This document shows, one piece after another, positions 1 through 64,000 of a stretch of 64,000 nucleotides of DNA. The DNA is taken from assembly GCA_005110385.1 (NCBI GenBank), contig DUDT01000009.1, forward strand, positions 1,660 through 65,659, read 5' to 3'. The stretch comes from Candidatus Melainabacteria bacterium. GTDB taxonomy: Bacteria > Cyanobacteriota > Vampirovibrionia > LMEP-6097. Positions within the stretch are counted from its first letter, which is position 1. Every line of letters begins with the position of its first letter. Both the position numbers and the translations under genes were made by a program. The notes beneath the pieces are model-generated. The model was not told where the DNA came from, searched no databases, and saw nothing but the letters and a program-made list of their open reading frames with translations.

Positions 1-2
1 CG

Positions 3-240
3 GGAATTAGCACTCAAACTATTTCACGTTTTGAACAAGCTGAGGAGAATATACAGTTTTCTACTGTACTTCAACTTGCAGATGCCTTAGGCTTGCATCT
101 TGAAATTGCTTCACCAAGAGGTTTTCAATTGCTAGTTAAAAGACTTTTGCGATATGCTTTAGAGAAAAATATCCCTGAAGTGGCTGATTTAATGTTTGAT
201 GAAGAGATTAGAGCTATTGCAGAGAGAGTGATTCGGTAAT
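3..240 (+). CDS. XRE-family helix-turn-helix protein, C-terminal fragment (5' end lies outside the window)
   Basis: Frame 3 is open from the window edge to TAA at 238-240. The translation GISTQTISRFEQAEENIQFSTVLQLADALGLHLEI looks like an HTH_3/XRE DNA-binding region. Confidence 0.55.
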
Positions 241-265
241 TTTAAGAAACTAGGGTTATATTTAT

Positions 266-1195
266 TTAAATTAAAGACCATTTATTTAAATAGCTTTCGT
301 ACAAATTTAATCCTTGCATATGCTCATCCGTGAAATCATAATTTAAAGTCTGAAAATAATCATTTAGGATCTCTTTCTTTAAGCCAGTTTTTGATGAGAC
401 TCTATTTATAATTTCATCTATGTCTTGATTAAGACCCATAGTCTTTGCTGCAAGGAGAAGGCTTTGTAAAAATTTCTCTTTCTTGGAATCTAATTTATGA
501 GCCCATACCCCGAAGACCATTGGTAATCCATTAGATAAATCAAACCATTCTTCACCAAGATCATAAATATATTCGCAAGGCGAACTCAAAATTTCTTCAT
601 TCGGAGTGCTGAACTCAGATATTTGGTTCGCTTCGAGTAAAGCTTTATCACCTATTAATAATTTATTAGGCAAACCTTCTCCCCTGCCAGAAAATTTAAT
701 AAATTCGATATTCTTAATATCTAGATTATATTTTTCAGCTAATAGTATTTTTAATAAGCCTACCGAGCTAGCACTTTCTTCGCTTACGTTTATTTTAGGT
801 TTTAAGCCATTCTCTTGTAAACTTTTTAGTTCTTTTAAATTTTGACTAGATAAGAATAATACGCTTTTAACTTTACCAAAGGCACTGATAGAAATTCGTT
901 TAAGTAATTTACAATGTTCTTTTATCTTGAGGTAGGCAAAGCTAGAAATAGGAGCTGCGTCTATTAGACCTTCTTCAAATAGTTTATTTAAATCATTTGG
1001 TACGCCTGTGTTAATCTCTATTTTAAAATCATCCTCTTTAGTTTCAGTGCTTTCATCTTTTAAATACTGAGATTGAATAATTTTATTTAAAGGGTAATTA
1101 AAAATTTCGCAATTAATATATGAAATTTCACCAAGTTTAATTAAGCCCGAGGCGTCGTGAAAATCTCTGCTCATCTGTGTTTCAGTAATGCTCAT
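266..1195 (-). CDS. mqnA: MqnA-type chorismate dehydratase (futalosine menaquinone pathway, VitK2_biosynth family)
   Basis: 309-aa ORF. Motifs LGEISYINCEIF, GLIDAAPISSFAY and GLPMVFGVWAH match the MqnA/MqnD periplasmic-binding-like fold family. Confidence 0.55.
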   Translation of the reverse strand: MSITETQMSRDFHDASGLIKLGEISYINCEIFNYPLNKIIQSQYLKDESTETKEDDFKIEINTGVPNDLNKLFEEGLIDAAPISSFAYLKIKEHCKLLKRISISAFGKVKSVLFLSSQNLKELKSLQENGLKPKINVSEESASSVGLLKILLAEKYNLDIKNIEFIKFSGRGEGLPNKLLIGDKALLEANQISEFSTPNEEILSSPCEYIYDLGEEWFDLSNGLPMVFGVWAHKLDSKKEKFLQSLLLAAKTMGLNQDIDEIINRVSSKTGLKKEILNDYFQTLNYDFTDEHMQGLNLYESYLNKWSLI

Positions 1196-2885
1196 ATTTA
1201 GCTGCTATTGGCATCTTTCTACCATATCCGAAGGTTAGTTCTTTAACTTTAATAATAGGTGGGTACTGTTGCCTTTTATATTCATTCCTGTCTATCATGC
1301 CTAAGATGCTGAGTACAGTTGGTTCATAGAAGCCCATTTCGACTATTTCTGAAAGTGATTTTCGCTTTTCAACGTAGTTCATAATAATTGCATCGAGTTT
1401 AGGATAAGGTGGCAGGCTATCTTCATCTTTTTGATTTTCTCTTAATTCAGCTGTTGGAGCTTTTTTGCAGATATTGTCAGGGATAGTAAGGCCCACATCT
1501 AATGAAACAGTGTTTTGGTTTATGTAATCTACTAGAGCATAGACTTCTGTTTTTAATAGATCACCTATAGGAGCTATGCTGCCACAGGTATCACCATAAA
1601 TAGTGGCATAACCTACAGCTAGCTCAGATTTATTACTAGTCGCTAATAATAGTGAACCTTCTGTATTAGAAATAGCTAAGAGGATATTTGCTCTGAGTCT
1701 TGCTTGAACATTTTCATTTGCAAGGTTACTTATTTTGGGCACAGTCTCCAGCATTGTTTCATGAAGTTCTTTTATACTGATGCTACGGTAGTCTATACCA
1801 AGATTTTTTGCTAGCTGTTGAGCGTCTTTCAAGCTCTCATTGCTGGTAAATTTAGAAGCCAACATTATGCCACTGACATTCTCTTTACCGAGGGCTTGAA
1901 CTGCTAAATAGGCGACTAAAGCTGAGTCTATTCCGCCAGAGAGACCTAGTATCGCTTTTTTAAAACCACATTTTTTAAAATAATCTTGTATGCCGAGCTT
2001 GAGAGCAGAGAGTATTTCGCCATAGGCTTTTATATCGCTGATAAAGAGTTCAGTATTGTTTTCTTCATCTATATTTAAATCTGGATTATCGTGAAATGCT
2101 TTTTCGTCATTCTTCAGAAGAGCTTCTAAATCTATCTCCATAAGATCTTCAATAAAAGAACGTCCCTGCCTAGTTACATAGCCATGTTTATTTACCACGA
2201 GCGAAGCACCGTCAAAGACTAAGTGGTCATTAGAACCTACTTGGTTACAGTAGAGTATAGGTACATGATGTTTTTCAGCTGCATGGGTAATCAGGCTTTG
2301 TCTAAGTTTAATTTTATTAATGTAATAAGGAGAGGCAGAGCAGTTAATAATCAATTTAGCCCCAAGGTTAGTTAATTTAGCGATGGGGTCTATATCGTAG
2401 AGATTTTTAAGTTCATCTGCCCATAGATCTTCACAGATGCTGATTCCTAGCTTATATCCACCGAAATCTAAAGTTTTAAATTCTTTATTAGATTCGAAAT
2501 ATCTTGTCTCATCAAACACATCATAATTAGGGAGTAAAGTTTTTCTAAATACGTCAGCTACTTTGTTCCAAGTTATAAAGAACACTGAATTAAAAAGCTC
2601 CTTACCAGTGGTGTCGTTAGAACTTACTCCGCCCACTAATATACCTAAATTCGCAGGGCAGAGTTCGGAGAGCTGTTTTAAATAGTCACCTTGCCTGATT
2701 AATAATTCTTTTTTAAATAGTAAGTCTCTTGCAGGGTAGCCGATTAGGCTCAGCTCTGGAAATATGATTAACTTAGGATTAGAATCTTTTTTACTATTAA
2801 CTATATTAATAATATCTACGTGCTTCTCGAAATTAGTTCTAAGATCGCCGACTATAGGGTTAATTTGTGCTAAAAAGGCTTTCAT
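1182..2885 (-). CDS. nadE: Glutamine-dependent NAD+ synthetase (CN-hydrolase domain plus NAD synthase domain)
   Basis: 567 aa. N-terminal nitrilase-like domain (FPELSLIGYP, ICEDLW) and C-terminal PP-loop SGGIDSALVAYLA. Confidence 0.9.
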   Translation of the reverse strand: MKAFLAQINPIVGDLRTNFEKHVDIINIVNSKKDSNPKLIIFPELSLIGYPARDLLFKKELLIRQGDYLKQLSELCPANLGILVGGVSSNDTTGKELFNSVFFITWNKVADVFRKTLLPNYDVFDETRYFESNKEFKTLDFGGYKLGISICEDLWADELKNLYDIDPIAKLTNLGAKLIINCSASPYYINKIKLRQSLITHAAEKHHVPILYCNQVGSNDHLVFDGASLVVNKHGYVTRQGRSFIEDLMEIDLEALLKNDEKAFHDNPDLNIDEENNTELFISDIKAYGEILSALKLGIQDYFKKCGFKKAILGLSGGIDSALVAYLAVQALGKENVSGIMLASKFTSNESLKDAQQLAKNLGIDYRSISIKELHETMLETVPKISNLANENVQARLRANILLAISNTEGSLLLATSNKSELAVGYATIYGDTCGSIAPIGDLLKTEVYALVDYINQNTVSLDVGLTIPDNICKKAPTAELRENQKDEDSLPPYPKLDAIIMNYVEKRKSLSEIVEMGFYEPTVLSILGMIDRNEYKRQQYPPIIKVKELTFGYGRKMPIAAKYEHY

Positions 2886-2888
2886 TTT

Positions 2889-4289
2889 ATGCTAGTATCG
2901 TGTCCTATGATAGCTCAAGGTGCTTCTCTTAGTTCTAAATTAGACCAAATTTCTAGCCACTTGAAACCGCTTAGTTATGCGGTCGATGCAAACAATAATA
3001 TTACAATAGCCGGACTTAAAGTAAAAGATTTACTTACTAAATATGGTAGCCCCTTATATATTCTCTGCGAAGAAACTATTCGTACTCGTGCAAGGCTCTA
3101 TGTAAATGCTTTTAAGAAATTTTATTCAGGCGAAAGCTTAGTTATTTATGCAAGTAAGGCACTTAACTGTAAAGCTGTCTGTAAGATTATAGATTCTGAG
3201 GGCTTAGGCATAGATGTGGTTAGTGGTGGAGAACTGTTTACTGCATTATCAGTAGGCTTTCCGAAAGAAAAAATTATTTTTCATGGTAATAATAAGGCTA
3301 AAGATGAACTGAAGATGGCGATAGAGAACCAAATCGGCTCTATTATGCTGGATAATTTTTATGAACTAGGGCTTATAAAAGAGCTTTTAGAGGAAGAATT
3401 TTCTGTAGATACGGCAGTGAACCTCTCTATTAGAGTCACTCCGGGCATAGAGTGCCATACGCATGAATATATTAAGACTGGCAGAATTGATAGTAAGTTT
3501 GGTTTTGATCTCTCTCAGGTTGATGAACTTATTTCTAAAATACTTACTTTAAAAGAGAAGTATAAAAACATAAATATTAAAGGTCTGCATGCTCATATAG
3601 GTTCACAGATATTTGAAACTATGCCGCATAACGATGTCGCGGGAGTTTTACTAAATCAATACAGGAGCCTTAAAGATAAATATGGCATTAGCTTACAGGA
3701 TATTAATGTCGGTGGTGGTTTAGGTATTAAATATCATGAACACGATGATCCCCCAGAGATTAATGACTGGGTGAAAGTTGTGGCTGATTCTATAGTTGCT
3801 AACTGTAAAACACTAAATTTAGAGTTACCGAGAGTAATAGTGGAGCCTGGTAGAAGTATAGTAGGACCCGCTGGTGTAACTGCTTATAAAGTTGGCAATA
3901 TTAAAAATATTCCAAATCTGCGTAAATATGTGGCTGTTGATGGTGGTATGGCAGATAATGTTAGGCACATTATGTATCAGGCTCGTTACTATGCTGAGGT
4001 AGATGGAAAGATTAGTGATGCTAAGACTGAAAAAGTTACTATTGCTGGTAAATTCTGTGAGTCTGGGGATATACTGATCCGTGATATCGATCTTCCAGAG
4101 CTAGATCATGATGATGTAATAGTGGTCTATTCGACTGGTGCTTATAACTATAGTATGGCGAGTAACTATAATCGAGTGCGAAGGCCTGCTATGCTACTTG
4201 TAAATAACGGCAGAGCCGATATTATTATAAGAAGAGAGACTTATGAGGACGTCCTACAATGGGATGAACTACCTCAGAACTTATCTTAG
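2889..4289 (+). CDS. lysA: Diaminopimelate decarboxylase
   Basis: 466 aa. Orn/DAP/Arg decarboxylase motifs (YASKALNC, HAHIGSQ, EPGRSIVG, CESGD). The start could instead be the ATG at 2907. Confidence 0.9.
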   Translation: MLVSCPMIAQGASLSSKLDQISSHLKPLSYAVDANNNITIAGLKVKDLLTKYGSPLYILCEETIRTRARLYVNAFKKFYSGESLVIYASKALNCKAVCKIIDSEGLGIDVVSGGELFTALSVGFPKEKIIFHGNNKAKDELKMAIENQIGSIMLDNFYELGLIKELLEEEFSVDTAVNLSIRVTPGIECHTHEYIKTGRIDSKFGFDLSQVDELISKILTLKEKYKNINIKGLHAHIGSQIFETMPHNDVAGVLLNQYRSLKDKYGISLQDINVGGGLGIKYHEHDDPPEINDWVKVVADSIVANCKTLNLELPRVIVEPGRSIVGPAGVTAYKVGNIKNIPNLRKYVAVDGGMADNVRHIMYQARYYAEVDGKISDAKTEKVTIAGKFCESGDILIRDIDLPELDHDDVIVVYSTGAYNYSMASNYNRVRRPAMLLVNNGRADIIIRRETYEDVLQWDELPQNLS

Positions 4290-4524
4290 AGAACTAGCAG
4301 AAAGCCTTTAAGGAGGTTGTACCACTATCCCAGCTGATAACACTAGTCTAGAGCTGAACTATTTAGATGTAGGAGAGCTTTTATATAAGTTTTTAGATAT
4401 AGAGTTTAATACTATAAGTCTTTTTACAGTAGCGATACAGCTTGCGATTTTAGCTTGGTTAGTATATCAGGCTTATGATCGTTTTAAAGGCACGCAGGCA
4501 GAGAGAATCTTAAGGGGTTTAATT

Positions 4525-5259
4525 ATGCTTCTGCCAGTAATGATGCTTTGTTATATTTTGAAACTAAGTATACTTACTAAAATTTTTGAAATATTTTCAC
4601 AGACTTTTATTGTGGGCTTGATAGTTATATTTGCTCCTGAATTTCGCAGAGTATTAATTCAGTTAGGCGGTGAGTTTAATCTTTTAAATTATATAGAGGG
4701 CCATAAATCTTTAGATCAGTTGGAGAAGGCGAATAAAAATATTGTCGCTTCTTTGGAGATGCTACAGAAAAAGCGAGTAGGGGCTTTGATTATCGTAGAA
4801 AAGTCTCAGGCAGAGCGTTATTATATTAATGCAGGTTTCCCTATTAATGCAGATATCTCTAAGGAGCTGATGATGACTATCTTTGATAATAAATCTCCTT
4901 TGCATGATGGTGCTGTTATTATTCGTGGAACTCAGCTTGCTCTAGCTAGTGTTATATTGCCAATGACAGAGAACCCTAAGTTAGATTGGCAGTATGGAAC
5001 TAGGCATAGGGCTGCTATCGGTTTTAGTGAAGTTACAGATGCTTTGTGTTTCGTAGTTTCAGAGGAGACTGGTGATATTTCTATGGCAAAGCAGGGGAAA
5101 TTAAAGCGATATGAGAGCATCGCAGCTTTAGAGCAAGAGCTGAGTGATTTTTATAAGCATATTGATCATAATCGCAGTAAAAGAACGCAGATATTTACTA
5201 CTTTAGGTAAGGTTTTAAGGAAAAGAAAAAAAATAATAGCTAGTGATGACGGTGTTTGA
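4525..5259 (+). CDS. cdaA: Diadenylate cyclase CdaA (DAC domain); the true start is probably upstream at a non-ATG codon
   Basis: DAC motifs PLHDGAVIIRG, GTRHRAAIG and VVSEETGDIS. The frame stays open back to 4312 and encodes a CdaA-like N-terminus (AILAWLVYQAYDRFKGTQAERILRGL). Confidence 0.85.
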   Translation: MLLPVMMLCYILKLSILTKIFEIFSQTFIVGLIVIFAPEFRRVLIQLGGEFNLLNYIEGHKSLDQLEKANKNIVASLEMLQKKRVGALIIVEKSQAERYYINAGFPINADISKELMMTIFDNKSPLHDGAVIIRGTQLALASVILPMTENPKLDWQYGTRHRAAIGFSEVTDALCFVVSEETGDISMAKQGKLKRYESIAALEQELSDFYKHIDHNRSKRTQIFTTLGKVLRKRKKIIASDDGV

Positions 5260-5275
5260 TAGAATGTTATGAGCT

Positions 5276-6013
5276 ATGAATCAGGAACTAAAAAAAGATA
5301 TTCTCGTCATTGATGATGATCCAGCTATACTTGAACTTGTAAGTTTTAATCTAGAATTGCAGGGTTATAATGTTGAGTCTTGTGATAATGCTATAGATGG
5401 CTTGGCGATGGCTTTTCAGAAGCCGCCACATTTAATTATTCTTGATTTGATGATGCCTAATATGGATGGTTTTACAGCCTGTCAGCGCATTAGGCAGAAT
5501 GATGTAACGAAAGAAACACCAGTACTAATGCTTACAGCTCTTAATCGCACTAATGATAAAGTGACTGGCTTTGATTCTGGCGCTGATGATTATTTAACTA
5601 AGCCTTTTGAGCTTCCTGAGCTTTTTGTGCGTGTTAAAGCACTTCTCAGAAGATCTGGTGCTATTACTTTAGCTCAGTCGATCCCGGAGGTTCTTCATTC
5701 TGGGGATATTACTTTAATGCCAGAATCTAGAGAAGTTAAAATTGAAGATAAAATTTTAAGACTTACTCCTATTGAGTTTGAAGTTCTGCATTGCTTAATG
5801 CAGAATCATGGTCAGACAGTATCACCAGGTCTTATTCTTAAAGAAGTCTGGGGTTATTCACCGGAAGATGATATAGATACCATCAGAGTACATATCCGTC
5901 ATTTAAGGTCTAGAATAGAAGCTGGGGCTAAGAAGTATATCAAGACTGTCTATGGTGGTGGTTATCAGTTAATTCCAGAGGGGTTTTTAAAAAGTCATTC
6001 TGGGGCAGTTTAG
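5276..6013 (+). CDS. OmpR-family response regulator (receiver plus winged helix), RpaB-like
   Basis: 245 aa. Motifs ILVIDDDP, LDLMMPNMDG, KPF and a C-terminal trans_reg_C (LTPIEFEVL ... YIKTVYGGGYQL). Confidence 0.9.
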   Translation: MNQELKKDILVIDDDPAILELVSFNLELQGYNVESCDNAIDGLAMAFQKPPHLIILDLMMPNMDGFTACQRIRQNDVTKETPVLMLTALNRTNDKVTGFDSGADDYLTKPFELPELFVRVKALLRRSGAITLAQSIPEVLHSGDITLMPESREVKIEDKILRLTPIEFEVLHCLMQNHGQTVSPGLILKEVWGYSPEDDIDTIRVHIRHLRSRIEAGAKKYIKTVYGGGYQLIPEGFLKSHSGAV

Positions 6014-6065
6014 ATTTCTTAAAGACTGATGTATAAGCTGCATCGGTCTCTGTTAGAATGTTCTT

Positions 6066-6467
6066 ATGACTTTTCTTAAAAGATTATCTTTTTTGGTTCT
6101 TGCCTTAAGTTTATTTTTAGGTGCAAGTCCCGTCTATAGCTCTCATGGAGCTGTTTCTAAGGTCACTTCATCATTAATTTCTGCTCCTTTGGGTGGCTTT
6201 TTCGGTCTTGCACGTGGGGCTGTTTCTAAGTCTTCGCAGTATGCTTCCTCATTTTCTACAGAATTTGGCGAAGGACTTCTTCCAAGATTAGTCGGTGTAC
6301 CATCTGGTTTTCTTATTGGTGGTGTCGCTGGTGGTGCGACAGGTCTTTTGCGTGGTGTGATTAACGGTGTAAGAATTAGTCAGGATAGTCCTTTCTCCGC
6401 AGCGGCTATGAGCTTGGATGGTGATTTTATTGATTTTGATCCTTATGATTTTAATGCTACATATTAA
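6066..6467 (+). CDS. Hypothetical secreted Gly/Ser-rich protein
   Basis: 133-aa ORF with a signal-peptide-like N-terminus (LSFLVLALSLFLGASPVYS). No recognisable domain. Confidence 0.45.
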   Translation: MTFLKRLSFLVLALSLFLGASPVYSSHGAVSKVTSSLISAPLGGFFGLARGAVSKSSQYASSFSTEFGEGLLPRLVGVPSGFLIGGVAGGATGLLRGVINGVRISQDSPFSAAAMSLDGDFIDFDPYDFNATY

Positions 6468-6473
6468 AGACGA

Positions 6474-6505
6474 AAACGCAGGAATTGGAGATTGGCAATA
6501 GTGCC
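6474..6505 (+). repeat. AAACGCAGAA-type dispersed repeat, copy A (intergenic, abuts the cimA ATG)
   Basis: aaacgcaggaattggagattggcaatagtgcc aligns along its whole length with copies at 46598, 36742 and 56371(rc). Confidence 0.8.
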
Positions 6506-8134
6506 ATGCGAGCAATAGAGATTTACGATACTACACTTAGAGATGGCGCGCAGATGCGTGGCATCTCTTTTAGCGTCAATGATAAACTCAAAGTACTAAG
6601 GCTATTAGATGATATTGGTGTGGCTTTCGTAGAGGGCGGTTGGCCTGGGGCGAATCCGAAGGATGTAGATTTTTTTACTGAAGCAAAAAAGATTAAGCTG
6701 AAAAACACTCAGCTAGTAGCTTTTGGCAGTACTCGTAAAGCGAATACTAAGGTGGAGTCAGATCCTATATTAGCTGCTCTTTTGCGAGCGGAGACACAGG
6801 TGATCTGCATAGTTGGGAAAAGCTCTGCCCCGCAGGTTACCAATACTTTAAAGATTTCCCTAGCAAAGAATTTAGATATGCTCGCTGAAAGTATATCTTT
6901 TCTGAAATCAGAAGGCCGCCGAGTGATAATAGATGCTGAACATTTCTTTGATGGTTACGTGGCTGATTCTGCTTACTCGCTTAAGTTTGCTAAAATTGCG
7001 GTGGAAGCTGGGGCTGAAACCTTGGTTCTCTGTGATACTAATGGTGGCAGTTTACCCGAGCAGGTTTTTAAAATCACTAAAGAGATTACAGATGCTTATA
7101 AAGAGAAGCTTAAAATTGGTATTCATGCACATAATGACTGTGAGCTTGCGGTAGCTAACAGTATTAGAGCGGTGAGAGCTGGTGCTACTCAAGTGCAGGG
7201 AACCATTAATGGCTATGGAGAACGCTGTGGTAATGCGAATCTGATTTCTATAATTCCTAATCTGGAGCTTAAGTATACTGAAGAGAAATTAAAGTGCTTA
7301 CCTAAGGATAAGTTAAAACATTTGAGCAGTCTTTCTCATTCTGTCGCTGAAATAGCTAATCAGCACCACAGTGCCCATCAGCCTTTCGTCGGAGCTAGCT
7401 CCTTCGCTCATAAAGCTGGCTTGCATGCAAGTGCAATGAAGAAGCAGGACTTTAGTTATGAGCATATAGACCCTCTTTTAGTAGGTAATGCTACGAAGAT
7501 TATTATTTCAGAGCAGTCTGGCGTGAGTAATATACTAGATTGGCTACAGAAGAAAAAGCTTTCTCCTAAAGCGAATGATGAGATTATTGGAGAATTCGCT
7601 AAAACTGTTTTAGAGAGAGTGAAGAAGCTAGAGCATAAGGGATATAGCTTTGAGAATGCTGATGCGAGTTTAGAGTTAATGGTGCGTAAATTAATAGATG
7701 TAGAAGGCTCTGCTGAAACTAAACTCAAGGCTTATAAGCCTTACTTTAAGCTAGTGGAGCACAATGTATATATTTCAAATGGCGAGAAGACAGAGGCTAC
7801 GGTACGAATCGAAATAGCAGGTGAGGAAATCCACTCTGCGAGTGTGGGTAATGGTCCGGCTAATGCCTTAGATAAAGCTCTTAGAAAAGCTTTAGTAAGT
7901 TTTTATCCTAAGATAGAAGAGTTTCAGCTATTAGATTACAAGGTAAGGATTCAGGATAGTTCACTTGGAACGGCAGCTCTGACTAAGGTTCAGGTTAATA
8001 CTGGAAATTTAGCTGAGGATTGGGATACTATCGGCGTTAGCACTAATATTATAAAAGCTTCTTGGGATGCGATTGTTGATAGTATTGAATATGGTTTGAT
8101 CAAGTATGGTGTTAAACCGGTTGAATTCGCTTAG
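6506..8134 (+). CDS. cimA: Citramalate synthase / 2-isopropylmalate synthase family (with LeuA-type C-terminal regulatory domain)
   Basis: MRAIEIYDTTLRDGAQ start, HAHND and the LeuA_dimer-like tail. The track ORF starts at TTG 6485, but that extension is encoded by repeat copy A. Confidence 0.85.
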   Translation: MRAIEIYDTTLRDGAQMRGISFSVNDKLKVLRLLDDIGVAFVEGGWPGANPKDVDFFTEAKKIKLKNTQLVAFGSTRKANTKVESDPILAALLRAETQVICIVGKSSAPQVTNTLKISLAKNLDMLAESISFLKSEGRRVIIDAEHFFDGYVADSAYSLKFAKIAVEAGAETLVLCDTNGGSLPEQVFKITKEITDAYKEKLKIGIHAHNDCELAVANSIRAVRAGATQVQGTINGYGERCGNANLISIIPNLELKYTEEKLKCLPKDKLKHLSSLSHSVAEIANQHHSAHQPFVGASSFAHKAGLHASAMKKQDFSYEHIDPLLVGNATKIIISEQSGVSNILDWLQKKKLSPKANDEIIGEFAKTVLERVKKLEHKGYSFENADASLELMVRKLIDVEGSAETKLKAYKPYFKLVEHNVYISNGEKTEATVRIEIAGEEIHSASVGNGPANALDKALRKALVSFYPKIEEFQLLDYKVRIQDSSLGTAALTKVQVNTGNLAEDWDTIGVSTNIIKASWDAIVDSIEYGLIKYGVKPVEFA

Positions 8135-8154
8135 GGGCTGCTCGCAATTTTTAA

Positions 8155-8186
8155 GGCACTTGTTGCCGAATTTTAAGTTCTGCGTT
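8155..8186 (-). repeat. AAACGCAGAA-type dispersed repeat, copy B (inverted, 21 nt after the cimA stop)
   Basis: ggcacttgttgccgaattttaagttctgcgtt is the reverse complement of aacgcagaacttaaaattcggcaacaagtgcc. Confidence 0.75.
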
Positions 8187-8323
8187 CCTTAAAAAATTTT
8201 CATAAAAGATAATATCGTATGAAGGACTTTTAACTTTGCATTTATTAAAATTAGCTTATACTAGTTCGTGTAAGCGTTTGATTGATTTAAAAAAAAATTA
8301 ACTGAGCGTGGTCTTTCTCACAC

Positions 8324-8392
8324 ATTTCCAAGTTTATGTATTAAATTTGGTTGGCAAGTCCTTAAAACACCTGAAATATTTTGAGGTGTTCA
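8324..8392 (+). promoter_or_regulatory. Conserved structured leader, copy 1 (hairpin, TTGGCAAGTCCTTAAAAC box and an SD-sequestering hairpin)
   Basis: Hairpin ccaagttt/aaatttgg (8328-8350). The box is shared with copies at 8824 and 9045. aacacct (8366-8372) pairs with aggtgtt (8384-8390), covering the GAGG Shine-Dalgarno sequence. Confidence 0.45.
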
Positions 8393-8572
8393 ATGAATTT
8401 AGCTATTCCTTTTATGACAGCTGCTGCTTTAGCTGTTCTTGGAGCCTTGCCGAAGGTTGGGCATAGTGGTTCTGATTCGGGGGCATTAAATCCTAGTCCA
8501 CGGCAAGCTTCTGCTACTTTGGAATCTTCTAATGATCGCTCACGAGCTGCATCTATGTTGCAGCCAGCTTAA
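8393..8572 (+). CDS. Small peptide (59 aa) with hydrophobic N-terminus, paralog of 9169..9336
   Basis: ATG 5 nt after GAGGTG. Translation is MNLAIPFMTAAALAVLGALPKVGHSGSDSG...NDRSRAASMLQPA. G+C is higher than in the surroundings, and a strong terminator follows. Confidence 0.5.
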   Translation: MNLAIPFMTAAALAVLGALPKVGHSGSDSGALNPSPRQASATLESSNDRSRAASMLQPA

Positions 8573-8598
8573 ACCCAAATAAACTAAACACAATTAAC

Positions 8599-8632
8599 AA
8601 AAGCAAGAATTTTCATTCTTGCTTTTGTTTTT
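8599..8632 (+). terminator. Rho-independent terminator
   Basis: Perfect 12-bp stem aaaagcaagaat/attcttgctttt with loop tttc, followed by gttttt. Confidence 0.8.
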
Positions 8633-8781
8633 AGAGGCTGATTTACAGTGAGGCTGCTTGCAAATGTACAAGTTCAAGACATTCTTGTTGAGCATGCAAG
8701 CTCAAGGCGGGGGAGGGCAAATGACCGCAAAATGTAGTCGAATATCTGCTTCGTTAAAAGATTAAATTATCCTAAGCCTAC

Positions 8782-8810
8782 TTGCCGGACTGCGTTAAAG
8801 GCTGTATAAT
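8782..8810 (+). promoter_or_regulatory. Sigma70-like promoter of leader copy 2
   Basis: TTGCCG, a 17-nt spacer, then TATAAT. The conserved leader hairpin begins 18 nt after the -10 box. Confidence 0.45.
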
Positions 8811-8823
8811 GATTCTTCTATAA

Positions 8824-8869
8824 CTTTCCATGTTTCTGTACCAAACATGGTTGACGCAAGTCTTAAAAC
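8824..8869 (+). promoter_or_regulatory. Conserved structured leader, copy 2 (its downstream ORF has decayed)
   Basis: ctttcc, then hairpin ccatgttt-ctgtacc-aaacatgg, then ttgacgcaagtcttaaaac. The downstream homologous SD+ATG reads ATG TTG CTT TAG only. Confidence 0.45.
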
Positions 8870-9044
8870 GTTTAATTTTAAACAGTAATTAAATAGAAAT
8901 CTTCAAATGTGTGAGGAGAAGCTTTTTATTTTTATTGTTTTCTTTTGAGGTTGATTTATGTTGCTTTAGGGAATCTTAAATAATTATAAACAATATAGTA
9001 ATTATAAAGTCTCTGTAGTATTATAATAAAAACCAAATTGATAA

Positions 9045-9090
9045 CTTTCCGTGTTTCTGTACCAAATCCGGTTGGCGAGAGTCGTAAAAC
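9045..9090 (+). promoter_or_regulatory. Conserved structured leader, copy 3
   Basis: ctttcc, then hairpin ccgtgttt-ctgtacc-aaatccgg, then ttggcgagagtcgtaaaac. A TATAAT box lies at 9022-9027, upstream. Confidence 0.45.
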
Positions 9091-9142
9091 TTAAAACAAA
9101 TTTAAAAACTATAAATCTTATTTACTGTGTGAGGAGGGATTT

Positions 9143-9172
9143 ATGTTTATATTTAGGGAGGTTCGTTTATGA
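9143..9172 (+). CDS. Possible 9-codon leader ORF (MFIFREVRL) overlapping the downstream start codon
   Basis: GAGGAGG SD 5 nt upstream. Its TGA (9170-9172) overlaps the ATG (9169-9171) of the peptide gene in the sequence TTATGA. Confidence 0.3.
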   Translation: MFIFREVRL

Positions 9173-9336
9173 ACCTTGTTTCTGCTCTTACTCTGCCAGC
9201 TTTGGCTTTTGCGATCTTTTCTTTTGTTGGTCGCGGCAATACTGCTTCTGTGTCACTTAAGGGAGATTCTGGTAAATCTTCAGTGGCTTTTAGTGCTGGT
9301 GCTCGCGATCGAGCGGCAAAATTGTGTGCGGCTTAA
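9169..9336 (+). CDS. Small peptide (55 aa) with hydrophobic N-terminus, paralog of 8393..8572
   Basis: AGGGAGG SD. Translation is MNLVSALTLPALAFAIFSFVGRGNTASVSLKGDSGKSSVAFSAGARDRAAKLCAA. It has the same MNL start, hydrophobic segment, S/G-rich middle and DR..RAA..L tail as the first copy. Confidence 0.5.
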   Translation: MNLVSALTLPALAFAIFSFVGRGNTASVSLKGDSGKSSVAFSAGARDRAAKLCAA

Positions 9337-9344
9337 TTCTTCAT

Positions 9345-11345
9345 TTAGCTAAAAGCTTGAGCTAATTGCTTTTCCTGAGGCGTGTTTCTCAGTTGGGTTG
9401 TTGGTGCGATATTGTTAGCGGTGCTAGTCTGAATTTTCTCTTTGAGCGTATTCTTAAGATTAGCTGCTGATGCGATATTGCTCGTGAGATTAGAGTAAAT
9501 AGTATTAGCTTCTCGGGATTTTATTAACCAGTCTGTAACATTCAGTGGGGTTTTGAGAATACTCTTGACGGCTAGGAGGGCGGTTTTGCCGATGCCTGTA
9601 TCTTTATAACTTGCTAAGTGATCTGGTAATTCTTTCGCGAAAACTTCTTCTTCCTTCTCTTTAAATAATCCAGGTATGTCTTTTGGAGTGCGTCCTGTTA
9701 ATTTACTTGTGATTTTTTGAATGAGCCAGAAAGGACTCGAGACTGGGTTTAATTTTATTACAGCAGGATAAGTACCCACTGCGGCGTGGAAGTTTTTACC
9801 CCACCACATCCAGCCTTTTTTAAGGACGTTTATAAGTTCAGATAATGGAGGTTTTATTAGTGAATGAGAAACGAATTGGGTGTCATTATCAATAGCTCTC
9901 TTCTCTGCTTTTGGCATAAAGCTCTGTACGAAAGGTGGAGCGATGAATTCTACGAGCATATTCAATAGTATAGACTTGGTGGCAGGGTTGAGTATTTCCC
10001 CAGGTAGTAGATTTGATAAGCCTTTCATGAAATTTTGACACATAGGCATTAGTAGTTTTTTCGGAATAATATTATGGAAAGTTCCCATAAAAGATTCGCC
10101 TTTGCGAACTGATGCGTGTGCGTAGCTGGTCATAGCAGAGTCTATGCGATTTGCGTTACTAAGTATCATTGAGCCGAAGGCTTTTAGTGGAGTATTTGCA
10201 TCTTGGAAGCCAGTCGCTTGAGCTTTTTTATCTAATGTGAGTGCTGTTAAACCAAGGCTGGCCAGGGATGTTATGCCGAAATGAATAGGGTTGAATTTTG
10301 CTAGTGATTTCAGTTCTTCTTTGTCACCGTAAGAGTTTGTAGTATAGAGGGTTTTACCTTGCGCGTCTTTTAGTGTTTCACCAGGTGTAATGCCAAGAAG
10401 GTATTTATTTACATTATTAACAAATGGATCAAGGACTTTTTTAAGATTAAAGCCAGCTTCTTCTCTGACTAATTCACCATTGCCTTTATTTTTGAGCTTA
10501 AATTTTTTCTCGCCCTTTTCATTTTCTCCTCTTATCCATCCGATTAGCTTAGCTACACCAGTATCTTTCATGGCTTCGATTATGATCTGCTGTTCGGGAC
10601 TTGCTTCGCCTCCATGGTTGGAAGAGTTCGTAAGTATATTATTTTCTGCGGTAATAGTTCTTAAAATAAAAGTTAATGGTCTTGCGACCATGTCACCGAT
10701 AAGTGTATTCACTATTGGATTTTTTTTAGCAAATTCAGGGAAAGCTCGACGAAAAGCTGCTATGGATTGGTCTACGCCGATGTCGGTAACAAGGCGTGAT
10801 AGAAATGAATCTGAGAAAGTCTTTTCAATATTATTGTTTAAAGCATTATATTCTATACTATTTGGATCAATTTTCGCTGCTTCAAGTTTCTTAATCTGCT
10901 GAAGAGTAGTTTCTTTTTCTGTCTCCGAGAGGCTATCGGTTTCAAGAAGATTCTTCAACTCTTTACAGTACTCATCTAAATTGTTTGATAGTTTGGTTGC
11001 ATCACCTTCTTTGATGATTGCATTTACTACTGCTTCTGCAGACGAGCTGGTTAATAGAGCATTGGTCCAGGATTTTAGAACACTTTCCCAAAGAGAATAA
11101 GCAAAGCCTCGTGAATGTTCTTTTTCTTGGTGCTGAGTGTTTTTTTGTTTGGATTTTTCGGATTTACTAGCTCTGGAAAAGGCTTTGATATTGTTTTCGG
11201 CTGCAGGCTCTGCTTGTTTTAAACCTTGATTAAAAGCTTTAGCCGCGTTAAAAATCGTCCCAGTTGGCTCTGGGCTTGTTGCAGTATTTGGATTTATTCC
11301 TTGTTCTAGAAAGCTCTTGTTCGTACCTATAGAAGTACTAACCAA
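9345..11345 (-). CDS. Hypothetical 666-aa protein (orphan; polar disordered N-terminus)
   Basis: Long uninterrupted ORF with a TTG start 6 nt after GAGGGAGGG. I recognise no motif in it. Confidence 0.7.
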   Translation of the reverse strand: MVSTSIGTNKSFLEQGINPNTATSPEPTGTIFNAAKAFNQGLKQAEPAAENNIKAFSRASKSEKSKQKNTQHQEKEHSRGFAYSLWESVLKSWTNALLTSSSAEAVVNAIIKEGDATKLSNNLDEYCKELKNLLETDSLSETEKETTLQQIKKLEAAKIDPNSIEYNALNNNIEKTFSDSFLSRLVTDIGVDQSIAAFRRAFPEFAKKNPIVNTLIGDMVARPLTFILRTITAENNILTNSSNHGGEASPEQQIIIEAMKDTGVAKLIGWIRGENEKGEKKFKLKNKGNGELVREEAGFNLKKVLDPFVNNVNKYLLGITPGETLKDAQGKTLYTTNSYGDKEELKSLAKFNPIHFGITSLASLGLTALTLDKKAQATGFQDANTPLKAFGSMILSNANRIDSAMTSYAHASVRKGESFMGTFHNIIPKKLLMPMCQNFMKGLSNLLPGEILNPATKSILLNMLVEFIAPPFVQSFMPKAEKRAIDNDTQFVSHSLIKPPLSELINVLKKGWMWWGKNFHAAVGTYPAVIKLNPVSSPFWLIQKITSKLTGRTPKDIPGLFKEKEEEVFAKELPDHLASYKDTGIGKTALLAVKSILKTPLNVTDWLIKSREANTIYSNLTSNIASAANLKNTLKEKIQTSTANNIAPTTQLRNTPQEKQLAQAFS

Positions 11346-11600
11346 TTAGAGCCCTCCCTCGGAATGTTGGCGCTGACTTGTCTTTGTGAGGACAGTGAGG
11401 CCCAGTTATGCAATTTAGCTTGAAAGAAGTCATGTGAGGAGCTTAGTCAAGTATTACGTAATATATTATATACAAGTACAGAGGAATTTACTGGAAAATG
11501 TAATACGGAATATAAACAAATATTAATTAAATTAATGTCAAATGAAAAAAATTCTAATATCAGGTAATTTAGTTTTACATAAGAGCTTAAAGGTAATAAG

Positions 11601-12128
11601 ATGAAATTAATGCCTGCTAAAAAAGCCCTTTATCCAGGAAGTTTTGATCCTTTTACTTTAGGGCATTTAGATGTGCTTGTAAGAGCGGTGGAACTTTTTG
11701 ACTGTGTTGAAATCGCGATAGCAAGTAATTCTAGAAAGAAATCTATTTTAAATGCTAAGGAAAGAGAGTCTTTAGTTAAGATAGCTACGGCTGATTTACC
11801 CAATGTAAAAGTTTCTATAGTTGAGGGCTTGGTTATAGATTATGCAAGAGCGAATGATTATAGATTATTACTGAGAGGAATTCGTGCGGCTAATGACTTT
11901 GAACAAGAATTGGAAATGTCACAGATAAATAGATCTCTATCTCTAAAAGGATATAAGGATTCTATTGAGACTGTTTTCTTGATGACTAGTCCAGAATATT
12001 CTTTTATAAGGGCAAGCAGGGTGTGGGAATTGCTAGAATTGGGGGGAGATGTAAGCACTCTCGTTCCAGATTGTGTGAGTAAATATTTGGAGGGAAGAAA
12101 TATTGGATATTTTCAGCAAACTAGATGA
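11601..12128 (+). CDS. coaD: Phosphopantetheine adenylyltransferase
   Basis: YPGSFDPFTLGHLDV nucleotidyltransferase signature and RGIRAANDFEQE. Confidence 0.9.
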   Translation: MKLMPAKKALYPGSFDPFTLGHLDVLVRAVELFDCVEIAIASNSRKKSILNAKERESLVKIATADLPNVKVSIVEGLVIDYARANDYRLLLRGIRAANDFEQELEMSQINRSLSLKGYKDSIETVFLMTSPEYSFIRASRVWELLELGGDVSTLVPDCVSKYLEGRNIGYFQQTR

Positions 12129-12705
12129 AATCGGCGAATATATAGAGCAGGCTAAGAACATACCGATGATTAATCAGAAAATGATTGATCCCGAGTACTT
12201 GATGAGAGCTTTTGAAGATCTTTACGCGACTATCCCAGAGGAAATAAAAGAGGCTAGGCAGCTGATTGAGAAGAGAGATAAGGAACTTACTGAAGCTAGG
12301 AAGCAGGCTGATGATCTTCTCACTAGGACTAAGCAAGAATGCGAAACTATGCTCATCAGAGCTAAAGACCAAGCGGAAAAGCTTTTAGATGAAAGCCAGA
12401 TAAAAAGATCGGCTGAACATGAAGCTAAAAGCCTGTTCAATGAGTGTAGTGAACATGCTAAAAGACTAACTAAAGACGCTGAATCAGATGCTGAGGCTAT
12501 TAGAATGCAAGCCATAGAAAAGGCTCAGAGATTTGAAGAGCAGGCGTTACTAAAAGCTAGAAGAATTAAAGAAGATGCTGATAATTACGCACAGCAGATT
12601 CTTAGCTATATAGAAAGTGATGTAGTTAGAAAAATAGATGAGCTGAACGCTAAGGGTAAAAGCTTTTTTTCAGATTTAAAAGAGAAAGATTTACACCTGT
12701 CATAA
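12103..12705 (+). CDS. Hypothetical coiled-coil protein (ATP-synthase-b-like charged heptads)
   Basis: 200-aa E/K/A-rich ORF overlapping the coaD end by 26 nt. No catalytic motif. Confidence 0.55.
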   Translation: MDIFSKLDEIGEYIEQAKNIPMINQKMIDPEYLMRAFEDLYATIPEEIKEARQLIEKRDKELTEARKQADDLLTRTKQECETMLIRAKDQAEKLLDESQIKRSAEHEAKSLFNECSEHAKRLTKDAESDAEAIRMQAIEKAQRFEEQALLKARRIKEDADNYAQQILSYIESDVVRKIDELNAKGKSFFSDLKEKDLHLS

Positions 12706-12810
12706 GAAGGGCGTGCAGTCAAACGAATAAGTTCAAGGCTGAATGCCCAAAAAATTTAATCATTATCCTAGAAAATAGACGGGATAATTTGCTAATATAA
12801 TAGTCTGCCT

Positions 12811-12885
12811 GCGGAAGTGGCTCAGTGGTAGAGCAATTCCTTGCCAAGGAATAGGTCGCGAGTTCGAATCTCGTCTTCCGCTCCA
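12811..12885 (+). tRNA. tRNA-Gly (anticodon GCC), CCA encoded
   Basis: The cloverleaf folds by hand: acceptor gcggaag/cttccgc, D arm gctc-agtggta-gagc, anticodon arm attcc-ttGCCaa-ggaat, T arm gcgag-ttcgaat-ctcgt, discriminator U, then CCA. Confidence 0.92.
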
Positions 12886-12904
12886 TCTGTAATTAGGACT
12901 GATA

Positions 12905-14014
12905 ATGAACAAAAATCTAGAATTGATACCTGAAGAAATGATATTTGAGGATCTCGCTGTTGAGTTTGATTCTTTGCTTGATAAGAACTCATATAAGTTT
13001 GACTTTAAGGCGGGCGATATTATTAGAGGTTTTGTCTCTAGATTTGATAAAGATGGCGCACTTGTTGATGTGGGTTATAAGAGTGAAGGCTTCCTTCCTA
13101 ATAAAGAAGTGGCTAATAAAGAAGATGAATTAAGCCCTAAAGATGTGCTTGAACTCGCTAAAGAATATGATTTTTATGTAATTAGAGAAGAGAGTGATAA
13201 AGGTCCTCTTCTACTTTCTTATAAGAGAGTAGCTCAAGCTAGAGGCTGGGCTAAGCTTGAAGAGATTAAGAATAAAGATGAAATCGTCGAAGGTGAAGTT
13301 GTTGCTGTTGTTAAGGGCGGTATCATTATTGAGATTTACGGTGTTAGAGGTTTCGTTCCAGCAAGCCAGTTACGTGCTGCTTCTGAAATTGAGAATGAGA
13401 AAGGTGCTCTACTGAAGATGAAAATCATTGAGCTTAATAAGAATAGCCGTAAGCTTATCTGTTCTCGTAAAGTAGTTATAGAAGCGGAGAAAGCTAATCT
13501 TAGAGAGAAAGCTCTTGTTGAGCTTGAAGTAGGACAGGTTATTTCAGGTACTGTCGTTAGAGTAGCTGAGTTTGGTGCTTTTATCGACATCGGTGGTATC
13601 GATGGTTTACTTCCAGTCTCTGAGATTTCATGGCAGAGAATTAATCACCCTAAAGAAAGACTTTCAGTCGGTGATAATATTTCTGTTAAAGTTCTTAAAA
13701 TAGATGAAGCTGGTAAAATCAGTCTTTCATTGAAGCGTTTAGAGCAAGATCCATGGACTGAGATCGAAGATAAATTCGTCGAAGGTCAGATCGTTTCTGG
13801 TGCTGTAGTTAAGATCACAGCTTTCGGTGCTTTTGTGGAAGTTTATCCAGGAGTAGAAGGTTTACTTCCATCTAATGAAATTACTGATGATGAAGATGCT
13901 AGTCCAGATAAGTATTTAGAAGTTGGTCAGCAGGTAGAAGTTATTCTTAAAAAGCTTTCTCCTTATGAAAGAAGAATACTTCTTTCCATGAGAGATATAG
14001 CTTCGGCTAGTTAA
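12905..14014 (+). CDS. rpsA: 30S ribosomal protein S1 (four S1 domains)
   Basis: 369 aa with repeated S1 motifs (G.V..V...GA.VD.G..GLLP.SE). Confidence 0.9.
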   Translation: MNKNLELIPEEMIFEDLAVEFDSLLDKNSYKFDFKAGDIIRGFVSRFDKDGALVDVGYKSEGFLPNKEVANKEDELSPKDVLELAKEYDFYVIREESDKGPLLLSYKRVAQARGWAKLEEIKNKDEIVEGEVVAVVKGGIIIEIYGVRGFVPASQLRAASEIENEKGALLKMKIIELNKNSRKLICSRKVVIEAEKANLREKALVELEVGQVISGTVVRVAEFGAFIDIGGIDGLLPVSEISWQRINHPKERLSVGDNISVKVLKIDEAGKISLSLKRLEQDPWTEIEDKFVEGQIVSGAVVKITAFGAFVEVYPGVEGLLPSNEITDDEDASPDKYLEVGQQVEVILKKLSPYERRILLSMRDIASAS

Positions 14015-14046
14015 TTAATATCTAGAATTTAGTTTATAGATATTAA
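14015..14046. terminator. AT-rich hairpin between convergent rpsA and ftsW
   Basis: ttaatatcta/tagatattaa forms a 10-bp stem with a 12-nt loop. It is all A/T, so it is a weak terminator candidate. Confidence 0.3.
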
Positions 14047-14066
14047 TATTTTAAGCTCTAAAAATA

Positions 14067-15137
14067 TCACCACTCTTTAAACCGAGAAACATTCAGTAAA
14101 ATCCCCGCAATAATACAGGAGCTAATCAGACTACTACCACCATAACTAACGAATGGTAGTGTGACGCCAGTAATGGGCAGTAAGCCCGTCGCTACGCCTA
14201 TATTAGTAATGATCTGTACAGCCATGAGTCCTATTAATCCAATCCCCATCATGCGGGCGAAATTATCTGGCATAGAATGACAAATCTGTAAAGCTCTTAA
14301 AATCCATAAGAAAAAAAGTAATAATACCGCAGTGGAGCCAAGGAAGCCCATTTCTTCACAGATGATAGAGAATATAAAATCGGCGTGGGAAACGGGAAGA
14401 GCACCGAGTTTCTGTAGTGAACCACCTAAACCCTGTCCCCAGAGCTGCCCTGCACCAATCGCATACTGTGACTGGATTAGGTTATAACCCGAGCCAAGTG
14501 GGTCAGAGTGAGGATCTAACCAGTATTTTATTCTTGCGAGTTGGTAAGGTGTATTTAAAATATGAATAATCACTACACTCGCTCCAGCACCTACTCCTAG
14601 CCCTATGAACCATAGATTTACATTGGCTGCCAGTATTACAAAAAATATACCAGTTGCGATAATTAAACAGCTCCCCAGATCTGGCTGTTTTAAAGTTAGT
14701 ATCATCATAGCTAAGGACATTAGACCTGCTAAAAAAAAACCACGCTTTTCAAAAAAAGCTTTAGTGAAAAGTAATACTGATGATATTTTCGCGAATTCAG
14801 AGACTTGAAGATTTATAAAACCAAAAATATTTAGCCAGCGGCGTGCTCCGCCAACAACAACTCCATATTTAGCGTTAATTATCAGTAGTGCTAACACTAC
14901 GATGGCGATAGGTAGAGTGTATTTTTGCCACCATTTAAAATGTGAAAAACTCATAGTTAGCATTACAGGAATGCCAATTAAGACATAGAATCCTTGTTTC
15001 CAGATGAAAGTCCACGCAGATTCAGTGTAATGATAGGATTCACTCCAAGAAGCACTGGAAACGAAAACAAAACCTAGCAGAATAATGGCTATGCTTAAAG
15101 TCATTAAAGGCTGATCAACTTTAGAAATATTCTTCAC
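14067..15137 (-). CDS. ftsW: SEDS-family peptidoglycan glycosyltransferase, FtsW-like (adjacent to murD)
   Basis: 356-aa polytopic protein. Motifs QPSEFAKI-like (QVSEFAKIS), HADFIFS and TGVTLPFVSYGGSS. Confidence 0.8.
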   Translation of the reverse strand: MKNISKVDQPLMTLSIAIILLGFVFVSSASWSESYHYTESAWTFIWKQGFYVLIGIPVMLTMSFSHFKWWQKYTLPIAIVVLALLIINAKYGVVVGGARRWLNIFGFINLQVSEFAKISSVLLFTKAFFEKRGFFLAGLMSLAMMILTLKQPDLGSCLIIATGIFFVILAANVNLWFIGLGVGAGASVVIIHILNTPYQLARIKYWLDPHSDPLGSGYNLIQSQYAIGAGQLWGQGLGGSLQKLGALPVSHADFIFSIICEEMGFLGSTAVLLLFFLWILRALQICHSMPDNFARMMGIGLIGLMAVQIITNIGVATGLLPITGVTLPFVSYGGSSLISSCIIAGILLNVSRFKEW

Positions 15138-15138
15138 T

Positions 15139-16644
15139 TTAACAATGATAATTCATTTTTTGAAGAACGAGGTCTTTAAAGATATTTCCTCTTTCTTCAA
15201 AATTTTTAAACATATCAAAGCTAGAACTAGCAGGGCTTAGTATTACTGGAATTTCTTGTGGAGATGCGAGAGCAGCATCAATAGCTTTTTCTAAATTTTT
15301 AACTTTAATAAAGTTACGGTAATTTTGGGCTTTTAGTGCATCAGCGATTTTATCGCTGATTTCCCCTATTATAAATACAGCTTCAGCTCTTTCTGTAAGC
15401 ACTTTAATAAGTTCATGAAGATCTAAACCTTTATCTTTACCGCCGACTATTGCGATACATTTGTCAAAGGCTGTTAATGACTTAATCGCAGATTCTGGAT
15501 TGGTCGCTTTACTATCATTATAGAAATCTTTACCATTAATCTTTGCGACGAATTCTAGTCTGTGTTCTACGGGCTTGAAAGATTGAAGCTTTGTTATAAA
15601 TTCAGCGTTTGCTACATCTGTAAAATCTGAACAGGCAAGTAGGGAGGATAAAACATTTGAATAATTATGATTACCTTTGAGCTGTATAGAATCTACATGG
15701 CAGATTTTTTTAATTCCTCCTTTTAATCTTAAATGAAAAAAATCATCGTGTAAAAATGCGACGTCGAATTCATTTAACTCAGGCTTTTCACTTAAATTAA
15801 CTGTAGAGGAAAAGAATTTAATTCTAGAGAGAATTTCCTTAGAAGCAGTTTCTTCGCCTTTATCACTAAGCTCATTTAGGGGAGCTTGGTTAAGAATATT
15901 TTTTTCAGCATTAAATTCATGAGCGAGTCCTAATAAATAAGGATCGTCATAATTAAAAATAAGGCTATTTTCATAATCACTAGATAGATTAAATAGTTTT
16001 TTCTTACTAGTCTTATATTCATCCATACTGCGGTGCCAGTCTAGGTGATCCTCTGTGAGGTTTAAGTAAATGGCAGCCTGTGCTGGAAATCTTTCGAGGA
16101 TAGACCGTTTCGAATAGAATAGCTGAAAAGAACTTACCTCTAGAACTGCGACATTAGCTCTGCTATAGCCCCAGAAATCTAAGAAAGGCGTACCATTGTT
16201 CCCGACAGCTTTAGTCCCAAGTAGATGAGCAGTAAGCTCACTAGTAGTGGTTTTCCCGTTAGTGCCAGTGACTGCGATGTATCTCACAGCGTTTACAGTG
16301 GTTTCTAAATCTTGTAATTTAGTAACAAATAAATCTAAATCGGTCAGGTAATTAATTCGGTCTTGTTCTACTAGCTTACAGATATACTGAATGATTTCAG
16401 TGTCGGGCTGAAAACCTGGACTAATAGCGACTATGCTTACATCGTCTAGGAGACTGGTGTCTTGAGTGCCGAAATGAAATTTAACTCCTTCTTGAGTTAA
16501 AAAGTCAATCTGTGACATTAATTCTTTGAAATTATTTCTCTCTTTCTGCTCTATCACTGTGATGTCATAGAGTTCATCATCTAGCGCATGTCTGATTAAA
16601 GAGAATGCTGTTTTTCCTAAGCCGAGTATCGCTATTTTATCCAT
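15139..16644 (-). CDS. murD: UDP-N-acetylmuramoylalanine--D-glutamate ligase
   Basis: MDKIAILGLGKT start, GTNGKTTT P-loop and the Mur ligase C-terminal domain. The longer track ORF (to 16767) would overlap the upstream gene. Confidence 0.9.
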   Translation of the reverse strand: MDKIAILGLGKTAFSLIRHALDDELYDITVIEQKERNNFKELMSQIDFLTQEGVKFHFGTQDTSLLDDVSIVAISPGFQPDTEIIQYICKLVEQDRINYLTDLDLFVTKLQDLETTVNAVRYIAVTGTNGKTTTSELTAHLLGTKAVGNNGTPFLDFWGYSRANVAVLEVSSFQLFYSKRSILERFPAQAAIYLNLTEDHLDWHRSMDEYKTSKKKLFNLSSDYENSLIFNYDDPYLLGLAHEFNAEKNILNQAPLNELSDKGEETASKEILSRIKFFSSTVNLSEKPELNEFDVAFLHDDFFHLRLKGGIKKICHVDSIQLKGNHNYSNVLSSLLACSDFTDVANAEFITKLQSFKPVEHRLEFVAKINGKDFYNDSKATNPESAIKSLTAFDKCIAIVGGKDKGLDLHELIKVLTERAEAVFIIGEISDKIADALKAQNYRNFIKVKNLEKAIDAALASPQEIPVILSPASSSFDMFKNFEERGNIFKDLVLQKMNYHC

Positions 16645-16651
16645 GAAATTA

Positions 16652-19063
16652 CTACCAGTAAAAAAAGAGACCCATGTGGTTACCGAGGTAATTCCATGTA
16701 ATTTTATCAAAAATTTCTTTAAGAAGCGGAATTCCTCTGCCACCTTCACTTTCTGTGCTAACTTCATCGATACTCATATGTTTATGTCTTTGCCAATTAA
16801 ACCCTTTCCCTGGGTCTATCATAACGATTTTCAGTGAACCATCTTTAATTTCATAGCCGACTTGAACATGAGCTTCTCCAGAGTTTTTAACGCCGTATTG
16901 GGCTACATTAGCGAAAGCTTCTGTGAGACCGAGTCTTAAGATTAATCCGCTTTGTTCTGAAAGTCCATGCCTTCTGCAGTCATCGATTAAGACTTTTATA
17001 TAATTGTCACAGTTTTGATAATTGGTCATATCGACTGCTTCTAATTTAAATTCTTTTTGTTCTATGCAGAGTAAAAGTCTGTCATCGGTGACTTCACTGT
17101 CCCCGACTCTTTTGTTTAATTGTTGATTTAATCCTTCAGTGATTTGCTTAACGCTTTTATCAGTCATAGACTGTAGAGCATTTAGCATCCAGTCCTCATT
17201 GTTATTACTTGGGCTGATAAGAGTCTGCTCCATAAAGCCATCTGTGAAAAGTATAAGCTTATCTTTCGGTGATAATTGAATAGTCTGCCTCTGGTAATAA
17301 GCTTCTAGGTCTCTGGGGTCTATTAATCCGAGCGGTACGCCAGTGGGTTCATCGGCAGAGAGCATGATGGCTTTGCCATCTTTAATGACATAGGGTTTAA
17401 GGTGCCCAGCATTGGTGTAAGCTAGTTCTCCAGTGTGTAAATTAAAAACTCCATACCAAGCAGTCGCGTAAAAATCAGAATTATTACTTTGGGCTAACAG
17501 TGAGTCACATAAAAAAGATATAACTTTTTCAGGAGCCCAAGCGAGCGAAGAGTTTTCGATAATCGCGTTAAACTGTCCGAGAATATAACCAGTAAGTAGG
17601 GCAGCAGCAGGGCCTTTACCTGATACATCGCCGATTAATACGCCGACTACATCGGGGGAAAGTTCTGAAACCCAGTAGAAATCACCAGATACATTGCTGT
17701 GCGGCTTATATAGTACAGAAATATTCATGGAGGTATTTAAAATGTCACCACCAATAAGTGAGCTTTGTACTCTTGCTGCTTGCTTTAATTCACGTGAAAG
17801 CCTGCCTTGATAAGCATTTAACTGTTCATATATTTCAGACTGTGTCATCGCCACTATAACTTGACTAGCAGCTGATTCTACGAATGTCACTTCATCTTCA
17901 GTCCATGTTCGAGGAAATAGAGACTGAAATACTATCCAACCTCTTAATTCACCTTGGGCGAAAAGTGGCGTAGCCAGTGCCGATCTCGCTCCGGAATTTA
18001 TAAGCTCTTGTTTTTCTTCATCATTTAATTTTTGTAGATTTTCGGTCGAAATCAGGTTTTCGATTATTATTGTTGCGTAGATATCTTTAGTATTTAATTT
18101 ATCGAGAATTAAATGTTTGCATTGCCCTGCGATATTCGGAACACCAGTAGCGCAGAATTCTTCTGAAATATGATCATTCATGAAAAGGAAGCAGCGAGAG
18201 ACTTTTACGGCAAAGCCCAACTCATTAACTGTTCTTGAGAGTATCTCCTTGAGGTTTAAGCTTGAGCGAATTTGGCTGGTCAGGCTATTTAAGAGTTCTG
18301 CTTGTTTAGTTCTTTCATGTGATTTTTTAAAGAGGCGTGCTCTTTCTATGGCTGTCATTAATGGATAAGAGATCGCTTGTAATAACTGAATATCATTGTC
18401 TTGCCAATCAGTATGCTGTGAACAGTCTTGTAAATAAATTAAGCCTAAGACCTCGTTTCTGAGCAGTAAAGGTACGGAGAGAAATGAAAAAACATCATCT
18501 AAAAAATGATTAGAATATTCACTATTTATTTCCTCAAATTGCAGAGGTCTTTTACATCTGAGTATCCGAAAGAAAAATTCATCTCGTTTCAGTAAATTAT
18601 ATTCAAGGTTACGTCCATGCTCATCTTCACAAAATTCTACAACTTGAAATTTATTGCCTTGTAAAAAAACTATCCCGCAGCGACTAACTTTAAAGAATTT
18701 AGCCATTTGTTTAGTTAAATATTTAAGTATATGAGTGATGTTCAGTGAACTATTGACTTTCTCTACCCACTGATTTAAAAGCCTTTCTCTTTCAGCAAGA
18801 GCATGCGCAGACTGTCTTTCTTGCATTAAAGCGAAGGTGGTGTTCTGTAAATATAGGGATAGCCTTTCAGTTTCAGCTAAGGTTTTTTCCATCATTGCAG
18901 TTTTTTCTGCATTCAATAATCTCTCTTCTTCAAGCTGTTTAGCGAGGCTTTCAAGCTGTGCCTGCAATTCATCTAGAGACCCATGCACAACTCCGTTCTC
19001 TGCGTTTTTGTAATCGGTCTCTTTTGTATTATCTGCGTCAGTGGTTTTAGAATTATCTCTCAC
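16652..19063 (-). CDS. Multidomain partner-switching protein: coiled coil, two GAF domains, PP2C/SpoIIE phosphatase and RsbW-like HATPase_c kinase
   Basis: 803 aa. SpoIIE-type motifs (SGDFYW, GDVSGKG, LFTDG) and a C-terminal GHKL ATPase (NVAQYG ... GGRGIPL). Confidence 0.85.
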   Translation of the reverse strand: MRDNSKTTDADNTKETDYKNAENGVVHGSLDELQAQLESLAKQLEEERLLNAEKTAMMEKTLAETERLSLYLQNTTFALMQERQSAHALAERERLLNQWVEKVNSSLNITHILKYLTKQMAKFFKVSRCGIVFLQGNKFQVVEFCEDEHGRNLEYNLLKRDEFFFRILRCKRPLQFEEINSEYSNHFLDDVFSFLSVPLLLRNEVLGLIYLQDCSQHTDWQDNDIQLLQAISYPLMTAIERARLFKKSHERTKQAELLNSLTSQIRSSLNLKEILSRTVNELGFAVKVSRCFLFMNDHISEEFCATGVPNIAGQCKHLILDKLNTKDIYATIIIENLISTENLQKLNDEEKQELINSGARSALATPLFAQGELRGWIVFQSLFPRTWTEDEVTFVESAASQVIVAMTQSEIYEQLNAYQGRLSRELKQAARVQSSLIGGDILNTSMNISVLYKPHSNVSGDFYWVSELSPDVVGVLIGDVSGKGPAAALLTGYILGQFNAIIENSSLAWAPEKVISFLCDSLLAQSNNSDFYATAWYGVFNLHTGELAYTNAGHLKPYVIKDGKAIMLSADEPTGVPLGLIDPRDLEAYYQRQTIQLSPKDKLILFTDGFMEQTLISPSNNNEDWMLNALQSMTDKSVKQITEGLNQQLNKRVGDSEVTDDRLLLCIEQKEFKLEAVDMTNYQNCDNYIKVLIDDCRRHGLSEQSGLILRLGLTEAFANVAQYGVKNSGEAHVQVGYEIKDGSLKIVMIDPGKGFNWQRHKHMSIDEVSTESEGGRGIPLLKEIFDKITWNYLGNHMGLFFYW
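18978..19008 (-). repeat. AAACGCAGAA-type repeat embedded in an ORF (encodes KNAENGVVHGS)
   Basis: The reverse complement aaaacgcagagaacggagttgtgcatgggtc aligns with the intergenic consensus. Confidence 0.55.
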
Positions 19064-19064
19064 T

Positions 19065-19394
19065 TTAGCTAGTTTGCGAACTGATACTTGTTAATTGATG
19101 TAACCTTGCGATTTTTAAAAGGTTTTGAACGTGATCTACTACGTTCTGAAATTCAAGGTCCGCTCCAATGATTTTACACTCTTTCCAAAGTCTTACGAAA
19201 GAACCCATGCCCGCACTATCAATAAAATCTAATCTTTTACAATCTATGGTTACCTTACTCTGTTCTTTTAAATAGGGTAAAATAGTGTCCTTAAATTTTT
19301 CAGCTTCACTGTAAAGTAATTGCCCGCCCACCTCAATTTCAAGATGTTTTTCTTCATTCCGGACAATTTCTAATTCAAGCATAAGATCGTACAT
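19065..19394 (-). CDS. STAS-domain anti-sigma-factor antagonist
   Basis: 109 aa. DFIDSAGMGSF contains the phosphorylatable serine motif. Lies directly upstream of the phosphatase/kinase gene. Confidence 0.85.
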   Translation of the reverse strand: MYDLMLELEIVRNEEKHLEIEVGGQLLYSEAEKFKDTILPYLKEQSKVTIDCKRLDFIDSAGMGSFVRLWKECKIIGADLEFQNVVDHVQNLLKIARLHQLTSISSQTS

Positions 19395-19420
19395 TTTTTG
19401 TTGGTGTTAAGCTAAAAGCT

Positions 19421-20893
19421 ATGGTACTAGATCAATATACCCAGAATATAATCATAAGGAACTCAAAAGAACTAGTCAAAAATGCTAAAATCAACTCGGA
19501 AAATGGTTATATAGCTGATGTATCAGCTTTATCTCAAATAAATACAACAGATAACCTAGTCAAAAAACAGATAATTTCACCAGGTTTTATAAATTTACAC
19601 TCGCATCTTGCATATACGCATTTGGATTTAGAACCTAAAAATCTCTTCGCTTGGCTGAAAGATTTAATGCATAAAGTTCAAAATGAATCTTTTAATCCTA
19701 TGGAGGCAAGCCTTGCTGGAGCAAGGCTTGCACTCAGTACAGGTACGACATTTTTAGTAGATAATACTTCGCATTTAGCTGCAAGCGTAAAGGCTTTTCA
19801 GAAAACTGGTTTAAGAGGAATTATTGGGCTTGAGCTATTTGGGTCTGATCCACAGCAAGCTAAAACTATTTTAAATAAGGCGCTAGAAGAATTAAGGTTG
19901 ATGACACTTAGCCTAAAAGCTCAGCGGTTCGATGAAGTGCCTGAGCAGTGCCATAAAATTCAATTCGCTCTTTCACCACACTCTTTGTATAGTGTTTCTA
20001 GTGAATTAATGCAAGAGGCACAAGTATTCTTGTCTAATTTATCTAAAGAGTCTACTGTTTCTGATTTACTTCCTATTTTATTAATGCACTTTGCAGAAGA
20101 TGAGCTCGAAGAGAAATATTTTAGCGGTGTGGATTTTAGGCGTAATCACCTTATTGGTGATGGTTTTGAAGGTTCTTTATTACATGATGAACAGGAGCTT
20201 ACACTGATGTATGATTTCTGGGAGTCTCTTGGAGTTTTGGATTTAAAGAAGAGATATAGAAAGCAGGCTAGGTCATCGTGGGATTATTTTAAAAAATATG
20301 TACTTAGTGCAGAAAATGGGGTGAAGTATCAGTCTATTAAATATTTACTAACCCATGCTATAAATCTTTCAGAGACCGAGATTAAAGAACTCGCCAATTA
20401 TCCTGAAATTTCTTTAGTAAGCTGCCCTCGCAGTAATCAGTTTTTAAAACACAATAATGCTCAAATCGCTCTATGGGAGAAATATGGTACCTACGAGCCT
20501 AGCAAAAACGTAGAAGATAGAGTTGAGCATCGGTCTTATAATTATGGTTTGGGGACTGATAGTAAGGCTTCTAATTATGATTTAGATTTAAGGTCAGAGC
20601 TGAAGGTGCTGTTAGAGACTGTTAGAAATGCAGGAATTGGAGTCTCTCAACAGTACCTTGAATTAACTTCTCAGAGACAGTTTGAGCTATTAACTAGTTC
20701 TGCTGCTAAAGCTATAGGGATGGAGGATAAGATTGGTAGCCTAGAAGAAGCTAAGTATGCTGATTATGTAGTTTTTGAGGTTATGGATGATAATTTAGAT
20801 TTAGATTTAGTAGATCCTTATGCTTTAGTTTTAGATGGAGAGAAGACTCGGGTTAAAGAGGTTTATGTTGGGGGCGATCTAATCTCTATTTAA
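19421..20893 (+). CDS. Amidohydrolase-family metal-dependent hydrolase/deaminase
   Basis: PGFINLHSHLAY (HxH metal motif) and a C-terminal ADYVVF...V.V.G. It could be an (amino)futalosine- or MTA-type deaminase, but the substrate cannot be resolved. Confidence 0.7.
   Translation: MVLDQYTQNIIIRNSKELVKNAKINSENGYIADVSALSQINTTDNLVKKQIISPGFINLHSHLAYTHLDLEPKNLFAWLKDLMHKVQNESFNPMEASLAGARLALSTGTTFLVDNTSHLAASVKAFQKTGLRGIIGLELFGSDPQQAKTILNKALEELRLMTLSLKAQRFDEVPEQCHKIQFALSPHSLYSVSSELMQEAQVFLSNLSKESTVSDLLPILLMHFAEDELEEKYFSGVDFRRNHLIGDGFEGSLLHDEQELTLMYDFWESLGVLDLKKRYRKQARSSWDYFKKYVLSAENGVKYQSIKYLLTHAINLSETEIKELANYPEISLVSCPRSNQFLKHNNAQIALWEKYGTYEPSKNVEDRVEHRSYNYGLGTDSKASNYDLDLRSELKVLLETVRNAGIGVSQQYLELTSQRQFELLTSSAAKAIGMEDKIGSLEEAKYADYVVFEVMDDNLDLDLVDPYALVLDGEKTRVKEVYVGGDLISI
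20506..20535 (+). repeat. AAACGCAGAA-type repeat embedded in an ORF (encodes KNVEDRVEHRS), diverged
   Basis: aaacgtagaagatagagttgagcatcggtc aligns with copy C (aaacgcagaaataggagcttccgctacatgccc). Confidence 0.45.
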
Positions 20894-22193
20894 CAGCTTG
20901 CAACAACTGCAATAATTCCTCATAACTAGTATAATCTTCAGTTTTTTGTTTAAGAATATTATTGATTTTATCTATCGCGGCTACCGCCTTATCTATGGTG
21001 GGGTTATTACCTCGCTGATAAGCCCCAATGTTAATAAGATCTTTAGCGTCTTCATAGCTTGCCATATAGGTACGAAGAAGGCTGGCTGCTTCTTTATGCT
21101 CTGGGGTGACTATACTGCCCATAACCCTGCTCACTGATTGAAGTATATCTATGGCCGGAAAATGATTTTTATGAGCTAATTTGCGTGAAAGTACTATGTG
21201 ACCATCGAGGACGCCTCTAGCAAGGTCACTGATAGGCTCATTCATATCATCACCTTCGACTAGGACGGTGTAGAGGGCTGTGATACTGCCTTTTTCACCA
21301 GTGCCGCTTCTTTCTAATAGTCTTGGAATTAATGAAAAGACACTAGGTGTATAGCCTCTAGTCGCAGGTGGCTCGCCTACTGCTAGTCCTATTTCTCGTT
21401 GGGCTAATGCTACACGTGTAACGCTGTCTAGCATTAATAAAACATTTTTACCCTCTACATCTCTAAAATATTCTGCTATAGAATGAGCGAATAGAGCTGC
21501 TTTTACTCTGATTAGGCTAGGCTGGTCTCCTGTAGCTACTACTACTACTGATTTCTTTAAACCTTCCTCTCCTAAGCTTTCTTCGATAAATTCTCTTACT
21601 TCTCTGCCTCGCTCACCAATAAGGGCGATGACGTTAATATCGGCATCTGCGTTTTTTGCGATCATGCCCATAAGGGTACTCTTACCTACGCCTGAGCCAG
21701 CAAAGATCCCCATACGCTGACCTTTACCACAGGATAAGAAACCATCTAATGCCCTAACCCCAAAAAACATCTGCTCCTCTATACGACTCTTTTTCAGAGG
21801 ATTTAAAGTCTTAGCTGGCCATTGCGTAGCGGTGTGTTCAGCTCTAAGTTTAATTCCTTCGTCGAGTGGTTCACCGAAAGCATCTAAAATTCTGCCTTTT
21901 AGCCGAGGTCCTACTTTAATGGAAACTTGTTTTCCAGTAGGCACTACTTCTGCTCCCATTTTAAGTTCTTGAACTTCACCAAGTGGCATTAATAGTGTGT
22001 AATTGTCTCTGAAGCCTACTACCTCGGTTTTCAGGTAATTATTTCTTGATTTAATTAGGCATAATTCGCCGAGTTCCACTATTAAACCATCTGCTTCGAT
22101 AGTTAAACCGATAATTTTAGAAACCCTCCCTAGTGTGCGGACTTGAGAGCAGTCTTTTAAATCATTTTTTAATTCAGGGAAATTTAGTTTCAT
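20886..22193 (-). CDS. fliI: Flagellum-specific export ATPase FliI
   Basis: Walker A GSGVGKST, LIGERGREV and LLMLDSVTR, typical of the FliI/YscN family. Confidence 0.95.
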   Translation of the reverse strand: MKLNFPELKNDLKDCSQVRTLGRVSKIIGLTIEADGLIVELGELCLIKSRNNYLKTEVVGFRDNYTLLMPLGEVQELKMGAEVVPTGKQVSIKVGPRLKGRILDAFGEPLDEGIKLRAEHTATQWPAKTLNPLKKSRIEEQMFFGVRALDGFLSCGKGQRMGIFAGSGVGKSTLMGMIAKNADADINVIALIGERGREVREFIEESLGEEGLKKSVVVVATGDQPSLIRVKAALFAHSIAEYFRDVEGKNVLLMLDSVTRVALAQREIGLAVGEPPATRGYTPSVFSLIPRLLERSGTGEKGSITALYTVLVEGDDMNEPISDLARGVLDGHIVLSRKLAHKNHFPAIDILQSVSRVMGSIVTPEHKEAASLLRTYMASYEDAKDLINIGAYQRGNNPTIDKAVAAIDKINNILKQKTEDYTSYEELLQLLQAVK

Positions 22194-22228
22194 ATGCTTA
22201 TCCTCTTCTTTACTTAAGGCTTTTAAGC

Positions 22229-23014
22229 TTAGAAGTCCTCTGTTTCTGTTTTAAGTTTTATTTCTTCAGCTTTAAAGATACGCTTCTGTTTTAAATTCTC
22301 AGCGAGAGCGTTTATTTGGGCTGCTAATCTGAAATCTAACCTTTCTTTTTTACTTTCGACGATTAAATCCCCATCTTTAAGAGCAGAGTCTGCCACAATA
22401 ACTAAATTTTCTAAGTCTGGAAATTCGCTCAGAATAGTTTTTTTTACTTTGTTTAAATGTAGAGCAGTTTCTGGGGGGAGGAATAGGCTGACATCTTGCT
22501 TGTAGTTCAATTCTGAGATAGCAGTTTTTACCATACCGAGCATAGACTCTTTATCTAGAGAGAGTTCTTTGCCAATAATTTTCTCGGCTAAAATGAAAAT
22601 AAAATCTAATACACTGTTTTCTTCGTCTTCTAAGGCTTCACGTTTTTCTTGTTCAAGAGAGTTTAGAATGTTTGCACTGTTTGAGAGTATAGTGCTAAAT
22701 TTTTCATGTATTGTGTTAGTTGCATCCTGCTCACCTTTTTCAAAACCTTCATTGTAGGCGGTATCTCGTATAAATTGCTCTTCTTCTCTTGCACGAGTAA
22801 TGATTGCTTCAGCTTCAGCTTCAGCTTTTGCTTCAGCTTGTTGTAAATATCTTCTAGCTTTAATCTCCGCTTCAGTGATTCTTTCTCTTAAAATTTGCTC
22901 TTTGGTCGGTAGGTCTTTTATCTCATCATCACTTACGCCACCTATAACGACTGGTCTTGACTGAGATTCCAGCTTATTAGAAAAGACCTTTTTTCTTTTA
23001 TCATTTAAGTTCAA
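22229..23014 (-). CDS. fliH: Flagellar assembly protein FliH
   Basis: 261 aa. Charged E/A/K coiled region followed by a FliH/NtpE-like C-terminus. Positioned directly upstream of fliI. Confidence 0.7.
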   Translation of the reverse strand: MNLNDKRKKVFSNKLESQSRPVVIGGVSDDEIKDLPTKEQILRERITEAEIKARRYLQQAEAKAEAEAEAIITRAREEEQFIRDTAYNEGFEKGEQDATNTIHEKFSTILSNSANILNSLEQEKREALEDEENSVLDFIFILAEKIIGKELSLDKESMLGMVKTAISELNYKQDVSLFLPPETALHLNKVKKTILSEFPDLENLVIVADSALKDGDLIVESKKERLDFRLAAQINALAENLKQKRIFKAEEIKLKTETEDF

Positions 23015-23019
23015 TTAGT

Positions 23020-24681
23020 TTAAGTTCCTACTTCATTTATGTAACTTTCTAAGCTTTTCGCTACGGCTTTAGGATTCTCTTCGATGGTTTTCTGTAATTC
23101 ATCTTTCATCTTAGTAATCGTTTTATTACCATCTAAGCTAATCTTTTTGCTATAAGCTAATTCAGCTTCTTCGATCTTATCATCAATATCACTCAAAATA
23201 GCCACCTCATCTTCATCTAATAATTTATCTAATTCTTCTGTGTTATCAGAGTTAATACTTTGTTTCATCAGTGCTAACATTATCATCGTCATTATTCCAC
23301 CAACAATCAGGGTTCCAAGCAAGAATGCGAATTTTTTGATAGTTGCTTTGCGTTTTAGGTCTTGTTCACTCTTCTCTCTTTCTATTGATTCAAGATCCAC
23401 GTATCTTGATGTAGAGAATTTAATACCAGTAATTATGACTTGATCACCCCTTTCTGTATCTATACCAGAGGCTACAGTTACAGTCTGTCTAAGTACGGCT
23501 CTCTCTTGTGGTGATAAATCCTTATTAACTACTACGGCAACAGAAATTTTTCTAATAACACCAGTGGCTTTTTTAACTTTTTCCACCATGCGGCTGACTT
23601 CATAGTTAATGGTTTTATCTTCTTTAACGTAATCTTTTCTAGGACCTATGTCTTGAATGCCTTCTACGTCTACTCCAGTAAATGTTGGGACATTATTTTT
23701 GCTTCCTGGAATACCACGCACTACTTCATTAGAGTTCTTCTCATATTTTTCAGTTACCAATTTTTCACTTCTGACGACTGGATCATGCTTAGTGCCGGCT
23801 TCATCTGTAGGAGCGTAGGTCTCAATATTCATTTCTTTTTCATCGAAATTTAATTCAGCTTTTACATTGACCAGTACATTACCCTCACCTAGAATAGGAC
23901 TTAAAAGACCTTGAAGATCTTTTTCTAAGCGTTTTTCAAAATCTCTTTGCCTTTGTTCATTCATTTCTAACTTATTTGCAAAAAGAGCTTGCTCGGTAGT
24001 AAATGTGACTAGAGATTTTCCAGTATGATCTGTGATTTGTACTTTATCTGGCTGTAAGCCTTGTATAGAGCTGGCAACTAAATGTTGAATACCTTTAACT
24101 TGATCTTGGCTTAGGTCTTTACCGTACATAGTCGTTATAACGACAGAAGCACTAGCGGGCTCTTCTTTATTTGCAAAGACACTTTTCTTTGGTAATACCA
24201 AGTGCACTCTTGCTATTTTTACAGTTTCCAGCGAAGAGATAGTTCTAGCGAGTTCACCTTCAAGTGCACGGTGATATTTTAATTTCTCACCAAAATCAGT
24301 TACAGTAAGGTCTTTTTTGTCAAAAAGCTCAAAGCCAACTCCAGTTCCCTTAGGCATACCTTTCCCAGCGACATCTAATCGTAATTTAGGTACAGATGTT
24401 CCAGCTACGAGGATCGTATCTCCATCGCCCTCGATTTTAAATTTAATATTTTCTTTTTTTAGATAAGAGCTTATAGCAGCAGCATCTGAGGTGTCGAGTC
24501 CTGAGAAAAGTACTGTATATTTAGGTTTGAAAATAAAATAAGCAGCTATCCCTGTCGCTATAACAAGAATGGATATACTAATAATAAGGACTAAATTCGG
24601 TCCTTTCTTTTTTGATCCGGGGGAAGTATCATCCAATCCATCCTCGACTACGTCACCTTGTCTTTCTTCTACTTCAGCCAT
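23020..24681 (-). CDS. fliF: Flagellar M-ring protein FliF
   Basis: 553 aa. N-terminal TM segment, YscJ/FliF domain (LFSGLD...AAAISSYL, LELFDK-like) and a C-terminal TM segment. Confidence 0.9.
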   Translation of the reverse strand: MAEVEERQGDVVEDGLDDTSPGSKKKGPNLVLIISISILVIATGIAAYFIFKPKYTVLFSGLDTSDAAAISSYLKKENIKFKIEGDGDTILVAGTSVPKLRLDVAGKGMPKGTGVGFELFDKKDLTVTDFGEKLKYHRALEGELARTISSLETVKIARVHLVLPKKSVFANKEEPASASVVITTMYGKDLSQDQVKGIQHLVASSIQGLQPDKVQITDHTGKSLVTFTTEQALFANKLEMNEQRQRDFEKRLEKDLQGLLSPILGEGNVLVNVKAELNFDEKEMNIETYAPTDEAGTKHDPVVRSEKLVTEKYEKNSNEVVRGIPGSKNNVPTFTGVDVEGIQDIGPRKDYVKEDKTINYEVSRMVEKVKKATGVIRKISVAVVVNKDLSPQERAVLRQTVTVASGIDTERGDQVIITGIKFSTSRYVDLESIEREKSEQDLKRKATIKKFAFLLGTLIVGGIMTMIMLALMKQSINSDNTEELDKLLDEDEVAILSDIDDKIEEAELAYSKKISLDGNKTITKMKDELQKTIEENPKAVAKSLESYINEVGT

Positions 24682-24721
24682 TTAATTCCAATCACCCTTT
24701 TATTTAAAACTTTTTTCTTAA

Positions 24722-25042
24722 TTACACTTGAATACTGTTAAGTTCTCTGTACCCTTCTATTAATCTATTTCTTACTTGAATCGCAAGATTAGTCGCCATC
24801 CCAGATTTTTCCATAAGAAGCATTACAGAGCTTGCATCCACATTCTTGCCAGATATATAATCTTCCATCGCATTTCCAGACTTAGTAGATAAATCTTTAA
24901 GTGCACCGATAGATTTTTCTAAAGTCTCTTGAAAAGTCTCTACTGAACCGCTTTTAAGCTGATCATAATAGGCAGTACTCGCCTGTAAAAGAGGTGTCTC
25001 CACGGAAGTATTAAAAAGCTTTAAGTTAGTTATTGCATCCAT
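24722..25042 (-). CDS. fliE: Flagellar hook-basal body complex protein FliE
   Basis: 106 aa with C-terminal LAIQVRNRLIEGYRELNSIQV, typical of FliE. Confidence 0.85.
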   Translation of the reverse strand: MDAITNLKLFNTSVETPLLQASTAYYDQLKSGSVETFQETLEKSIGALKDLSTKSGNAMEDYISGKNVDASSVMLLMEKSGMATNLAIQVRNRLIEGYRELNSIQV

Positions 25043-25061
25043 AATTTATTTCCTCTGAGTT

Positions 25062-25469
25062 TTAAATCTCTAATCCTGCACTGAACATCTCTTTGAAGGT
25101 TTGAATAGTTGTGATATTTGCTTGATAAGCTGATTTAGAAGTAATTAAATCTGTCATCTCTTCTTCTATAGAGATATTTGGATAATAGACATAACCTTTA
25201 TTATCAGCATCAGGATGGCTAGGATCGTAGACTGTGTTTAAAGCTTCTACGTCATTTATAATGCTGTCTGCTGCGACTCCTTGTACTATGCCTGTTTGTT
25301 CATCCATAATGGTTTTAAAAGATACTAGTTTTCTTAAATATGGTTGAACGGTACCATCTGCGGCATGCGTAGTATTCATGTTAGCGATATTACCTGCGAT
25401 AACATCCATTCTCAGTCTTTCAGCTCTGAGCGCACTACCTGCGATATCCATTAAGTCATAGCTCTGCAT
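25062..25469 (-). CDS. flgC: Flagellar basal-body rod protein FlgC
   Basis: Motifs AGSALRAERLRMDVIAGNIANMNTT and SYQANITTIQT. Confidence 0.9.
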   Translation of the reverse strand: MQSYDLMDIAGSALRAERLRMDVIAGNIANMNTTHAADGTVQPYLRKLVSFKTIMDEQTGIVQGVAADSIINDVEALNTVYDPSHPDADNKGYVYYPNISIEEEMTDLITSKSAYQANITTIQTFKEMFSAGLEI

Positions 25470-25477
25470 AGTTTAAG

Positions 25478-25894
25478 TTATCCTTTGATTATATTGGTTA
25501 AGCCATCGAAAAATTTTCTACCCATAGTGGCTACAGCACGGTATTTCATGGCTGTTTTCCCCAGTGTTAGCATCTCTCTTTCAAGATCTACGGTATTATT
25601 CAAGGTTATAAAATCTCGATTAGGCTCTGTAACTTCTACTTTAGCTTCGTAGGCACTGTTTGCGGTAATATGAAAATGATCCTCATTGGTTTTAGTTAGT
25701 TCAGGTTCTGTGTTATAACGTAATTTATTCTGTATTCTTCTCAGATCATCTTCAAAGCTAACTTCTTTAGCTAAAAAATTAGGAGTACCAGCATTAGCAA
25801 TATTTCCAGCTGTGGCATTATATCTCTCCATCAATGCATTAATGCCGACTTCGATACTAGCTATAGATGAGTGTTTAGCGAATGCGTCTAACAT
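25478..25894 (-). CDS. flgB: Flagellar basal-body rod protein FlgB
   Basis: 138 aa. ATAGNIANAGTPNF rod N-terminal motif; lies upstream of flgC. Confidence 0.85.
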   Translation of the reverse strand: MLDAFAKHSSIASIEVGINALMERYNATAGNIANAGTPNFLAKEVSFEDDLRRIQNKLRYNTEPELTKTNEDHFHITANSAYEAKVEVTEPNRDFITLNNTVDLEREMLTLGKTAMKYRAVATMGRKFFDGLTNIIKG

Positions 25895-25978
25895 GATTAA
25901 AAGAGCAACGAGAAAACTTAGTTTCTTACATTGCAGCTAGAATCATATATTCACGTGGTCTAGTTAATTCTGCATAGT

Positions 25979-26968
25979 TCAGCTAGATGATTTTCTAGCA
26001 AAGGCTACAGCATTATGTGCATGAAGACTCTCTAAATGCTGTACTTTAATACTAAAATCGGAGAGATTTTCTAAGCTTTCACAGAAAAACTTTAACCTTC
26101 TTGCAGCATCCTCACTAAACATAAAGTTTCTACCATTAAGCCTTGCGAATTCTTGCTCATCTTCCCTTTTCACCGCTGCTTGGACGGGTGTTGATATAGC
26201 CTTTTCTAGACCATCTATTATCTCATCTAGATTAAGAGACTGATCACAATTTTCTATTTCTGTGTTTTCGTCGTTATCATTAATCTTAGGCTCCCCTGTA
26301 TGCATAAAATCTATATCAGCATAGCTTCTTTGACTATGAGGAGTAGCAACTTGACTTTCTTCTTTACCCAACCAATTATATATATCTGTAATACTAGGAG
26401 TTTGATCCCCAAATGTTTTTAAAAACTCTTCTTGTATAAGCTGCCGAGATAAGGCTGCGGAGCAAGGGCAGGTACTAGAGTAGGTTATTCGAATACTGGT
26501 CGTGAATGATATTTCATCTGCATGGTTTATCTCAGCTTTTAAAACCACCGGATAGGATCTCCAAGCATTGTTATCACTCACGAGAGCTGGTCTACGCAAC
26601 ATATAATCAAACTGGATTTCAACAAAGGCATTTAAACTCATATCTATATGAGACTCTTTTAATTTTTTAACTAAATCTCCAAGAGATTTATAGCTTAAAG
26701 GCTTCTCATCAAAAGTCTTATGTGCTTGCAATAGCAACCTCGACATATGTATCCCTTTTTTATGAGGAGCATCTAAACTAACATAAAGATTAGCGAAAGC
26801 TGGGATTAGGGTGACTTCCCCTTCGCTAGATTGAAGCTTAAGGGCAAGTTCAACCTTTTCCATCCCAACTTTTTCTAAAGTACCAGTAATTTGTGCTTTA
26901 GTTTCGATGGCAATATCTGGAAATGTGGGCGGTTTGTTCTTTTTTGTAGTGAAAAGTTCTACTTTCAT
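25979..26968 (-). CDS. folE2: GTP cyclohydrolase I type 2 (FolE2/MptA family) with a lineage-specific insertion
   Basis: KGIHMSRL and SSTCPCSAALS motifs of the DUF198/FolE2 family. Confidence 0.6.
   Translation of the reverse strand: MKVELFTTKKNKPPTFPDIAIETKAQITGTLEKVGMEKVELALKLQSSEGEVTLIPAFANLYVSLDAPHKKGIHMSRLLLQAHKTFDEKPLSYKSLGDLVKKLKESHIDMSLNAFVEIQFDYMLRRPALVSDNNAWRSYPVVLKAEINHADEISFTTSIRITYSSTCPCSAALSRQLIQEEFLKTFGDQTPSITDIYNWLGKEESQVATPHSQRSYADIDFMHTGEPKINDNDENTEIENCDQSLNLDEIIDGLEKAISTPVQAAVKREDEQEFARLNGRNFMFSEDAARRLKFFCESLENLSDFSIKVQHLESLHAHNAVAFARKSSS
26236..26268 (-). repeat. AAACGCAGAA-type repeat embedded in an ORF (encodes ENTEIENCDQSL), diverged
   Basis: gagactgatcacaattttctatttctgtgtttt aligns with the inverted consensus GGCACTnTTnCCGAACTTCAAnTTCTGCGTTT. 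Confidence 0.45.
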
Positions 26969-27040
26969 ATATATACTTATTTGTTTAATTTTAGCATTTC
27001 AAGTACAGCGTAATTTTAAATCTTGAGTTTTCCCTAAAGA

Positions 27041-28309
27041 TTAACTGTTGAAGATTTTAACACCATTTTCTGTAATTATTTCACTAATTAATGAATTTGG
27101 CGTTATGTCGAATCCTGGGTTAAGGAACTTGACCTTAGTGACAGAATTTAGGTCTTGGCATTGTTCCCGAGCTTCAATTTCTGCATTTTCGTCGTCCTCA
27201 TGATCCTCATGTATGCTGTTATTCTTAATAAAAGTGCAGGCTTTGCCATTTATATGGCTAACCTCCTCTGTATTTCGATATTCTATTTCGATTTCATGAC
27301 CAGTCTTTAGATTTAAATCTATAGTGCTTTCTGGGGCGAGGACATAGAAAGGTATGCGGTGATGTTTTGCAAGAATGGCTACCTGGTAAGTACCTATTTT
27401 ATTTGCGACGTCGCCATTCAAGGTAATACGGTCACTGCCTACTACTACTAAATCGATCAGACCTTTATCCATAATAAAACCAGCCATGTTATCGCAGATC
27501 ATAGTAACGGGAATGTCCTCCTGTGCTAATTCCCAAGCAGTGAGACGAGAGCCTTGCTGGCGAGGGCGAGTTTCATCAGAATAAACCATGTTAAGTAAAC
27601 CTGCACGATGTAAACTTCTTATTAGACCTAGAGCAGTACCATAGCCACCTGTAGCTAAAGCACCAGCATTACAGTGAGTGAGAACGTTTAATTTACCTGT
27701 TTCTTTAATCTTTAGGGCTAAATCTTTCTTAACTAATTTTAGAGCATGTTCGGACATTGCCTTACAGCGATTATAATCATCTTCTTGAATCCAAATAGCT
27801 TTGTTTAAAAGTATCTGGTGTAGTTTTTCTAAGTCAGTATTTTGTTCAAGTGATATCTGTAACGCTTTATTTTCTATATTGCTGTTATGTTCTTGAATAG
27901 TGGCAGCCATTTCTCCTAATGCCCATGCTAGATTCACAGCAGTCGGACGCGTGGATAGTAGTCGGCTTGAGGCTTGGTTTAGAAAATTAATTAATTTATC
28001 TTTTGAAGATGGGTTTAGAGCAGCATTTTTTGTATTTTCATTGTTTTCATGATTTTTCTCTAAACATTGATAATTAGGGTTAGTCTGTATAAATTCCTGT
28101 AAAGCAAGCACCATGCCGTAAGCAGCAGCAATACCGATTAAAGGTGCCCCACGTAAAAGCATTTTCTCAATGGCAAGAGCCATATCTTCATGATTCTTTA
28201 TTTCAACCCACTTTAATTCATAGGGTAGAAGAGTTTGGTCAATAATAAACACAGATTGGCTTTCATGATTCCAGTAAATAGGAATAGTCTCAGTCTTCAG
28301 CGCTTGCAT
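27041..28309 (-). CDS. mtnA: S-methyl-5-thioribose-1-phosphate isomerase
   Basis: eIF-2B-related fold. Motifs RGAPLIGIAAAYG, TRPRQQGSRLTAWEL and VGSDRITLNGDVANKIGTY, plus two acidic insertions. Confidence 0.9.
   Translation of the reverse strand: MQALKTETIPIYWNHESQSVFIIDQTLLPYELKWVEIKNHEDMALAIEKMLLRGAPLIGIAAAYGMVLALQEFIQTNPNYQCLEKNHENNENTKNAALNPSSKDKLINFLNQASSRLLSTRPTAVNLAWALGEMAATIQEHNSNIENKALQISLEQNTDLEKLHQILLNKAIWIQEDDYNRCKAMSEHALKLVKKDLALKIKETGKLNVLTHCNAGALATGGYGTALGLIRSLHRAGLLNMVYSDETRPRQQGSRLTAWELAQEDIPVTMICDNMAGFIMDKGLIDLVVVGSDRITLNGDVANKIGTYQVAILAKHHRIPFYVLAPESTIDLNLKTGHEIEIEYRNTEEVSHINGKACTFIKNNSIHEDHEDDENAEIEAREQCQDLNSVTKVKFLNPGFDITPNSLISEIITENGVKIFNS
27157..27189 (-). repeat. AAACGCAGAA-type repeat embedded in an ORF (encodes ENAEIEAREQCQ)
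   Basis: ggcattgttcccgagcttcaatttctgcatttt is nearly identical to the copy inside the methyltransferase gene at 56795. Confidence 0.75.
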
Positions 28310-28346
28310 TTAGCTTATTTTAGCGTAATGTATAATACTTTTATTC

Positions 28347-28874
28347 ATGAACAAGTCATTAAGGCTAAATTTGAACAGACAGTCTCTGTTAAAGACCACT
28401 GAGAAGCTAGGCGATGTGAGTGTGTTACGCCCTCTTTGCTGGAAGTATCTGCCTTATTTTTTTATAGTTTTTACTTTAAATATTTTTTCGATGCCTCTTT
28501 ATGCTGAAACTTTAAAAACTTATGATATAAATTTTTACAATGTCGCAGTGAAAGGCATTGAGCCGCAGGAGCTGAATCTTAAATGGAAATTCTTTTTATT
28601 AGATAATGATCAGATTCTTTTTAACAAGCCTGCAGATAAGCATAGAAATGATCAGTTTTGTAGTTATACTTTTGATATAGATGAGACTGGTAGAGTGATA
28701 GAATCCTCTATAAAATTAGTTGAACATCGTAAAAATTATGCATATAATTTAAAAGCTTTTGAGTTTTTGAAGGATTTTGACTTTGAGCTTAAGACGGTGA
28801 AATCTGAGAAAACTAAAAAACAGAAAAATACGGGAACTAATCCTAGAGCTGATTTTATCTATCTAGCATATTAA
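28347..28874 (+). CDS. Hypothetical membrane-anchored or secreted protein
   Basis: 175-aa ORF with one N-terminal hydrophobic segment. No recognisable motif. Confidence 0.45.
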   Translation: MNKSLRLNLNRQSLLKTTEKLGDVSVLRPLCWKYLPYFFIVFTLNIFSMPLYAETLKTYDINFYNVAVKGIEPQELNLKWKFFLLDNDQILFNKPADKHRNDQFCSYTFDIDETGRVIESSIKLVEHRKNYAYNLKAFEFLKDFDFELKTVKSEKTKKQKNTGTNPRADFIYLAY

Positions 28875-28920
28875 GCCCTTAGTAAGATTCCATCTTTGGA
28901 GCTGCTCCATAATCGCATTT

Positions 28921-30006
28921 TCAATTTTGATTAATTTTCTTTATAGCTTTATAATGCTGTAATTCTTCAAATGTATAATGATCTTTAATTTTAATTGCAG
29001 TATGCACAAAGTGATCGCCGGGTACTTTAGTTTTAGTATTCATAAGCCCGCGTCCTCTTAGCCGAAGTATTTTCCCGTGATTCGTCTGAGGTGGAATTAC
29101 TATCTCTACTTTAGAGCCTAGTGTTAGAACTTCTTTCTCCGCACCTAGGATAGCCTCATACGGCTCTAATTCTAGAGTGCTGTGTATATCATCACCATCT
29201 ATTTTAAACAGAGGGTGTTCTTTGATTTTTACCTTTAGATATAAATCGCCATTCCCGCCGCCATTTTTCCCGACTTTACCTTCACCAGTGACTTTTATTT
29301 TATTGCCTTCACGAACACCAGGTGGAATAAGAACCTCTAGCCTTCTCTGTCCTTGACCAGTACTGGTTATTTCAAGTTTGCGAGTGCTGCCATTATAAGC
29401 GTCTTCTAGATCTAACTCGATGTTCATCTCATAGTCAGCACCTTTAAGACCCTTAGCTTTTTCTTTACTTTCTCCGAAAAACATTTGAAAAAAATCACTA
29501 AAGGATTCATTCGGAGCGTTAGATTTAGTGTTTGAGCTTCTCTCTTTACTCGGAGAATTAGTATTGGCGTTTTTGTATTTTACGTCATTATATTGTTTTT
29601 GCTGATAGCTTTGTTGAGTGTTGTTTGCGCTAGAAGCATTATTCTCATTATTCTTAGTATTAGTTTGTGAATTAGCGTTAGCTTGATTATTTGTTGTATT
29701 AGAATTGTTGCTGCTTGCATTCGTATAGGAATAGCTTGAAGATTTACTTTGATAGGTATTGTTTTTAGAGGAAAAATTAGTTTGACTATTATGCATTGAG
29801 TCATACTTATCTTTTTTAGCTTTGTCTTTTAAAACTTCATAAGCTTCTTGTATTTCTTTAAATTTTTCTTCAGAGCCGCCATCACTATCTGGATGATATT
29901 TTTTAGCTAACTGTTTGTAAGATTTCTTAATTTCTTCGTCACTAGCTCCGAAACTTATGTTTAAAGTTTTATAGTAATCTTTAAATTCCATATCAAGATT
30001 GATCAT
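28921..30006 (-). CDS. DnaJ/CbpA-like co-chaperone (J domain, N/S/T/Q-rich linker, DnaJ C-terminal domains, no zinc finger)
   Basis: KKYHPD J-domain motif and a C-terminal GEGKVGKNGGGNGDLYLKVKIKEHP. Its ATG overlaps the rlmB TGA (ATGA). Confidence 0.8.
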   Translation of the reverse strand: MINLDMEFKDYYKTLNISFGASDEEIKKSYKQLAKKYHPDSDGGSEEKFKEIQEAYEVLKDKAKKDKYDSMHNSQTNFSSKNNTYQSKSSSYSYTNASSNNSNTTNNQANANSQTNTKNNENNASSANNTQQSYQQKQYNDVKYKNANTNSPSKERSSNTKSNAPNESFSDFFQMFFGESKEKAKGLKGADYEMNIELDLEDAYNGSTRKLEITSTGQGQRRLEVLIPPGVREGNKIKVTGEGKVGKNGGGNGDLYLKVKIKEHPLFKIDGDDIHSTLELEPYEAILGAEKEVLTLGSKVEIVIPPQTNHGKILRLRGRGLMNTKTKVPGDHFVHTAIKIKDHYTFEELQHYKAIKKINQN

Positions 30007-30731
30007 TGATCTTTTCTTTGTTCGTAGACGCTACTTAATATTATGCCCGTTGCAACGGAAACATTTAAACTATTAAATGCACAGGGGATATGAATTATAA
30101 AATCACAGGCTTTTTTAAGAATTGGGCTCAGACCTTTTCCCTCATTACCGAGTAAAATGACTGATCTCTTATCGAATTTTACCTTCTGGATTTCTTCACT
30201 GTTTTCTGATTTAACGTCAGTACCATAAACCCAATACTGATTTTCTTTAAGTTTCTTTAGTGTATTACTAATATTTCCTACTCTGATAACTTTAGTATTA
30301 AATATCGCACCAGCACTAGCTCTAATAACTGAATCAGTTATAGTCGTAGTATTACGATTACTAACTATTAGGCCGTCAGCAGAAAAGGCATGAACTGAGC
30401 GCAGCATAGCCCCTAAATTTTGCGGGTCTTCTATATTTACTGCGAAAATATAAGTTCTATCGCCCCCTTGCTCCAATAAAAACTTTTCATCATAAAGAGT
30501 AATAGGTGAAACTTCTGCGATTACGGACTTCCCTTTATACTCGTCAGATATTTTATCTAATTCTTTTCTTTCAACTTTATTTACAGGGATTTTATGCTTT
30601 CTAGCTAACTCTTCGATTTCTTGAGTTAAAGCATTTAGACTTTTAGCGAGCCATATTTTAGAAATAGAACCACCGGATTTTATGTATTCTAAAATCAGCT
30701 TAGCTCCGTATATTCGATTTTTTTTATCCAT
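30003..30731 (-). CDS. rlmB: SpoU/TrmH-family rRNA 2'-O-methyltransferase (RlmB-like)
   Basis: 242 aa. Motifs DPQNLGAMLRS, LLGNEGKGLS and SLNVSVATGI. Confidence 0.85.
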   Translation of the reverse strand: MDKKNRIYGAKLILEYIKSGGSISKIWLAKSLNALTQEIEELARKHKIPVNKVERKELDKISDEYKGKSVIAEVSPITLYDEKFLLEQGGDRTYIFAVNIEDPQNLGAMLRSVHAFSADGLIVSNRNTTTITDSVIRASAGAIFNTKVIRVGNISNTLKKLKENQYWVYGTDVKSENSEEIQKVKFDKRSVILLGNEGKGLSPILKKACDFIIHIPCAFNSLNVSVATGIILSSVYEQRKDQ

Positions 30732-32920
30732 TATTGATACTCGCTAAATGTCGCAGTAGGCTTAGTTTTAGGATCGCTAGCAGCTTTTTTCGCTTCAGGC
30801 TTTTTAGCTTTTTCTGATTCATTAATTTTTTTAAGCATCTGAATTTTCTCATCTTCTTCAGACATTTTACGATCATTAATATTCGTAAAATTTTCATCTT
30901 CTGCTTCATCGGATCTAGATTTAATATCACTAGTGTCTGGAACAGGCGCATAACGTTTAGGTTCTGTGCCTGGCGTAAACCTCATCTCCACCGGATTAGG
31001 AGTGTATTCAGTAGCCAGAAGACCAGTAAGGGGATCTATCTTCGCTGATACGTAATTATTATTAAATTTAAAATCGGTAGCTGCTCTAGGATTATTTTCA
31101 TAATACTTAAGCATAAATTCACGCCATATCCAAGCTGGAGTACTACCGCCAGTCGCGTAGCTAGAAAGCACTTCTCGGTTTCTTTCGTTACCAGCCCAGA
31201 CGACGGTAACTGTATCTGGAGTGAATCCAGTAAACCATATATCTCTACTACCATCTGCAGTACCAGTCTTGCCAGCGACGACTCGTCCTTCGATTTTAGC
31301 TAAAGCACCAGTTCCATAATTAACTACATCTTTTAAAATTTCGACTAATAACGATACATGTCTCTGAGGAAGCGCATCTACAGCTACAGGATCATTTTTT
31401 TCTATTACGTTTCCCTTATTATCTAAAATTTTTCTGATAAGCACGGGTTCTACCCTAACTCCACCACGAGCAAAGGTAGAATAAGCAGTCGCTACTTCTA
31501 GTGGAGTAAATGCCCCAGATCCTAATGCTAGTGATAAGTTCGGCTGCATATCTGATTTAATACCTGCTTTGTGTGCAGTGTCTATAACGTTGTTAAGACC
31601 AGCCTGCATAGCGACTTTAATGGCTGGAATATTACGTGAGAAAATTAAAGCTGCTCTTGCCGTGGTAGGTCCATGAAATTCCAAGTCGAAATTCTGTGGT
31701 GACCACACCATGCTTTCTGTAGAGGCATCATCGAAGACTATAGGCTCGTCTTTGATGATAGTGTTCTGATCTATGACGCCATTCATAAAAGCAGTTAAAT
31801 ATACAAAGGGCTTAAAAGCACTACCAATGGTATGTACGTTAGTTGCTCTATTGTATTGATTCTGCCAAAAATTACCGACTCCTCCCACTAAAGCTCTTAC
31901 TTGAGCGGTTTCTACGTCAATAGTAACTAAAGCTGCTTGATTAATTCCAGAGGCAGCATTCTTAATACCAGTTTCCATAATTTCAGCAGCAGCCATCTCT
32001 GCTTTAGGATCGAGGCCAGTATAGACTTTAAGTCCCATAGTTTTTAACTGATTCCTGGTAAACCTCTTATTAAGCTCTTGTTCTACGTAGCTAAAGTAAT
32101 AGGGATATTGAGCTAAGTTTCCCTGTGATTTTCTAAACTGCATTTTATGAATATCTGCTTTAGCGTATTCTTCTTTAGTGATATAGCCAAGCTCTAACAT
32201 TCTGTCTAAAACATACTGCTGGCGGACTTGCGCTTCTTTTAAATTTTTAGAAAGATGGCTAGGAGCCGTTAATAATCCAGCTAAATAGGTGGATTCTAAT
32301 AAATCCAGTTTACTTGCATGCTTACTAAAGTATCTTTGAGCAGCTCTTTCTATACCATAGGCTAAGTTACCGAAATAGACTTGGTTTAGATATATCTCAA
32401 GTATTCTTTCTTTAGAGTATTTACTTTCTACTTCAAGAGCGATAAGAAGCTCTATAACTTTTCTTCTTAAAGTTCTCTGGTATCTTTCATCTTCACGGAT
32501 AAAAAGATTTTTTACCATCTGCTGGGTAAGAGTGCTACCGCCCTGAACTACTCTTCCGGCTTTAATATTCGTTATAACAGCTCTAAGTAAGCTAGTTAAG
32601 CTGAAACCAGAGTGTTTAAAAAACTGGCTGTCTTCAGCAGCTAGAATGGATTTTTTAGCTAAGTCTGAGACTTGGTCTAACTGTATAACCTGCCTATCTT
32701 CCTCTCCCTGAAGCACTCCAGCTAATTTATCTTTATAGTCATAGACTTCTATACTACCTATAGGCTGGTAATTCTCTAAAATATCTAGAGAAGGAGCGCC
32801 TAATATCCTATTTAATATAGGTACTGAGAGACGGAATAAAAACGGTAAAGCTAAAAGCCCAATTAATACGGCTATTACTACTTTGTTTTTAAGAATTCTT
32901 AAAATCTTTCGTTGCATCAA
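30731..32920 (-). CDS. Class A penicillin-binding protein (glycosyltransferase plus transpeptidase) with a charged C-terminal tail
   Basis: GT51 motifs EDSQFFKHSGF and GGSTLTQQ. Transpeptidase motifs SAFKP and KTGT. Confidence 0.9.
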   Translation of the reverse strand: MMQRKILRILKNKVVIAVLIGLLALPFLFRLSVPILNRILGAPSLDILENYQPIGSIEVYDYKDKLAGVLQGEEDRQVIQLDQVSDLAKKSILAAEDSQFFKHSGFSLTSLLRAVITNIKAGRVVQGGSTLTQQMVKNLFIREDERYQRTLRRKVIELLIALEVESKYSKERILEIYLNQVYFGNLAYGIERAAQRYFSKHASKLDLLESTYLAGLLTAPSHLSKNLKEAQVRQQYVLDRMLELGYITKEEYAKADIHKMQFRKSQGNLAQYPYYFSYVEQELNKRFTRNQLKTMGLKVYTGLDPKAEMAAAEIMETGIKNAASGINQAALVTIDVETAQVRALVGGVGNFWQNQYNRATNVHTIGSAFKPFVYLTAFMNGVIDQNTIIKDEPIVFDDASTESMVWSPQNFDLEFHGPTTARAALIFSRNIPAIKVAMQAGLNNVIDTAHKAGIKSDMQPNLSLALGSGAFTPLEVATAYSTFARGGVRVEPVLIRKILDNKGNVIEKNDPVAVDALPQRHVSLLVEILKDVVNYGTGALAKIEGRVVAGKTGTADGSRDIWFTGFTPDTVTVVWAGNERNREVLSSYATGGSTPAWIWREFMLKYYENNPRAATDFKFNNNYVSAKIDPLTGLLATEYTPNPVEMRFTPGTEPKRYAPVPDTSDIKSRSDEAEDENFTNINDRKMSEEDEKIQMLKKINESEKAKKPEAKKAASDPKTKPTATFSEYQ

Positions 32921-33646
32921 TCAATAGTATAAATTATCTATCAGCTTGAACTCACCTTCATTCAGTGATAATTCGTATAAATTTAATTTTACGATGCGAA
33001 AACGCAGTAAATCTACTACTTCATAGCCTAAAACTTTACAGGATTGACGGATTTGTCTTTTATAACCCTGCTTTAGAATGATTTTAAATGAAGTTTCTGA
33101 TTCTTGATTCACTAGGCATGGTAGAGTTCTCGCTTTAATGCCATTTTTTTTAATTATAATCTCAACTCCAGCACTTAAATCTTTTAAAAACTTCTTGGTG
33201 ATTGGTTTATCTACTGTAACTAAATATTCTTTTTCATGCTCGAATTTAGGATGGCTGAGTTTATGGGTGATATCACCATCGTTAGTAAGAATTATTAAGC
33301 CCCGTGAGTTTTTATCTAGTCTGCCGATGGGGTAGAGGCGAAGTTTTTTTAATTCTTGAAATTTAGGATTTTTTTCCAAAAAATGAATTAAATTCCCTTC
33401 TATCTCTTCATTACAAGTGCATTCTACGCCAGCTGGTTTATTTAAAGCTAGATAAATTAATCTCTGTGAGCTTTCTGGGTTATAGATATATTCTTTACCT
33501 GCGTAATTAACCCTGTCACCGCTTTCTAGGCAGTAGCCTAGGCTTACGGTAACAGCGTTTACGGATACTAGTCCTTGACTGATTTTTAGGTCAGCTTGTC
33601 TACGAGAGCAGAGTCCTTGGTCGGCTAGGAATTTATTTAGGCGCAT
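32921..33646 (-). CDS. RsuA/RluB/RluF-family pseudouridine synthase (S4 domain plus catalytic domain)
   Basis: MRLNKFLADQGLCSRRQAD (S4 domain) and the catalytic GRLDKNSRGLIILTNDG. Confidence 0.85.
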   Translation of the reverse strand: MRLNKFLADQGLCSRRQADLKISQGLVSVNAVTVSLGYCLESGDRVNYAGKEYIYNPESSQRLIYLALNKPAGVECTCNEEIEGNLIHFLEKNPKFQELKKLRLYPIGRLDKNSRGLIILTNDGDITHKLSHPKFEHEKEYLVTVDKPITKKFLKDLSAGVEIIIKKNGIKARTLPCLVNQESETSFKIILKQGYKRQIRQSCKVLGYEVVDLLRFRIVKLNLYELSLNEGEFKLIDNLYY

Positions 33647-33694
33647 GGAGCTGAAGTTATAAAAAGTTAGCTTTTATAGTTTATCGGTCTCTTG

Positions 33695-35476
33695 TTATTG
33701 TAAATTAAAATTAGCATCCAGGAATTCACCGCTTTTTAATATTTCTACGGTTTCCTCAATGCTATAGATCTGATCTTTTGAGAGAGCCTGCTTGAACCAT
33801 GCTTTTTTTTCTGGAAATTTTCTATAAATCATCGTCAGCATCTTAAGTAACACTTGATTTTCTGCTTGATTTTTTTTAATTACTTCATCAAGAAAGGCTT
33901 TCATTTGATTTCTAGAGTTTACGTGATCTTCTAGCAATTTTTCTAATAAATCATCAAAATCCTTACTAAAAGAATCCCTCGTAAGGTCTATAGTGAACTT
34001 AAATAAATCAATATTTTTGGAGTTTAGCTTCTTGATAAGATTTAAACCTTGGTCAAAACTGTTTATTTGATACTGATTTAGGTAATAACGGTGATAAGGA
34101 TTATTCTCTAAATCGATTACAATTGCCTTATCGAATAGATCTTGAATATAAGCTTGTTTTTTTTTCTCAAATTCTGTCATTAAATTAACGGGAATGACAT
34201 CGTTTAAGGGCATTTTTATAATTTTTATGCCAAAGTATTGCTCAAGGTATTTACCAAGGTTACCTTCCCGTAAAGCAGGGCCGTAATTATGAGCAGAGCA
34301 AAGTTTTTTTAATAGAAGAGACTCTTTAATTAGAGTGTGATCTGTTAATGAATCAGGATTCAGATAGAAAGCTAATTCATTTGGTTGTAGTTCTTTATCA
34401 AGAAAGAATGCATTCATAATTTTAATTACATTTTTGAGTGCAGTAATAATTTTTTGCTTTATTGTTCCATTATCTTGTGATTCATAAGCATTTTTAAATA
34501 TTTGAGCTGCTATTGGCTGTTTTTGAATCTCCTCAAGAATCATCTTTAGGTTCCTTTTACTGCTGGCTCCAAGCGTTGAAGCGGGTGTTTCTATTTCTTC
34601 CAGTAAATTATTTATAAACTCAGGAGCTTGAGTGTTTTTACGGTCTATAGCACTAGAGGCATGCCTGAATATTGATTTTTCATCGTAAGTATAATTAGGT
34701 CCCTCACACCTAATACTATGACTTTTTCGGCAATTTTTTAAGGGCGCTGTTGAGTGAGGTCTATCTGGAAATAAGATAATGTAAAGATGATTTCTAGTCA
34801 TTACTATTGAAAGATCATCTGGATGCGTACCTGCCCCTAGTATGTCAGGAAATGATGGTCGACAATCGTCTGGGTGTATGTGTAAATTATCTACTGGTCT
34901 TGCAGCATGATGCTCTGGGGAATCATCTAATCGCAGGTACCCATACATCGTAAGTACGTGCCGAAGGAGGGTTCTGTGGCATTCTCCGTCAAATTCATTT
35001 ACCTCTTTTTTATCTTTTTTTCGTTCTTCTTCAGTCATTGCCCGACTTTGACTAACATTCACTCTATCTGGAACAAAATAAACTGCTCCTGGGATACCCG
35101 GAATTAGTACTGTTTCTCCACTCGGCACACCCCTGAACATTAAGTATTCTTGGGTCTTACCGACAGTACCTTGAGGGGCCATAAGGTTTTTTATTCCAAC
35201 CCTGCCATCTAGTATTTCTTGCATAAAAGATTTAGTTATTTCTTCTAATCGTTGAAGTTGAATTTGATTTTCTGAGAGTAAGCCTCGGAGCTGCTCTTGA
35301 GTGATATAAGGGATGTGATCGCGCGCTGCTTGATCTACTTGGCTTCGGGGGCTTGCTAGATTTTTTCCTTGAGCTCTAGGAGCGCGGGCGTCAGCTTTCC
35401 TTGTAGCTAATAGCGCGGGCTTTACATCTACATCTACAGGTAAGGAGTTAGCAGAAATCGAATTTATAGTATTCAT
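33695..35476 (-). CDS. Hypothetical 593-aa protein (orphan; G+C-rich 5' half, AT-rich 3' half)
   Basis: Long ORF with an ATG start. I recognise no motif. Composition shifts strongly within the gene. Confidence 0.7.
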   Translation of the reverse strand: MNTINSISANSLPVDVDVKPALLATRKADARAPRAQGKNLASPRSQVDQAARDHIPYITQEQLRGLLSENQIQLQRLEEITKSFMQEILDGRVGIKNLMAPQGTVGKTQEYLMFRGVPSGETVLIPGIPGAVYFVPDRVNVSQSRAMTEEERKKDKKEVNEFDGECHRTLLRHVLTMYGYLRLDDSPEHHAARPVDNLHIHPDDCRPSFPDILGAGTHPDDLSIVMTRNHLYIILFPDRPHSTAPLKNCRKSHSIRCEGPNYTYDEKSIFRHASSAIDRKNTQAPEFINNLLEEIETPASTLGASSKRNLKMILEEIQKQPIAAQIFKNAYESQDNGTIKQKIITALKNVIKIMNAFFLDKELQPNELAFYLNPDSLTDHTLIKESLLLKKLCSAHNYGPALREGNLGKYLEQYFGIKIIKMPLNDVIPVNLMTEFEKKKQAYIQDLFDKAIVIDLENNPYHRYYLNQYQINSFDQGLNLIKKLNSKNIDLFKFTIDLTRDSFSKDFDDLLEKLLEDHVNSRNQMKAFLDEVIKKNQAENQVLLKMLTMIYRKFPEKKAWFKQALSKDQIYSIEETVEILKSGEFLDANFNLQ

Positions 35477-35600
35477 TTAACTAATTCGTGATACGAGTTA
35501 TTGGTCAAAATAATATCATACCCTGGCGAGAGGTTTCTCGTTAATTTTGATCGATATCATTTTTATAAGACTTATTTTAATTTGCTAAAATAAGCCCTCT

Positions 35601-36732
35601 ATGCCAGAAGATCTTCAAATAGCTATAGATTCAGAGATAATCTCTAGTAAATATAATTCAATCAAGGAGTGTCTTTGATCTTAATGAGCTCAAAGAAGAA
35701 TTAAAGATTTTAGAGGGGAAGACTTTAGTAGAGGGCTTCTGGAATGATGTCAGCGAGGCTCAGGCTATATCTAAAGAGATTAGTTTTAAAAAAGAGCAGA
35801 TAGATAAAATAGATTCTTGGGCAAGGCGCCTAGAGGATTTTTTAGCTATGCAGGAGATGCTAGCTGAGACAGAGGAAGAACTCGAAAAACAAGATTTAGA
35901 TGAATTAATTCGTGAAGAATATTTTAAATTATTAACAGAATTAGAGGACTATGAATTTCTCTTGATGATGTCTGGAGATTATGATAAATCATCTGCGATT
36001 ATAAATATCAATGCTGGAGCTGGTGGTACTGATGCTCAGGATTGGGCGGAAATTCTTTTAAGGATGTATACACGCTGGGCGGAGATAACGAAAGGCTTTA
36101 CAGTAGAGCTTTTAGATAAATCTGATGGCGAGGAAGCTGGGATTAAATCAGCATCTTTAAAAATTTCTGGTCCTTATGCTTATGGTTATCTTTCGGCGGA
36201 GAAAGGCGTTCACAGGTTAGTGCGCAAATCTCCATTCAAATCTTCTGCTGACAGCAGGCAGACCAGTTTTGCGGGGGTCGAAGTTTGCCCTTTAATAGAT
36301 AGTTCTACTGAACTAAAAGGTTTTAAAGAATCTGATTTAGAAATTACTACTATGCGCTCTGGTGGAGCGGGCGGGCAGAATGTAAATAAAGTTGAGACAG
36401 CTGTCAGGGTAAGGCATATACCTACTGGCTTTGCTGTAAAATGTACTCAGGAACGGAGTCAGGCTCAAAATAAAGATAGAGCGATAGAGCAGATTAAATC
36501 TAAGCTGCTTGCTTTACAGGAAGAGGAAGAGCAGAAGAAGCTCGCTGAGCTTAAAGGAGAAGTTCTAAATGCTTCTTGGGGAAACGCTATTCGCTCTTAC
36601 GTCTTTGATGAAGGCAGGGTTAAGGATCATAGAACTAAGTATGAGACCCGTGATGTTGATGCTGTGATCAATGGTACAGAAGTTCTAGATGAATTTATAA
36701 GAGAGTTTTTAAAGTTTAAAACTGGGTCATAA
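35601..36732 (+). CDS. prfB: Peptide chain release factor 2, with programmed +1 frameshift (35601..35675 joined to 35677..36732)
   Basis: The frame-0 ORF MPEDLQ...KECL ends at CTT TGA (35673-35678) after the SD-like AAGGAG. The +1 frame continues DLNELKEEL... and carries SPF and GGQ motifs. Confidence 0.92.
35664..35679 (+). promoter_or_regulatory. RF2 autoregulatory +1 frameshift site
   Basis: AAGGAG TGT CTT TGA T contains an internal SD, the slippery CTT and an in-frame TGA. Confidence 0.9.
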
Positions 36733-36741
36733 GACCGGCAA

Positions 36742-36774
36742 AAACGCAGAAATAGGAGCTTCCGCTACATGCCC
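36742..36774 (+). repeat. AAACGCAGAA-type dispersed repeat, copy C (fills the gap between convergent prfB and purH)
   Basis: aaacgcagaaataggagcttccgctacatgccc starts 10 nt after the prfB stop and abuts the purH stop codon. Confidence 0.8.
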
Positions 36775-38373
36775 TTAATGCTTAAAATGCCTTATCTGAG
36801 TAAACGCCATAGCAATGCCTAAATCATCACAAGCTTTAATAACCTCTTCATCACGAATAGAACCACCTGGCTGAATAATCGCAGCTATATGGTTTTGGGC
36901 AGCGAGGTGCACATTATCAGCGAATGGGAAAAAACCATCAGAAGCCATTACGGCTCCCCTTGTATCTAAATCAAAATTACGCAGAGCATCCTCTACTGAC
37001 TTGACTCTGTTCGTCTGACCGACACCGATTCCTAGTGTCCTGCCGCCTTGAGTCGTCACTATCGCATTAGATTTAACATGCTTCACTACTTTTAAAGCTA
37101 GTATGAGATCCACCCATAGGCTTTCGTCTATAGTGGTCTTAGTAACGGTTTTTAATAAAGTCTGGTCTATAAGCTGATGATTAGCTGTTTGTATAAGGAA
37201 ACCACCATCAATTTTTTTAATATCTAAAAGATTCTGAGAATTTTTAAAATTAGGATGCTCTATTAATCTGATGTTCTTTTTCTGGGTGAGTATCGCAAAC
37301 GCTTCAGGGGTGAAGCTTGGAGCGATAACTGCTTCTAGGAAAATCTGACTTAATTCATTTGCTAGAGCTATGTCTACTGGATTATTTAGAGCTACCACTC
37401 CACCAAAAGCACTTACAGAGTCGGCTGCAAGGGCTTCTATAAAGGCTAAAGTGATATTAGGAGCTATTGCTACGCCACAAGGATTATTGTGTTTAACGAT
37501 AGCTGCACAAGGAATCTCTGGACCATACTCTTGGACTATATTATAGGCAGCGGAAAGATCAAGTAAATTATTAAAACTCAGATCTTTTCCATGTAATTTA
37601 TTTGCATCAGCAAGTCCACGATATTTTGAATTAGATTCAATATAAAGACCAGCCTGCTGATGAGGGTTTTCACCATAACTTAGCGTCCTCACTCTCTCTA
37701 AATTTAAAGTAAGTTTTTCAGGTAGTAAATTTTCATCTGTGGAGCTGCTTTCAGCAGTCGTTTTAAAAGAATCAGTGTTCGCTTGAGCTAAAAATCTTTC
37801 GATTACAGTATCATAGGCACTAGTCATCCTAAAAGTCTCAGCAGCTAGCTGTTTTCTATAATTTAGATCTAGAGATTTACTTTTATATCTCTCAGTAAAA
37901 GCATCATATTGATCAGGATTAGACAGTGTTATAACGTGCCTGAAATTCTTAGAAGCAGCTCTTAAAAGGCTGGGTCCACCTATATCTATATTTTCTATAG
38001 CTATATCTAGGGACTGCTCCCTATCTTCAATTTCTGCGTTAAGGTTTTTAGTAACTTCAGCGAAAGGATAGAGATTAACTATAACAAGGTCTATAGATAA
38101 TATATTTTCTCTTTCTATTTCTTCTAAATGCTGGTGATTATTTCTGTCATAAAGAATGGCTCCAAAAATTTTCGGATGTAGCGTTTTCACTCTGCCTGAA
38201 AGTATCTCTGGGAAATTACTGAGATCCCGAACCTCAGTTACTTTATAACCAGCAGCCTTGATAAAAGCCGCTGTACCAGAACTGCTGATAAAGTCATACT
38301 CAGCATCAAGAACTTCTAAAAGTTCTTCTAACTTAGATTTATCGGAAACAGAGATTAGAGCCTTTTTTTTCAT
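36775..38373 (-). CDS. purH: Bifunctional AICAR transformylase / IMP cyclohydrolase
   Basis: 532 aa. Motifs ALISVSDK, NLYPF, ENIDIGGPSLLRAASKN and a C-terminal FTQIRHFKH. Confidence 0.95.
   Translation of the reverse strand: MKKKALISVSDKSKLEELLEVLDAEYDFISSSGTAAFIKAAGYKVTEVRDLSNFPEILSGRVKTLHPKIFGAILYDRNNHQHLEEIERENILSIDLVIVNLYPFAEVTKNLNAEIEDREQSLDIAIENIDIGGPSLLRAASKNFRHVITLSNPDQYDAFTERYKSKSLDLNYRKQLAAETFRMTSAYDTVIERFLAQANTDSFKTTAESSSTDENLLPEKLTLNLERVRTLSYGENPHQQAGLYIESNSKYRGLADANKLHGKDLSFNNLLDLSAAYNIVQEYGPEIPCAAIVKHNNPCGVAIAPNITLAFIEALAADSVSAFGGVVALNNPVDIALANELSQIFLEAVIAPSFTPEAFAILTQKKNIRLIEHPNFKNSQNLLDIKKIDGGFLIQTANHQLIDQTLLKTVTKTTIDESLWVDLILALKVVKHVKSNAIVTTQGGRTLGIGVGQTNRVKSVEDALRNFDLDTRGAVMASDGFFPFADNVHLAAQNHIAAIIQPGGSIRDEEVIKACDDLGIAMAFTQIRHFKH
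38011..38040 (-). repeat. AAACGCAGAA-type repeat embedded in an ORF (encodes LNAEIEDREQSL)
   Basis: ggactgctccctatcttcaatttctgcgtt. It lies in a loop between NLYPF and ENIDIGG that is longer than in the E. coli PurH sequence as I recall it. Confidence 0.7.
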
Positions 38374-38397
38374 AGGTGAGGATGGATAATTTTATCA

Positions 38398-39471
38398 TTA
38401 AACAGAAATAGCTTTTTCTTTAAAATCCAACTCGTGTAATAGTTCATCTACATTCGTCGTCGCAGTGCCATATTTTCTCACCACTATACTAGCTGCGATA
38501 TTTCCTAAAAGAGTAGCCTCTAAATTAGTCGCACCGACCGCTAGAGCTAGTGAAAAGCAAGCTGAAACAGTATCTCCAGCGCCACTCACATCAAAAACTT
38601 CACTTACATTAAAAGCTGGGATTAATTCAGCTTTTACGCCATCCTCTGATTTAGTAAATAAAACCATGCCCTTCGCACCTCTAGTAATAAGCATTTGCTC
38701 GGTGCCAATTAAATTCAATAACTCTAGACCCGCCTTAAATAGATCTTCTTCTGTTTTAATCTTCCACCCGAGTGTAGCTTCTACATCTGGTTGATTCGGA
38801 GTAAGGCAGTAAACACCAGCATATTTAGAGAATTTACCATTACTATCTACTATGACTTTTTTTTGATGATATTTCGCTAAGTCTACAATCTCTTTTACAT
38901 TTTCCTCATGAAGTACACCACTGCCATAATCCGAGAGTAAAATTAAATCATAGTCTTGAATAGTATCTTTAAAGGACTCTAGAAGCTTTTTACTGAGCGC
39001 ATCATTGAGCTTATCTTTTATTTGGTGATCTATTCTTAATACTTGCTGTTTTAAGACTGTTCCAGTATCTGGATCAGAGCTAGAACTGGAGATGACTCTA
39101 GTCTTAAGTGTAGTAGGACGACTAGGGTCTATGCAGTAATAAAGCTCTATATCTCTTTCTTTGCAGAGATTTCTTAAGCGTTCTGCTGTTTTATCTTCCC
39201 CTACTACACCCATTAAACTAGTTTTAGCAGAAAGGCTAGCAAGGTTACTAGCAGCATTGGCAGAGCCTCCTAGAGTAAAGCGAGAATTTATATATTGAAG
39301 AATAATTACTGGAGCCTCTCTAGATATTCTTTCAGGAATTCCTCTGAGATATTCATCGACGATTAAATCGCCAACGACCAGTATGCGAGCTTGTTTAAAG
39401 CGTGAAACTATATTTTTTAAAGCAGGAAAATCGATCTGGTCTTTTTCGATGTTTGATTTTGTAACGTTCAT
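38398..39471 (-). CDS. PfkB-family sugar kinase, RfaE domain I-like (D-glycero-beta-D-manno-heptose-7-phosphate kinase)
   Basis: Motifs ARILVVGDLIVDEY...ISREAPV and the C-terminal SGAGDTV. Confidence 0.7.
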   Translation of the reverse strand: MNVTKSNIEKDQIDFPALKNIVSRFKQARILVVGDLIVDEYLRGIPERISREAPVIILQYINSRFTLGGSANAASNLASLSAKTSLMGVVGEDKTAERLRNLCKERDIELYYCIDPSRPTTLKTRVISSSSSDPDTGTVLKQQVLRIDHQIKDKLNDALSKKLLESFKDTIQDYDLILLSDYGSGVLHEENVKEIVDLAKYHQKKVIVDSNGKFSKYAGVYCLTPNQPDVEATLGWKIKTEEDLFKAGLELLNLIGTEQMLITRGAKGMVLFTKSEDGVKAELIPAFNVSEVFDVSGAGDTVSACFSLALAVGATNLEATLLGNIAASIVVRKYGTATTNVDELLHELDFKEKAISV

Positions 39472-39523
39472 TATGCAAAACTTAAGTATAGCAATTTGAA
39501 AAGTCTATAAAAGGCAGTCATTT

Positions 39524-39928
39524 ATGATTAAATTTGAAGTAGTCGCTGGAATAATTCAAGAAGGGAATAAAGTCCTAATGTGCCGTTCACGTGGCCGTGA
39601 GCATTACTATCTTCCAGGTGGCAAGATAAATCCAGGTGAGAGTCTAGAAGAAGCTTTAATTAGAGAATGTAAAGAAGAAATAATGATAGATATCATACCT
39701 TCGTCTATAAAGCTTTTTACTCGCTTTGAGGCAGAAGCCTACGGCTTTCAAGAGCCTAGAATAGTGATAATGAACTGCTTTAGCTTTAATTATTTGGGTG
39801 AAATACAGGCGGCAGCAGAGATAGATGATATTTTTTGGGCTGGGATGGAAGATTTAGAAAAGCTTGCACCAGCAGGGAAAGTATTAATGAAAAAGAGATT
39901 TATGCTTGATGAGCAGGCTCAATCCTAG
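39524..39928 (+). CDS. NUDIX hydrolase
   Basis: Nudix box GGKINPGESLEEALIRECKEEI. Confidence 0.85.
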   Translation: MIKFEVVAGIIQEGNKVLMCRSRGREHYYLPGGKINPGESLEEALIRECKEEIMIDIIPSSIKLFTRFEAEAYGFQEPRIVIMNCFSFNYLGEIQAAAEIDDIFWAGMEDLEKLAPAGKVLMKKRFMLDEQAQS

Positions 39929-40563
39929 TGCTCTAGAACGCTTAAATAACCAAGATTATCAAGCTCAGTCATAGTATCTATGCATTTAATCGCTCTTTCT
40001 GCTAACTCTAGACGCCCTTCTCTGACTAGCATAGTACGAAGAGTCCTATAAATTTCAGGCAGAAAATAAACATCATTTGCAGCGTAATTAAGCTGATCTT
40101 TATTTAGGTAAGAGCCACCCCAGTCACTACTTTGCTGAGCTTTACTAATATCTTTGCCGATAACCTCTTTGCAGAGATCTTTTAAGCCGTGTTTGTCAGT
40201 ATAAGTTCTAGCAATTTTACTAGCTATCTTCGTACAGAAGTAATTTTTAACTCTGATATTCAGCCAGAATTTTAACCAAGCCACATCAGTTCGTGCAAAG
40301 TGAAAGAGCTTTAGTACCTTTTCATTTTCAAATAGTTTCTGTAGATTAGGTGCTAAATCTTGCCCTTGCTCAATTTTAACTAATCTTACATTACGATCAT
40401 CATCAGAGATCTGCACTAGACACAGTCTGTCACGATAAACATTTAGACCCATCATCTCGCAGTCTACGGAGATAAGTTCCTGTTTTAAATAAAATTCTAA
40501 ATCTGTATCAGTTAGGTCTTTTTCTAAGAGCTTAAGTTTTTTATCATCCATGCTCTTAAACAC
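39925..40563 (-). CDS. rnd: 3'-5' exonuclease, RNase D-like (DEDDy)
   Basis: Exo motifs VDCEMMGL, FHFARTDVAWL and YAANDVYFL. Confidence 0.8.
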   Translation of the reverse strand: MFKSMDDKKLKLLEKDLTDTDLEFYLKQELISVDCEMMGLNVYRDRLCLVQISDDDRNVRLVKIEQGQDLAPNLQKLFENEKVLKLFHFARTDVAWLKFWLNIRVKNYFCTKIASKIARTYTDKHGLKDLCKEVIGKDISKAQQSSDWGGSYLNKDQLNYAANDVYFLPEIYRTLRTMLVREGRLELAERAIKCIDTMTELDNLGYLSVLEH

Positions 40564-42079
40564 CTATCTTATAGATAGCCATCTCTGAAAGGCCTTGAAG
40601 GTAATCCATTCCAAAAATACTTACTATAATTAATACACCCACCGACAGCATCGCTGTAAGTCTTGCTGGATCATAAGAGTATGTAGATTTACTTGCCCCA
40701 TCTTCTGTTACAGCTACTACCTCTACGGTCTCTAACTGCTTTAAAGCGAAGGAAGGTTCGTCTACTATCATTAATTTAGCTAAATATAGATAGTAGAAAA
40801 GAGCTATAACTGAACCAATTAAAGCAATGATAACTAAATATGGTGCATAAATCAGTCCAGAACTAAATGATGTGGAGAAGAGGAAGAATTTAGCGATAAA
40901 ACCAGCTGGAATAAATGGTAAGCCTGCTAGGTTAAAGAGGGCGATAGAGAAAATAATGGCAAGTATAGGCTTTTTCTGAATCCAACCCGCAAAGTCAAAA
41001 ACACTGTCACTGCCAGTCTCCTGCTCAAAATATATTACGCAAGCGAAAGCACAGGTATTCATAATCGCATAGATGGTGATATATAGAAGTAAAGAGCCAA
41101 CGCTCTCTAATCTCAGACAAGCAAGAGCGACTAATAAATAACCAGACTGAGCTATAGAAGAATAGGCTAAAAGTTTTTTCACTGAACCTCTACTGATGAT
41201 CTGAATGATACCTACATAATTACCAACGATGATCGAAAGTACAGCGATGATAGAAAGCATCGGTAAAAGGAATTCATTATGAAAGACTGTTCCGAAGACT
41301 CTTATCGCTACCGCAAAACCAGCTATTTTAGAAATGACTGATAAGAAAAGAGTGCTAGATGTTGGTGCACCATAATAAACATCTGGCGTCCAATTATGAA
41401 AAGGAGCTGCTGCGAGCTTAAAGGCTATCGCCGCTACTAGCAAACCTGATATTAATATTTTTAAAGGTACTGAAAGTAGAGAAATAGATTCTAACTGTAC
41501 TACTCTACTAGCTACTTGAGCGAAATTAGTAGAAGCTGTTATTCCATAGAGTAGGGAAATTGCAAAAAGTAACATGCCTGTAGCTACTGCCGCAGTTAAA
41601 AGATATTTAATCGCAGATTCATTAGATTTTTGAAGTTTTCTAGAGTAGGAAACTAAGAGAATAGCACTTAGTCCAAGTGTTTCAAGCCCAATAAACAAAG
41701 TAAGAAAATCATTTACGCCAGCAAGGAAACCCGCTCCTAGTGTCGCCGTTAAGAATATTGGGAAATACTCGGCTGGGCTTTCAAATTTTTCTATATATTT
41801 AGTCGCAGCTAAGGCGATAAGAGCAGCTATACCGTATATAAGAACTCTTAAGTATCTAGAAAGTGAGTCAGAGATAAAGGCTGAGTTTAGGATTTTGGTA
41901 ACTTCCTCGCCCTGAGTGCTAATCGCTGCCACTAAAGCTGCTAGAAGTAGTGCGAAGGTCGCTACTAATCCAGTGTATTTTTTAGTCTTGTCCATGAGAC
42001 TGAGTAAAAGGGTTATAAGTACTGCACTAAGAATAATAAATTCAGGCAGCAGAATTTTAGATACTAGATTCCAATCCAT
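40556..42079 (-). CDS. ndhB: NAD(P)H-quinone oxidoreductase chain 2 (NdhB / NuoN family)
   Basis: 507-aa polytopic Proton_antipo_M protein. Motifs KLAAAPFHNWTPDVYYGAPT and LLAYSSIAQSGY. Confidence 0.9.
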   Translation of the reverse strand: MDWNLVSKILLPEFIILSAVLITLLLSLMDKTKKYTGLVATFALLLAALVAAISTQGEEVTKILNSAFISDSLSRYLRVLIYGIAALIALAATKYIEKFESPAEYFPIFLTATLGAGFLAGVNDFLTLFIGLETLGLSAILLVSYSRKLQKSNESAIKYLLTAAVATGMLLFAISLLYGITASTNFAQVASRVVQLESISLLSVPLKILISGLLVAAIAFKLAAAPFHNWTPDVYYGAPTSSTLFLSVISKIAGFAVAIRVFGTVFHNEFLLPMLSIIAVLSIIVGNYVGIIQIISRGSVKKLLAYSSIAQSGYLLVALACLRLESVGSLLLYITIYAIMNTCAFACVIYFEQETGSDSVFDFAGWIQKKPILAIIFSIALFNLAGLPFIPAGFIAKFFLFSTSFSSGLIYAPYLVIIALIGSVIALFYYLYLAKLMIVDEPSFALKQLETVEVVAVTEDGASKSTYSYDPARLTAMLSVGVLIIVSIFGMDYLQGLSEMAIYKIGV

Positions 42080-42189
42080 AATCGTATTTAATTGTATGAT
42101 ATTGCTGTTAAGCCCGCAACTTAAGGATTCATCGAAAAAGACTAAATATCGTATTTTTCAAGCCCTACTGAGATACAAAAGCTAGTGCA

Positions 42190-43404
42190 ATGCCTAATAA
42201 TGATGCCAAAAATTTAATTGAATTTATTGATATCTTAAATGTTAAAAATTTTGTAGAACTTGCAAATAAGACCTGTAAATTATTGGTAGAGAAATTTTCT
42301 AAGCAAAATGCTGACTTCGCTTATTTCTATCTTTCTGGTTACGAAGGGAAAATATATTATTCACTGAAAGATGATAAAAAAGCCGCTAAATTTTCCATTA
42401 CTGAATCTGACACTAGTGAATTTAAAAAGATTTATTACATACACAAAGAAACAGAAGGTCATATTAGTTCTGCCTTCACTGTTTTTAGCCGAACTAAATC
42501 AGCTAATAATTTAGCTAAGAACGCAGAATTTGAAAATCACGAGCAGCCCCCTAGCACTCTCCCAGAGAAGGATTTAGAGCTTTTAAATAGAATGGTGAGC
42601 GCTATATTAGATCAAATTTCTTTATTATCAGCTTTAGAGAATATTCAGTTAAACAATGAAAGATTAGTGAAACTTAACGAAAATAAGACCCAGATATTAG
42701 GCACCGTCTCGCACGAATTAAGGACTCCGATGTCTGCGATATTAGGTTTTAGTGAGCTTTTGTTAAATGCTTCGTACAGCCCCGAGCTTACAAAAAAATA
42801 TTTAGAAGAAATCTATCAAGCTTCTAAAAAACTTGCTGGTTTAATAGATGATTTCCTCGATTTATCACGCTTAGAATCAAATGATGAATTATTTCTAAGT
42901 GATTTTGAAGCAGTTGAGATATCGACTCTTGCAAGAAAAGCATGGGATGAGATTCAGGATCAACATAAACCATATTCGGTTAAGTGGGCTGTGAATTCTG
43001 AGATGCCCTATATACTCTGTGACGTAGTAGCTGTCGAGAGGGTATTTCATAATTTATTCTCGAATGCCATAAAGTATTCACCGATAGAGGTTTCTAAGCC
43101 AGATAGAAAAGTGATTAACTGTAGAATAGATATAGTCACGGCAGCAAGTCCAGAGAATTTTTTTGATGAAATTTCTGTATCTATTAGTGACAACGGAATG
43201 GGTATCGCTAAAGAGAATGTAGGACAGGTTTTTGAGCGTTTTATGCGAGTAGATAATAGTGATACACGTAAAATCGGTGGCACGGGGCTCGGTTTATGGA
43301 TCTGCAAGCAGATTATCGAAGCTCATGGTGGTAAGATCTGGTGTGAGAGTGAGCTTGGACAGGGTAGTGTGTTTAAGTTTATTTTGCCGATTTATCGGGG
43401 GTGA
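42190..43404 (+). CDS. Cytoplasmic sensor histidine kinase (HisKA plus HATPase_c)
   Basis: H-box [15 protein letters not shown]-box [10 protein letters not shown], and G-boxes DNGMGI and [11 protein letters not shown]. Confidence 0.85.
42520..42550 (+). repeat. AAACGCAGAA-type repeat embedded in an ORF (encodes [12 protein letters not shown])
   Basis: aacgcagaatttgaaaatcacgagcagcccc aligns with the intergenic consensus from the AACGCAGAA core to the terminal GCCCC. Confidence 0.6.
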
Positions 43405-43406
43405 GA

Positions 43407-43437
43407 GGCTGCTCATCAGCTCCAGTTTCTGCGTTTT
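43407..43437 (-). repeat. AAACGCAGAA-type dispersed repeat, copy D (inverted, partly diverged; right after the kinase stop)
   Basis: ggctgctcatcagctccagtttctgcgtttt. Its TTTCTGCGTTTTAA end supplies the stop codon of the 596-aa gene. Confidence 0.65.
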
Positions 43438-45226
43438 AAAAATTCATTAATTCATTAAATGCCTTATCATAATAACTATTCGAGTTCTCAATATCAGTAT
43501 CTAGGCTAAGTGTGTCTGTATCTTTGCTTTCATCGTAATTAAAGAATACAGTTCTAGAATGACTTTTATAACAGGCATCTTCTAGGCTCATTTCATTATT
43601 TTTTAAACGATTAAAATTTCCTTCTAAAAATCTTAACGGCAATATATAGAAATTAAAATCGAGGGACTCCTGTGCAATTCCATTTCCTGCATTTTTCTCG
43701 TTCTTTTTTTTATCTGGATTTAAAAGATTATGTTTAATAGCAAGCCTAGTTATTTTTTCTTTTAAGATACTGTTTCCTTCACTATTTGCAGTGTTAATTA
43801 AACTAAAAGTTTGATCTGAAATGACTAATATCGGTATAATTTCAGCTTCCTTTTTAGTTTTAGTGGCTCCCTTTGCGCCATCTTCAGTGTTGCACTGTTT
43901 ACAACCTGGATTCTCACTATAAAGCTGAATAACACCCTCTGCGAGCTTTTCTATATTCTTTTCTATTTTATCTTCATCATAAATATCCTTAAGTGCGAAG
44001 TGATAGTTTAGTTTCAGTGATTTGATTTCAATAATATAAATTTTTTCATCCGTGATGATTTTTAAATCTGAGACTTTTTCTTGACCATAGATATTAATAA
44101 ATAGATCTTTAATAAACTGCTCGAATAAATCTCCATAAAAGCTTCTAAAGGGCTGAGCAGCTCTGAGACCTTCGCTCTTAAATTCTTCTCTATAAATATC
44201 ATCTAGAGCATTAAATAACGCGTCCTCTAAAATTATATTTCTCAAATATGGATATACGGGACTAAGAAAAAAAGGATATCGATTTTTATATTTTCTATCA
44301 GGTCTTATCAATGGATAGATCATCAGAGGGTTTATCGGGTTTAATTCTTTAGCTTTTTCTTGAAATTCTTTATAGGAGAGGGAGAAGGGCATTAGGGTTT
44401 TAATGATTGAATCTTTTTCTATTGACTCATTTACCTCAAGCAAGCGAGCTTGTATTTTTGGAAGATCCTCTTCTTCCCATTTGATGCTCTGATAATCTAT
44501 ACACCCACTAAAATTATACTTGCCTTGCTTCCAGCCCAATTCTTTATCGTGTAAGACTCCGAGGGAACCAAATATCAGAAAAGCCTTCATGGATAAAGAA
44601 AATTTTTCTTTAAATTTAGTTTCTGGGTTAATACTCTCAGTCTTTGCCTCAGTGGCAATATTACTAAATAGTTTTTTATGACGTTTTTTAAATTCTTCTT
44701 TCTTCGCATCTTTCTCTGTGAGATGCTTATAGGCTTTAATAAAAATTAAATACTGCCTAGCAAGTAAGTGCCTGCGATTAGACTGTCTCTGAATTTGATA
44801 CTTAGCTTGCATTTCCCATAAATGCAGCCAAAATTGAGCATTCCACATATCTGAATCTCTAATTCTTATTTCTTCCCCATTTTCAGTTTTCAAGTCTGGA
44901 GATTTATGAACTACGTGATACCAAAGATATCCACTGACATTGAAAAAATACTCAAGCTTCTCAACTTTATCCTTTCTAGCACTGAGATATAAAGCCTTTG
45001 TATCATTTGCACCGCTGATGATAAGTAACTGAACTAAATATCCGAGGCTTTCTTGAGTGAACATCACATCCTTATTTTTATAAGCAAAGCCATTACTAAT
45101 TTCACTTGAGGCATCTGGATTAGCATAGAGATATTCAGAGACCTTTCCTATTTCGAGTAGAGCATCCTGAAGGTTATATTTGCCTAGCTCGCGTATTAAA
45201 TCATGTTCAGTAATTTTGCGTTGCAT
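43436..45226 (-). CDS. Hypothetical 596-aa protein with a candidate PD-(D/E)xK nuclease core
   Basis: I recognise no family. The segment GDLFEQFIKDLF...VSDLKIITDEKIYIIEIKS fits helix-E, then D, then a beta hairpin, then ExK of restriction-endonuclease-like folds. Confidence 0.65.
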   Translation of the reverse strand: MQRKITEHDLIRELGKYNLQDALLEIGKVSEYLYANPDASSEISNGFAYKNKDVMFTQESLGYLVQLLIISGANDTKALYLSARKDKVEKLEYFFNVSGYLWYHVVHKSPDLKTENGEEIRIRDSDMWNAQFWLHLWEMQAKYQIQRQSNRRHLLARQYLIFIKAYKHLTEKDAKKEEFKKRHKKLFSNIATEAKTESINPETKFKEKFSLSMKAFLIFGSLGVLHDKELGWKQGKYNFSGCIDYQSIKWEEEDLPKIQARLLEVNESIEKDSIIKTLMPFSLSYKEFQEKAKELNPINPLMIYPLIRPDRKYKNRYPFFLSPVYPYLRNIILEDALFNALDDIYREEFKSEGLRAAQPFRSFYGDLFEQFIKDLFINIYGQEKVSDLKIITDEKIYIIEIKSLKLNYHFALKDIYDEDKIEKNIEKLAEGVIQLYSENPGCKQCNTEDGAKGATKTKKEAEIIPILVISDQTFSLINTANSEGNSILKEKITRLAIKHNLLNPDKKKNEKNAGNGIAQESLDFNFYILPLRFLEGNFNRLKNNEMSLEDACYKSHSRTVFFNYDESKDTDTLSLDTDIENSNSYYDKAFNELMNF

Positions 45227-45238
45227 GAAATCTCCTCC

Positions 45239-46447
45239 CTACACGTTTTCTAAAAACTCATAAAAATTACTGCGATTAATAACATTGAAATTCGCTAGAG
45301 GAAAGTCTTTCTCCCATTGGCTGGGGATTTTAATCTTAGTTTCTTCTTTACTGTATTTAAGCTCATAAGCATAGAGATGATTTAATTTACCGTCGCCAAG
45401 TTCTTCGATTAGGTCTATCTCCTGATCTCCTAGATTCGCTTTCACTCGCCAGAAATATGTTTTAAGAGAATTTCCATGAATATATTTATTTAGTTTTCTT
45501 TTCTCTGCGATTATAAAATTCTCCCATAAAGCCCCGATATCACTTCTGAAGGCTAATCCAGAAAAGTCATTAATTAAAGCATTTCTAATTCCATTATCGT
45601 AAAAATAATATTTTTTTTGTTTTTTAATTGCATTGCTCGGATTCTGTTTTTTAAGTGAAGTAGCAGCCTCTTTAGAAAAGCTATCTAGCTTAAACACCAG
45701 AAATGATTTTTCCATTAATTCTAAATATTTCTCTACAGTAGCTCGATTAAGCTGTAATTCATTTGCTAAATCATTTAGGTTTAATATCTGCCCTGCTCTG
45801 TAAGCCACTAGCATAGCGAGGTGTTCTATCTTACTTGCATTTTTAAGACCGTCTAAAGTGAAAATATCTTTAAAAAGGTAATCATTAATTATGCTTCTGA
45901 GTAAATCGATTCTCTCATCTCTATGTAAAGGCTTATCACTTAAAGATATTTCAGGGTAAGAGCCGAAGATTAAACGGTCTTCAAGATTGGTCTTCGCTGT
46001 TTTTTCATCTTTATATATTTCAAATATAGCTGGTGGATATATCTCTATTTCTCGCTTTCTGCCAGCATTAGATTCTTTGATTTGATTCTTGATCTCTATA
46101 CTAGACGATCCAGTCAGGATTAGGCGACTTTCTGTTTTCACGTAATCGGCGAAGTTTTTTATAAAGAGATCCATCTCTTCTAATTTCTGAGCTTCATCGA
46201 TAGCGAGATAGTCGTATTGGCTAAGTTCATTAATCAAAGTTATTTTATCGGTATTATTAAAATAGGCTCTGTCGTAATAGTTATCAGCATTTATAAGTTT
46301 ATAGGTTTTCTTTTTTTTCTCCTGCTCGTTTAAAAACTGTTTTAATAATGTGCTTTTACCTACCTGTCTAGCTCCGAATAATAGAGTAACCTTTTTAGAG
46401 GTGCAGGCATTATATATAAGGTCACTAAGGAATTTTCTATCTATCAT
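45239..46447 (-). CDS. AAA+ ATPase of the AAA_14/DUF4143 (COG1373) family
   Basis: Walker A GARQVGKST, Walker B YLAIDEAQKLEE, a wHTH (NRATVEKYLELMEKSFLV) and a DUF4143-like tail (FFWR...EIDLIEE...YELKYS). Confidence 0.85.
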   Translation of the reverse strand: MIDRKFLSDLIYNACTSKKVTLLFGARQVGKSTLLKQFLNEQEKKKKTYKLINADNYYDRAYFNNTDKITLINELSQYDYLAIDEAQKLEEMDLFIKNFADYVKTESRLILTGSSSIEIKNQIKESNAGRKREIEIYPPAIFEIYKDEKTAKTNLEDRLIFGSYPEISLSDKPLHRDERIDLLRSIINDYLFKDIFTLDGLKNASKIEHLAMLVAYRAGQILNLNDLANELQLNRATVEKYLELMEKSFLVFKLDSFSKEAATSLKKQNPSNAIKKQKKYYFYDNGIRNALINDFSGLAFRSDIGALWENFIIAEKRKLNKYIHGNSLKTYFWRVKANLGDQEIDLIEELGDGKLNHLYAYELKYSKEETKIKIPSQWEKDFPLANFNVINRSNFYEFLENV

Positions 46448-46508
46448 ATATCTAAAATATTATACCCAAATAGTTAAATATATCTATAAAAATATATTAT
46501 GATTGATT

Positions 46509-46553
46509 AAATTAGATAATTTAGTTTAGCTTGTTATATAAAATTAGATAATT
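46509..46553. repeat. 13-nt direct repeat AAATTAGATAATT, two copies, in the promoter region of the ATPase operon
   Basis: Identical 13-mers at 46509-46521 and 46541-46553, 60-105 nt upstream of the minus-strand start at 46447. Confidence 0.6.
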
Positions 46554-46597
46554 GAAGGGGCTTGAAATTATTAGTTTAAGGTTAGTTTTACGATTTT

Positions 46598-46630
46598 AAA
46601 CGCAGAACTTGGAGTTCGGCAATAGTGCCC
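46598..46630 (+). repeat. AAACGCAGAA-type dispersed repeat, copy E (19 nt upstream of the trmFO GTG)
   Basis: aaacgcagaacttggagttcggcaatagtgccc is the best consensus-like copy. Confidence 0.85.
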
Positions 46631-46649
46631 TCTGCTAAAATAAAACTCT

Positions 46650-48110
46650 GTGCACGAAATAACCATAGTAGGAGCTGGGCTAGCTGGTACTGAGACTGCT
46701 TTTCAGCTCGCTAAATTTGCTAAAGCTTATGATCTAAATATTAGGATAAAACTCTATGAAATGCGCCCTAAAGTTAAAACACCAGCTCATCATACGGATA
46801 ATTTCGCTGAACTCGTTTGTAGTAACAGCTTAGGTTCAGAGTTTTTAACCACTGCTCGTGGAGTCTTAATTCAGGAGATGAAGCTTTTCGATAGCCTTAT
46901 AATAAATTCTGCTCTGAAAAGTAAAGTGCCAGCAGGACAGGCTTTAGCCGTGGATAGAGATAAGTTTGCGGAGATTATCTCTGAGGTGATATCTGTAAAT
47001 CCTTATATAGAGGTTATTCGAGAAGAATTTATAAATATACCTGTTGATTTTTTAGAAGCTAATTCTGAATATAATAAAAATAAATTTCTTATCATCGCCT
47101 CAGGCCCCCTCACTAGCCCTAATTTATCTGAGGAGATACAGAAACTCACTCAAGGAAAGGATTTTCTGAATTTTTTTGATGCTGCAAGTCCAATACTTAC
47201 AGCTGAAAGTATAAATATGGATATCGCTTTTAAAGCCTCTCGTTATGGAAAAGGTGAAACTGATGATTACATAAACTGTCCATTTTACAGTGCTGATGAA
47301 TATTATAGATTTCAAGAAGCTTTATTAAGCGCTGAGAGAGCTGAGCTTAAAGATTTTGAGAAAGAAAATATGCGTTATTTTGAGGGCTGTATGCCAGTTG
47401 AGGCGATAGCTGAAAGAGGAAAGGATACACTTAGATTCGGTCCTTTAAAACCTGTCGGCTTAACAGATCCACGCCGCCATAATGAGAAACCCTATGCAGT
47501 AGTGCAGCTTAGACAGGATAATGTTTTAGGCTCACTTTATAACATAGTCGGTTTTCAGACGAATCTTAAATGGGGAGAGCAAAAGCGAGTTTTTTCAATG
47601 ATTCCTGGTTTAGAGAACATAGATATAGTACGTTACGGCGTTATGCACCAAAATATATTTTTAAATAGCCCCACTCTGCTTTCAGAAAATCTTTCTTTAA
47701 AGACACACCCTAATATTTATTTCGCAGGTCAAATTACTGGCGTAGAAGGTTATACGGAATCTGCGGGAACGGGGATCGTTGTGGCTAGAAGTATTATTAT
47801 GAAAATTCTAAGTAGAATTAAACTGAACACGGCAATAGATCTTGAAAATGACAACGGTGCAAAAAATGGAATTGCACCACTCTCACGATTAACCATGCTT
47901 GGAGCATTAGCGAATTATGTTACTAGTGCTGATCCTAAACGCTTTCAGCCGATTAACTCTAACTGGGCATTAATAAACCCCAATCCAGAGGAACTGGAAA
48001 AAAAACTTAGAAAAGATAAAAGGCTTAAAAATGAATTTCTTGCAGAAAGGGCATTAGCTCTGATTAGAGAGGATGCTTTCACAAAAACTGCGACGATGAT
48101 AAATGCTTAG
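46650..48110 (+). CDS. trmFO: Methylenetetrahydrofolate--tRNA-(uracil-5-)-methyltransferase TrmFO
   Basis: GTG start. Motifs ITIVGAGLAGTE, LVCSNSLGS, GFQTNLKWGEQKRVF and FAGQITGVEGYTESAGTG. Confidence 0.9.
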   Translation: MHEITIVGAGLAGTETAFQLAKFAKAYDLNIRIKLYEMRPKVKTPAHHTDNFAELVCSNSLGSEFLTTARGVLIQEMKLFDSLIINSALKSKVPAGQALAVDRDKFAEIISEVISVNPYIEVIREEFINIPVDFLEANSEYNKNKFLIIASGPLTSPNLSEEIQKLTQGKDFLNFFDAASPILTAESINMDIAFKASRYGKGETDDYINCPFYSADEYYRFQEALLSAERAELKDFEKENMRYFEGCMPVEAIAERGKDTLRFGPLKPVGLTDPRRHNEKPYAVVQLRQDNVLGSLYNIVGFQTNLKWGEQKRVFSMIPGLENIDIVRYGVMHQNIFLNSPTLLSENLSLKTHPNIYFAGQITGVEGYTESAGTGIVVARSIIMKILSRIKLNTAIDLENDNGAKNGIAPLSRLTMLGALANYVTSADPKRFQPINSNWALINPNPEELEKKLRKDKRLKNEFLAERALALIREDAFTKTATMINA

Positions 48111-48890
48111 ATGGTGTTTTTGAATAGCCCTACAGTGAGCTAAAGAACCGTAGCCGACATTAGTTTGCCAACCGTAGATCGAAAGCTGGGGTTCATTTTT
48201 AATAATATTCTTCATTAATTTATCGCGAAAATCTTTCGCTATATTGCTTGCTGCTGCAATTGCGGCACTTAGGCTATCGCCTTTTTTTATAGCTATCTGC
48301 TTGATGACTATTTTAGGGGCTGAATTTGATTTATCCATTTCAAGGGAACTCTTTTCACTATTAGCTTTAGAAAATAAATATTCCTCTATATATTCTTCTA
48401 GAGCTGGAATCGATTTAGGTCCATCAACTAAAACTAAAATGTTTTTAGGATAATACTGATTAACTTCATAAAACTGATTAATGATTTTAGCGATAGCTTC
48501 GCTCATGGCGCTAAAAATAGCTTTTACTATACCCTGCTCATCTATATACTCAGCTGATTTTTCTGCTAATGCATAGAATGTGCTGTAAAGCTGGTCTTTT
48601 AGGGAATTTACTAATAATTCTCGGTCTTGGGTTTTTACTTTTTTACTATCATCTAATTTTTTTAAAATAGGCTTGCTTTTTAAAACACTTTCTATAAAGA
48701 CTTTTTCGGCTTTTTTACTCTTTTTTTTATCCTGAAACTCAATACAGCAAAGCTGTTCAGAGGAGAAAGCTGCACAGACCACTGGTCCAGCTAGAGAACC
48801 CCTACCCACCTCATCGACACCAATTAACAAGTCATATTCTTCTTGAAGAAAATTGCTCGCATCGAATTTAATTAATTCTAAGAGTTTCAT
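48054..48890 (-). CDS. rnhB: Ribonuclease HII (with internal Lys-rich insertion)
   Basis: Motifs GVDEVGRGSLAGPVV, DSKK and HRRSF. Confidence 0.85.
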   Translation of the reverse strand: MKLLELIKFDASNFLQEEYDLLIGVDEVGRGSLAGPVVCAAFSSEQLCCIEFQDKKKSKKAEKVFIESVLKSKPILKKLDDSKKVKTQDRELLVNSLKDQLYSTFYALAEKSAEYIDEQGIVKAIFSAMSEAIAKIINQFYEVNQYYPKNILVLVDGPKSIPALEEYIEEYLFSKANSEKSSLEMDKSNSAPKIVIKQIAIKKGDSLSAAIAAASNIAKDFRDKLMKNIIKNEPQLSIYGWQTNVGYGSLAHCRAIQKHHLSIYHRRSFCESILSNQS

Positions 48891-48936
48891 TTATTTGTTA
48901 ATACTGGAAGTTACTAATAAGTATAATTTATAAACG

Positions 48937-49611
48937 ATGAATGTGCTTAATCTCGATTCAATAAAACAAGATCTAATTAAAGTCGCTCATTTTTGTGCTA
49001 CAAAAGGTCTGGTACCAGCAACTTCTGGTAATTTTTCTGCTCGCATAGCAAGTCGAGAAATTTTAATAACCGTTTCTGGCAAAGATAAAGCTGGCTTAAC
49101 GGAAGCTGATTTAATGCTAATAGATTCTCTAGGTAGGGCTAAAGAGTCGAGTCTTAAGCCCTCTGCTGAAAGCCTTTTGCATACACAGATATACAGAGTT
49201 TTTTCTAATGCTCAGTTCATAGCTCATTTTCATTCATCATCTAGCGCTGTTCTATCTAAAGTTCTTTTAAAAAGGGGAATTAAGTTAGTTAAGTTAGAGG
49301 GTTTTGAGCTTTTAAAAGCTCTTTCAGGTGTTGATACTCATGACCATACAGAAATTTTGCCGATTTTTCCTAATAATCAAGATATAGAAGAATTGGCTAA
49401 TTTAATTCAACCTGTTCTTTATAAGCTTGCTAATTCAGATAAACCTTTACATGCTTATCTATTAGCAGGACATGGTTTATATACTTGGGGAAGCACAGTA
49501 AGTGAAACTATTAGGCATGTAGATGCTCTGAATACTTTAATCGAGTCTTATCTACTTGAGATGCAATTAAATAAAATCGTTTATGAGAAGGAAGAAACTG
49601 TAAGAACATGA
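48937..49611 (+). CDS. mtnB: Methylthioribulose-1-phosphate dehydratase (class II aldolase/adducin fold)
   Basis: Motifs ATSGNFSAR, KPSAESLLH and HGLYTWG. Translationally coupled to mtnD. Confidence 0.8.
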   Translation: MNVLNLDSIKQDLIKVAHFCATKGLVPATSGNFSARIASREILITVSGKDKAGLTEADLMLIDSLGRAKESSLKPSAESLLHTQIYRVFSNAQFIAHFHSSSSAVLSKVLLKRGIKLVKLEGFELLKALSGVDTHDHTEILPIFPNNQDIEELANLIQPVLYKLANSDKPLHAYLLAGHGLYTWGSTVSETIRHVDALNTLIESYLLEMQLNKIVYEKEETVRT

Positions 49612-50114
49612 CATTATTGAAAATTTTTGATGAAGCTGCAAATTTAATCTCTGAGTCAGAAGATTTAAAATTCATTCAGGATTCTTTAGCGCCTTCGGGC
49701 GTTTCCATAGAACGCTGGAACCCCCTTTTGGTAGAGTCTTCTAGTGATAATGAGCTACTTGAATTTTACGAATCTGATATAGAGAAGATTAAAGCAGCCT
49801 ATGGTTTTAAAGCAGTGGACTTAATGTCTGTTGATCCAGAATTAGCTCAGAGGGAAGATTTCCCCTCGATAAGGAATAAATTTTTAAAAGAGCATACGCA
49901 TGCAGATGATGAAGTCAGGTATTTTATTTCTGGTTCTGGTCTTTTTACTATTCATCATTTAGATAGGGTGTATAGCATATCGTGCTCTGCTGGTGACTTC
50001 ATTAGAGTTCCAGCTAATACTTGGCATTGGTTCGATATGGGTCCCTGCCCAGAGTTTAAATGCTTAAGATTTTTTAGTGATGAAAGTGGTTGGGTGCCTT
50101 ATTACCGTGAATAA
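49608..50114 (+). CDS. mtnD: Acireductone dioxygenase (ARD cupin)
   Basis: EHTHADDEVRYFISGSGLF and VPANTWHWF cupin motifs. ATGA overlap with mtnB. Confidence 0.85.
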   Translation: MTLLKIFDEAANLISESEDLKFIQDSLAPSGVSIERWNPLLVESSSDNELLEFYESDIEKIKAAYGFKAVDLMSVDPELAQREDFPSIRNKFLKEHTHADDEVRYFISGSGLFTIHHLDRVYSISCSAGDFIRVPANTWHWFDMGPCPEFKCLRFFSDESGWVPYYRE

Positions 50115-50208
50115 TAACTCTACACCGTTCAACGTAGAATTCGGAGAATGCTCATAAAATTTACAATCCATTTTGACTGATTCGCAGTGCTTAGCGTAAA
50201 ATGCTAAT

Positions 50209-50613
50209 ATGTCAACTGAAGTAAAAAGCACTTATACTGGTGATCTTAGAGTTAAGAATATACATTCTGGCTCTGGTTCCGAGATAGAGACAGATGCCCC
50301 GCTTGATAACATGGGGAAGGGTTTAAAGTTTTCTCCCACTGACCTTTTAGTTACAGCATTAGCTAGCTGTATTATGACGACTATGGCGATAGTAGCTGAG
50401 AGAGACGGTATTAGTTTAGAGGGGTTAAGCTGTAGAACTGAAAAGCATATGTCGGATACTAAACCAAGAATGGTCTCTAAGATAGTCTTAGAGTTCACTA
50501 TGCCAAAATCTCTCACAACTGAACAGAGAGAGAAACTAGAGCGATTCGCTACTAACTGTCCGGTACATCACAGCCTAGCTTCTGAAGTGGAAAGGGAGAT
50601 TAGTTTCCTTTAA
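50209..50613 (+). CDS. OsmC/Ohr-family peroxiredoxin-like protein
   Basis: 134 aa. Motifs SPTDLLVTALASC and CPVHHSL. Confidence 0.85.
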   Translation: MSTEVKSTYTGDLRVKNIHSGSGSEIETDAPLDNMGKGLKFSPTDLLVTALASCIMTTMAIVAERDGISLEGLSCRTEKHMSDTKPRMVSKIVLEFTMPKSLTTEQREKLERFATNCPVHHSLASEVEREISFL

Positions 50614-50634
50614 AAACCTGATAAACTTAGATAT

Positions 50635-50868
50635 ATGGAAGAGCTCTTGATAAGTGGAGTTATAGGCTTTATTGTGGGTGCTATTTTTTGTGCCCTGTTT
50701 ACGCTTTACGGTAAATATTTCGGCATTAAAGGCATTACTCCTAAAGGATTTATTAATCAGAAAGATAGTAAGACTATAAAGCTTCAGTACGATCTTCTTA
50801 AAACAGAAAACGATCAGCTTAAAGCTAAAATTAAAACCCTCGAAAAAGCTTTAGAACTCTGTAGTTGA
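50635..50868 (+). CDS. Hypothetical small membrane-anchored coiled-coil protein
   Basis: 77 aa with one N-terminal TM segment followed by a heptad-like LKTENDQLKAKIKTLEKALE. Confidence 0.45.
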   Translation: MEELLISGVIGFIVGAIFCALFTLYGKYFGIKGITPKGFINQKDSKTIKLQYDLLKTENDQLKAKIKTLEKALELCS

Positions 50869-50890
50869 GAAGATCATGGCAATGGTGCCA

Positions 50891-51763
50891 TCAAGCTCGG
50901 GGATGAAACTCTTTAAAAGCCTTCAATAGTTTATAGTCTTTAGTCTCTTTAGCTAATGATAAGTAGTGCGCTGGAACTTTAATACCTAAATTATTTTCTA
51001 AAGCTTGAATAGTTAAACCATCTTCAAGTAAATGTACTATGCGACTGCGTTTTAATTTCTTAGCCTGAATATCATACTTCTTTAATAACTTCGCTATTTT
51101 CACCTCCGAATCTAATTCAGAGATTCCAGTAAAAATGCATGCATCTAAACTCAGTCCTTCTTTAATTTTTAAAAACTGTTTTAGTCTTAAGGCTAAGTTA
51201 TCTGATAATTTTATTTCTGCAAACCGTGACTGCTCACGACTAGGAAGTTTTGCATTTTCGGCAACAGTGCCAAATCGCAATCTAAAAGAGGCTGTCGCAA
51301 AATTAAAATCTAAAACTTTTATGTTCAAAAGCTCAGAAGGAGATAAGCATAATTCAAACAAAAGTTCACAAAAAAGTAATTCAATTGGATCTTTAATCTT
51401 AGATAATTTTTCTAATAATTCTGATTTCGTATAAAAATCCTCAGCAGGCTCATTTGGAGTGTTTTTCACAGTTAGATTTTCATTAAAAGGATCATTTTCC
51501 AAATTTAACCATTTAGTAAACTGTCTTAAACTCGACAGTTTAACTTTATAAGTACTTAAATTATAGGTTTCCTGAAGATAAACTAAATAGACTCTAATAG
51601 AATCAGCGTTCAGTTCTAGCTTATTTATAGATAAATATTCAATAAACTTCTCTAAATCACGGCTAATAGAAGATATGGCATCTAAAGACTTTCTAGATTT
51701 AGTTTTTAGAAAATCCAGAAAAAATTCTAAAAGCTCAAGATTAGTTTCTGAATTACCTGTCAT
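50891..51763 (-). CDS. XerD-like tyrosine-recombinase homolog with substituted catalytic residues
   Basis: SAM-like N-domain and a C-terminal ...FHPRA, like the E. coli XerD tail HHPRA. Box I reads CLSPSEL (Arg to Ser), box II reads KKLKRS (HxxR lost) and LGI replaces LGH. Confidence 0.7.
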   Translation of the reverse strand: MTGNSETNLELLEFFLDFLKTKSRKSLDAISSISRDLEKFIEYLSINKLELNADSIRVYLVYLQETYNLSTYKVKLSSLRQFTKWLNLENDPFNENLTVKNTPNEPAEDFYTKSELLEKLSKIKDPIELLFCELLFELCLSPSELLNIKVLDFNFATASFRLRFGTVAENAKLPSREQSRFAEIKLSDNLALRLKQFLKIKEGLSLDACIFTGISELDSEVKIAKLLKKYDIQAKKLKRSRIVHLLEDGLTIQALENNLGIKVPAHYLSLAKETKDYKLLKAFKEFHPRA

Positions 51764-51929
51764 CCAAGATTTGCTTTAATTCTCTTTCTAAACCATATTT
51801 TATAATAAAGGACTGTATCAGTGGGCTTTTAGCCTCCCAGCCGATTTTGAGTAAATGCCTTAAATGATCTATAGGACCTAGATTTTTATTTAATGTACTA
51901 GACTCAGCATCAAGAATCTCATCTGACAT
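51753..51929 (-). CDS. Possible 58-aa ORF overlapping the xerD-like start
   Basis: ATG at 51929. Translation is MSDEILDAESSTLNKNLGPIDHLRHLLKIGWEAKSPLIQSF.... It is below the ORF-track cutoff and has no motif. Confidence 0.25.
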   Translation of the reverse strand: MSDEILDAESSTLNKNLGPIDHLRHLLKIGWEAKSPLIQSFIIKYGLERELKQILDDR

Positions 51930-51949
51930 GGTGAATACTTAACTGTTTT

Positions 51950-52438
51950 TTATTTTCCAGCATTTCCTTGAGGTTTAATTATACCGTTATCAGCAGACCA
52001 GACGGTTCCATCCTCAAATAGAACTTCTTCTACTGCAATAATATATAAAGTCTCTAAATGAAAATTAATCATACGTTCTTGATAAGCTTTATCAGTTTTA
52101 CGCGGTTTAATTTTTTTAGTAGAAGTGATTATAATTTCTTTTACAGAATCATCCTGAAACGGAGTGTATTCTTTTACTCTTAATTTATATGCAAGAATAT
52201 CTCTTTGTGACTGGTTTTTAACTTTTACATAGAATTGATTCGCTACATCCTTAAGACCAAGTTTATTAATACCTTTATCTTGAATTTTAAATTCAGAAAT
52301 CTTCAGTGGATTTTTCAAAGAATTTCTAATAACAAACTCAAAACGTTTTTTATCTGTTATCGATTTAGCCAAAAGCTCTAGAGGAGCTAAAAGAAAGCAT
52401 AAAATCATTATTAAACACAATCTAGAAAAAGTTTTCAT
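51950..52438 (-). CDS. Hypothetical secreted protein downstream of the secretin gene
   Basis: The internal ATG at 52438 gives MKTFSRLCLIMILCFLLAPLELLA (signal peptide). The longer track ORF would overlap the secretin gene. Confidence 0.5.
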   Translation of the reverse strand: MKTFSRLCLIMILCFLLAPLELLAKSITDKKRFEFVIRNSLKNPLKISEFKIQDKGINKLGLKDVANQFYVKVKNQSQRDILAYKLRVKEYTPFQDDSVKEIIITSTKKIKPRKTDKAYQERMINFHLETLYIIAVEEVLFEDGTVWSADNGIIKPQGNAGK

Positions 52439-52448
52439 CTTTAGACCT

Positions 52449-54035
52449 TTATGTAGTTGGGAAATACTGCTGTATCTGTTCTTTATCTGCATTCTTAACA
52501 TGAGGAGTGATTAATATCATTAATTCAGTTTGATTTTTCGATTTAGAACTATTACCAAAAAGCTGACCAATAATAGGAATCTTACTCAGCACGGGTACTT
52601 GATTATTAGCTGAACGTGTTTTCTGATCATCAAATATTCCACCAATAACTATAGTTCTATGATTAGGTATCTGAACCTCTGACTTAATCTTACGCCTCGT
52701 AGTACTAACTGGAATACCCGTTGTTGGGTTGATATCACCATTAGCTGAAACTTCAACTTCGACTTGAACCGTAATAATACCACCATGACCGACTATTGGA
52801 GTGATGTTTAAAGAATTACCAGCCGTAACTCTTTGAATCTGCTGTGTCTGAACGGCAATACTAGTACCACCACCCGTACCACTAGCGGCATTTAATAATA
52901 CATTTACGTCTTGATCGAAATTAATCTGTGCACTTTTCCCACTAGTGACGAGAAGCCTCTGGCTGACTTTAATCTGAGCATTAGATGAATTCTGATTTAG
53001 AGTAGGCTTAGCATTAAATATCTGAAATTCATTTGCTCCTAAATTTAAATTAAAACCACTGCTAATAACATCATCCACGGCAGAAGTAGACAAGTCTGGA
53101 GCAAATCTGCCGATTCTACCTAAGCCAAAAGTTTTTTGATATGGATTTATACTTCGCCCAAACCTTTCAGAAAGCTCTACTAGTTTAACATCTAGTTCTA
53201 CTTGGGGGATAGGCTGATCTACGGCAAAAATAAATGCTTTTAATTTTTTTATATCTTCCACTGAACCATCAGCTACTAGAGCATTTTGCTTTTCACTAGA
53301 TTTAGCTAGCTTCTTAAGCTCATCTGGTAATAACTTAATTACCTCTGCGGCATCAAGGAAATTTAAAGGAATAAAAGCAGTGTCATTATAAAGACTAAAG
53401 TTTTTATTAGCACTGTTATAAATCACATAAGCATCACCCGATTTCGTAAATTTAAACTGGCTGCCAGAAAGCACTAGAGTTAAAGCGTCATTTAAAGTAG
53501 CCTTCTTTAATTTAACTGTAACTCTTTCAGTTGGTTGTGCAGTAAGAATAATATCTACACCATAGCGATTAGCGACATCTTTTAAAATATTAGAAACATC
53601 TTCATTATCGTAAGTAAGATCTGCAGATCTTTCCTCTAAAGGCTTAGTTAAATCTATATCACTAGACTCCAGACTAGAAAAGAGTTTAACATCAGATCTA
53701 CTATTAGCTCTAAGAATAGTAAAGTTATTATCACCCCTAACTATATAATCTACGCCAGCAGCTCTGACTAGGCTCATAAAAGCTTCATTAAATGGCTGCT
53801 CTTTAATTTCCACCACTGAAATAAGCTGCCTGTCTTGAATCTCACCACTAACCGTGATGCTTTTACCAGATATACGCGCTAAAGTGGCGAAAGCATCTCT
53901 AACTGGAACATTGCGAGCAGAGAAACTCACTAGGGCAGCAGCATTCACTCCTATGAAGGTAGCTGTAATTAAAAGAATTATTAAACAGAAGTTAATTACT
54001 CTCTTCAATTTATCCCCTTCTCGTTTTATGTTCAA
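52449..54035 (-). CDS. Secretin (GspD/PilQ family outer-membrane channel)
   Basis: C-terminal secretin domain ending in VPVLSKIPIIGQLFG...TELMILITPHV, plus N-terminal STN/secretin-N-like repeats. Confidence 0.85.
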   Translation of the reverse strand: MNIKREGDKLKRVINFCLIILLITATFIGVNAAALVSFSARNVPVRDAFATLARISGKSITVSGEIQDRQLISVVEIKEQPFNEAFMSLVRAAGVDYIVRGDNNFTILRANSRSDVKLFSSLESSDIDLTKPLEERSADLTYDNEDVSNILKDVANRYGVDIILTAQPTERVTVKLKKATLNDALTLVLSGSQFKFTKSGDAYVIYNSANKNFSLYNDTAFIPLNFLDAAEVIKLLPDELKKLAKSSEKQNALVADGSVEDIKKLKAFIFAVDQPIPQVELDVKLVELSERFGRSINPYQKTFGLGRIGRFAPDLSTSAVDDVISSGFNLNLGANEFQIFNAKPTLNQNSSNAQIKVSQRLLVTSGKSAQINFDQDVNVLLNAASGTGGGTSIAVQTQQIQRVTAGNSLNITPIVGHGGIITVQVEVEVSANGDINPTTGIPVSTTRRKIKSEVQIPNHRTIVIGGIFDDQKTRSANNQVPVLSKIPIIGQLFGNSSKSKNQTELMILITPHVKNADKEQIQQYFPTT

Positions 54036-54936
54036 GACGAATCTTCTCGATTATATTTTTAATCTCTTCAGGACTAGGTCCCTTAGCCTCATCTTGATCC
54101 TCAGCACCATGCTCCACGAATGAACCATCAACTATCTTGAAACTAGAACTCTCCCAAGGTGTATTGGAAGGAGCTCTAAGTAAATCTTCCTCGGTTAAAT
54201 TTTTACCTAGAGCAAAAACGGAGCTTACATCTTCTGACTGAGAATCACTATTTAAGCTAGAAACATTTTTAGACTTAACTGAAGGTAGCTTACCTAAACG
54301 TCTTTTCTTGACTTTAATCTTCGCAGCTTCCTTTATGTAACTAGGTATAACGATAGGAGCTGAACCTGATTTAGCTTTTACGACTACTGGGGTTTCAACA
54401 GTTTCAATGTCTGAATCCTCTATCAACCCACTTTCATCAATATCCTCATCTTTAACACCTTTCGCTGTCTTTTTCTTAGCCGTTAAAGATTCTGCTTTAG
54501 TAATGGCTACAACCTTAGTTGATGAATTAGTTGGTTTCTTCTTAGCAGTAACCTTTTTCTCTAATTTGACCGTCTTTGCTTTTGGCTCTATTACTACTGG
54601 TTGCTGTATTTTTTTATTTTTAGTTTCTGGAGTTTTTTTCGCTTTCGTAGATTTAGATTCTTCTACCTTGGTTACTTTGGGCTTAAGTGCCACTTCTTTT
54701 GCAGCTTTACTAGCAGGTTTCGCTACCTTAGATGTTGGCTTCACAGCTTTAACAGAAGCTTTACTAGCAGGCTTTACAGCCTTAGAAGCTTTTTCTTCCA
54801 ATTCATTTTGGATCTTTCTTTTTAAAGAATATAATCTCTTTCTTTCAAGCTCGCAATCACGGCAAGAACTAGGTCTATAGGAGATTTTATTTTTTGCGGT
54901 CAACTTGACACCACAGACTGTACAGTAATTAGGCAT
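54010..54936 (-). CDS. Hypothetical Lys/Ala-rich protein with an N-terminal zinc ribbon
   Basis: CTVCG...CRDCE forms a four-Cys motif. It is followed by histone-H1-like repeats ASKA(V)KP-ASKASVKAVKPTSKVAKPASKAAK. Confidence 0.55.
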   Translation of the reverse strand: MPNYCTVCGVKLTAKNKISYRPSSCRDCELERKRLYSLKRKIQNELEEKASKAVKPASKASVKAVKPTSKVAKPASKAAKEVALKPKVTKVEESKSTKAKKTPETKNKKIQQPVVIEPKAKTVKLEKKVTAKKKPTNSSTKVVAITKAESLTAKKKTAKGVKDEDIDESGLIEDSDIETVETPVVVKAKSGSAPIVIPSYIKEAAKIKVKKRRLGKLPSVKSKNVSSLNSDSQSEDVSSVFALGKNLTEEDLLRAPSNTPWESSSFKIVDGSFVEHGAEDQDEAKGPSPEEIKNIIEKIRLEHKTRRG

Positions 54937-54996
54937 ACGATTTTATATTACAAGTAAATGGCCCAATGGCCAAGCTTATGAGGAATAATATATTAT

Positions 54997-56370
54997 ATGG
55001 AGTCACTTGATCTCATCAAAGCAGAAAGTTCTGGATGTCAAAGTTTCGATAGGAGTAAGTTTAAAGACTATTATCAGATCTGTATTGAGGAAGATAAAAA
55101 ATACAGGCAGCAGTATACCTCAGGATTCAGAAGTTTTTTACAATTACTTGCTTTTGAAAAATTTGAAGAGTTTGAATTGAAAATTCAAGAAAGACCAGAC
55201 CTGCTTGCAGAGAAAGAAATTAAAGCTTTGCAGTCTTTCGTATTACTTCTATCAGATAAACCACTTACAGAGAATCATTTCTTCTCTAAATCTGCTAGTA
55301 ATTTTACTAAAAAACGCCTCTCTCACGGCATGGCCAAAGTAATCATAAGCATTCTCATCCTACTTAAAAATATACGTTTTTCTGAAAAGATACAAAGAAA
55401 ACTAGAATCTATAAATCTATTTTCACTAAAAGAGTTAATACCAGACATAGTTTTCTACTATGCTGAATATATACTAAAAGAAAATATTGAAGAGAGATTT
55501 GATCTCACTGAACAGGAGTTATTAAATTTTAAATTTGTAGATTTTTGCGAAGGCATAGAGAATATTGAAGAAAGACAAGACGCTGAAAAGATAAGGCTGC
55601 TCGCTTTCTTCTACAGAAAGAAAAAGAATGAAGCCCTTGCAGAACAATACCTGCTCGAATATAGAAAAGCTATGCCCGCAGACATAGTTACCACACTGCC
55701 TCCAGAAATTCGCACAGTAAAGAATGCAAGAACCTTTCCATCTGACCTAGTTTTAGAAAATTGGAATGAAATTTTAAATGACTGTGATGCAGCACAGGAT
55801 AAGGTAATTGAATATACAGGCATTTATAAAAACACTTGTGGATATTATAAATGTGAAGATTGCTGTAATTATACTTCGCCACACATGAGTTTAACCGAGT
55901 ATAAATTTATGCTTAACTGGATTAAAGAGAATAACTATCCGATAGCTGGAGTGATAGAAAAAGCAAAAGCCATTCAGCAAGAACATAAAAAACTCTTTGG
56001 TGAAGTAATGCCCATCATAGACACGACTATTTCTGAAAACAAAGAGAAGGGATTAGAAAATCCTTTTAATTATAAATATTCCTGTCCTTTCCTTGTCGAA
56101 GGTAGGTGTTCTATTTATCATGCTAGGCCTCTTTTATGTAGAGGGTTTGGGCTTTCTAGTGATGATGCAGTTGCAGTTAAAACCTGTAATTTTTACCTAA
56201 GCCAGTATACCCATAACTGTTCTCGTGATAATGATCGTTATGTCTATGACTTAAGACCAGTTCAAGCCATGGCTAAAGCTAGTGACAGAAAGCTAAGTCA
56301 AGAAATATTTAACACGGAGCAAGAGCTCAAGGGGACTATAGTTGCTTGGCTAGCCTCAGACCAACTCTAG
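54997..56370 (+). CDS. Hypothetical protein with a C-terminal YkgJ-type CxxCxxCC Zn/Fe-binding domain
   Basis: CGYYKCEDCCNY and CPFLVEGRCSIYHARPLLCRGFG resemble the UPF0153/YkgJ family. Confidence 0.55.
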   Translation: MESLDLIKAESSGCQSFDRSKFKDYYQICIEEDKKYRQQYTSGFRSFLQLLAFEKFEEFELKIQERPDLLAEKEIKALQSFVLLLSDKPLTENHFFSKSASNFTKKRLSHGMAKVIISILILLKNIRFSEKIQRKLESINLFSLKELIPDIVFYYAEYILKENIEERFDLTEQELLNFKFVDFCEGIENIEERQDAEKIRLLAFFYRKKKNEALAEQYLLEYRKAMPADIVTTLPPEIRTVKNARTFPSDLVLENWNEILNDCDAAQDKVIEYTGIYKNTCGYYKCEDCCNYTSPHMSLTEYKFMLNWIKENNYPIAGVIEKAKAIQQEHKKLFGEVMPIIDTTISENKEKGLENPFNYKYSCPFLVEGRCSIYHARPLLCRGFGLSSDDAVAVKTCNFYLSQYTHNCSRDNDRYVYDLRPVQAMAKASDRKLSQEIFNTEQELKGTIVAWLASDQL

Positions 56371-56401
56371 GGGCGTGTAGCCGAACTCCTATTTCTGCGT
56401 T
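56371..56401 (-). repeat. AAACGCAGAA-type dispersed repeat, copy F (fills the gap between convergent genes)
   Basis: gggcgtgtagccgaactcctatttctgcgtt starts right after the TAG at 56368-56370 and overlaps the TAA of the methyltransferase gene. Confidence 0.8.
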
Positions 56402-57089
56402 ACTGCACGCTGTGCAGCGATCTTTCCAGAATGAGTACTCGACTACCATTATCCACTGTCGTATAACTAAGCTGCTTAAAACCTGCTTCTGTAAATAATC
56501 TTGTTAAGTCCTCATCTGAATAGTTCCTGAGATACATACCTTTTCGCATAGGGTCTAAATATTGACGCGTACCATCATCGAAGCATATAAACTCACCCTT
56601 ATTACTAGTCGCCACCACATCAAAAACACCATAAATATATGCTTGAGGCTTTAAATGCTTTTTTAAATTAGCTAACAATTGAGCAGCACTAGCTAAATCA
56701 AAATGCTCAAGGCAAGCGTTCATGATTACACAATCAAAATCCTTCTCTGTTAGCTGCATGTCTAAGATATCCGCACAATAAAATTCTACATCTAGGCACT
56801 GTTCCCGAACTTCAATTTCAGCGTTTCCCTTCTTCGCAAGATTAATCGCCGCCTCTGAAGTATCCACACCACGCACTTTAAAACCAGCCTTCGCTAACAT
56901 AAAAGATAACCAACCAGAGCCACAAGCTAAATCAAGAATTTTTGTTATGGGATATTTTTTTAAATCTGGAATTATATTCTTTATATACTCAAGATTAGGA
57001 GGAGTGTATACAGCCTTAGTAACTCTTTGCCATGCAGCCTCCCAAAATTTGAGGTTCATTTTATAATTTTCTAAATTAACTTGAAGCAT
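56400..57089 (-). CDS. Class I SAM-dependent methyltransferase
   Basis: Motif I ILDLACGSGWLS and the acidic VDTSE post-I motif. Confidence 0.85.
   Translation of the reverse strand: MLQVNLENYKMNLKFWEAAWQRVTKAVYTPPNLEYIKNIIPDLKKYPITKILDLACGSGWLSFMLAKAGFKVRGVDTSEAAINLAKKGNAEIEVREQCLDVEFYCADILDMQLTEKDFDCVIMNACLEHFDLASAAQLLANLKKHLKPQAYIYGVFDVVATSNKGEFICFDDGTRQYLDPMRKGMYLRNYSDEDLTRLFTEAGFKQLSYTTVDNGSRVLILERSLHSVQ
56795..56826 (-). repeat. AAACGCAGAA-type repeat embedded in an ORF (encodes GNAEIEVREQCL)
   Basis: ggcactgttcccgaacttcaatttcagcgttt matches both the mtnA-internal copy and the intergenic consensus. Confidence 0.75.
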
Positions 57090-57133
57090 GATGGAACTAT
57101 ATCTGAATAATGCTAGATTGTAATAATTAGACC

Positions 57134-58387
57134 TTGAGACTCATCGATAGACTATTAATTATAAACGTAAGCTTAATCCTTGTATTCGGCTTAACTGCCC
57201 TTTCTAGCTCTGCTGGAGGTAAATTTTTCTTAAAACAGTTAATTTATATTCCGATTAGTTTAATCTTAGTTTATTTTACCTATAACTTTTGCTCTCTTGA
57301 ATTTTATAAACGCAGTGCAAATCTGATTTATTGGCTTAATATAGGTCTTTTGATCATACTTAAATTTTTTGGAACTACTCAGCTTGGCTCACAGAGATGG
57401 TTGATGATAGGCCCAGTCAGTGTTCAACCAAGTGAACTTGCGAAAATTTGTCTCATTGTCTTCTTAGCAAAAATCCTTTCACTGAAAGAGATTCGTACTT
57501 ATTTCGACATAGTGAAAGTCTTTGCTTATATTGCTTTGCCGTCACTATTGGTATTAATTCAGCCCGATCTCGGCACTACACTCGTTTACATAGCTATAAC
57601 TTTTGGTATGCTTTTTTGGGCTGGAGCTAAATTAATTCAGCTTTTAACTATCTGCTCACCCATGATATGTGCCATATGCTCATCAATTGGCTATAAAATT
57701 ATCGATTATCATAATACTTACATCGATCTGGTCATAACAGTTCCAGCTTTAATTTTTCTGATATTTTTTACAGTCTTAATAATTTTCCACTATAAAGTTT
57801 GGTCATCACCCTCTAAAACTTTAGTAACTATGATGTTACTCTTCGTTGAATTTATGGCGATTTTATACAGACCTTCAATTTGGGGATTGTTAAAGGATTA
57901 TCAACAGAAAAGATTAACTATATTTCTTGACCCTTACTCAGACCCGCTTGGCGCAGGTTATCATATTATTCAAAGTCTTTATGCTATTGGTAATGGCGGA
58001 TTTATCGGTACTGGACTTAGATCTGGAGATTTATCTCAAGGTAGTTTCGTCCCAGAACAGCATACTGACTTTATATTTTCACTAGTCGGTGAGGAACTTG
58101 GTTTTATCGGTACTGGCTGTGTAATTTTTCTTTACGCTCTACTCTGTATTCAAATTATTATAAGAGCTAGAAATTCTGATAATAAATTCCACTCGCTATT
58201 AGGCATCGGCATTTTTTCGATGTTTATTTTCCATATCTTTGTTAACATCGGCATGAATTTAAGTCTTATGCCAATTACTGGTGTACCACTGCCTTTTCTT
58301 AGTTATGGTGGGACATCACTTCTGGTGAATACTTTTCTTATGTCGCTGGTGGCTAAGGTTTATTCTGAAAACCAAAAAGGGGTTTAG
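57134..58387 (+). CDS. rodA: SEDS-family peptidoglycan glycosyltransferase, RodA-like
   Basis: TTG start, 417 aa. Motifs QPSELAKI, HTDFIFS and TGVPLPFLSYGGTS. Confidence 0.8.
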   Translation: MRLIDRLLIINVSLILVFGLTALSSSAGGKFFLKQLIYIPISLILVYFTYNFCSLEFYKRSANLIYWLNIGLLIILKFFGTTQLGSQRWLMIGPVSVQPSELAKICLIVFLAKILSLKEIRTYFDIVKVFAYIALPSLLVLIQPDLGTTLVYIAITFGMLFWAGAKLIQLLTICSPMICAICSSIGYKIIDYHNTYIDLVITVPALIFLIFFTVLIIFHYKVWSSPSKTLVTMMLLFVEFMAILYRPSIWGLLKDYQQKRLTIFLDPYSDPLGAGYHIIQSLYAIGNGGFIGTGLRSGDLSQGSFVPEQHTDFIFSLVGEELGFIGTGCVIFLYALLCIQIIIRARNSDNKFHSLLGIGIFSMFIFHIFVNIGMNLSLMPITGVPLPFLSYGGTSLLVNTFLMSLVAKVYSENQKGV

Positions 58388-58474
58388 CAGGGTGGTTTAG
58401 GTAGCTTCTCTCACTCGCCCCACACTGCGTGCGGGTCCCCATGCTCGTTCCCTAAGCTACCTAAACCACCCTGC
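58387..58474. repeat. GC-rich long-stem element X1 (perfect 21-bp inverted repeat, 46-nt loop)
   Basis: gcagggtggtttaggtagctt (58387-58407) pairs with aagctacctaaaccaccctgc (58454-58474). The loop shares GGGGACCC/GGGTCCCC and a covarying 7-bp hairpin with X2. Confidence 0.7.
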
Positions 58475-58562
58475 GTCCGTTGGGGGAGGAAAGAAGGAGG
58501 GATGTGATATCTGAGTGTGTGCGGGGATGATCCAAGGGGTGTTGCTGATTAATTAGCTTGGG

Positions 58563-60314
58563 GTGGTAGAATTTTTAGGCGTGAGGATAAAGTCTTTAAA
58601 ATTACAAGATCATCCTGTGCTTGGGGACTTGGAGCTGGATTTTACTATCGGGGACAGGGTTGCTGACAATATTATTATTGCTGGGGAGAATGGTTGCGGG
58701 AAGACTACTTTACTGAATGTGATTAATGATTTTTTTGAATTTATGAGAGCCTATTTTGAATCTAAATCTACGATTATGCCTAATTATGGCATTGAAATTC
58801 AACTAATTAAGCTCCCAAATTATATAGAACAAGACTTTGGTAAAAGTAGTATTCAGATCAAAATCGAAAATAAGGGAATAGTAATTAATCATGAATTACA
58901 AAAACAAGAAACAATAAATAGGCATTTTGTTTTATCTTTATTCCGAACAATTTTTTTGAAATCTAATTTTAATATTAATACTCAAGTATTTAAAACACTC
59001 CCTAATCGCCAATCCTATATATCCCATAACGATAAAGATAATCAAACTACAGAAGCACAAAAAATCAAAGAGTTAATTATGACATCTTACATTATTGATG
59101 CTCTATGTTTAAAACAGTTGGATAAATCACTTACCCTGGGAGAAGCCCTTAAAGTTAATCAATCTTCACTGCTAAATAGATTAGAAAAAACATTTTCTTT
59201 AACTCTGTCACTTTTTCCATTCAATTCTAGCGAGTGGGAAGTATATGTTGGATTAAATAAAAAATTTGTAAAATTAGAAGAACTTAGTTCTGGAGAAAAG
59301 CAGATGATTTTTAGAGGAGTCTATTTTTTACAAGCACTAGATTCTCATAAATCACTTGATGGCGAAAATAAAGATACATCTATAGATAATGTGATATGCC
59401 TAATAGATGAACCTGAAAATAGTTTACACCCTAGATGGCAAAAAGAAATATTAAAGTCACATAAATCTTTAGCTTCCAACTCATTCAATATACAAGAAGT
59501 TCAGATCTTGTTTTCTACCCACTCTCCATTTATAATCCATGAGGCAAATCCTCAAACGGATAAAGTTATAGTTCTTCAAAAAGATCAAGATGGGAAGATC
59601 ATAGTAGCTCAAGATCCTTTATTTGAGAGCTGTGATGGAGAGAAGCTTGTAGAAGCTGCTTTTTATATTAATTTTAGAAAAACCAATAAACCTCTAGTTA
59701 TTACAGAAGGTAAAACGGATAAACAAATTATAGAAACGGCTTGGAGTAAGCTTTACCCAAATGCAGAGATGCCTTTTGAGATTCATGATGCGGGTATTTA
59801 TCCAGATAAAATAAATGTTACAGATGGTAAGCAAGAAAGAAAAGGAGGAGCTAATCATATTACTTCATTACTTAGCTACTCTTTAAGATTTAATGAGGAT
59901 CGTATTATTGGTCTATTTGACAATGATCATGAGGGCAATAATGTCGAAATGCCTAAGCTTAAGAATAATAAATTTGAGTTGAAGAAAACTTCTAATTTTT
60001 CCTACTGTAAATACCCTGATAAAGATGTTTTTGGCTTATTATTGCCATGCCCAGATCATAGAAAAAATTATGTTTGCGAAGGTGCAAAAGCTAAAAAAAA
60101 GTTAGTAATAGAACACTATTTTAACGACATAATTCTGGAAAAACATAAGCTAAAGGGAGAAGCGTACGATGAAAATATATTTTTTATTAATGATGGAAAC
60201 AAAACAAAATTTGCAGAAGAAATAATTCAAACCCTCCCACCAGAAGACTTTTCTTCATTTAAAATATTATTTGATGCCTTAAAGCATTTACTGGAGCCAA
60301 GTGGTGAACAATAA
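58563..60314 (+). CDS. Fused ABC-type ATPase and Toprim/DUF4435-like nuclease (OLD-family or fused PARIS-like)
   Basis: Walker A GENGCGKTT, signature LSSGEKQ, Walker B CLIDEPENSLH and H-loop STHSP. The C-terminal half has ITEGKTDKQ and LFDNDHEG (Toprim E ... DxD). Confidence 0.7.
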   Translation: MVEFLGVRIKSLKLQDHPVLGDLELDFTIGDRVADNIIIAGENGCGKTTLLNVINDFFEFMRAYFESKSTIMPNYGIEIQLIKLPNYIEQDFGKSSIQIKIENKGIVINHELQKQETINRHFVLSLFRTIFLKSNFNINTQVFKTLPNRQSYISHNDKDNQTTEAQKIKELIMTSYIIDALCLKQLDKSLTLGEALKVNQSSLLNRLEKTFSLTLSLFPFNSSEWEVYVGLNKKFVKLEELSSGEKQMIFRGVYFLQALDSHKSLDGENKDTSIDNVICLIDEPENSLHPRWQKEILKSHKSLASNSFNIQEVQILFSTHSPFIIHEANPQTDKVIVLQKDQDGKIIVAQDPLFESCDGEKLVEAAFYINFRKTNKPLVITEGKTDKQIIETAWSKLYPNAEMPFEIHDAGIYPDKINVTDGKQERKGGANHITSLLSYSLRFNEDRIIGLFDNDHEGNNVEMPKLKNNKFELKKTSNFSYCKYPDKDVFGLLLPCPDHRKNYVCEGAKAKKKLVIEHYFNDIILEKHKLKGEAYDENIFFINDGNKTKFAEEIIQTLPPEDFSSFKILFDALKHLLEPSGEQ

Positions 60315-60396
60315 ATCAGAGAATTGGCTTAAAATAGCTAGATATTTCTGAGGACAAAACTACTCTTATATTAAAAGAAACAAGGAGAATATTTTC

Positions 60397-60747
60397 ATGG
60401 TTAGAAAAAAAACTGAACTAGAGTTAAAAGAACTCATTGATAAAGTCATCTCCTCTGTGACTGAGGGTTTTAATGTTGATGAAATTATTCTTTTTGGTTC
60501 TTACGCTAAAGGAACAGAGAATGAACTCAGCGACGTTGATATAGCAGTTATTTCTCCAGACCTTGAAATTAATAAATCGGTTTGCTCGAACGCTTTAAGA
60601 ATCAAGAAACAAGTTAAACTTTTTGAACCTTACTTACAGCTTTTGGCTTTTCCGTCGCAAACTTACTATTCAGAAGATTTTATAGATCCAGACTTCATTC
60701 GAGAGATAAAGAGAACGGGTAAGACTGTTTACCCAATGACAAGTTAG
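60397..60747 (+). CDS. Minimal nucleotidyltransferase (MNT/MntA-type)
   Basis: LFGSYAKGTENELSDVDIAV (GS-x10-DxD). AAGGAG SD upstream. Confidence 0.8.
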   Translation: MVRKKTELELKELIDKVISSVTEGFNVDEIILFGSYAKGTENELSDVDIAVISPDLEINKSVCSNALRIKKQVKLFEPYLQLLAFPSQTYYSEDFIDPDFIREIKRTGKTVYPMTS

Positions 60748-60851
60748 TATAGCTAAAATAATCTTTTTCTTCCTAGATAATTCAGTTTAAATAGATGGTA
60801 AAATAACCATATATTAGTATGGCTTATCTTGCATTCAATATAATTTATTGA

Positions 60852-61133
60852 ATGTAATTTGAATGGGATGATTTAAAAGATAAGGCAAATCAAATAAGCC
60901 ATAACGTTTCTTTTTGTGAATCACAGAGAGCGTTTTTGGATGTCAATCGTGTAATAGCTGAAGATATTAGTCATAGTAACGAAAATGAAAAAAGATATTT
61001 TTGTTTTGGTAAAGTAGATCATGGAATATTAACCGTTAGATTCACTATTAGAGATAACTCCATTCGTATAATTGGTGCTGGATTTTGGAGAAAAGGCAAA
61101 AAAATTTATGAAAAAGAAAACAGAAAAAATTAA
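60852..61133 (+). pseudogene. brnT: BrnT-family (DUF497) toxin gene with TAA at codon 2
   Basis: Reads ATG TAA TTT GAA TGG GAT GAT..., translating after the stop to FEWDDLKDKANQISHNVSFCESQRAF...RIIGAGFWRKG. The only downstream in-frame start is TTG at 60936. Confidence 0.6.
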
Positions 61134-61344
61134 ATATTCTAACGAAATAATTAATGCAAAAGTAATTAAGGACTTCCTCCCAAGACCAGAGGATTTAGTT
61201 TTAAAAGAAGATAATGTAAAAGTAACTCTAACGTTAAGTAAAAAAAGTGTAGATTTTTTCAAGCATGAAGCCAAAAAGCTTGATACACCTTATCAGCTAA
61301 TGATCCGCTCTTTATTAGACAAGTACGCTGAGAGTTTTGGGTAA
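61108..61344 (+). CDS. brnA: BrnA-type antitoxin (RHH/CopG-like)
   Basis: MKKKTEKIKYSNEI...VTLTLSKKSVDFFKHEAKKLDTPYQLMIRSLLDKYA, typical of BrnA. Overlaps the brnT 3' end by 26 nt. Confidence 0.7.
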   Translation: MKKKTEKIKYSNEIINAKVIKDFLPRPEDLVLKEDNVKVTLTLSKKSVDFFKHEAKKLDTPYQLMIRSLLDKYAESFG

Positions 61345-61427
61345 AAGAGACCTCGGTCATTCGTCCTCCTCGGGCTTGAAACTGCACGTTGTGCAGAGCG
61401 GTCTCTAAAAACTCCGACTTACTCAAC

Positions 61428-61511
61428 GGAGGCTATTAAATCATGAAGAGCGAAACTCGGGGACCCAAGCTATAGGCTTGGGGTGTAGCGAAGCATGGTT
61501 TAATAGCCTCC
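61428..61511. repeat. GC-rich long-stem element X2 (13-bp inverted repeat, 58-nt loop)
   Basis: ggaggctattaaa (61428-61440) pairs with tttaatagcctcc (61499-61511). The loop contains cggggaccc and the hairpin cccaagc-tatag-gcttggg. It is preceded by the stem agagacc/ggtctct (61347-61406). Confidence 0.7.
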
Positions 61512-61515
61512 CTAT

Positions 61516-62475
61516 TTATTTAACAAAAAGCTCCGGATCAACACTAGTCCCATAGAGATAAGTACCCCAGTGCAAATGAGGACCTGTCGAAATGCCAGTA
61601 TGACCCACCTCGCCAATCTTCTGTCCCTTCGTTACCATGTCACCTTTCTTTACGTCTATCTTACTTAAATGAAGATAGATGGAACTCAGTGCATGACCGT
61701 GGTCTATCAAAATAGTGTTGCCGTGAACTTGAAAACCATCTTTCTCTAAACCAGTTAAAGCGACCTTGCCATCAGCTGGAGCGAAGACTGGACTTCCCAT
61801 TTTACCAGCAAAGTCTAAACCTTTGTGATAGCTATCTATGGGACCTTTATTGTAAGATCGTTTCACGCCAAATGGACTTGATTTAACTGCTGTAGAAGGA
61901 TAAGAAAATTTACCCTGTGCATATTTCTCTTCTGTCTTCAATCTCAAAGCACTGCTGATTTCATTAATTTCTTTATTAGTAGCTTCTAGGGAGCTTTTAT
62001 CGGGATCTAAATAAATATACTGTATAGGCTTGCGATTATCTAAAACCTTTACTGGGATTTTTTCTTCCCAGCCTCCAGTCCTTGCAAGAATAACATAGTT
62101 ACCAGGCTTAGTTAAATTCTCGACCGGAATTAAAGCCTTGTAAGCTTTATCTCCTACTTGAAAAGCGAGAAAAGACTCTGAATTAAACCACACAAGAGGG
62201 TTTTTCTCAGCACCTATAATATCTACTTCAAAATACTGTCCCTGTTGCACAGTTGGTTTTTTAAGAGTCATAGATAGCGGTGTAGCATTTATGTTTACAG
62301 CTACTGCTTTAGGCTGTATCTGAGCAATCTCTGGTTTCACTGCTGGAGCTTGCTTAACATCGAAAGCGAAGGCATTATTGTAAAAACTTAAAACCGTTAA
62401 TATAGACAGAGAAGTGAAAAGAATAATCTTAAAAGAAAAAGTTTTCTTAATTACATAGTTTTTAGATGGCTGCAT
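61516..62475 (-). CDS. M23-family metallopeptidase
   Basis: Motifs HKGLDFAG and GHTGISTGPHLHWG, with an N-terminal signal anchor. Confidence 0.9.
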   Translation of the reverse strand: MQPSKNYVIKKTFSFKIILFTSLSILTVLSFYNNAFAFDVKQAPAVKPEIAQIQPKAVAVNINATPLSMTLKKPTVQQGQYFEVDIIGAEKNPLVWFNSESFLAFQVGDKAYKALIPVENLTKPGNYVILARTGGWEEKIPVKVLDNRKPIQYIYLDPDKSSLEATNKEINEISSALRLKTEEKYAQGKFSYPSTAVKSSPFGVKRSYNKGPIDSYHKGLDFAGKMGSPVFAPADGKVALTGLEKDGFQVHGNTILIDHGHALSSIYLHLSKIDVKKGDMVTKGQKIGEVGHTGISTGPHLHWGTYLYGTSVDPELFVK

Positions 62476-62549
62476 ATTAGTTTTTTACCACATTCAACTA
62501 AGAAAGGGAAATAATATCGCTACGCGCTCACAATGCGCAGCTACCTTTG

Positions 62550-63731
62550 TTAATCAAGAACTGATAAATCCTTATCGCCACGTCCCGAAAGATTTAATAT
62601 AAGGATCTCTTCTGGAGAGGTATTAGGCATCAATGTTTCTAAATAAGCAAAAGCATGAGCGGTTTCAAGAGCTGGAATAATACCCTCTAGTTTAGCTATG
62701 AGCCGGAAAGCCTTTAAAGCTTCGTCATCGGTAACGGCGACATAATTCACTAAATTTTCATCTTTAAAGTAAGCATGTTCTGGCCCAACTCCTGGATAAT
62801 CTAATCCAGCAGAGACACTGTGAGCTTCTTGGATCTGCCCGAATTCATCCTGCAATAAATAGCTTAAAGAACCATGTAAGACACCTGGTTTGCCTTGAAC
62901 CATAGTCGCAGAGTGCAAAGGCGTATTTATACCTTTCCCAGCAGCTTCTACACCGATTAAAGAAATTTTCTTGCCTTTAAGCTTCTCCTCAACAAAAGGA
63001 TAAAAAATACCAATCGCATTAGAACCGCCTCCCACGCAAGCTAAAACATAGTCTGGTAGGCGATTTTCTTTTTCTAGTATCTGTGCTTTCGCTTCATCGC
63101 CGATTATACGCTGGAAATTTCTAACTATAGTCGGGTAAGGATGAGGGCCTACTGCACTCCCTATAATATAATGTGTATCAGAAACATTCGTGACCCAGTA
63201 CCTAATTGCTTCAGAGGTCGCATCCTTAAGTGTCGAAGTGCCAGCTGTTACCGGAATCACTTCAGCACCAAGTAGCTTCATTCGCTTCACATTTGGTGCT
63301 TGGCGTTTTATATCCTCAGCTCCCATAAAGACTTTACACTCAAGTCCAAGCAGAGCACAAGCCGTCGCCGTTGCTACTCCGTGCTGCCCAGCACCTGTTT
63401 CTGCGATAATCTTAGTCTTACCAATCCTTTTGGCTAAAAGAGCTTGAGCGATAGCATTATTAATCTTATGTGCTCCAGTATGGTTTAAATCTTCTCGCTT
63501 TAAATAGATTTTTGCCTTCCCGTAGTAGTGAGTTAATCTAGCTGCAAAATACAGTGGTGTAGCCCTACCTACATAATCAGTTAAATAAAAGCTAAGCTCA
63601 GATTTGAATTCGTCAGCATCAGCATACTTTAAGAAAGTTGCCTCAAATTCCTCCAAAGCTGGCATTAAAGTCTCTGGAACGAACTGTCCCCCAAATTTGC
63701 CAAAGTATTTAGGTAATTGAGTTGTCATCAT
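62550..63731 (-). CDS. trpB: Tryptophan synthase beta chain
   Basis: Motifs [22 protein letters not shown] and GGGSNAIG. Confidence 0.95.
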
Positions 63732-63763
63732 AAATTTTATGAAAAGAAAAATCCTGAGATAAT

Positions 63764-64000
<237 letters not shown>

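Follow-up and report, generated by a model that had tools for sequence, protein, structure and literature searches.

A PDC-S01-type ATPase gene coupled to a gene for a predicted PD-(D/E)xK nuclease in a Vampirovibrionia genome: a candidate restriction-like module

In PADLOC-based surveys of prokaryotes, PDC-S01 comes fourth among the "defence" entries in order of frequency (PMC12988326). It is defined as a single-gene candidate that combines an AAA_14 ATPase with a DUF4143 domain (COG1373), the latter being listed as PD-(D/E)xK (PMC3424549). In the one PDC-S01 assay that we found in the literature, a representative was not among the systems that protected E. coli B against T4, T5 and T7 (bioRxiv 10.1101/2024.09.26.614923). 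Two described systems couple an NTPase to a separate nuclease. McrBC is a two-gene operon of an AAA+ NTPase and a PD-(D/E)xK nuclease without cognate methyltransferase, and HEC-02 is a defence module made of an ABC ATPase and a NERD protein, which provides a precedent for such pairings (Payne et al., bioRxiv 10.1101/2024.01.29.577857).

Here, we analysed a 64,000-nt stretch of contig DUDT01000009.1 from a Candidatus Melainabacteria bacterium (hereafter the window), in which a PDC-S01-type ATPase gene (402 aa, 45239-46447) is followed by a 596-aa gene of a rare, unnamed family (43436-45226). Both genes lie on the minus strand and are separated by a 12-nt spacer (GGAGGAGATTTC, 45227-45238) that carries the Shine-Dalgarno sequence (RBS) of the 596-aa gene. 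We could confirm the two co-oriented ORFs reported in the initial annotation as well as their placement between a histidine kinase gene (HisKA/HATPase_c) and trmFO, which corresponds here to a 486-aa GIDA-family protein of TrmFO size. By its family, trmFO is a tRNA-modification enzyme. The immediate neighbours of the pair are housekeeping genes, and neither integrase nor transposase genes were found at the locus. Judging from sequence comparisons, structure prediction and the neighbourhoods of relatives, the pair is plausibly a variant of the ATPase-plus-nuclease restriction-like modules, found here in a non-photosynthetic relative of cyanobacteria.

By sequence, the ATPase is not new but belongs to the already catalogued and very common PDC-S01 defence candidate (AAA_14 + DUF4143). 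It matched the PADLOC profile PDLC04789 (PDC-S01) with an E-value of 1.1e-107 over its full length (residues 1-399 against profile positions 1-373 of 375). Both Pfam domains exceeded their cut-offs, AAA_14 (4e-26, 91.8 bits for a cut-off of 27) covering aa 18-143 (~46019-46396) and DUF4143 (1e-27, 96.9 bits for a cut-off of 28.1) covering aa 193-366 (~45350-45871). The translation contains a Walker A motif (GARQVGKST, ~46352-46378), a Walker B motif (LAIDEAQ) and, in the PD-(D/E)xK-like DUF4143 domain, the residues D345, E362 and K364 with an EIDL...YELK motif, which agrees with the earlier description of a COG1373-type ATPase with a DUF4143 tail. The winged helix-turn-helix (wHTH) that had also been assigned to this protein was recovered as a weak HTH_11 match only (E=0.075, aa 222-249). 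Searches against PDB sequences returned matches only to generic P-loop regions of RecA. Across the three ATPases of this sub-branch, which share 45-55% identity, the Walker and catalytic residues are invariant.

The 596-aa protein, by contrast with the ATPase, was said in the initial annotation to match no recognised family, and this held: we found no match in Pfam, NCBIfam, PADLOC, PHROGs or PDB sequences. Nor did querying the PDB with the protein, its domain profile or a full-family profile at the sequence level yield a meaningful match. The family is rare, with ~30 clusters among 1.84 billion representatives, and its distribution is patchy, crosses phyla and includes plasmids. It comprises close homologs with 72-96% identity and ~30 distant representatives. 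In a homolog search with a mixed alignment, close family members crowded out all else and no new homologs came up, and a metagenome search with an outgroup alignment found no related loci. The N-terminal region (aa 1-350) is all-alpha and carries conserved SGANDxK and RFNPLxxYP motifs together with Q140, Q144 and R157.

A helix-E/D/ExK layout typical of restriction-endonuclease-type cores had been proposed for the C-terminal region on the basis of the motifs GDLFEQFIKDLF...VSDLKIITDEKIYIIEIKS, both of which we found in the protein. In relatives down to ~20% identity, D387 and E400 (codons 44066-44068 and 44027-44029) are invariant and K402 (44021-44023) is near-invariant, and because of this conservation the D...ExK motif is more than a chance occurrence. 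Strict conservation does not extend to the helix acid E369, which shows an E/Q alternation with the next position. Based on secondary structure and conserved residues, the predicted core extends over aa 354-535 (43622-44167, minus strand) and consists of a helix (354-380, with E369), D387, a strand (395-402, with E400 and K402), a second helix (418-438, with Q434), two further strands (462-469, with P465, and 527-530) and E535. In the domain alignment of the family, R361, G365, Y397, P465 and E535 are invariant, as are the three catalytic-type residues. Between helix 1 and the D387 strand, the window allele is devoid of a ~26-aa segment present in most alleles.

The AlphaFold model of the 596-aa protein (pTM 0.75; pLDDT 84-93 over residues 361-400) arranges this core in the order alpha-beta-beta-beta-alpha-beta, with E400 and K402 on strand 395-402 and D387 just ahead of strand 389-391. 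A model computed with a shallow alignment of close homologs had a pLDDT of 37.8 and was discarded. The structure check suggested for this protein thus gave the topology that was expected but no significant fold match: Foldseek with the whole chain found nothing significant (best PDB match E=1.3, best viral model E=0.029). Its weak matches were enriched for McrC, XisH, Nt.BspD6I, HincII, cap-snatching endonucleases and CdiA-CT.

We also inspected sub-threshold Pfam matches in the family, and these fell only on PD-(D/E)xK families, that is DUF4143 (best E=5e-4), PDDEXK_9 (0.007), NERD, SduA_C and DUF234. For NERD (PF08378), 3 of the 47 family members matched with a best E-value of 0.011, all of them under the gathering score of 22.1 bits, and the window's protein had no NERD match in Pfam. 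A relative on a Streptomyces plasmid, named NERD protein by PGAP, scored 18.0 bits against NERD and aligned across the same core. Comparing the nuclease domain with the DUF4143 region of the partner ATPases by hhalign was non-significant. Together, the invariant catalytic-type residues, the AlphaFold topology and the convergent sub-threshold matches support a PD-(D/E)xK nuclease fold for the C-terminal domain, an assignment that we consider well supported although not proven, and they uphold the restriction-endonuclease-type core of the initial annotation. Its nearest families appear to be NERD and DUF4143 (PF13635), which share with it the D...ExK signature, the predicted topology and sub-threshold matches placed exactly on the core. 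They differ in that no family member reaches their gathering score and in that the ~350-aa helical N-terminal region has no counterpart there. Membership in Shedu or Mrr, whose cores the initial annotation had named as examples, found no support: SduA_C matched 1 of 47 members (E=0.068), the PADLOC Shedu and REase models did not match the family, and no family member matched Mrr.

How does the pair compare with the two-gene systems? With McrBC it shares the operon of an AAA+ NTPase and a (here predicted) PD-(D/E)xK nuclease that lacks a cognate methyltransferase, and McrC provided the top PDB fold match of the 596-aa protein, albeit a non-significant one (7vsr_M, 6hz4_M; E=1.3). In contrast to McrB, the window ATPase is of the AAA_14/DUF4143 type with its own nuclease-like domain, and no McrB-type family is among its significant Pfam matches. 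The 596-aa protein has no McrC match in Pfam either, and membership in McrBC was not supported. HEC-02 is similar in pairing an ATPase with a NERD-type nuclease, and one 596-aa family member weakly matched HEC-02B (E=0.011). However, the HEC-02 ATPase is of the ABC type whereas the window's is AAA+, and 46 of 47 members, including the window protein, had no HEC-02B match. No PADLOC model matches the 596-aa family, and the pairing indeed lacks a system name, as first noted.

Regarding expression, a promoter scan pointed to a putative promoter and operator region of the operon (46448-46649, minus strand), with a -35 box TAGATA (46481-46486) and a -10 box TATAAT (46459-46464) that together have 10 of 12 matches. 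The -10 box ends ~11 nt before the ATPase ATG, suggesting a near-leaderless transcript. On the minus strand, the scans found no promoter-like site at the junction of the two genes and no terminator-like site in 43000-47000. Upstream of the ATPase gene lie two CTAATTT half-sites (46541-46547 and 46509-46515), and the palindrome CTAATTT-N18-AAATTAG also precedes the ATPase gene, its spacing unchanged, in L003, L006 and the unrelated locus L011, for a background of ~0.07-0.1 occurrences of the 7-mer per 150 nt. A palindrome of this kind, conserved and operator-like, hints that expression of the pair is regulated.

We found the pair at three unrelated loci, each time in the same order and orientation, the junction being a gap of 12 nt in the window, a gap of 2 nt in L011 and an overlap of 4 nt in L015. 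Between these loci the ATPases are 45-55% identical and their partners 26-41% identical, with a congruent branching order. ATPases that share 45% or more identity with that of the window all have a nuclease partner, except in L020. ATPases at 35-38% identity have no partner of the 596-aa type. The synteny expected in other genomes was observed in relatives, including two sub-branch members that keep the pair at different loci at ~26% identity, but not throughout the family: a PDC-S01-type ATPase was found near the distant 596-aa family members at 0 of 24 loci. Because most of the family is stand-alone, the pairing characterises a single sub-branch, and because the family is so rare, repeated chance adjacency with one ATPase sub-branch is unlikely. 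The window ATPase matches PDC-S01 from end to end with intact Walker and D/ExK residues. PDC-S01 is a single-gene entry; the sub-branch of the window ATPase has a translationally coupled nuclease at three loci, and the ATPase stands alone in L020 and at 35-38% identity.

Taking these observations together, we tentatively favour, at a little less than an even chance, the view that both genes belong to a single operon for a restriction-like nuclease module driven by ATP. This view draws on the ATPase domains, the conserved residues and predicted fold of the 596-aa protein, the tight coupling of the genes, their recurrence with congruent divergence, the neighbourhoods of the relatives described below, the variability of the nuclease gene within the lineage and the slightly lower GC content of the region. 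Speaking against it are the ATPase left alone in L020, the majority of 596-aa family members without ATPase, the ATPases at 35-38% identity without partner, the non-significant Foldseek and hhalign results, the PDC-S01 representative that gave no reported protection, the segment missing from the window allele, and the fixed position and strong ATPase constraint described below. An alternative would be two independent single-gene elements lying side by side as a mini defence island, with each nuclease acting alone. That PDC-S01 is a single-gene candidate with its own PD-(D/E)xK domain and that no stand-alone locus has such an ATPase both agree with independence, as do L020, where the ATPase remained intact and constrained (omega 0.03-0.05) after loss of the nuclease, and P0022, a member of the same 596-aa sub-branch that lacks the ATPase and adjoins an integrase. 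We consider this explanation unlikely, given the recurrent, congruently diverging arrangement, the rarity of the nuclease family and the junction free of promoter-like and terminator-like sites on the gene strand.

The initial annotation had called the pair an accessory island. In the window's lineage the island is not a recent acquisition, as the pair occupies one fixed position in all syntenic relatives found (Ca. Caenarcaniphilales), and the flanking housekeeping genes show the same dS, so that there was no recent transfer. The ATPase has the lowest dN/dS of the neighbourhood (0.02-0.03), under stronger constraint than the ndhB-like gene and trmFO nearby, and is 98-99% identical between species representatives. 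The 596-aa gene (dN/dS 0.17-0.20) is the most variable gene locally and is mosaic between alleles. These data show vertical inheritance and purifying selection of the pair in Ca. Caenarcaniphilales. Such a fixed position, a dS equal to that of the flanks and an ATPase constraint above that of housekeeping neighbours are unusual for defence genes. A phage origin was rejected, as no relatives of either gene were found in viral contigs or phage records.

The neighbourhoods of stand-alone 596-aa relatives are of a different kind. Defence or mobile neighbours occur in several of 20 non-redundant loci, these being counts made without formal background statistics. L009 lies in an island with MmeI-like R-M, ABC-3C parts, SLFN/AlbA, DarT-Macro and SNase genes, recombinases sit beside the relatives in L007 and L013, and DNA methyltransferases adjoin those in L028, L031, L034/L035 and L038. 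Because members of the family adjoin DNA methyltransferases and sit in defence islands, the family may represent undescribed restriction endonucleases.

These two sets of data bear on a second alternative, namely that the pair is a lineage-specific module for DNA processing or regulation outside defence (for instance in repair, recombination, chromosome maintenance or the response to stress) that now belongs to the core genome of the Caenarcaniphilales clade. Its fixed position, the absence of recent transfer, the strong ATPase constraint, the lack of integrase and transposase genes and the operator-like palindrome would all be in line with such a role, and PDC-S01 has no validated defence activity. 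However, the nuclease relatives are found in R-M, defence and mobile contexts, their family is scattered across phyla and plasmids, and the nuclease gene itself is mosaic, variable and lost in one close relative. Moreover, other Caenarcaniphilales-like genomes carry the pair elsewhere on the chromosome, implying that it has moved. We therefore regard a non-defence role as rather improbable.

Finally, the pair is bracketed by an imperfect 21-nt inverted repeat, 86% complementary, whose downstream arm (43420-43440) overlaps the stop codon of the 596-aa gene and whose upstream arm (46594-46614) lies in the trmFO-ATPase intergenic region. Two matches were found in the window for 0.01 expected, the repeat having been chosen post hoc. 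The upstream arm is conserved in L001, L004 and L006 and was lost in L003 by a 62-nt deletion. Of the downstream arm, L003 and L004 retain a part and L001 a degenerate version, and the shorter spacer of L006 lacks it. At the other two paired loci, L011 and L015, the repeat is absent. The flanking repeats of the initial annotation thus hold up weakly, and a mobile cassette bounded by them is weakened by this erosion and absence. The 596-aa protein also resembles Type II/IIS restriction endonucleases (FokI, Nt.BspD6I-like) in size and in the order of an N-terminal region, presumably for recognition, and a C-terminal PD-(D/E)xK domain; several of its distant relatives are directly flanked by one or two DNA methyltransferases, and Nt.BspD6I and HincII are among the weak fold matches. 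It differs by the lack of a DNA methyltransferase, the cognate neighbour that defines Type II R-M, in the window neighbourhood and in every syntenic relative. A classical R-M endonuclease, the toxin of a TA-like pair or the cargo of a decayed inverted-repeat-bounded cassette would fit the methyltransferases directly beside several distant relatives (two in tandem in L034, LexA-S24-MTase fusions in L028 and L031) and the repeat around the pair, but is very improbable without a methyltransferase, transposase or integrase at the locus and with a repeat so poorly kept.

Coming back to an ATP-driven nuclease module, we can outline how it might work. The ATPase would bind DNA through its wHTH, might autoregulate the operon via the CTAATTT-N18-AAATTAG palindrome, and would then license, load or translocate the complex at the expense of ATP. 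The 596-aa partner would tell targets apart by its variable segments (aa 41-120 and 441-520) and would cleave DNA at the D387/E400/K402 site, so that foreign DNA would be restricted by a logic analogous to that of McrBC or HEC-02. A bolder proposal, possible but on balance doubtful, is that the pair is a restriction-like immune system of a new kind, NTP-dependent and with two components, in which a near-invariant, autoregulated ATPase engine of the PDC-S01 type works with a fast-diversifying, recombining nuclease as exchangeable specificity/effector subunit. Were this so, it would provide first evidence of PDC-S01 ATPases being able to work with partners, and it would define a new nuclease family that pairs elsewhere with methyltransferases, including the LexA-S24-MTase fusions. 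In any case, a PDC-S01 sub-branch whose nuclease partner is conserved and translationally coupled gives a concrete starting point for testing the workings of these common ATPases, and the pair extends what little is known about candidate immunity genes in Vampirovibrionia (Melainabacteria).

Two further observations concern the window itself. Its 593-aa orphan (33695-35476) has no relation to the 596-aa family. The GC content of the pair region is slightly below that of its flanks (0.30-0.35 vs ~0.36-0.39).

The pair consists of a 402-aa AAA+ ATPase ORF (45239–46447, −) and a 596-aa ORF in the same orientation (43436–45226, −), and these coordinates, with 12 nt between the two minus-strand genes, match the initial annotation exactly. 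The neighbours it named are there as well: a HisKA/HATPase_c histidine kinase (42190–43404, +) on one side and a 486-aa GIDA-family, TrmFO-sized gene (46650–48110, +) on the other. GC content is slightly lower over the pair (0.30–0.35) than in the flanks (about 0.36–0.39). The 12-nt spacer, GGAGGAGATTTC, contains a strong Shine-Dalgarno for the downstream 596-aa gene. By scanning for sites, we detected neither a minus-strand terminator-like site in 43000–47000 nor a minus-strand promoter-like site at the junction of the pair, and only ~11 nt separate the ATPase ATG from the end of a good sigma-70-like promoter (TAGATA-16-TATAAT). Thus, a single operon is the simplest reading.

Upstream of the ATPase gene, an inverted CTAATTT-N18-AAATTAG element occurs with identical spacing in two syntenic contigs of the window's lineage (L003 and L006) and at an unrelated locus (L011). 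Unrelated loci whose ATPases have only 45% identity thus share it, against a background rate of about 0.07–0.1 per 150 nt. In the window, the second half-site of this operator-like element (46509–46547) is flipped to direct orientation. The element suggests sequence-specific regulation, and the predicted wHTH of the ATPase is possibly the regulator acting there. About 4.4 kb from the pair, past the mtnB/ARD genes, lies a 290-aa protein (50891–51763, −) whose sole match is a phage-integrase N-terminal SAM-like domain (3.5e-6); it has a syntenic copy in L006 and may be a Xer-like or degenerate recombinase.

The ATPase identity first proposed was borne out, with AAA_14 (4e-26) and DUF4143 (1e-27) matches that both exceed Pfam thresholds. 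The 402-aa protein also matches the PADLOC model PDC-S01 from end to end (1e-107) and, judged by these profiles, is a PDC-S01 member, that is of an already known kind. DUF4143/COG1373 has been classed as a PD-(D/E)xK domain (Steczkiewicz et al. 2012, PMC3424549). PDC-S01 is among 145 untested “phage defence candidates” obtained by guilt-by-embedding (bioRxiv 10.1101/2024.01.29.577857). A 2026 survey placed it fourth in frequency among the defences of prokaryotes and stated that most such candidates still await validation (PMC12988326). Of eight candidates assayed in E. coli B, four gave protection against T4, T5 or T7, and PDC-S01 was not one of them (bioRxiv 10.1101/2024.09.26.614923); beyond that study, we found no other PDC-S01 protection assay in the literature. 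Searching PDB sequences detected no solved structure for the ATPase family. In Patescibacteria/Parcubacteria and one unclassified MAG (contigs L024, L025, L026 and L027), PDC-S01-type paralogs are tandem or clustered, with two to three copies within a few kb.

The 596-aa protein had no match in Pfam, NCBIfam, PADLOC, PHROGs or PDB sequences, and a word-indexed search returned homologs at 72–96% identity only. When 1.84 billion representatives were searched exhaustively with a profile, only 32 proteins came out at E ≤ 1e-3, most of them 460–570 aa long and with the same layout, and a further search gave about 40 more clusters, Brocadiales and CPR MAGs included. Streptomyces and cyanobacterial plasmids carry relatives at 24–30% identity, and searches of phage records and viral contigs yielded none. 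As far as these searches reach, the family to which the protein belongs is rare and unnamed. Its ~350-aa helical N-terminal region has conserved SGANDxK, Q140/Q144, R157 and RFNPLxxYP, and a full-family profile recovered no recognisable relative of this region among PDB sequences. At one locus (L040), two family members lie convergent and side by side (3597–5261, + and 5278–7062, −), the second being very divergent (E=4e-13 to the family HMM). At L037 and L044, the copies are split into two ORFs and are probably pseudogenes or sequencing frameshifts.

A PD-(D/E)xK nuclease fold for this protein is well supported, short of proof. First, down to ~20% identity D387 and E400 never vary and K402 is nearly invariant, and R361, G365, D387, Y397, E400, K402, P465 and E535 are all invariant in the domain alignment; the helix acid E369, initially counted in the core, is not strictly conserved there. 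Second, an AlphaFold model built on a 47-sequence diverse alignment (pTM 0.75; pLDDT 84–93 over residues 361–400) gives the order helix 354–380, strand 389–391, strand 395–402, helix 418–438, strand 462–469, helix and strand 527–530, with D387, E400 and K402 placed as the restriction-endonuclease fold expects. Third, Foldseek with this model yielded no significant match (best PDB E=1.3), and its weak top matches are enriched in PD-(D/E)xK enzymes (McrC twice, XisH, Nt.BspD6I, HincII, endonucleases of arenaviruses and hantaviruses, CdiA-CT and a phage PDDEXK exonuclease). Fourth, a Pfam scan of 47 members gave nuclease-family matches only below threshold and only of PD-(D/E)xK type, namely DUF4143 (3, best 5e-4), NERD (3), PDDEXK_9, SduA_C and DUF234 (1 each). 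A Streptomyces plasmid relative, which PGAP calls a “nuclease-related domain-containing protein”, aligns to the family HMM through the core, and its weak DUF4143 and NERD matches fall exactly on that core. These two types of PD-(D/E)xK domain are the closest to the 596-aa nuclease, yet below family thresholds. The PD-(D/E)xK-like core of the initial annotation is thus supported by its conserved residues, model topology and sub-threshold family matches, while the Shedu- or Mrr-like core that it suggested found no support in the tests run, nor did an assignment to McrC.

In every contig of the window's lineage with the 596-aa gene (L001–L006 and L016–L019), the gene order is trmFO, ATPase, nuclease, histidine kinase and ndhB-like. 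The closest out-group nucleases are three, ~26% identical to the window protein. For two of them, at loci quite unlike that of the window, the gene directly before the nuclease again encodes an AAA_14/DUF4143 ATPase. At L011, which adjoins SbtA/P-II genes, the gap is 2 nt, and at L015 (the same contig as L021, labelled “Ca. Caenarcanales”), where a DnaB_C/ChlI-domain (RadA/Sms-like) ATPase gene is adjacent, the two genes overlap by 4 nt. The ATPases of both loci are 45–47% identical to the window's and 55% to each other, with 26% and 41% for the partner nucleases in the same comparisons; the identities run in parallel, and therefore both genes have the same branching order. The third out-group nuclease (P0022) is placed after a phage-type integrase and has no ATPase, none of 24 stand-alone loci (20 non-redundant) has such an ATPase alongside, and ATPases at 35–38% identity from other phyla have no such partner. 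Taken together, the out-group pairs and these unpaired homologs indicate that the pairing is real and confined to one sub-branch; the co-occurrence expected initially holds in the lineage, at L011 and at L015, and fails in the stand-alone branch.

On this comparative evidence, the pairing is real, conserved and previously uncatalogued, and joins a new nuclease family to the unvalidated candidate PDC-S01. We tentatively favour an ATP-driven restriction-like module, in which the AAA+ ATPase would bind DNA and license or deliver its partner, whose variable regions would give discrimination and whose D387/E400/K402 site would cleave; beyond the domain assignments, we infer these steps. McrBC and HEC-02 (ABC ATPase + NERD) are alike in logic, but their ATPase families differ.

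In a close relative at 93–96% nucleotide identity, the nuclease gene is cleanly replaced by ~290 nt of unrelated sequence with a proline-rich ORF fragment (L020:2836–3131). There the ATPase is intact (omega 0.03–0.05) and ends in FLKITPLL in place of FLENV, so that it can persist without its partner, which is kept in 4 of 5 species representatives. Set beside the out-group pairs and the shared branching order, this leaves it unlikely, though worth keeping in view, that the ATPase and the nuclease are two independent neighbours. Since dS is alike across the region's genes (about 0.2–0.44), the locus is vertically inherited at a fixed position, which excludes a recent island and contradicts the accessory island first described. 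Between species representatives, the ATPase keeps 98–99% identity, and its dN/dS is the lowest of the neighbourhood (0.02–0.03, against 0.044–0.051 for the ndhB-like gene and 0.08–0.14 for trmFO). This extreme constraint and the fixed locus favour a non-defence, lineage-core DNA-processing module, which we rate slightly lower again. The nuclease has the highest dN/dS (0.17–0.20), under purifying selection all the same, with variation concentrated in aa 41–120, 221–240 and 441–520 and an invariant catalytic core. Its alleles have mosaic segment-wise identities, which suggests recombination between them, and the window allele is without a ~26-aa segment (helix 1 to the D387 strand) present in most alleles. 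A classical R-M system, toxin-antitoxin or decayed cassette is improbable, because MTase and recombinase are missing and the 21-nt inverted repeat bracketing the window pair is eroded in relatives and absent at other paired loci.

Returning to the restriction-like module, defence-type genes surround several stand-alone relatives of its nuclease. L009 is a dense defence island (MmeI-like R-M, SMC_N ATPase, MC6/DUF2326 (ABC-3C parts), SLFN/AlbA, DarT-Macro and SNase), L007 lies in an element that also encodes a large serine recombinase and a primase-helicase-like protein, and an integrase is adjacent at L013. An HSDR_N_2 + N6_Mtase/Eco57I protein and a DUF4268 protein lie upstream at L038, and two N6_N4 MTases directly downstream at L034 and L035. 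Divergent from the family member, L028 (4795–6279, −) and L031 (1176–2615, −) each encode a single LexA-DNA-binding + S24 peptidase + DNA MTase fusion, of N6_N4 class in L028 and D12 in L031; this looks like an R-M pair with a methylase/repressor cleavable in an SOS-type response. In a raw tally of 81 immediate neighbours, MTases recur most often among Pfam families, together with AAA_21. As housekeeping genes also occur beside these relatives and the tally is a raw count, the neighbourhoods are only suggestive of a restriction or defence-type nuclease.

On the Streptomyces canus plasmid NZ_CP108066.1 (L047:3739–8928), a mobilizable linear plasmid, a distant relative annotated as a NERD protein has as its flanking neighbours a YaaC-family protein and a large 'helicase associated domain' protein, and may be another multi-gene context of the family. 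The slot beside a release-factor (PCRF/RF-1 family) gene is variable (window 33695–35476, −; L001:19976–21866; L004:19924–21815) and may be a defence hotspot: the window and L006 have a 593–608-aa orphan without Pfam or PADLOC match, L001 and L004 an Eco57I-type methylase/R-M gene and a GmrSD_N gene. The window orphan was considered as a member of the 596-aa family and rejected as unrelated. Finally, PADLOC models for ABC ATPases of the PtuA (Septu) and AriA (PARIS) type match a 583-aa protein (58563–60314, +; best 5e-33), whose gene is a further defence candidate of the window.

Follow-up and report, generated by a model that had tools for sequence, protein, structure and literature searches.

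The palindromes X1 (58387..58474, motif on the minus strand) and X2 (61428..61511, plus strand) of the window (the 64-kb stretch of DNA analysed here) belong to a small family, hitherto undescribed, of palindromic insertion elements whose structure is conserved. Judging from sequence comparison, their most likely role, to which we give a probability of about 45%, would be that of domesticated gene-end hairpins of the REP/ERIC/SPRITE kind that terminate or insulate transcripts.

Architecture of X1 and X2

No other short-range inverted repeat in the 64-kb window is as long as X1 or X2. Re-measurement gave X1 the same dimensions as a preliminary description of this DNA, namely a perfect 21-bp inverted repeat around a 46-nt loop (P1 arms at 58387-58407 and 58454-58474). 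X2 had been described as a 13-bp repeat around 58 nt and is in fact longer in the stem, with 18-bp arms (61428-61445 and 61494-61511; 94% complementarity, one T.G pair) around 48 nt. The reported G+C richness holds (0.60 for X1 and 0.50 for X2 in a window of 0.36), as do the reported locations, X1 at the rodA stop and X2 between brnA and the convergent M23 gene.

The common architecture proposed earlier is reproduced by RNA folding, which assigns both elements an identical dot-bracket structure. X1(-) folds at -54.9 kcal/mol (z = -7.3) and X2(+) at -43.4 kcal/mol (z = -7.0), none of 200 shuffles being equally stable in either case, and DNA parameters give the same outcome. An outer stem of 18-21 bp encloses purine-rich internal loops, and inside it lie two 2-bp helices, a 7-nt GGGGA bulge (58436-58442 in X1, TCCCCAT as read on the plus strand; TCGGGGA at 61457-61463 in X2) and a CCC...GGG hairpin, P3 (58419-58435 and 61464-61482). 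The arms of X1 and X2 differ in sequence and fold alike, and the inner hairpin pairs as CCCGCAC/GTGTGGG in X1 and as CCCAAGCT/GGCTTGGG in X2, both as first described. Within the window GGGGACCC occurs only in X1(-) and X2(+) (2 occurrences, 0.13 expected), and the core pattern CCCC-N9-17-GGGTCCCC-N3-4-YTCGYTC likewise has 2 occurrences against 0.00 expected.

A family with at least three locus types

The preliminary description had listed a second repeat family among its options, to be pursued by a covariance-model search and abandoned if neither further copies nor covariation appeared. Both appeared. A metagenome scan turned up a third locus type, X3, which stands alone after a GajB-like helicase gene; the matches listed in that scan represent three or more locus types, whose covariation is strong, and the option is thereby supported and extended. 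X1 scores 88.9 bits (E = 2.5e-22) in the covariance search. Model R1, built from X1 and X3 only, recovers X2 at 51.4 bits (E = 1.1e-11). In the combined alignment (A6), 96.6% of cells are paired vs 27-50% in slid controls, 16 of the 24 pairs carry compensatory changes, and none of 500 shuffles matches the covariation score. RNAalifold, run independently, predicts the same structure.

Copies are about 84-95 nt long. Their terminal arms (18-23 bp) are locus-specific, differing among X1, X2 and X3, while the asymmetric core is conserved: GARCGAR, 3-4 nt, GGGGA, the CCC...GGG hairpin and G-YG(W)AG-YGA. All family matches listed come from one uncultured genus-level clade of the Caenarcaniphilales, relatives of cyanobacteria that do not photosynthesise. 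With Rfam 15, the only gathering-score match in the window is a tRNA, and a search at E up to 10 gave X only a spurious mir-196 stem match (29.8 bits vs a gathering score of 55.4).

Two copies are chimeric: X3 of L287 joins a left arm of L290 type to a right arm of L210 type, and X1 of L007 is a chimera as well. In L007 a second repeat, Y, interrupts X1 as well as X2, so at least one lineage can dispense with the elements. Y is a dispersed GC-rich repeat with ends AGAGACC...GGTCTCT that lies outside the X family. The window retains a remnant at 61346..61406 (no strand assigned), and BLAST places copies in L007, L162, L163, L091, L246 and others.

Position, insertion and selection at gene ends

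Each locus type adjoins the end of a conserved gene. At rodA (57134..58387, plus strand; PF01098, E = 3e-89), a conserved host gene whose stop abuts X1, the G of the TAG stop is the first base of the element, so that P1 begins inside the stop; P1 of X3 begins inside the helicase TGA. X2 begins 5 nt past the stop (61516-61518) of the M23 peptidase gene (61516..62475, minus strand), a conserved host gene whose last codons the X2 insertion replaced, and the brnA stop (61342-61344) lies on the other side of X2 from this convergent gene. X1, X2 and X3 all point the same way with respect to the conserved gene upstream of them (rodA, M23 peptidase and GajB-like helicase, respectively), a rule of low statistical weight since it rests on three known locus types. 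All three border variable defence or toxin-antitoxin genes, with the variable DNA on the same side of each element and beginning 14-35 nt downstream.

X2 is an insertion. Two related strains, L162 and L163, have X1 and the accessory islet and lack X2, which is a separate insertion of about 98 bp in the M23 end. An AT-rich leader that arrived with it (61512..61524, minus strand; GTT AAA TAA ATAGG in M23 sense, read from the sequence) provides the current M23 stop and holds stop codons in all three frames. The displaced ancestral 3' end lies beyond X2 (61417..61427, minus strand; GTT GAG TAA GT in M23 sense, with GTA GAC TAG as its outgroup counterpart); there GTTGAGTAA is intact and matches GTAGACTAG of the outgroup. 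GTT flanks the insert on both sides (AAC at 61522-61524 and at 61425-61427), and X1 and X3 have GTT 1-2 nt upstream and 5-8 nt downstream.

Once inserted, the copies changed little. Four-fold sites of rodA, the ATPase gene, M23 and trpB have diverged by 0.2-0.34. Between the window and L091, X1 shows 1 difference in 88 nt, and within the L006 group 0 in 88; X2 differs at 2-5 of 84 nt between strains, and X3 at 3-9 of about 89 nt. All copies fall far below the neutral sites of neighbouring genes (P from 1e-2 to 1e-11), which points to purifying selection.

An intrinsic (Rho-independent) terminator is a GC-rich hairpin with a U-tract immediately after it. In gene sense, TTTTT follows X3 and TTTTATCC follows X2 in L006 and L088; there is no such tract after X1 or after X2 of the window. 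A consensus terminator scan does not call the X elements, whose loops, longer than 8 nt, exceed its setting. Wobble and mismatch variants do not favour one strand consistently across copies: those in the X1 inner hairpin fit the strand antisense to rodA better, and those in X3 the sense strand.

Accessory genes, rival readings and known repeats

The accessory islet (58563..61344, plus strand) comprises genes for an ATPase with a Toprim-like C-terminal domain (58563-60314) and an MntA-like nucleotidyltransferase (60397-60747), a truncated brnT (60936-61133) and brnA (61072-61344). Between X1 and the ATPase gene lies a purine-rich tract, GTTGGGGGAGGAAAGAAGGAGGG..., with a strain-variable insertion (58475..58562, plus strand); a similar tract follows X3, its low complexity making homology tentative. 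Just upstream of the ATPase coding sequence, an extended -10-like motif, TGGTAGAAT (58564..58572, plus strand), is conserved in all relatives and suggests that the ATPase may have its own promoter downstream of X1; the consensus promoter scan, which demands a -35 hexamer, does not call it. At the helicase locus the cargo beside X3 is Avs4 (1093 bits), a SIR2-like gene, an HpaII restriction-modification system, or others.

The leading idea of the preliminary description, that X1 and X2 delimit a mobile cassette carrying the ATPase-Toprim and toxin-antitoxin genes, draws on their inverted orientation around the islet in the window and on L008, the closest outgroup, which has neither islet nor X. 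We reject it as highly improbable: the strains with X1 and islet and no X2 and the solitary X3 already contradict it, X2 inserted separately, the orientation of X tracks the conserved gene rather than the islet, the islet at the rodA locus is vertically inherited with neutral divergence like that of core genes, and homology breaks between strains fall within the ATPase gene, away from X1 and X2. No more credible is its proposal of a non-coding RNA belonging to the ATPase-Toprim defence system, which might for instance be retron-like. The ATPase resembles PtuA and, in its C-terminus, the Toprim domain of retron Ec67, and X1 lies just upstream of its gene, but unrelated insertions place the ATPase start anywhere from about 30 to about 330 nt away from X1, a tenfold range among strains, the gene apparently has its own promoter downstream of X1, and the genes beside X2 and X3 are unrelated; the contexts of X3, with their quite different cargo, contradict a system-specific RNA. 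A retron msr/msd has an adjacent reverse transcriptase and a1/a2 repeats around an RNA of about 150-250 nt. X is only about 88 nt long, and no reverse transcriptase domain was found among the flanking genes at any X locus.

There are three further possibilities. X could be a site acting as DNA (a recombination or insertion landmark, cruciform or single-strand hairpin) for a recombinase or transposase, marking or promoting the entry of accessory DNA next to conserved genes and so helping to build defence hotspots. The variable DNA beside all three locus types, starting at a short distance on the same side, would fit, as would crossovers inside the element in the two chimeric copies, GTT at or near the ends of all three, and wobble pairs free of strand bias, as in a DNA palindrome. 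We nevertheless consider this unlikely, because hotspots exist without X in outgroups (L293 at the helicase locus; L008 and L164 at the rodA-M23 locus), the rodA-locus islet is vertical with its homology breaks in the ATPase gene rather than at X, locus-different outer arms ill suit a common DNA-binding enzyme, ordinary homologous recombination can account for the chimeras, and no X copy has a linked recombinase or transposase gene; the only tyrosine-recombinase-like gene (Phage_int_SAM_1 domain) is conserved, syntenic and about 5 kb off. It is likewise unlikely that the purine-rich strand (minus in X1, plus in X2) is the functional one, read from the islet side toward the conserved gene as a small structured RNA, a 3' UTR or an antisense element with a specific protein partner. 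That strand has internal loops of tandem G.A type (GA/GA, GAA/GUA, AAGA/GAAG), folds more stably than its complement (-54.9 vs -49.4 kcal/mol for X1, -43.4 vs -36.5 for X2), alone pairs a long-standing G.U of the X1 inner hairpin, and lies in that orientation at the 3' end of brnA (X2) and of Avs4 (X3 of L210); against this, no gene or predicted promoter drives X1, or X3 in L254, L287 and L290, the X3 stem variants favour the opposite strand, and X is without an Rfam match. A purely selfish MITE-like repeat, merely tolerated at gene ends, is again improbable. Such a repeat would explain the presence/absence polymorphism and short flanking direct repeat of X2, the disrupted copies tolerated in L007 and the co-occurrence and nesting of X with Y in the same intergenic spots, as reported for MITE clusters (PMC10969869). 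It does not explain why every copy is far more conserved than the neutral sites of adjacent genes, the compensatory changes in the stems, the very low copy number among the matches listed, or the variable arms around a conserved interior, the reverse of a transposase-recognised MITE. Prokaryotic MITEs measure <500 bp and end in inverted repeats of about 4-30 bp (PMC10969869), dimensions within which X falls (84-91 bp, arms 18-23 bp). MITEs are further characterised by target-site duplications, presence/absence polymorphism and many dispersed copies in each genome, and by termini that are common to the copies, are recognised by the transposase and resemble those of an autonomous IS element. X1, X2 and X3 share no terminus, and about 0.5 Mb of related contigs contained no IS element with ends matching X.

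We favour the gene-end hairpin. The comparisons show the structure, covariation, family membership, insertion polymorphism, position with orientation, and selection; we infer that the selected function acts on RNA, as termination or insulation. In this view X1 and X2 are two of at least three paralogous GC-rich palindromes, each inserted in or right at the final codons of a conserved gene at the edge of a variable stretch and then retained through purifying selection. Within the transcript, the hairpin would end or insulate transcription and protect the 3' terminus of the housekeeping mRNA, keeping that mRNA apart from adjoining accessory genes with their own promoters. In favour of this are the terminator-like tails after X3 and after X2 of L006 and L088, and the -10-like motif downstream of X1. 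Against it count the missing U-tract after X1 and after X2 of the window, the negative terminator scan, the inconsistent strand preference of the variants and the disrupted copies of L007. A plain terminator would also have no use for a specific binding partner, and the conserved sequence of the asymmetric core suggests that X has one.

Comparable gene-end roles have been reported or proposed for REP, ERIC, Correia and SPRITE repeats (PMC3049150, PMC10969869, PMC3733652, PMC3116915). SPRITE, an 18-bp duplex with some 30 copies and an enrichment at the 3' ends of CDSs and in the gaps between convergent genes, is, like X, a low-copy, lineage-restricted small repeat with a stem of about 18 bp, found near CDS 3' ends, often between convergent genes, and clustered with other small repeats, for which co-option as a terminator has been suggested (PMC3049150). 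However, SPRITE is AT-rich and conserved in sequence with a long U-rich tail, whereas X is GC-rich in an AT-rich genome, has a conserved core within locus-variable arms and shows a U-tract in some copies only. ERIC/IRU and Correia (NEMIS) elements resemble X as palindromes inserted at gene ends; they are about 100-150 bp long, are co-transcribed with the neighbouring gene and influence mRNA stability and RNase processing in a way that depends on orientation (PMC10969869). They differ from X in that their terminal inverted repeats are conserved, they carry TA duplications and their copies number in the tens to hundreds; X has variable arms, a GTT flank and about three locus types, a distinction drawn from the descriptions of those families. 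REP/REPIN palindromes also lie right after stop codons, and REP is thought to function in termination and mRNA protection (PMC3733652, PMC3116915). REP units, however, are 20-40 nt long, tagged with GTAG or CGTC, high in copy number and mobilised by RAYT transposases, and REPINs have conserved arms and a variable loop, the opposite of X; at 85-91 nt, with no tag common to its copies, X does not fit the REP/REPIN type.

Integron attC sites share with X a conserved structure over variable sequence, a hairpin with internal loops and bulged bases, a place right after an ORF stop near small accessory, toxin-antitoxin or defence genes, and GTT at the junctions. In attC, the R''/R' core sites (RYYYAAC...GTTRRRY) make the stem base. 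The stem bases of X are GCAGGG.../...CCCTGC (X1), GGAGGC.../...GCCTCC (X2) and GACTTTGC.../...GCAAAGTC (X3); read directly, those of X1 and X3 hold no R''/R' boxes, and only X2 has near-matches (ATTAAAC/GTTTAAT), which lie inside the stem. The conserved inner core of X has no counterpart in attC. An attC array is also rejected: X1 and X2 are mutually inverted, X3 is single, and there is neither an integron integrase nor single-ORF cassettes.

The upkeep of defence islands at fixed hotspots beside housekeeping genes is poorly understood, and here a covariation-supported, selected element sits exactly at the gene/islet junction of two separate hotspots in a barely studied lineage. It is conceivable, if rather unlikely, that X is a dedicated structured boundary element of defence hotspots, a hairpin (DNA or RNA) at the stop of the anchoring gene that serves as landing or crossover site for cargo or as insulator of the host gene; defence islands would then be organised by a novel class of cis element with no relation to attC or att. 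If X is an insulator or terminator, it would show hosts domesticating small repeats to wall off imported genes, and an X that acts as DNA would add a new factor to island assembly. Either way, an alignment, a model and coordinates define X well as a new structured motif for Melainabacteria-type genomes.

Architecture and family membership of X1 and X2

X1 (58387-58474, minus strand), which abuts the rodA stop, and X2 (61428-61511, plus strand), which lies between brnA and the convergent M23 peptidase gene, bracket an islet of accessory genes encoding an ATPase-Toprim protein, an MntA-like nucleotidyltransferase, BrnT and BrnA. Their placement with respect to rodA, brnA and M23 agrees with the preliminary description, as does their G+C richness in an AT-rich setting (0.60 for X1 and 0.50 for X2, against 0.36 for the window). 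X1 is, as described there, a perfect 21-bp inverted repeat (58387-58407 and 58454-58474) enclosing 46 nt. For X2 the inverted repeat stands, but its length had been underestimated at 13 bp: it measures 18 bp (61428-61445 and 61494-61511, with one T.G) and encloses 48 nt. The two elements are the longest short-range inverted repeats of the 64-kb window.

RNA folding assigned X1 (minus strand) and X2 (plus strand) the same architecture, with fold z-scores of -7.3 and -7.0, respectively, and DNA folding parameters gave the same picture. The outermost layer is the outer stem P1, inside which lie a symmetric purine-rich internal loop (AGGGA/GAGAG or AAGA/GAAG) and then a 2-bp helix, a small GA-type loop and a second 2-bp helix. 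On the 5' side there follows a 7-nt bulge with GGGGA at its end, and the innermost part is the hairpin P3, of 7-8 bp with a CCC start, a GGG end and a 3-nt loop. The motif GGGGACCC is confined to X1 and X2 in the window (2 occurrences versus 0.13 expected), and a composite core pattern of 33-36 nt likewise occurs twice versus 0 expected. To the eye, the motif is reminiscent of K-turn, sarcin-ricin, twister or group II domain 5 motifs, but no such likeness held for all three known copies and none had Rfam support.

The third copy, X3, came from one metagenome scan with the core pattern, in which most matches were chance ones in GC-rich DNA; a hairpin filter left this third locus type, in AT-rich contigs, at the end of a GajB-like helicase gene. 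Around the same core as in X1 and X2, X3 has an inner hairpin CCCACGC/GCGTGGG and an outer stem that differs again (GACTTTGCCCTAAG.ACTTGC). A covariance model was built from an alignment of X1 and X3 variants only, with X2 left out, and this model found X2 with 51-57 bits (E ~1e-11 to 1e-12). This recovery makes X2 an independent family member. The further member X3 and the match to X2 bear out the suggestion that these elements form a second repeat family, of at least three locus types.

X1 and X2 are identical across all contigs with an identical M23 protein. In four related contigs (L006, L088, L162 and L163), the X1 outer stem carries three double changes that preserve pairing, and in a fifth (L091) the G.U pair of the inner hairpin has become A-U. 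A model-guided alignment of 10 distinct sequences, drawn from three paralogous loci and their strain variants and itself fitted to the model, had 96.6% paired cells versus 27-50% when partners were slid by 1-3 columns, both-sided changes in 16 of 24 pairs, and a covariation score matched by 0 of 500 shuffles, a pattern that a DNA palindrome would give just as an RNA would. RNAalifold independently predicted the same structure.

Searches for further relatives of X were negative. With filters off, the covariance model found no further copy in the window, the best other match (17 bits, E = 0.055) falling within a coding region. At the Rfam gathering score the sole match in the window was a tRNA elsewhere, with none at X, and relaxing the search to E up to 10 added a spurious miRNA-stem match and nothing real; X thus matches no Rfam family. 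Two scans of viral contigs with core patterns returned chance matches in GC-rich phages that had no hairpin, and one of these patterns (…GGGGYGWRG) was narrower than meant, fitting X2-type cores only and not X1. Literature searches on Caenarcaniphilales repeats or comparable gene-end elements yielded nothing specific.

Placement, distribution and constraint

All three locus types share their setting. In each, 0-5 nt separate the start of the element from a conserved gene's stop, and the orientation to that gene is constant, with the C-rich strand as gene sense; each host gene has a GTT (Val) codon directly before its stop or one codon earlier; and each element borders DNA of variable defence or toxin-antitoxin content. 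A purine-rich tract (GTTGGGGAGAGAGGAGGAT-like), of low complexity and uncertain homology, follows X1 and X3.

The host, an uncultured freshwater bacterium, belongs to the Caenarcaniphilales (Melainabacteria/Vampirovibrionia). Its RodA has its best genome match in 'Candidatus Caenarcanales bacterium DT_14' (73% identity), and homologues are listed under names like 'Cyanobacteria bacterium REEB446'. In every relative with RodA of at least 90% identity (L006, L007, L088-L091, L162 and L163), X1 and the ATPase gene occupy the same place. Neither X nor the islet was found in the more distant L008 (RodA 73%), L164 (66%) and L165 (64%), and the covariance model had 0 matches in outgroup contigs (L008, L009, L164, L165 and L293-L295) and 0 across rodA loci, cyanobacterial and other, totalling 1.16 Mb.

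When the window is compared with its relatives, divergence at four-fold-degenerate sites (d4) is 0.2-0.34 for rodA, ATPase, M23 and trpB. X1 differs between the window and L091 at 1 of 88 positions (rodA d4 0.34) and within the L006 group at 0 of 88 (d4 up to 0.195), X2 differs at 2-5 of 84 (M23 d4 ~0.31), and X3 at 3-9 of ~89 (helicase d4 0.16-0.25). Divergence in all three is well under the neutral expectation (P 1e-2 to 1e-11). X1 occurs as two discrete haplotypes whose differences are mainly compensatory pairs. Judging by these comparisons, pairing and core sequence are maintained, unlike in a decaying repeat. Against an essential role, disrupted copies are tolerated in L007, and the X3 of L287 has arms from different haplotypes.

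That X3 copy (L287 11493-11583) is chimeric: it joins an L290-type left arm to an L210-type right arm, and the two fail to pair in their middle part. X1 in L007 (9811-9990) combines a left arm of the window type with a right-arm remnant of the L006 type. The two chimeric copies imply recombination between haplotypes inside the X element. In L007 the disruption involves Y, a different, dispersed GC-rich inverted-repeat element of ~115-125 bp (GGGACTGCTC...GAGCAGTCCC), which replaced the 3' half of X1 and severed the left arm of X2; its copies at X1 and beside X2 (9863-9977 and 12665-12786) are in opposite orientations. Y occurs at many intergenic sites in the clade (L162 5132-5236; L163 5549-5658; L246 3776-3894), with a remnant at 61346-61406 and a fragment at 27172-27213 in the window. 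Y is also found in L246 and L254, which links the X3 contigs to the window lineage.

The rodA-M23 locus and the helicase hotspot

Comparison of rodA-to-M23 synteny revealed a site empty of X2 in which the islet is still present: L162 and L163 keep rodA, X1, the ATPase gene and brnA, X2 is absent, and M23 ends within 6 nt of brnA. Just past X2 in the window, the M23-sense sequence GTT GAG TAA GT matches the outgroup M23 end GTA GAC TAG. An ancestral-like M23 end thus lies beyond X2, and the old gene end has therefore been displaced. The insert consists of AAATAAATAGG + X2 + GTT, so that GTT stands on both sides, and its AT-rich leader provides the new M23 stop, with stops in all three frames. 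By this comparison, X2 is an insertion. Insertion of a tiny core into a pre-existing terminator stem was rejected: the empty X2 site has no outer stem.

Inter-strain DNA homology extends unbroken from rodA across X1 and 175 nt into the ATPase gene; its only gap is the central ATPase (58737-59400), after which it resumes. The neutral divergence of islet genes resembles that of core genes. Within the clade, the islet has therefore been inherited vertically, and neither X1 nor X2 marks a recombination border of it.

Several features of the islet were observed along the way. The stretch without homology (~660 nt) lies inside the ATPase-Toprim gene (58563-60314), whose ends are 81-97% identical, and the protein is 57-67% identical between strains versus at least 90% for RodA; the central ATPase is apparently a hypervariable or swapped domain in an otherwise vertically inherited defence gene. 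Residues 365-576, which form the C-terminal domain, match the Toprim endonuclease segment of NF038237, a model for the retron Ec67 RT-endonuclease fusion (E = 1.5e-10). PtuA and AriA models are the nearest to the N-terminal part, and no reverse transcriptase was found near the gene. The DNA directly after X1 is a hot spot of small insertions (0 to ~300 nt among strains); in L091, an additional ~235-300 bp (7776-8010) separates X1 from the ATPase promoter and contains another inverted-repeat element, TTAAGGATCCACT...AGTGGATCCTTAA. The MntA-like nucleotidyltransferase gene (60397-60747) lacks a HepT-type partner. The window and L007 carry it, L163 retains a short 3'-end remnant, and L006, L088 and L162 do not have it; it is therefore a presence/absence polymorphism inside the islet. 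In brnT (60860-61133) the window reads ATG TAA where L006 has ATG CAA TTT GAA TGG... (93-aa BrnT), a nonsense change at codon 2 that leaves an ORF of 65 aa starting at TTG; L001-L004 have this 65-aa gene call as well. The toxin gene brnT is probably inactivated, with brnA intact. The brnT-brnA region (60783-61347) is 97% identical to L006, L088 and L162 versus 85-92% for flanking core genes, and BrnA is 100% identical to that of the same three contigs, which could reflect strong constraint or recent exchange of the module.

X3 starts within the TGA stop of a UvrD-type helicase of 465-497 aa (E = 2e-170 to the GajB model), which adjoins dapF in all strains and one outgroup. Downstream of X3 lie Avs4 in L210 (1093 bits), a SIR2-like and a Schlafen/AlbA_2 gene in L254, an HpaII-type restriction-modification system in L287 and other genes in L268 and L290; sequence common to the strains stops ~30-35 nt past X3. 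In the outgroup L293 this hotspot is also present but has no X3, and its cargo comprises a RecQ-like gene, an AAA ATPase and a methylase; the helicase there ends ...YDLL-TAA, overlapping a convergent gene. The hotspots predate X. This defence hotspot, of strain-specific content, lies between the dapF-adjacent helicase and a T2SSE (pilB-like) gene (L210 1628-6304; L254 9104-11483; L287 11794-14796; L293 3986-8652).

Possible nature of the X elements

The reading we prefer, at a probability of roughly 0.45, is that X is a domesticated small insertion element of the REP/ERIC/Correia/SPRITE kind. As a gene-end hairpin it would terminate or insulate transcription and would protect the 3' end. Such a hairpin is favoured because of the stop-codon placement, the fixed orientation to the upstream gene, the long stable stem, the U-tracts after X3 and some X2 copies, the frequent convergent arrangement and TGGTAGAAT, a conserved extended -10-like motif for the ATPase gene a short way past X1. 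It does not account for the missing U-tract at X1 or for the asymmetric, sequence-conserved core, which suggests a specific partner.

The main rival, which we regard as unlikely, is that X acts at the DNA level at hotspot borders. It is supported by the fact that X lies exclusively beside variable defence DNA, by crossovers within X and by its flanking GTT, but hotspots exist without X, no recombinase is linked to X and the arms are locus-specific. Next in rank, and improbable, is an RNA from the purine-rich strand (minus for X1, plus for X2). This strand folds better, has RNA-like tandem G.A loops and is the only one on which the old G.U of the X1 hairpin is a pair. However, as indicators of the transcribed strand, G.U versus A.C variants conflict (single-site stem variants of X3 are G.U on the opposite strand, and X2 has one each way), and no promoter for the purine-rich strand was predicted at X1. 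An inert MITE ranks below this RNA and is doubtful. X fits a MITE in size and terminal repeats, and X2 is insertion-polymorphic, but X lacks shared terminal repeats and a known parent IS element. Two ideas from the preliminary description now seem very improbable. Ends of a mobile cassette are contradicted by the islet without X2 in L162 and L163 and by X3, and a system-specific or retron-like RNA is contradicted because no reverse transcriptase is present, the spacing varies and the neighbours are unrelated. A retron RNA was rejected for X, as was attC (the stem base has no R boxes, and neither an integrase nor an array is present).

For the domesticated insertion element, the closest analogue is SPRITE, a low-copy repeat with an 18-bp duplex that is over-represented at the 3' ends of CDSs and between convergent genes and has been proposed as a co-opted terminator (PMC3049150). 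ERIC and Correia elements alter mRNA stability and RNase processing (PMC10969869). X differs from REP/REPIN elements in having the wrong size, no tag and variable instead of conserved arms. X appears to work like known gene-end palindromic repeats and yet is a distinct, undescribed family. Its layout is unusual in that a conserved core is combined with free arms, strong constraint and very few copies (at least three locus types).
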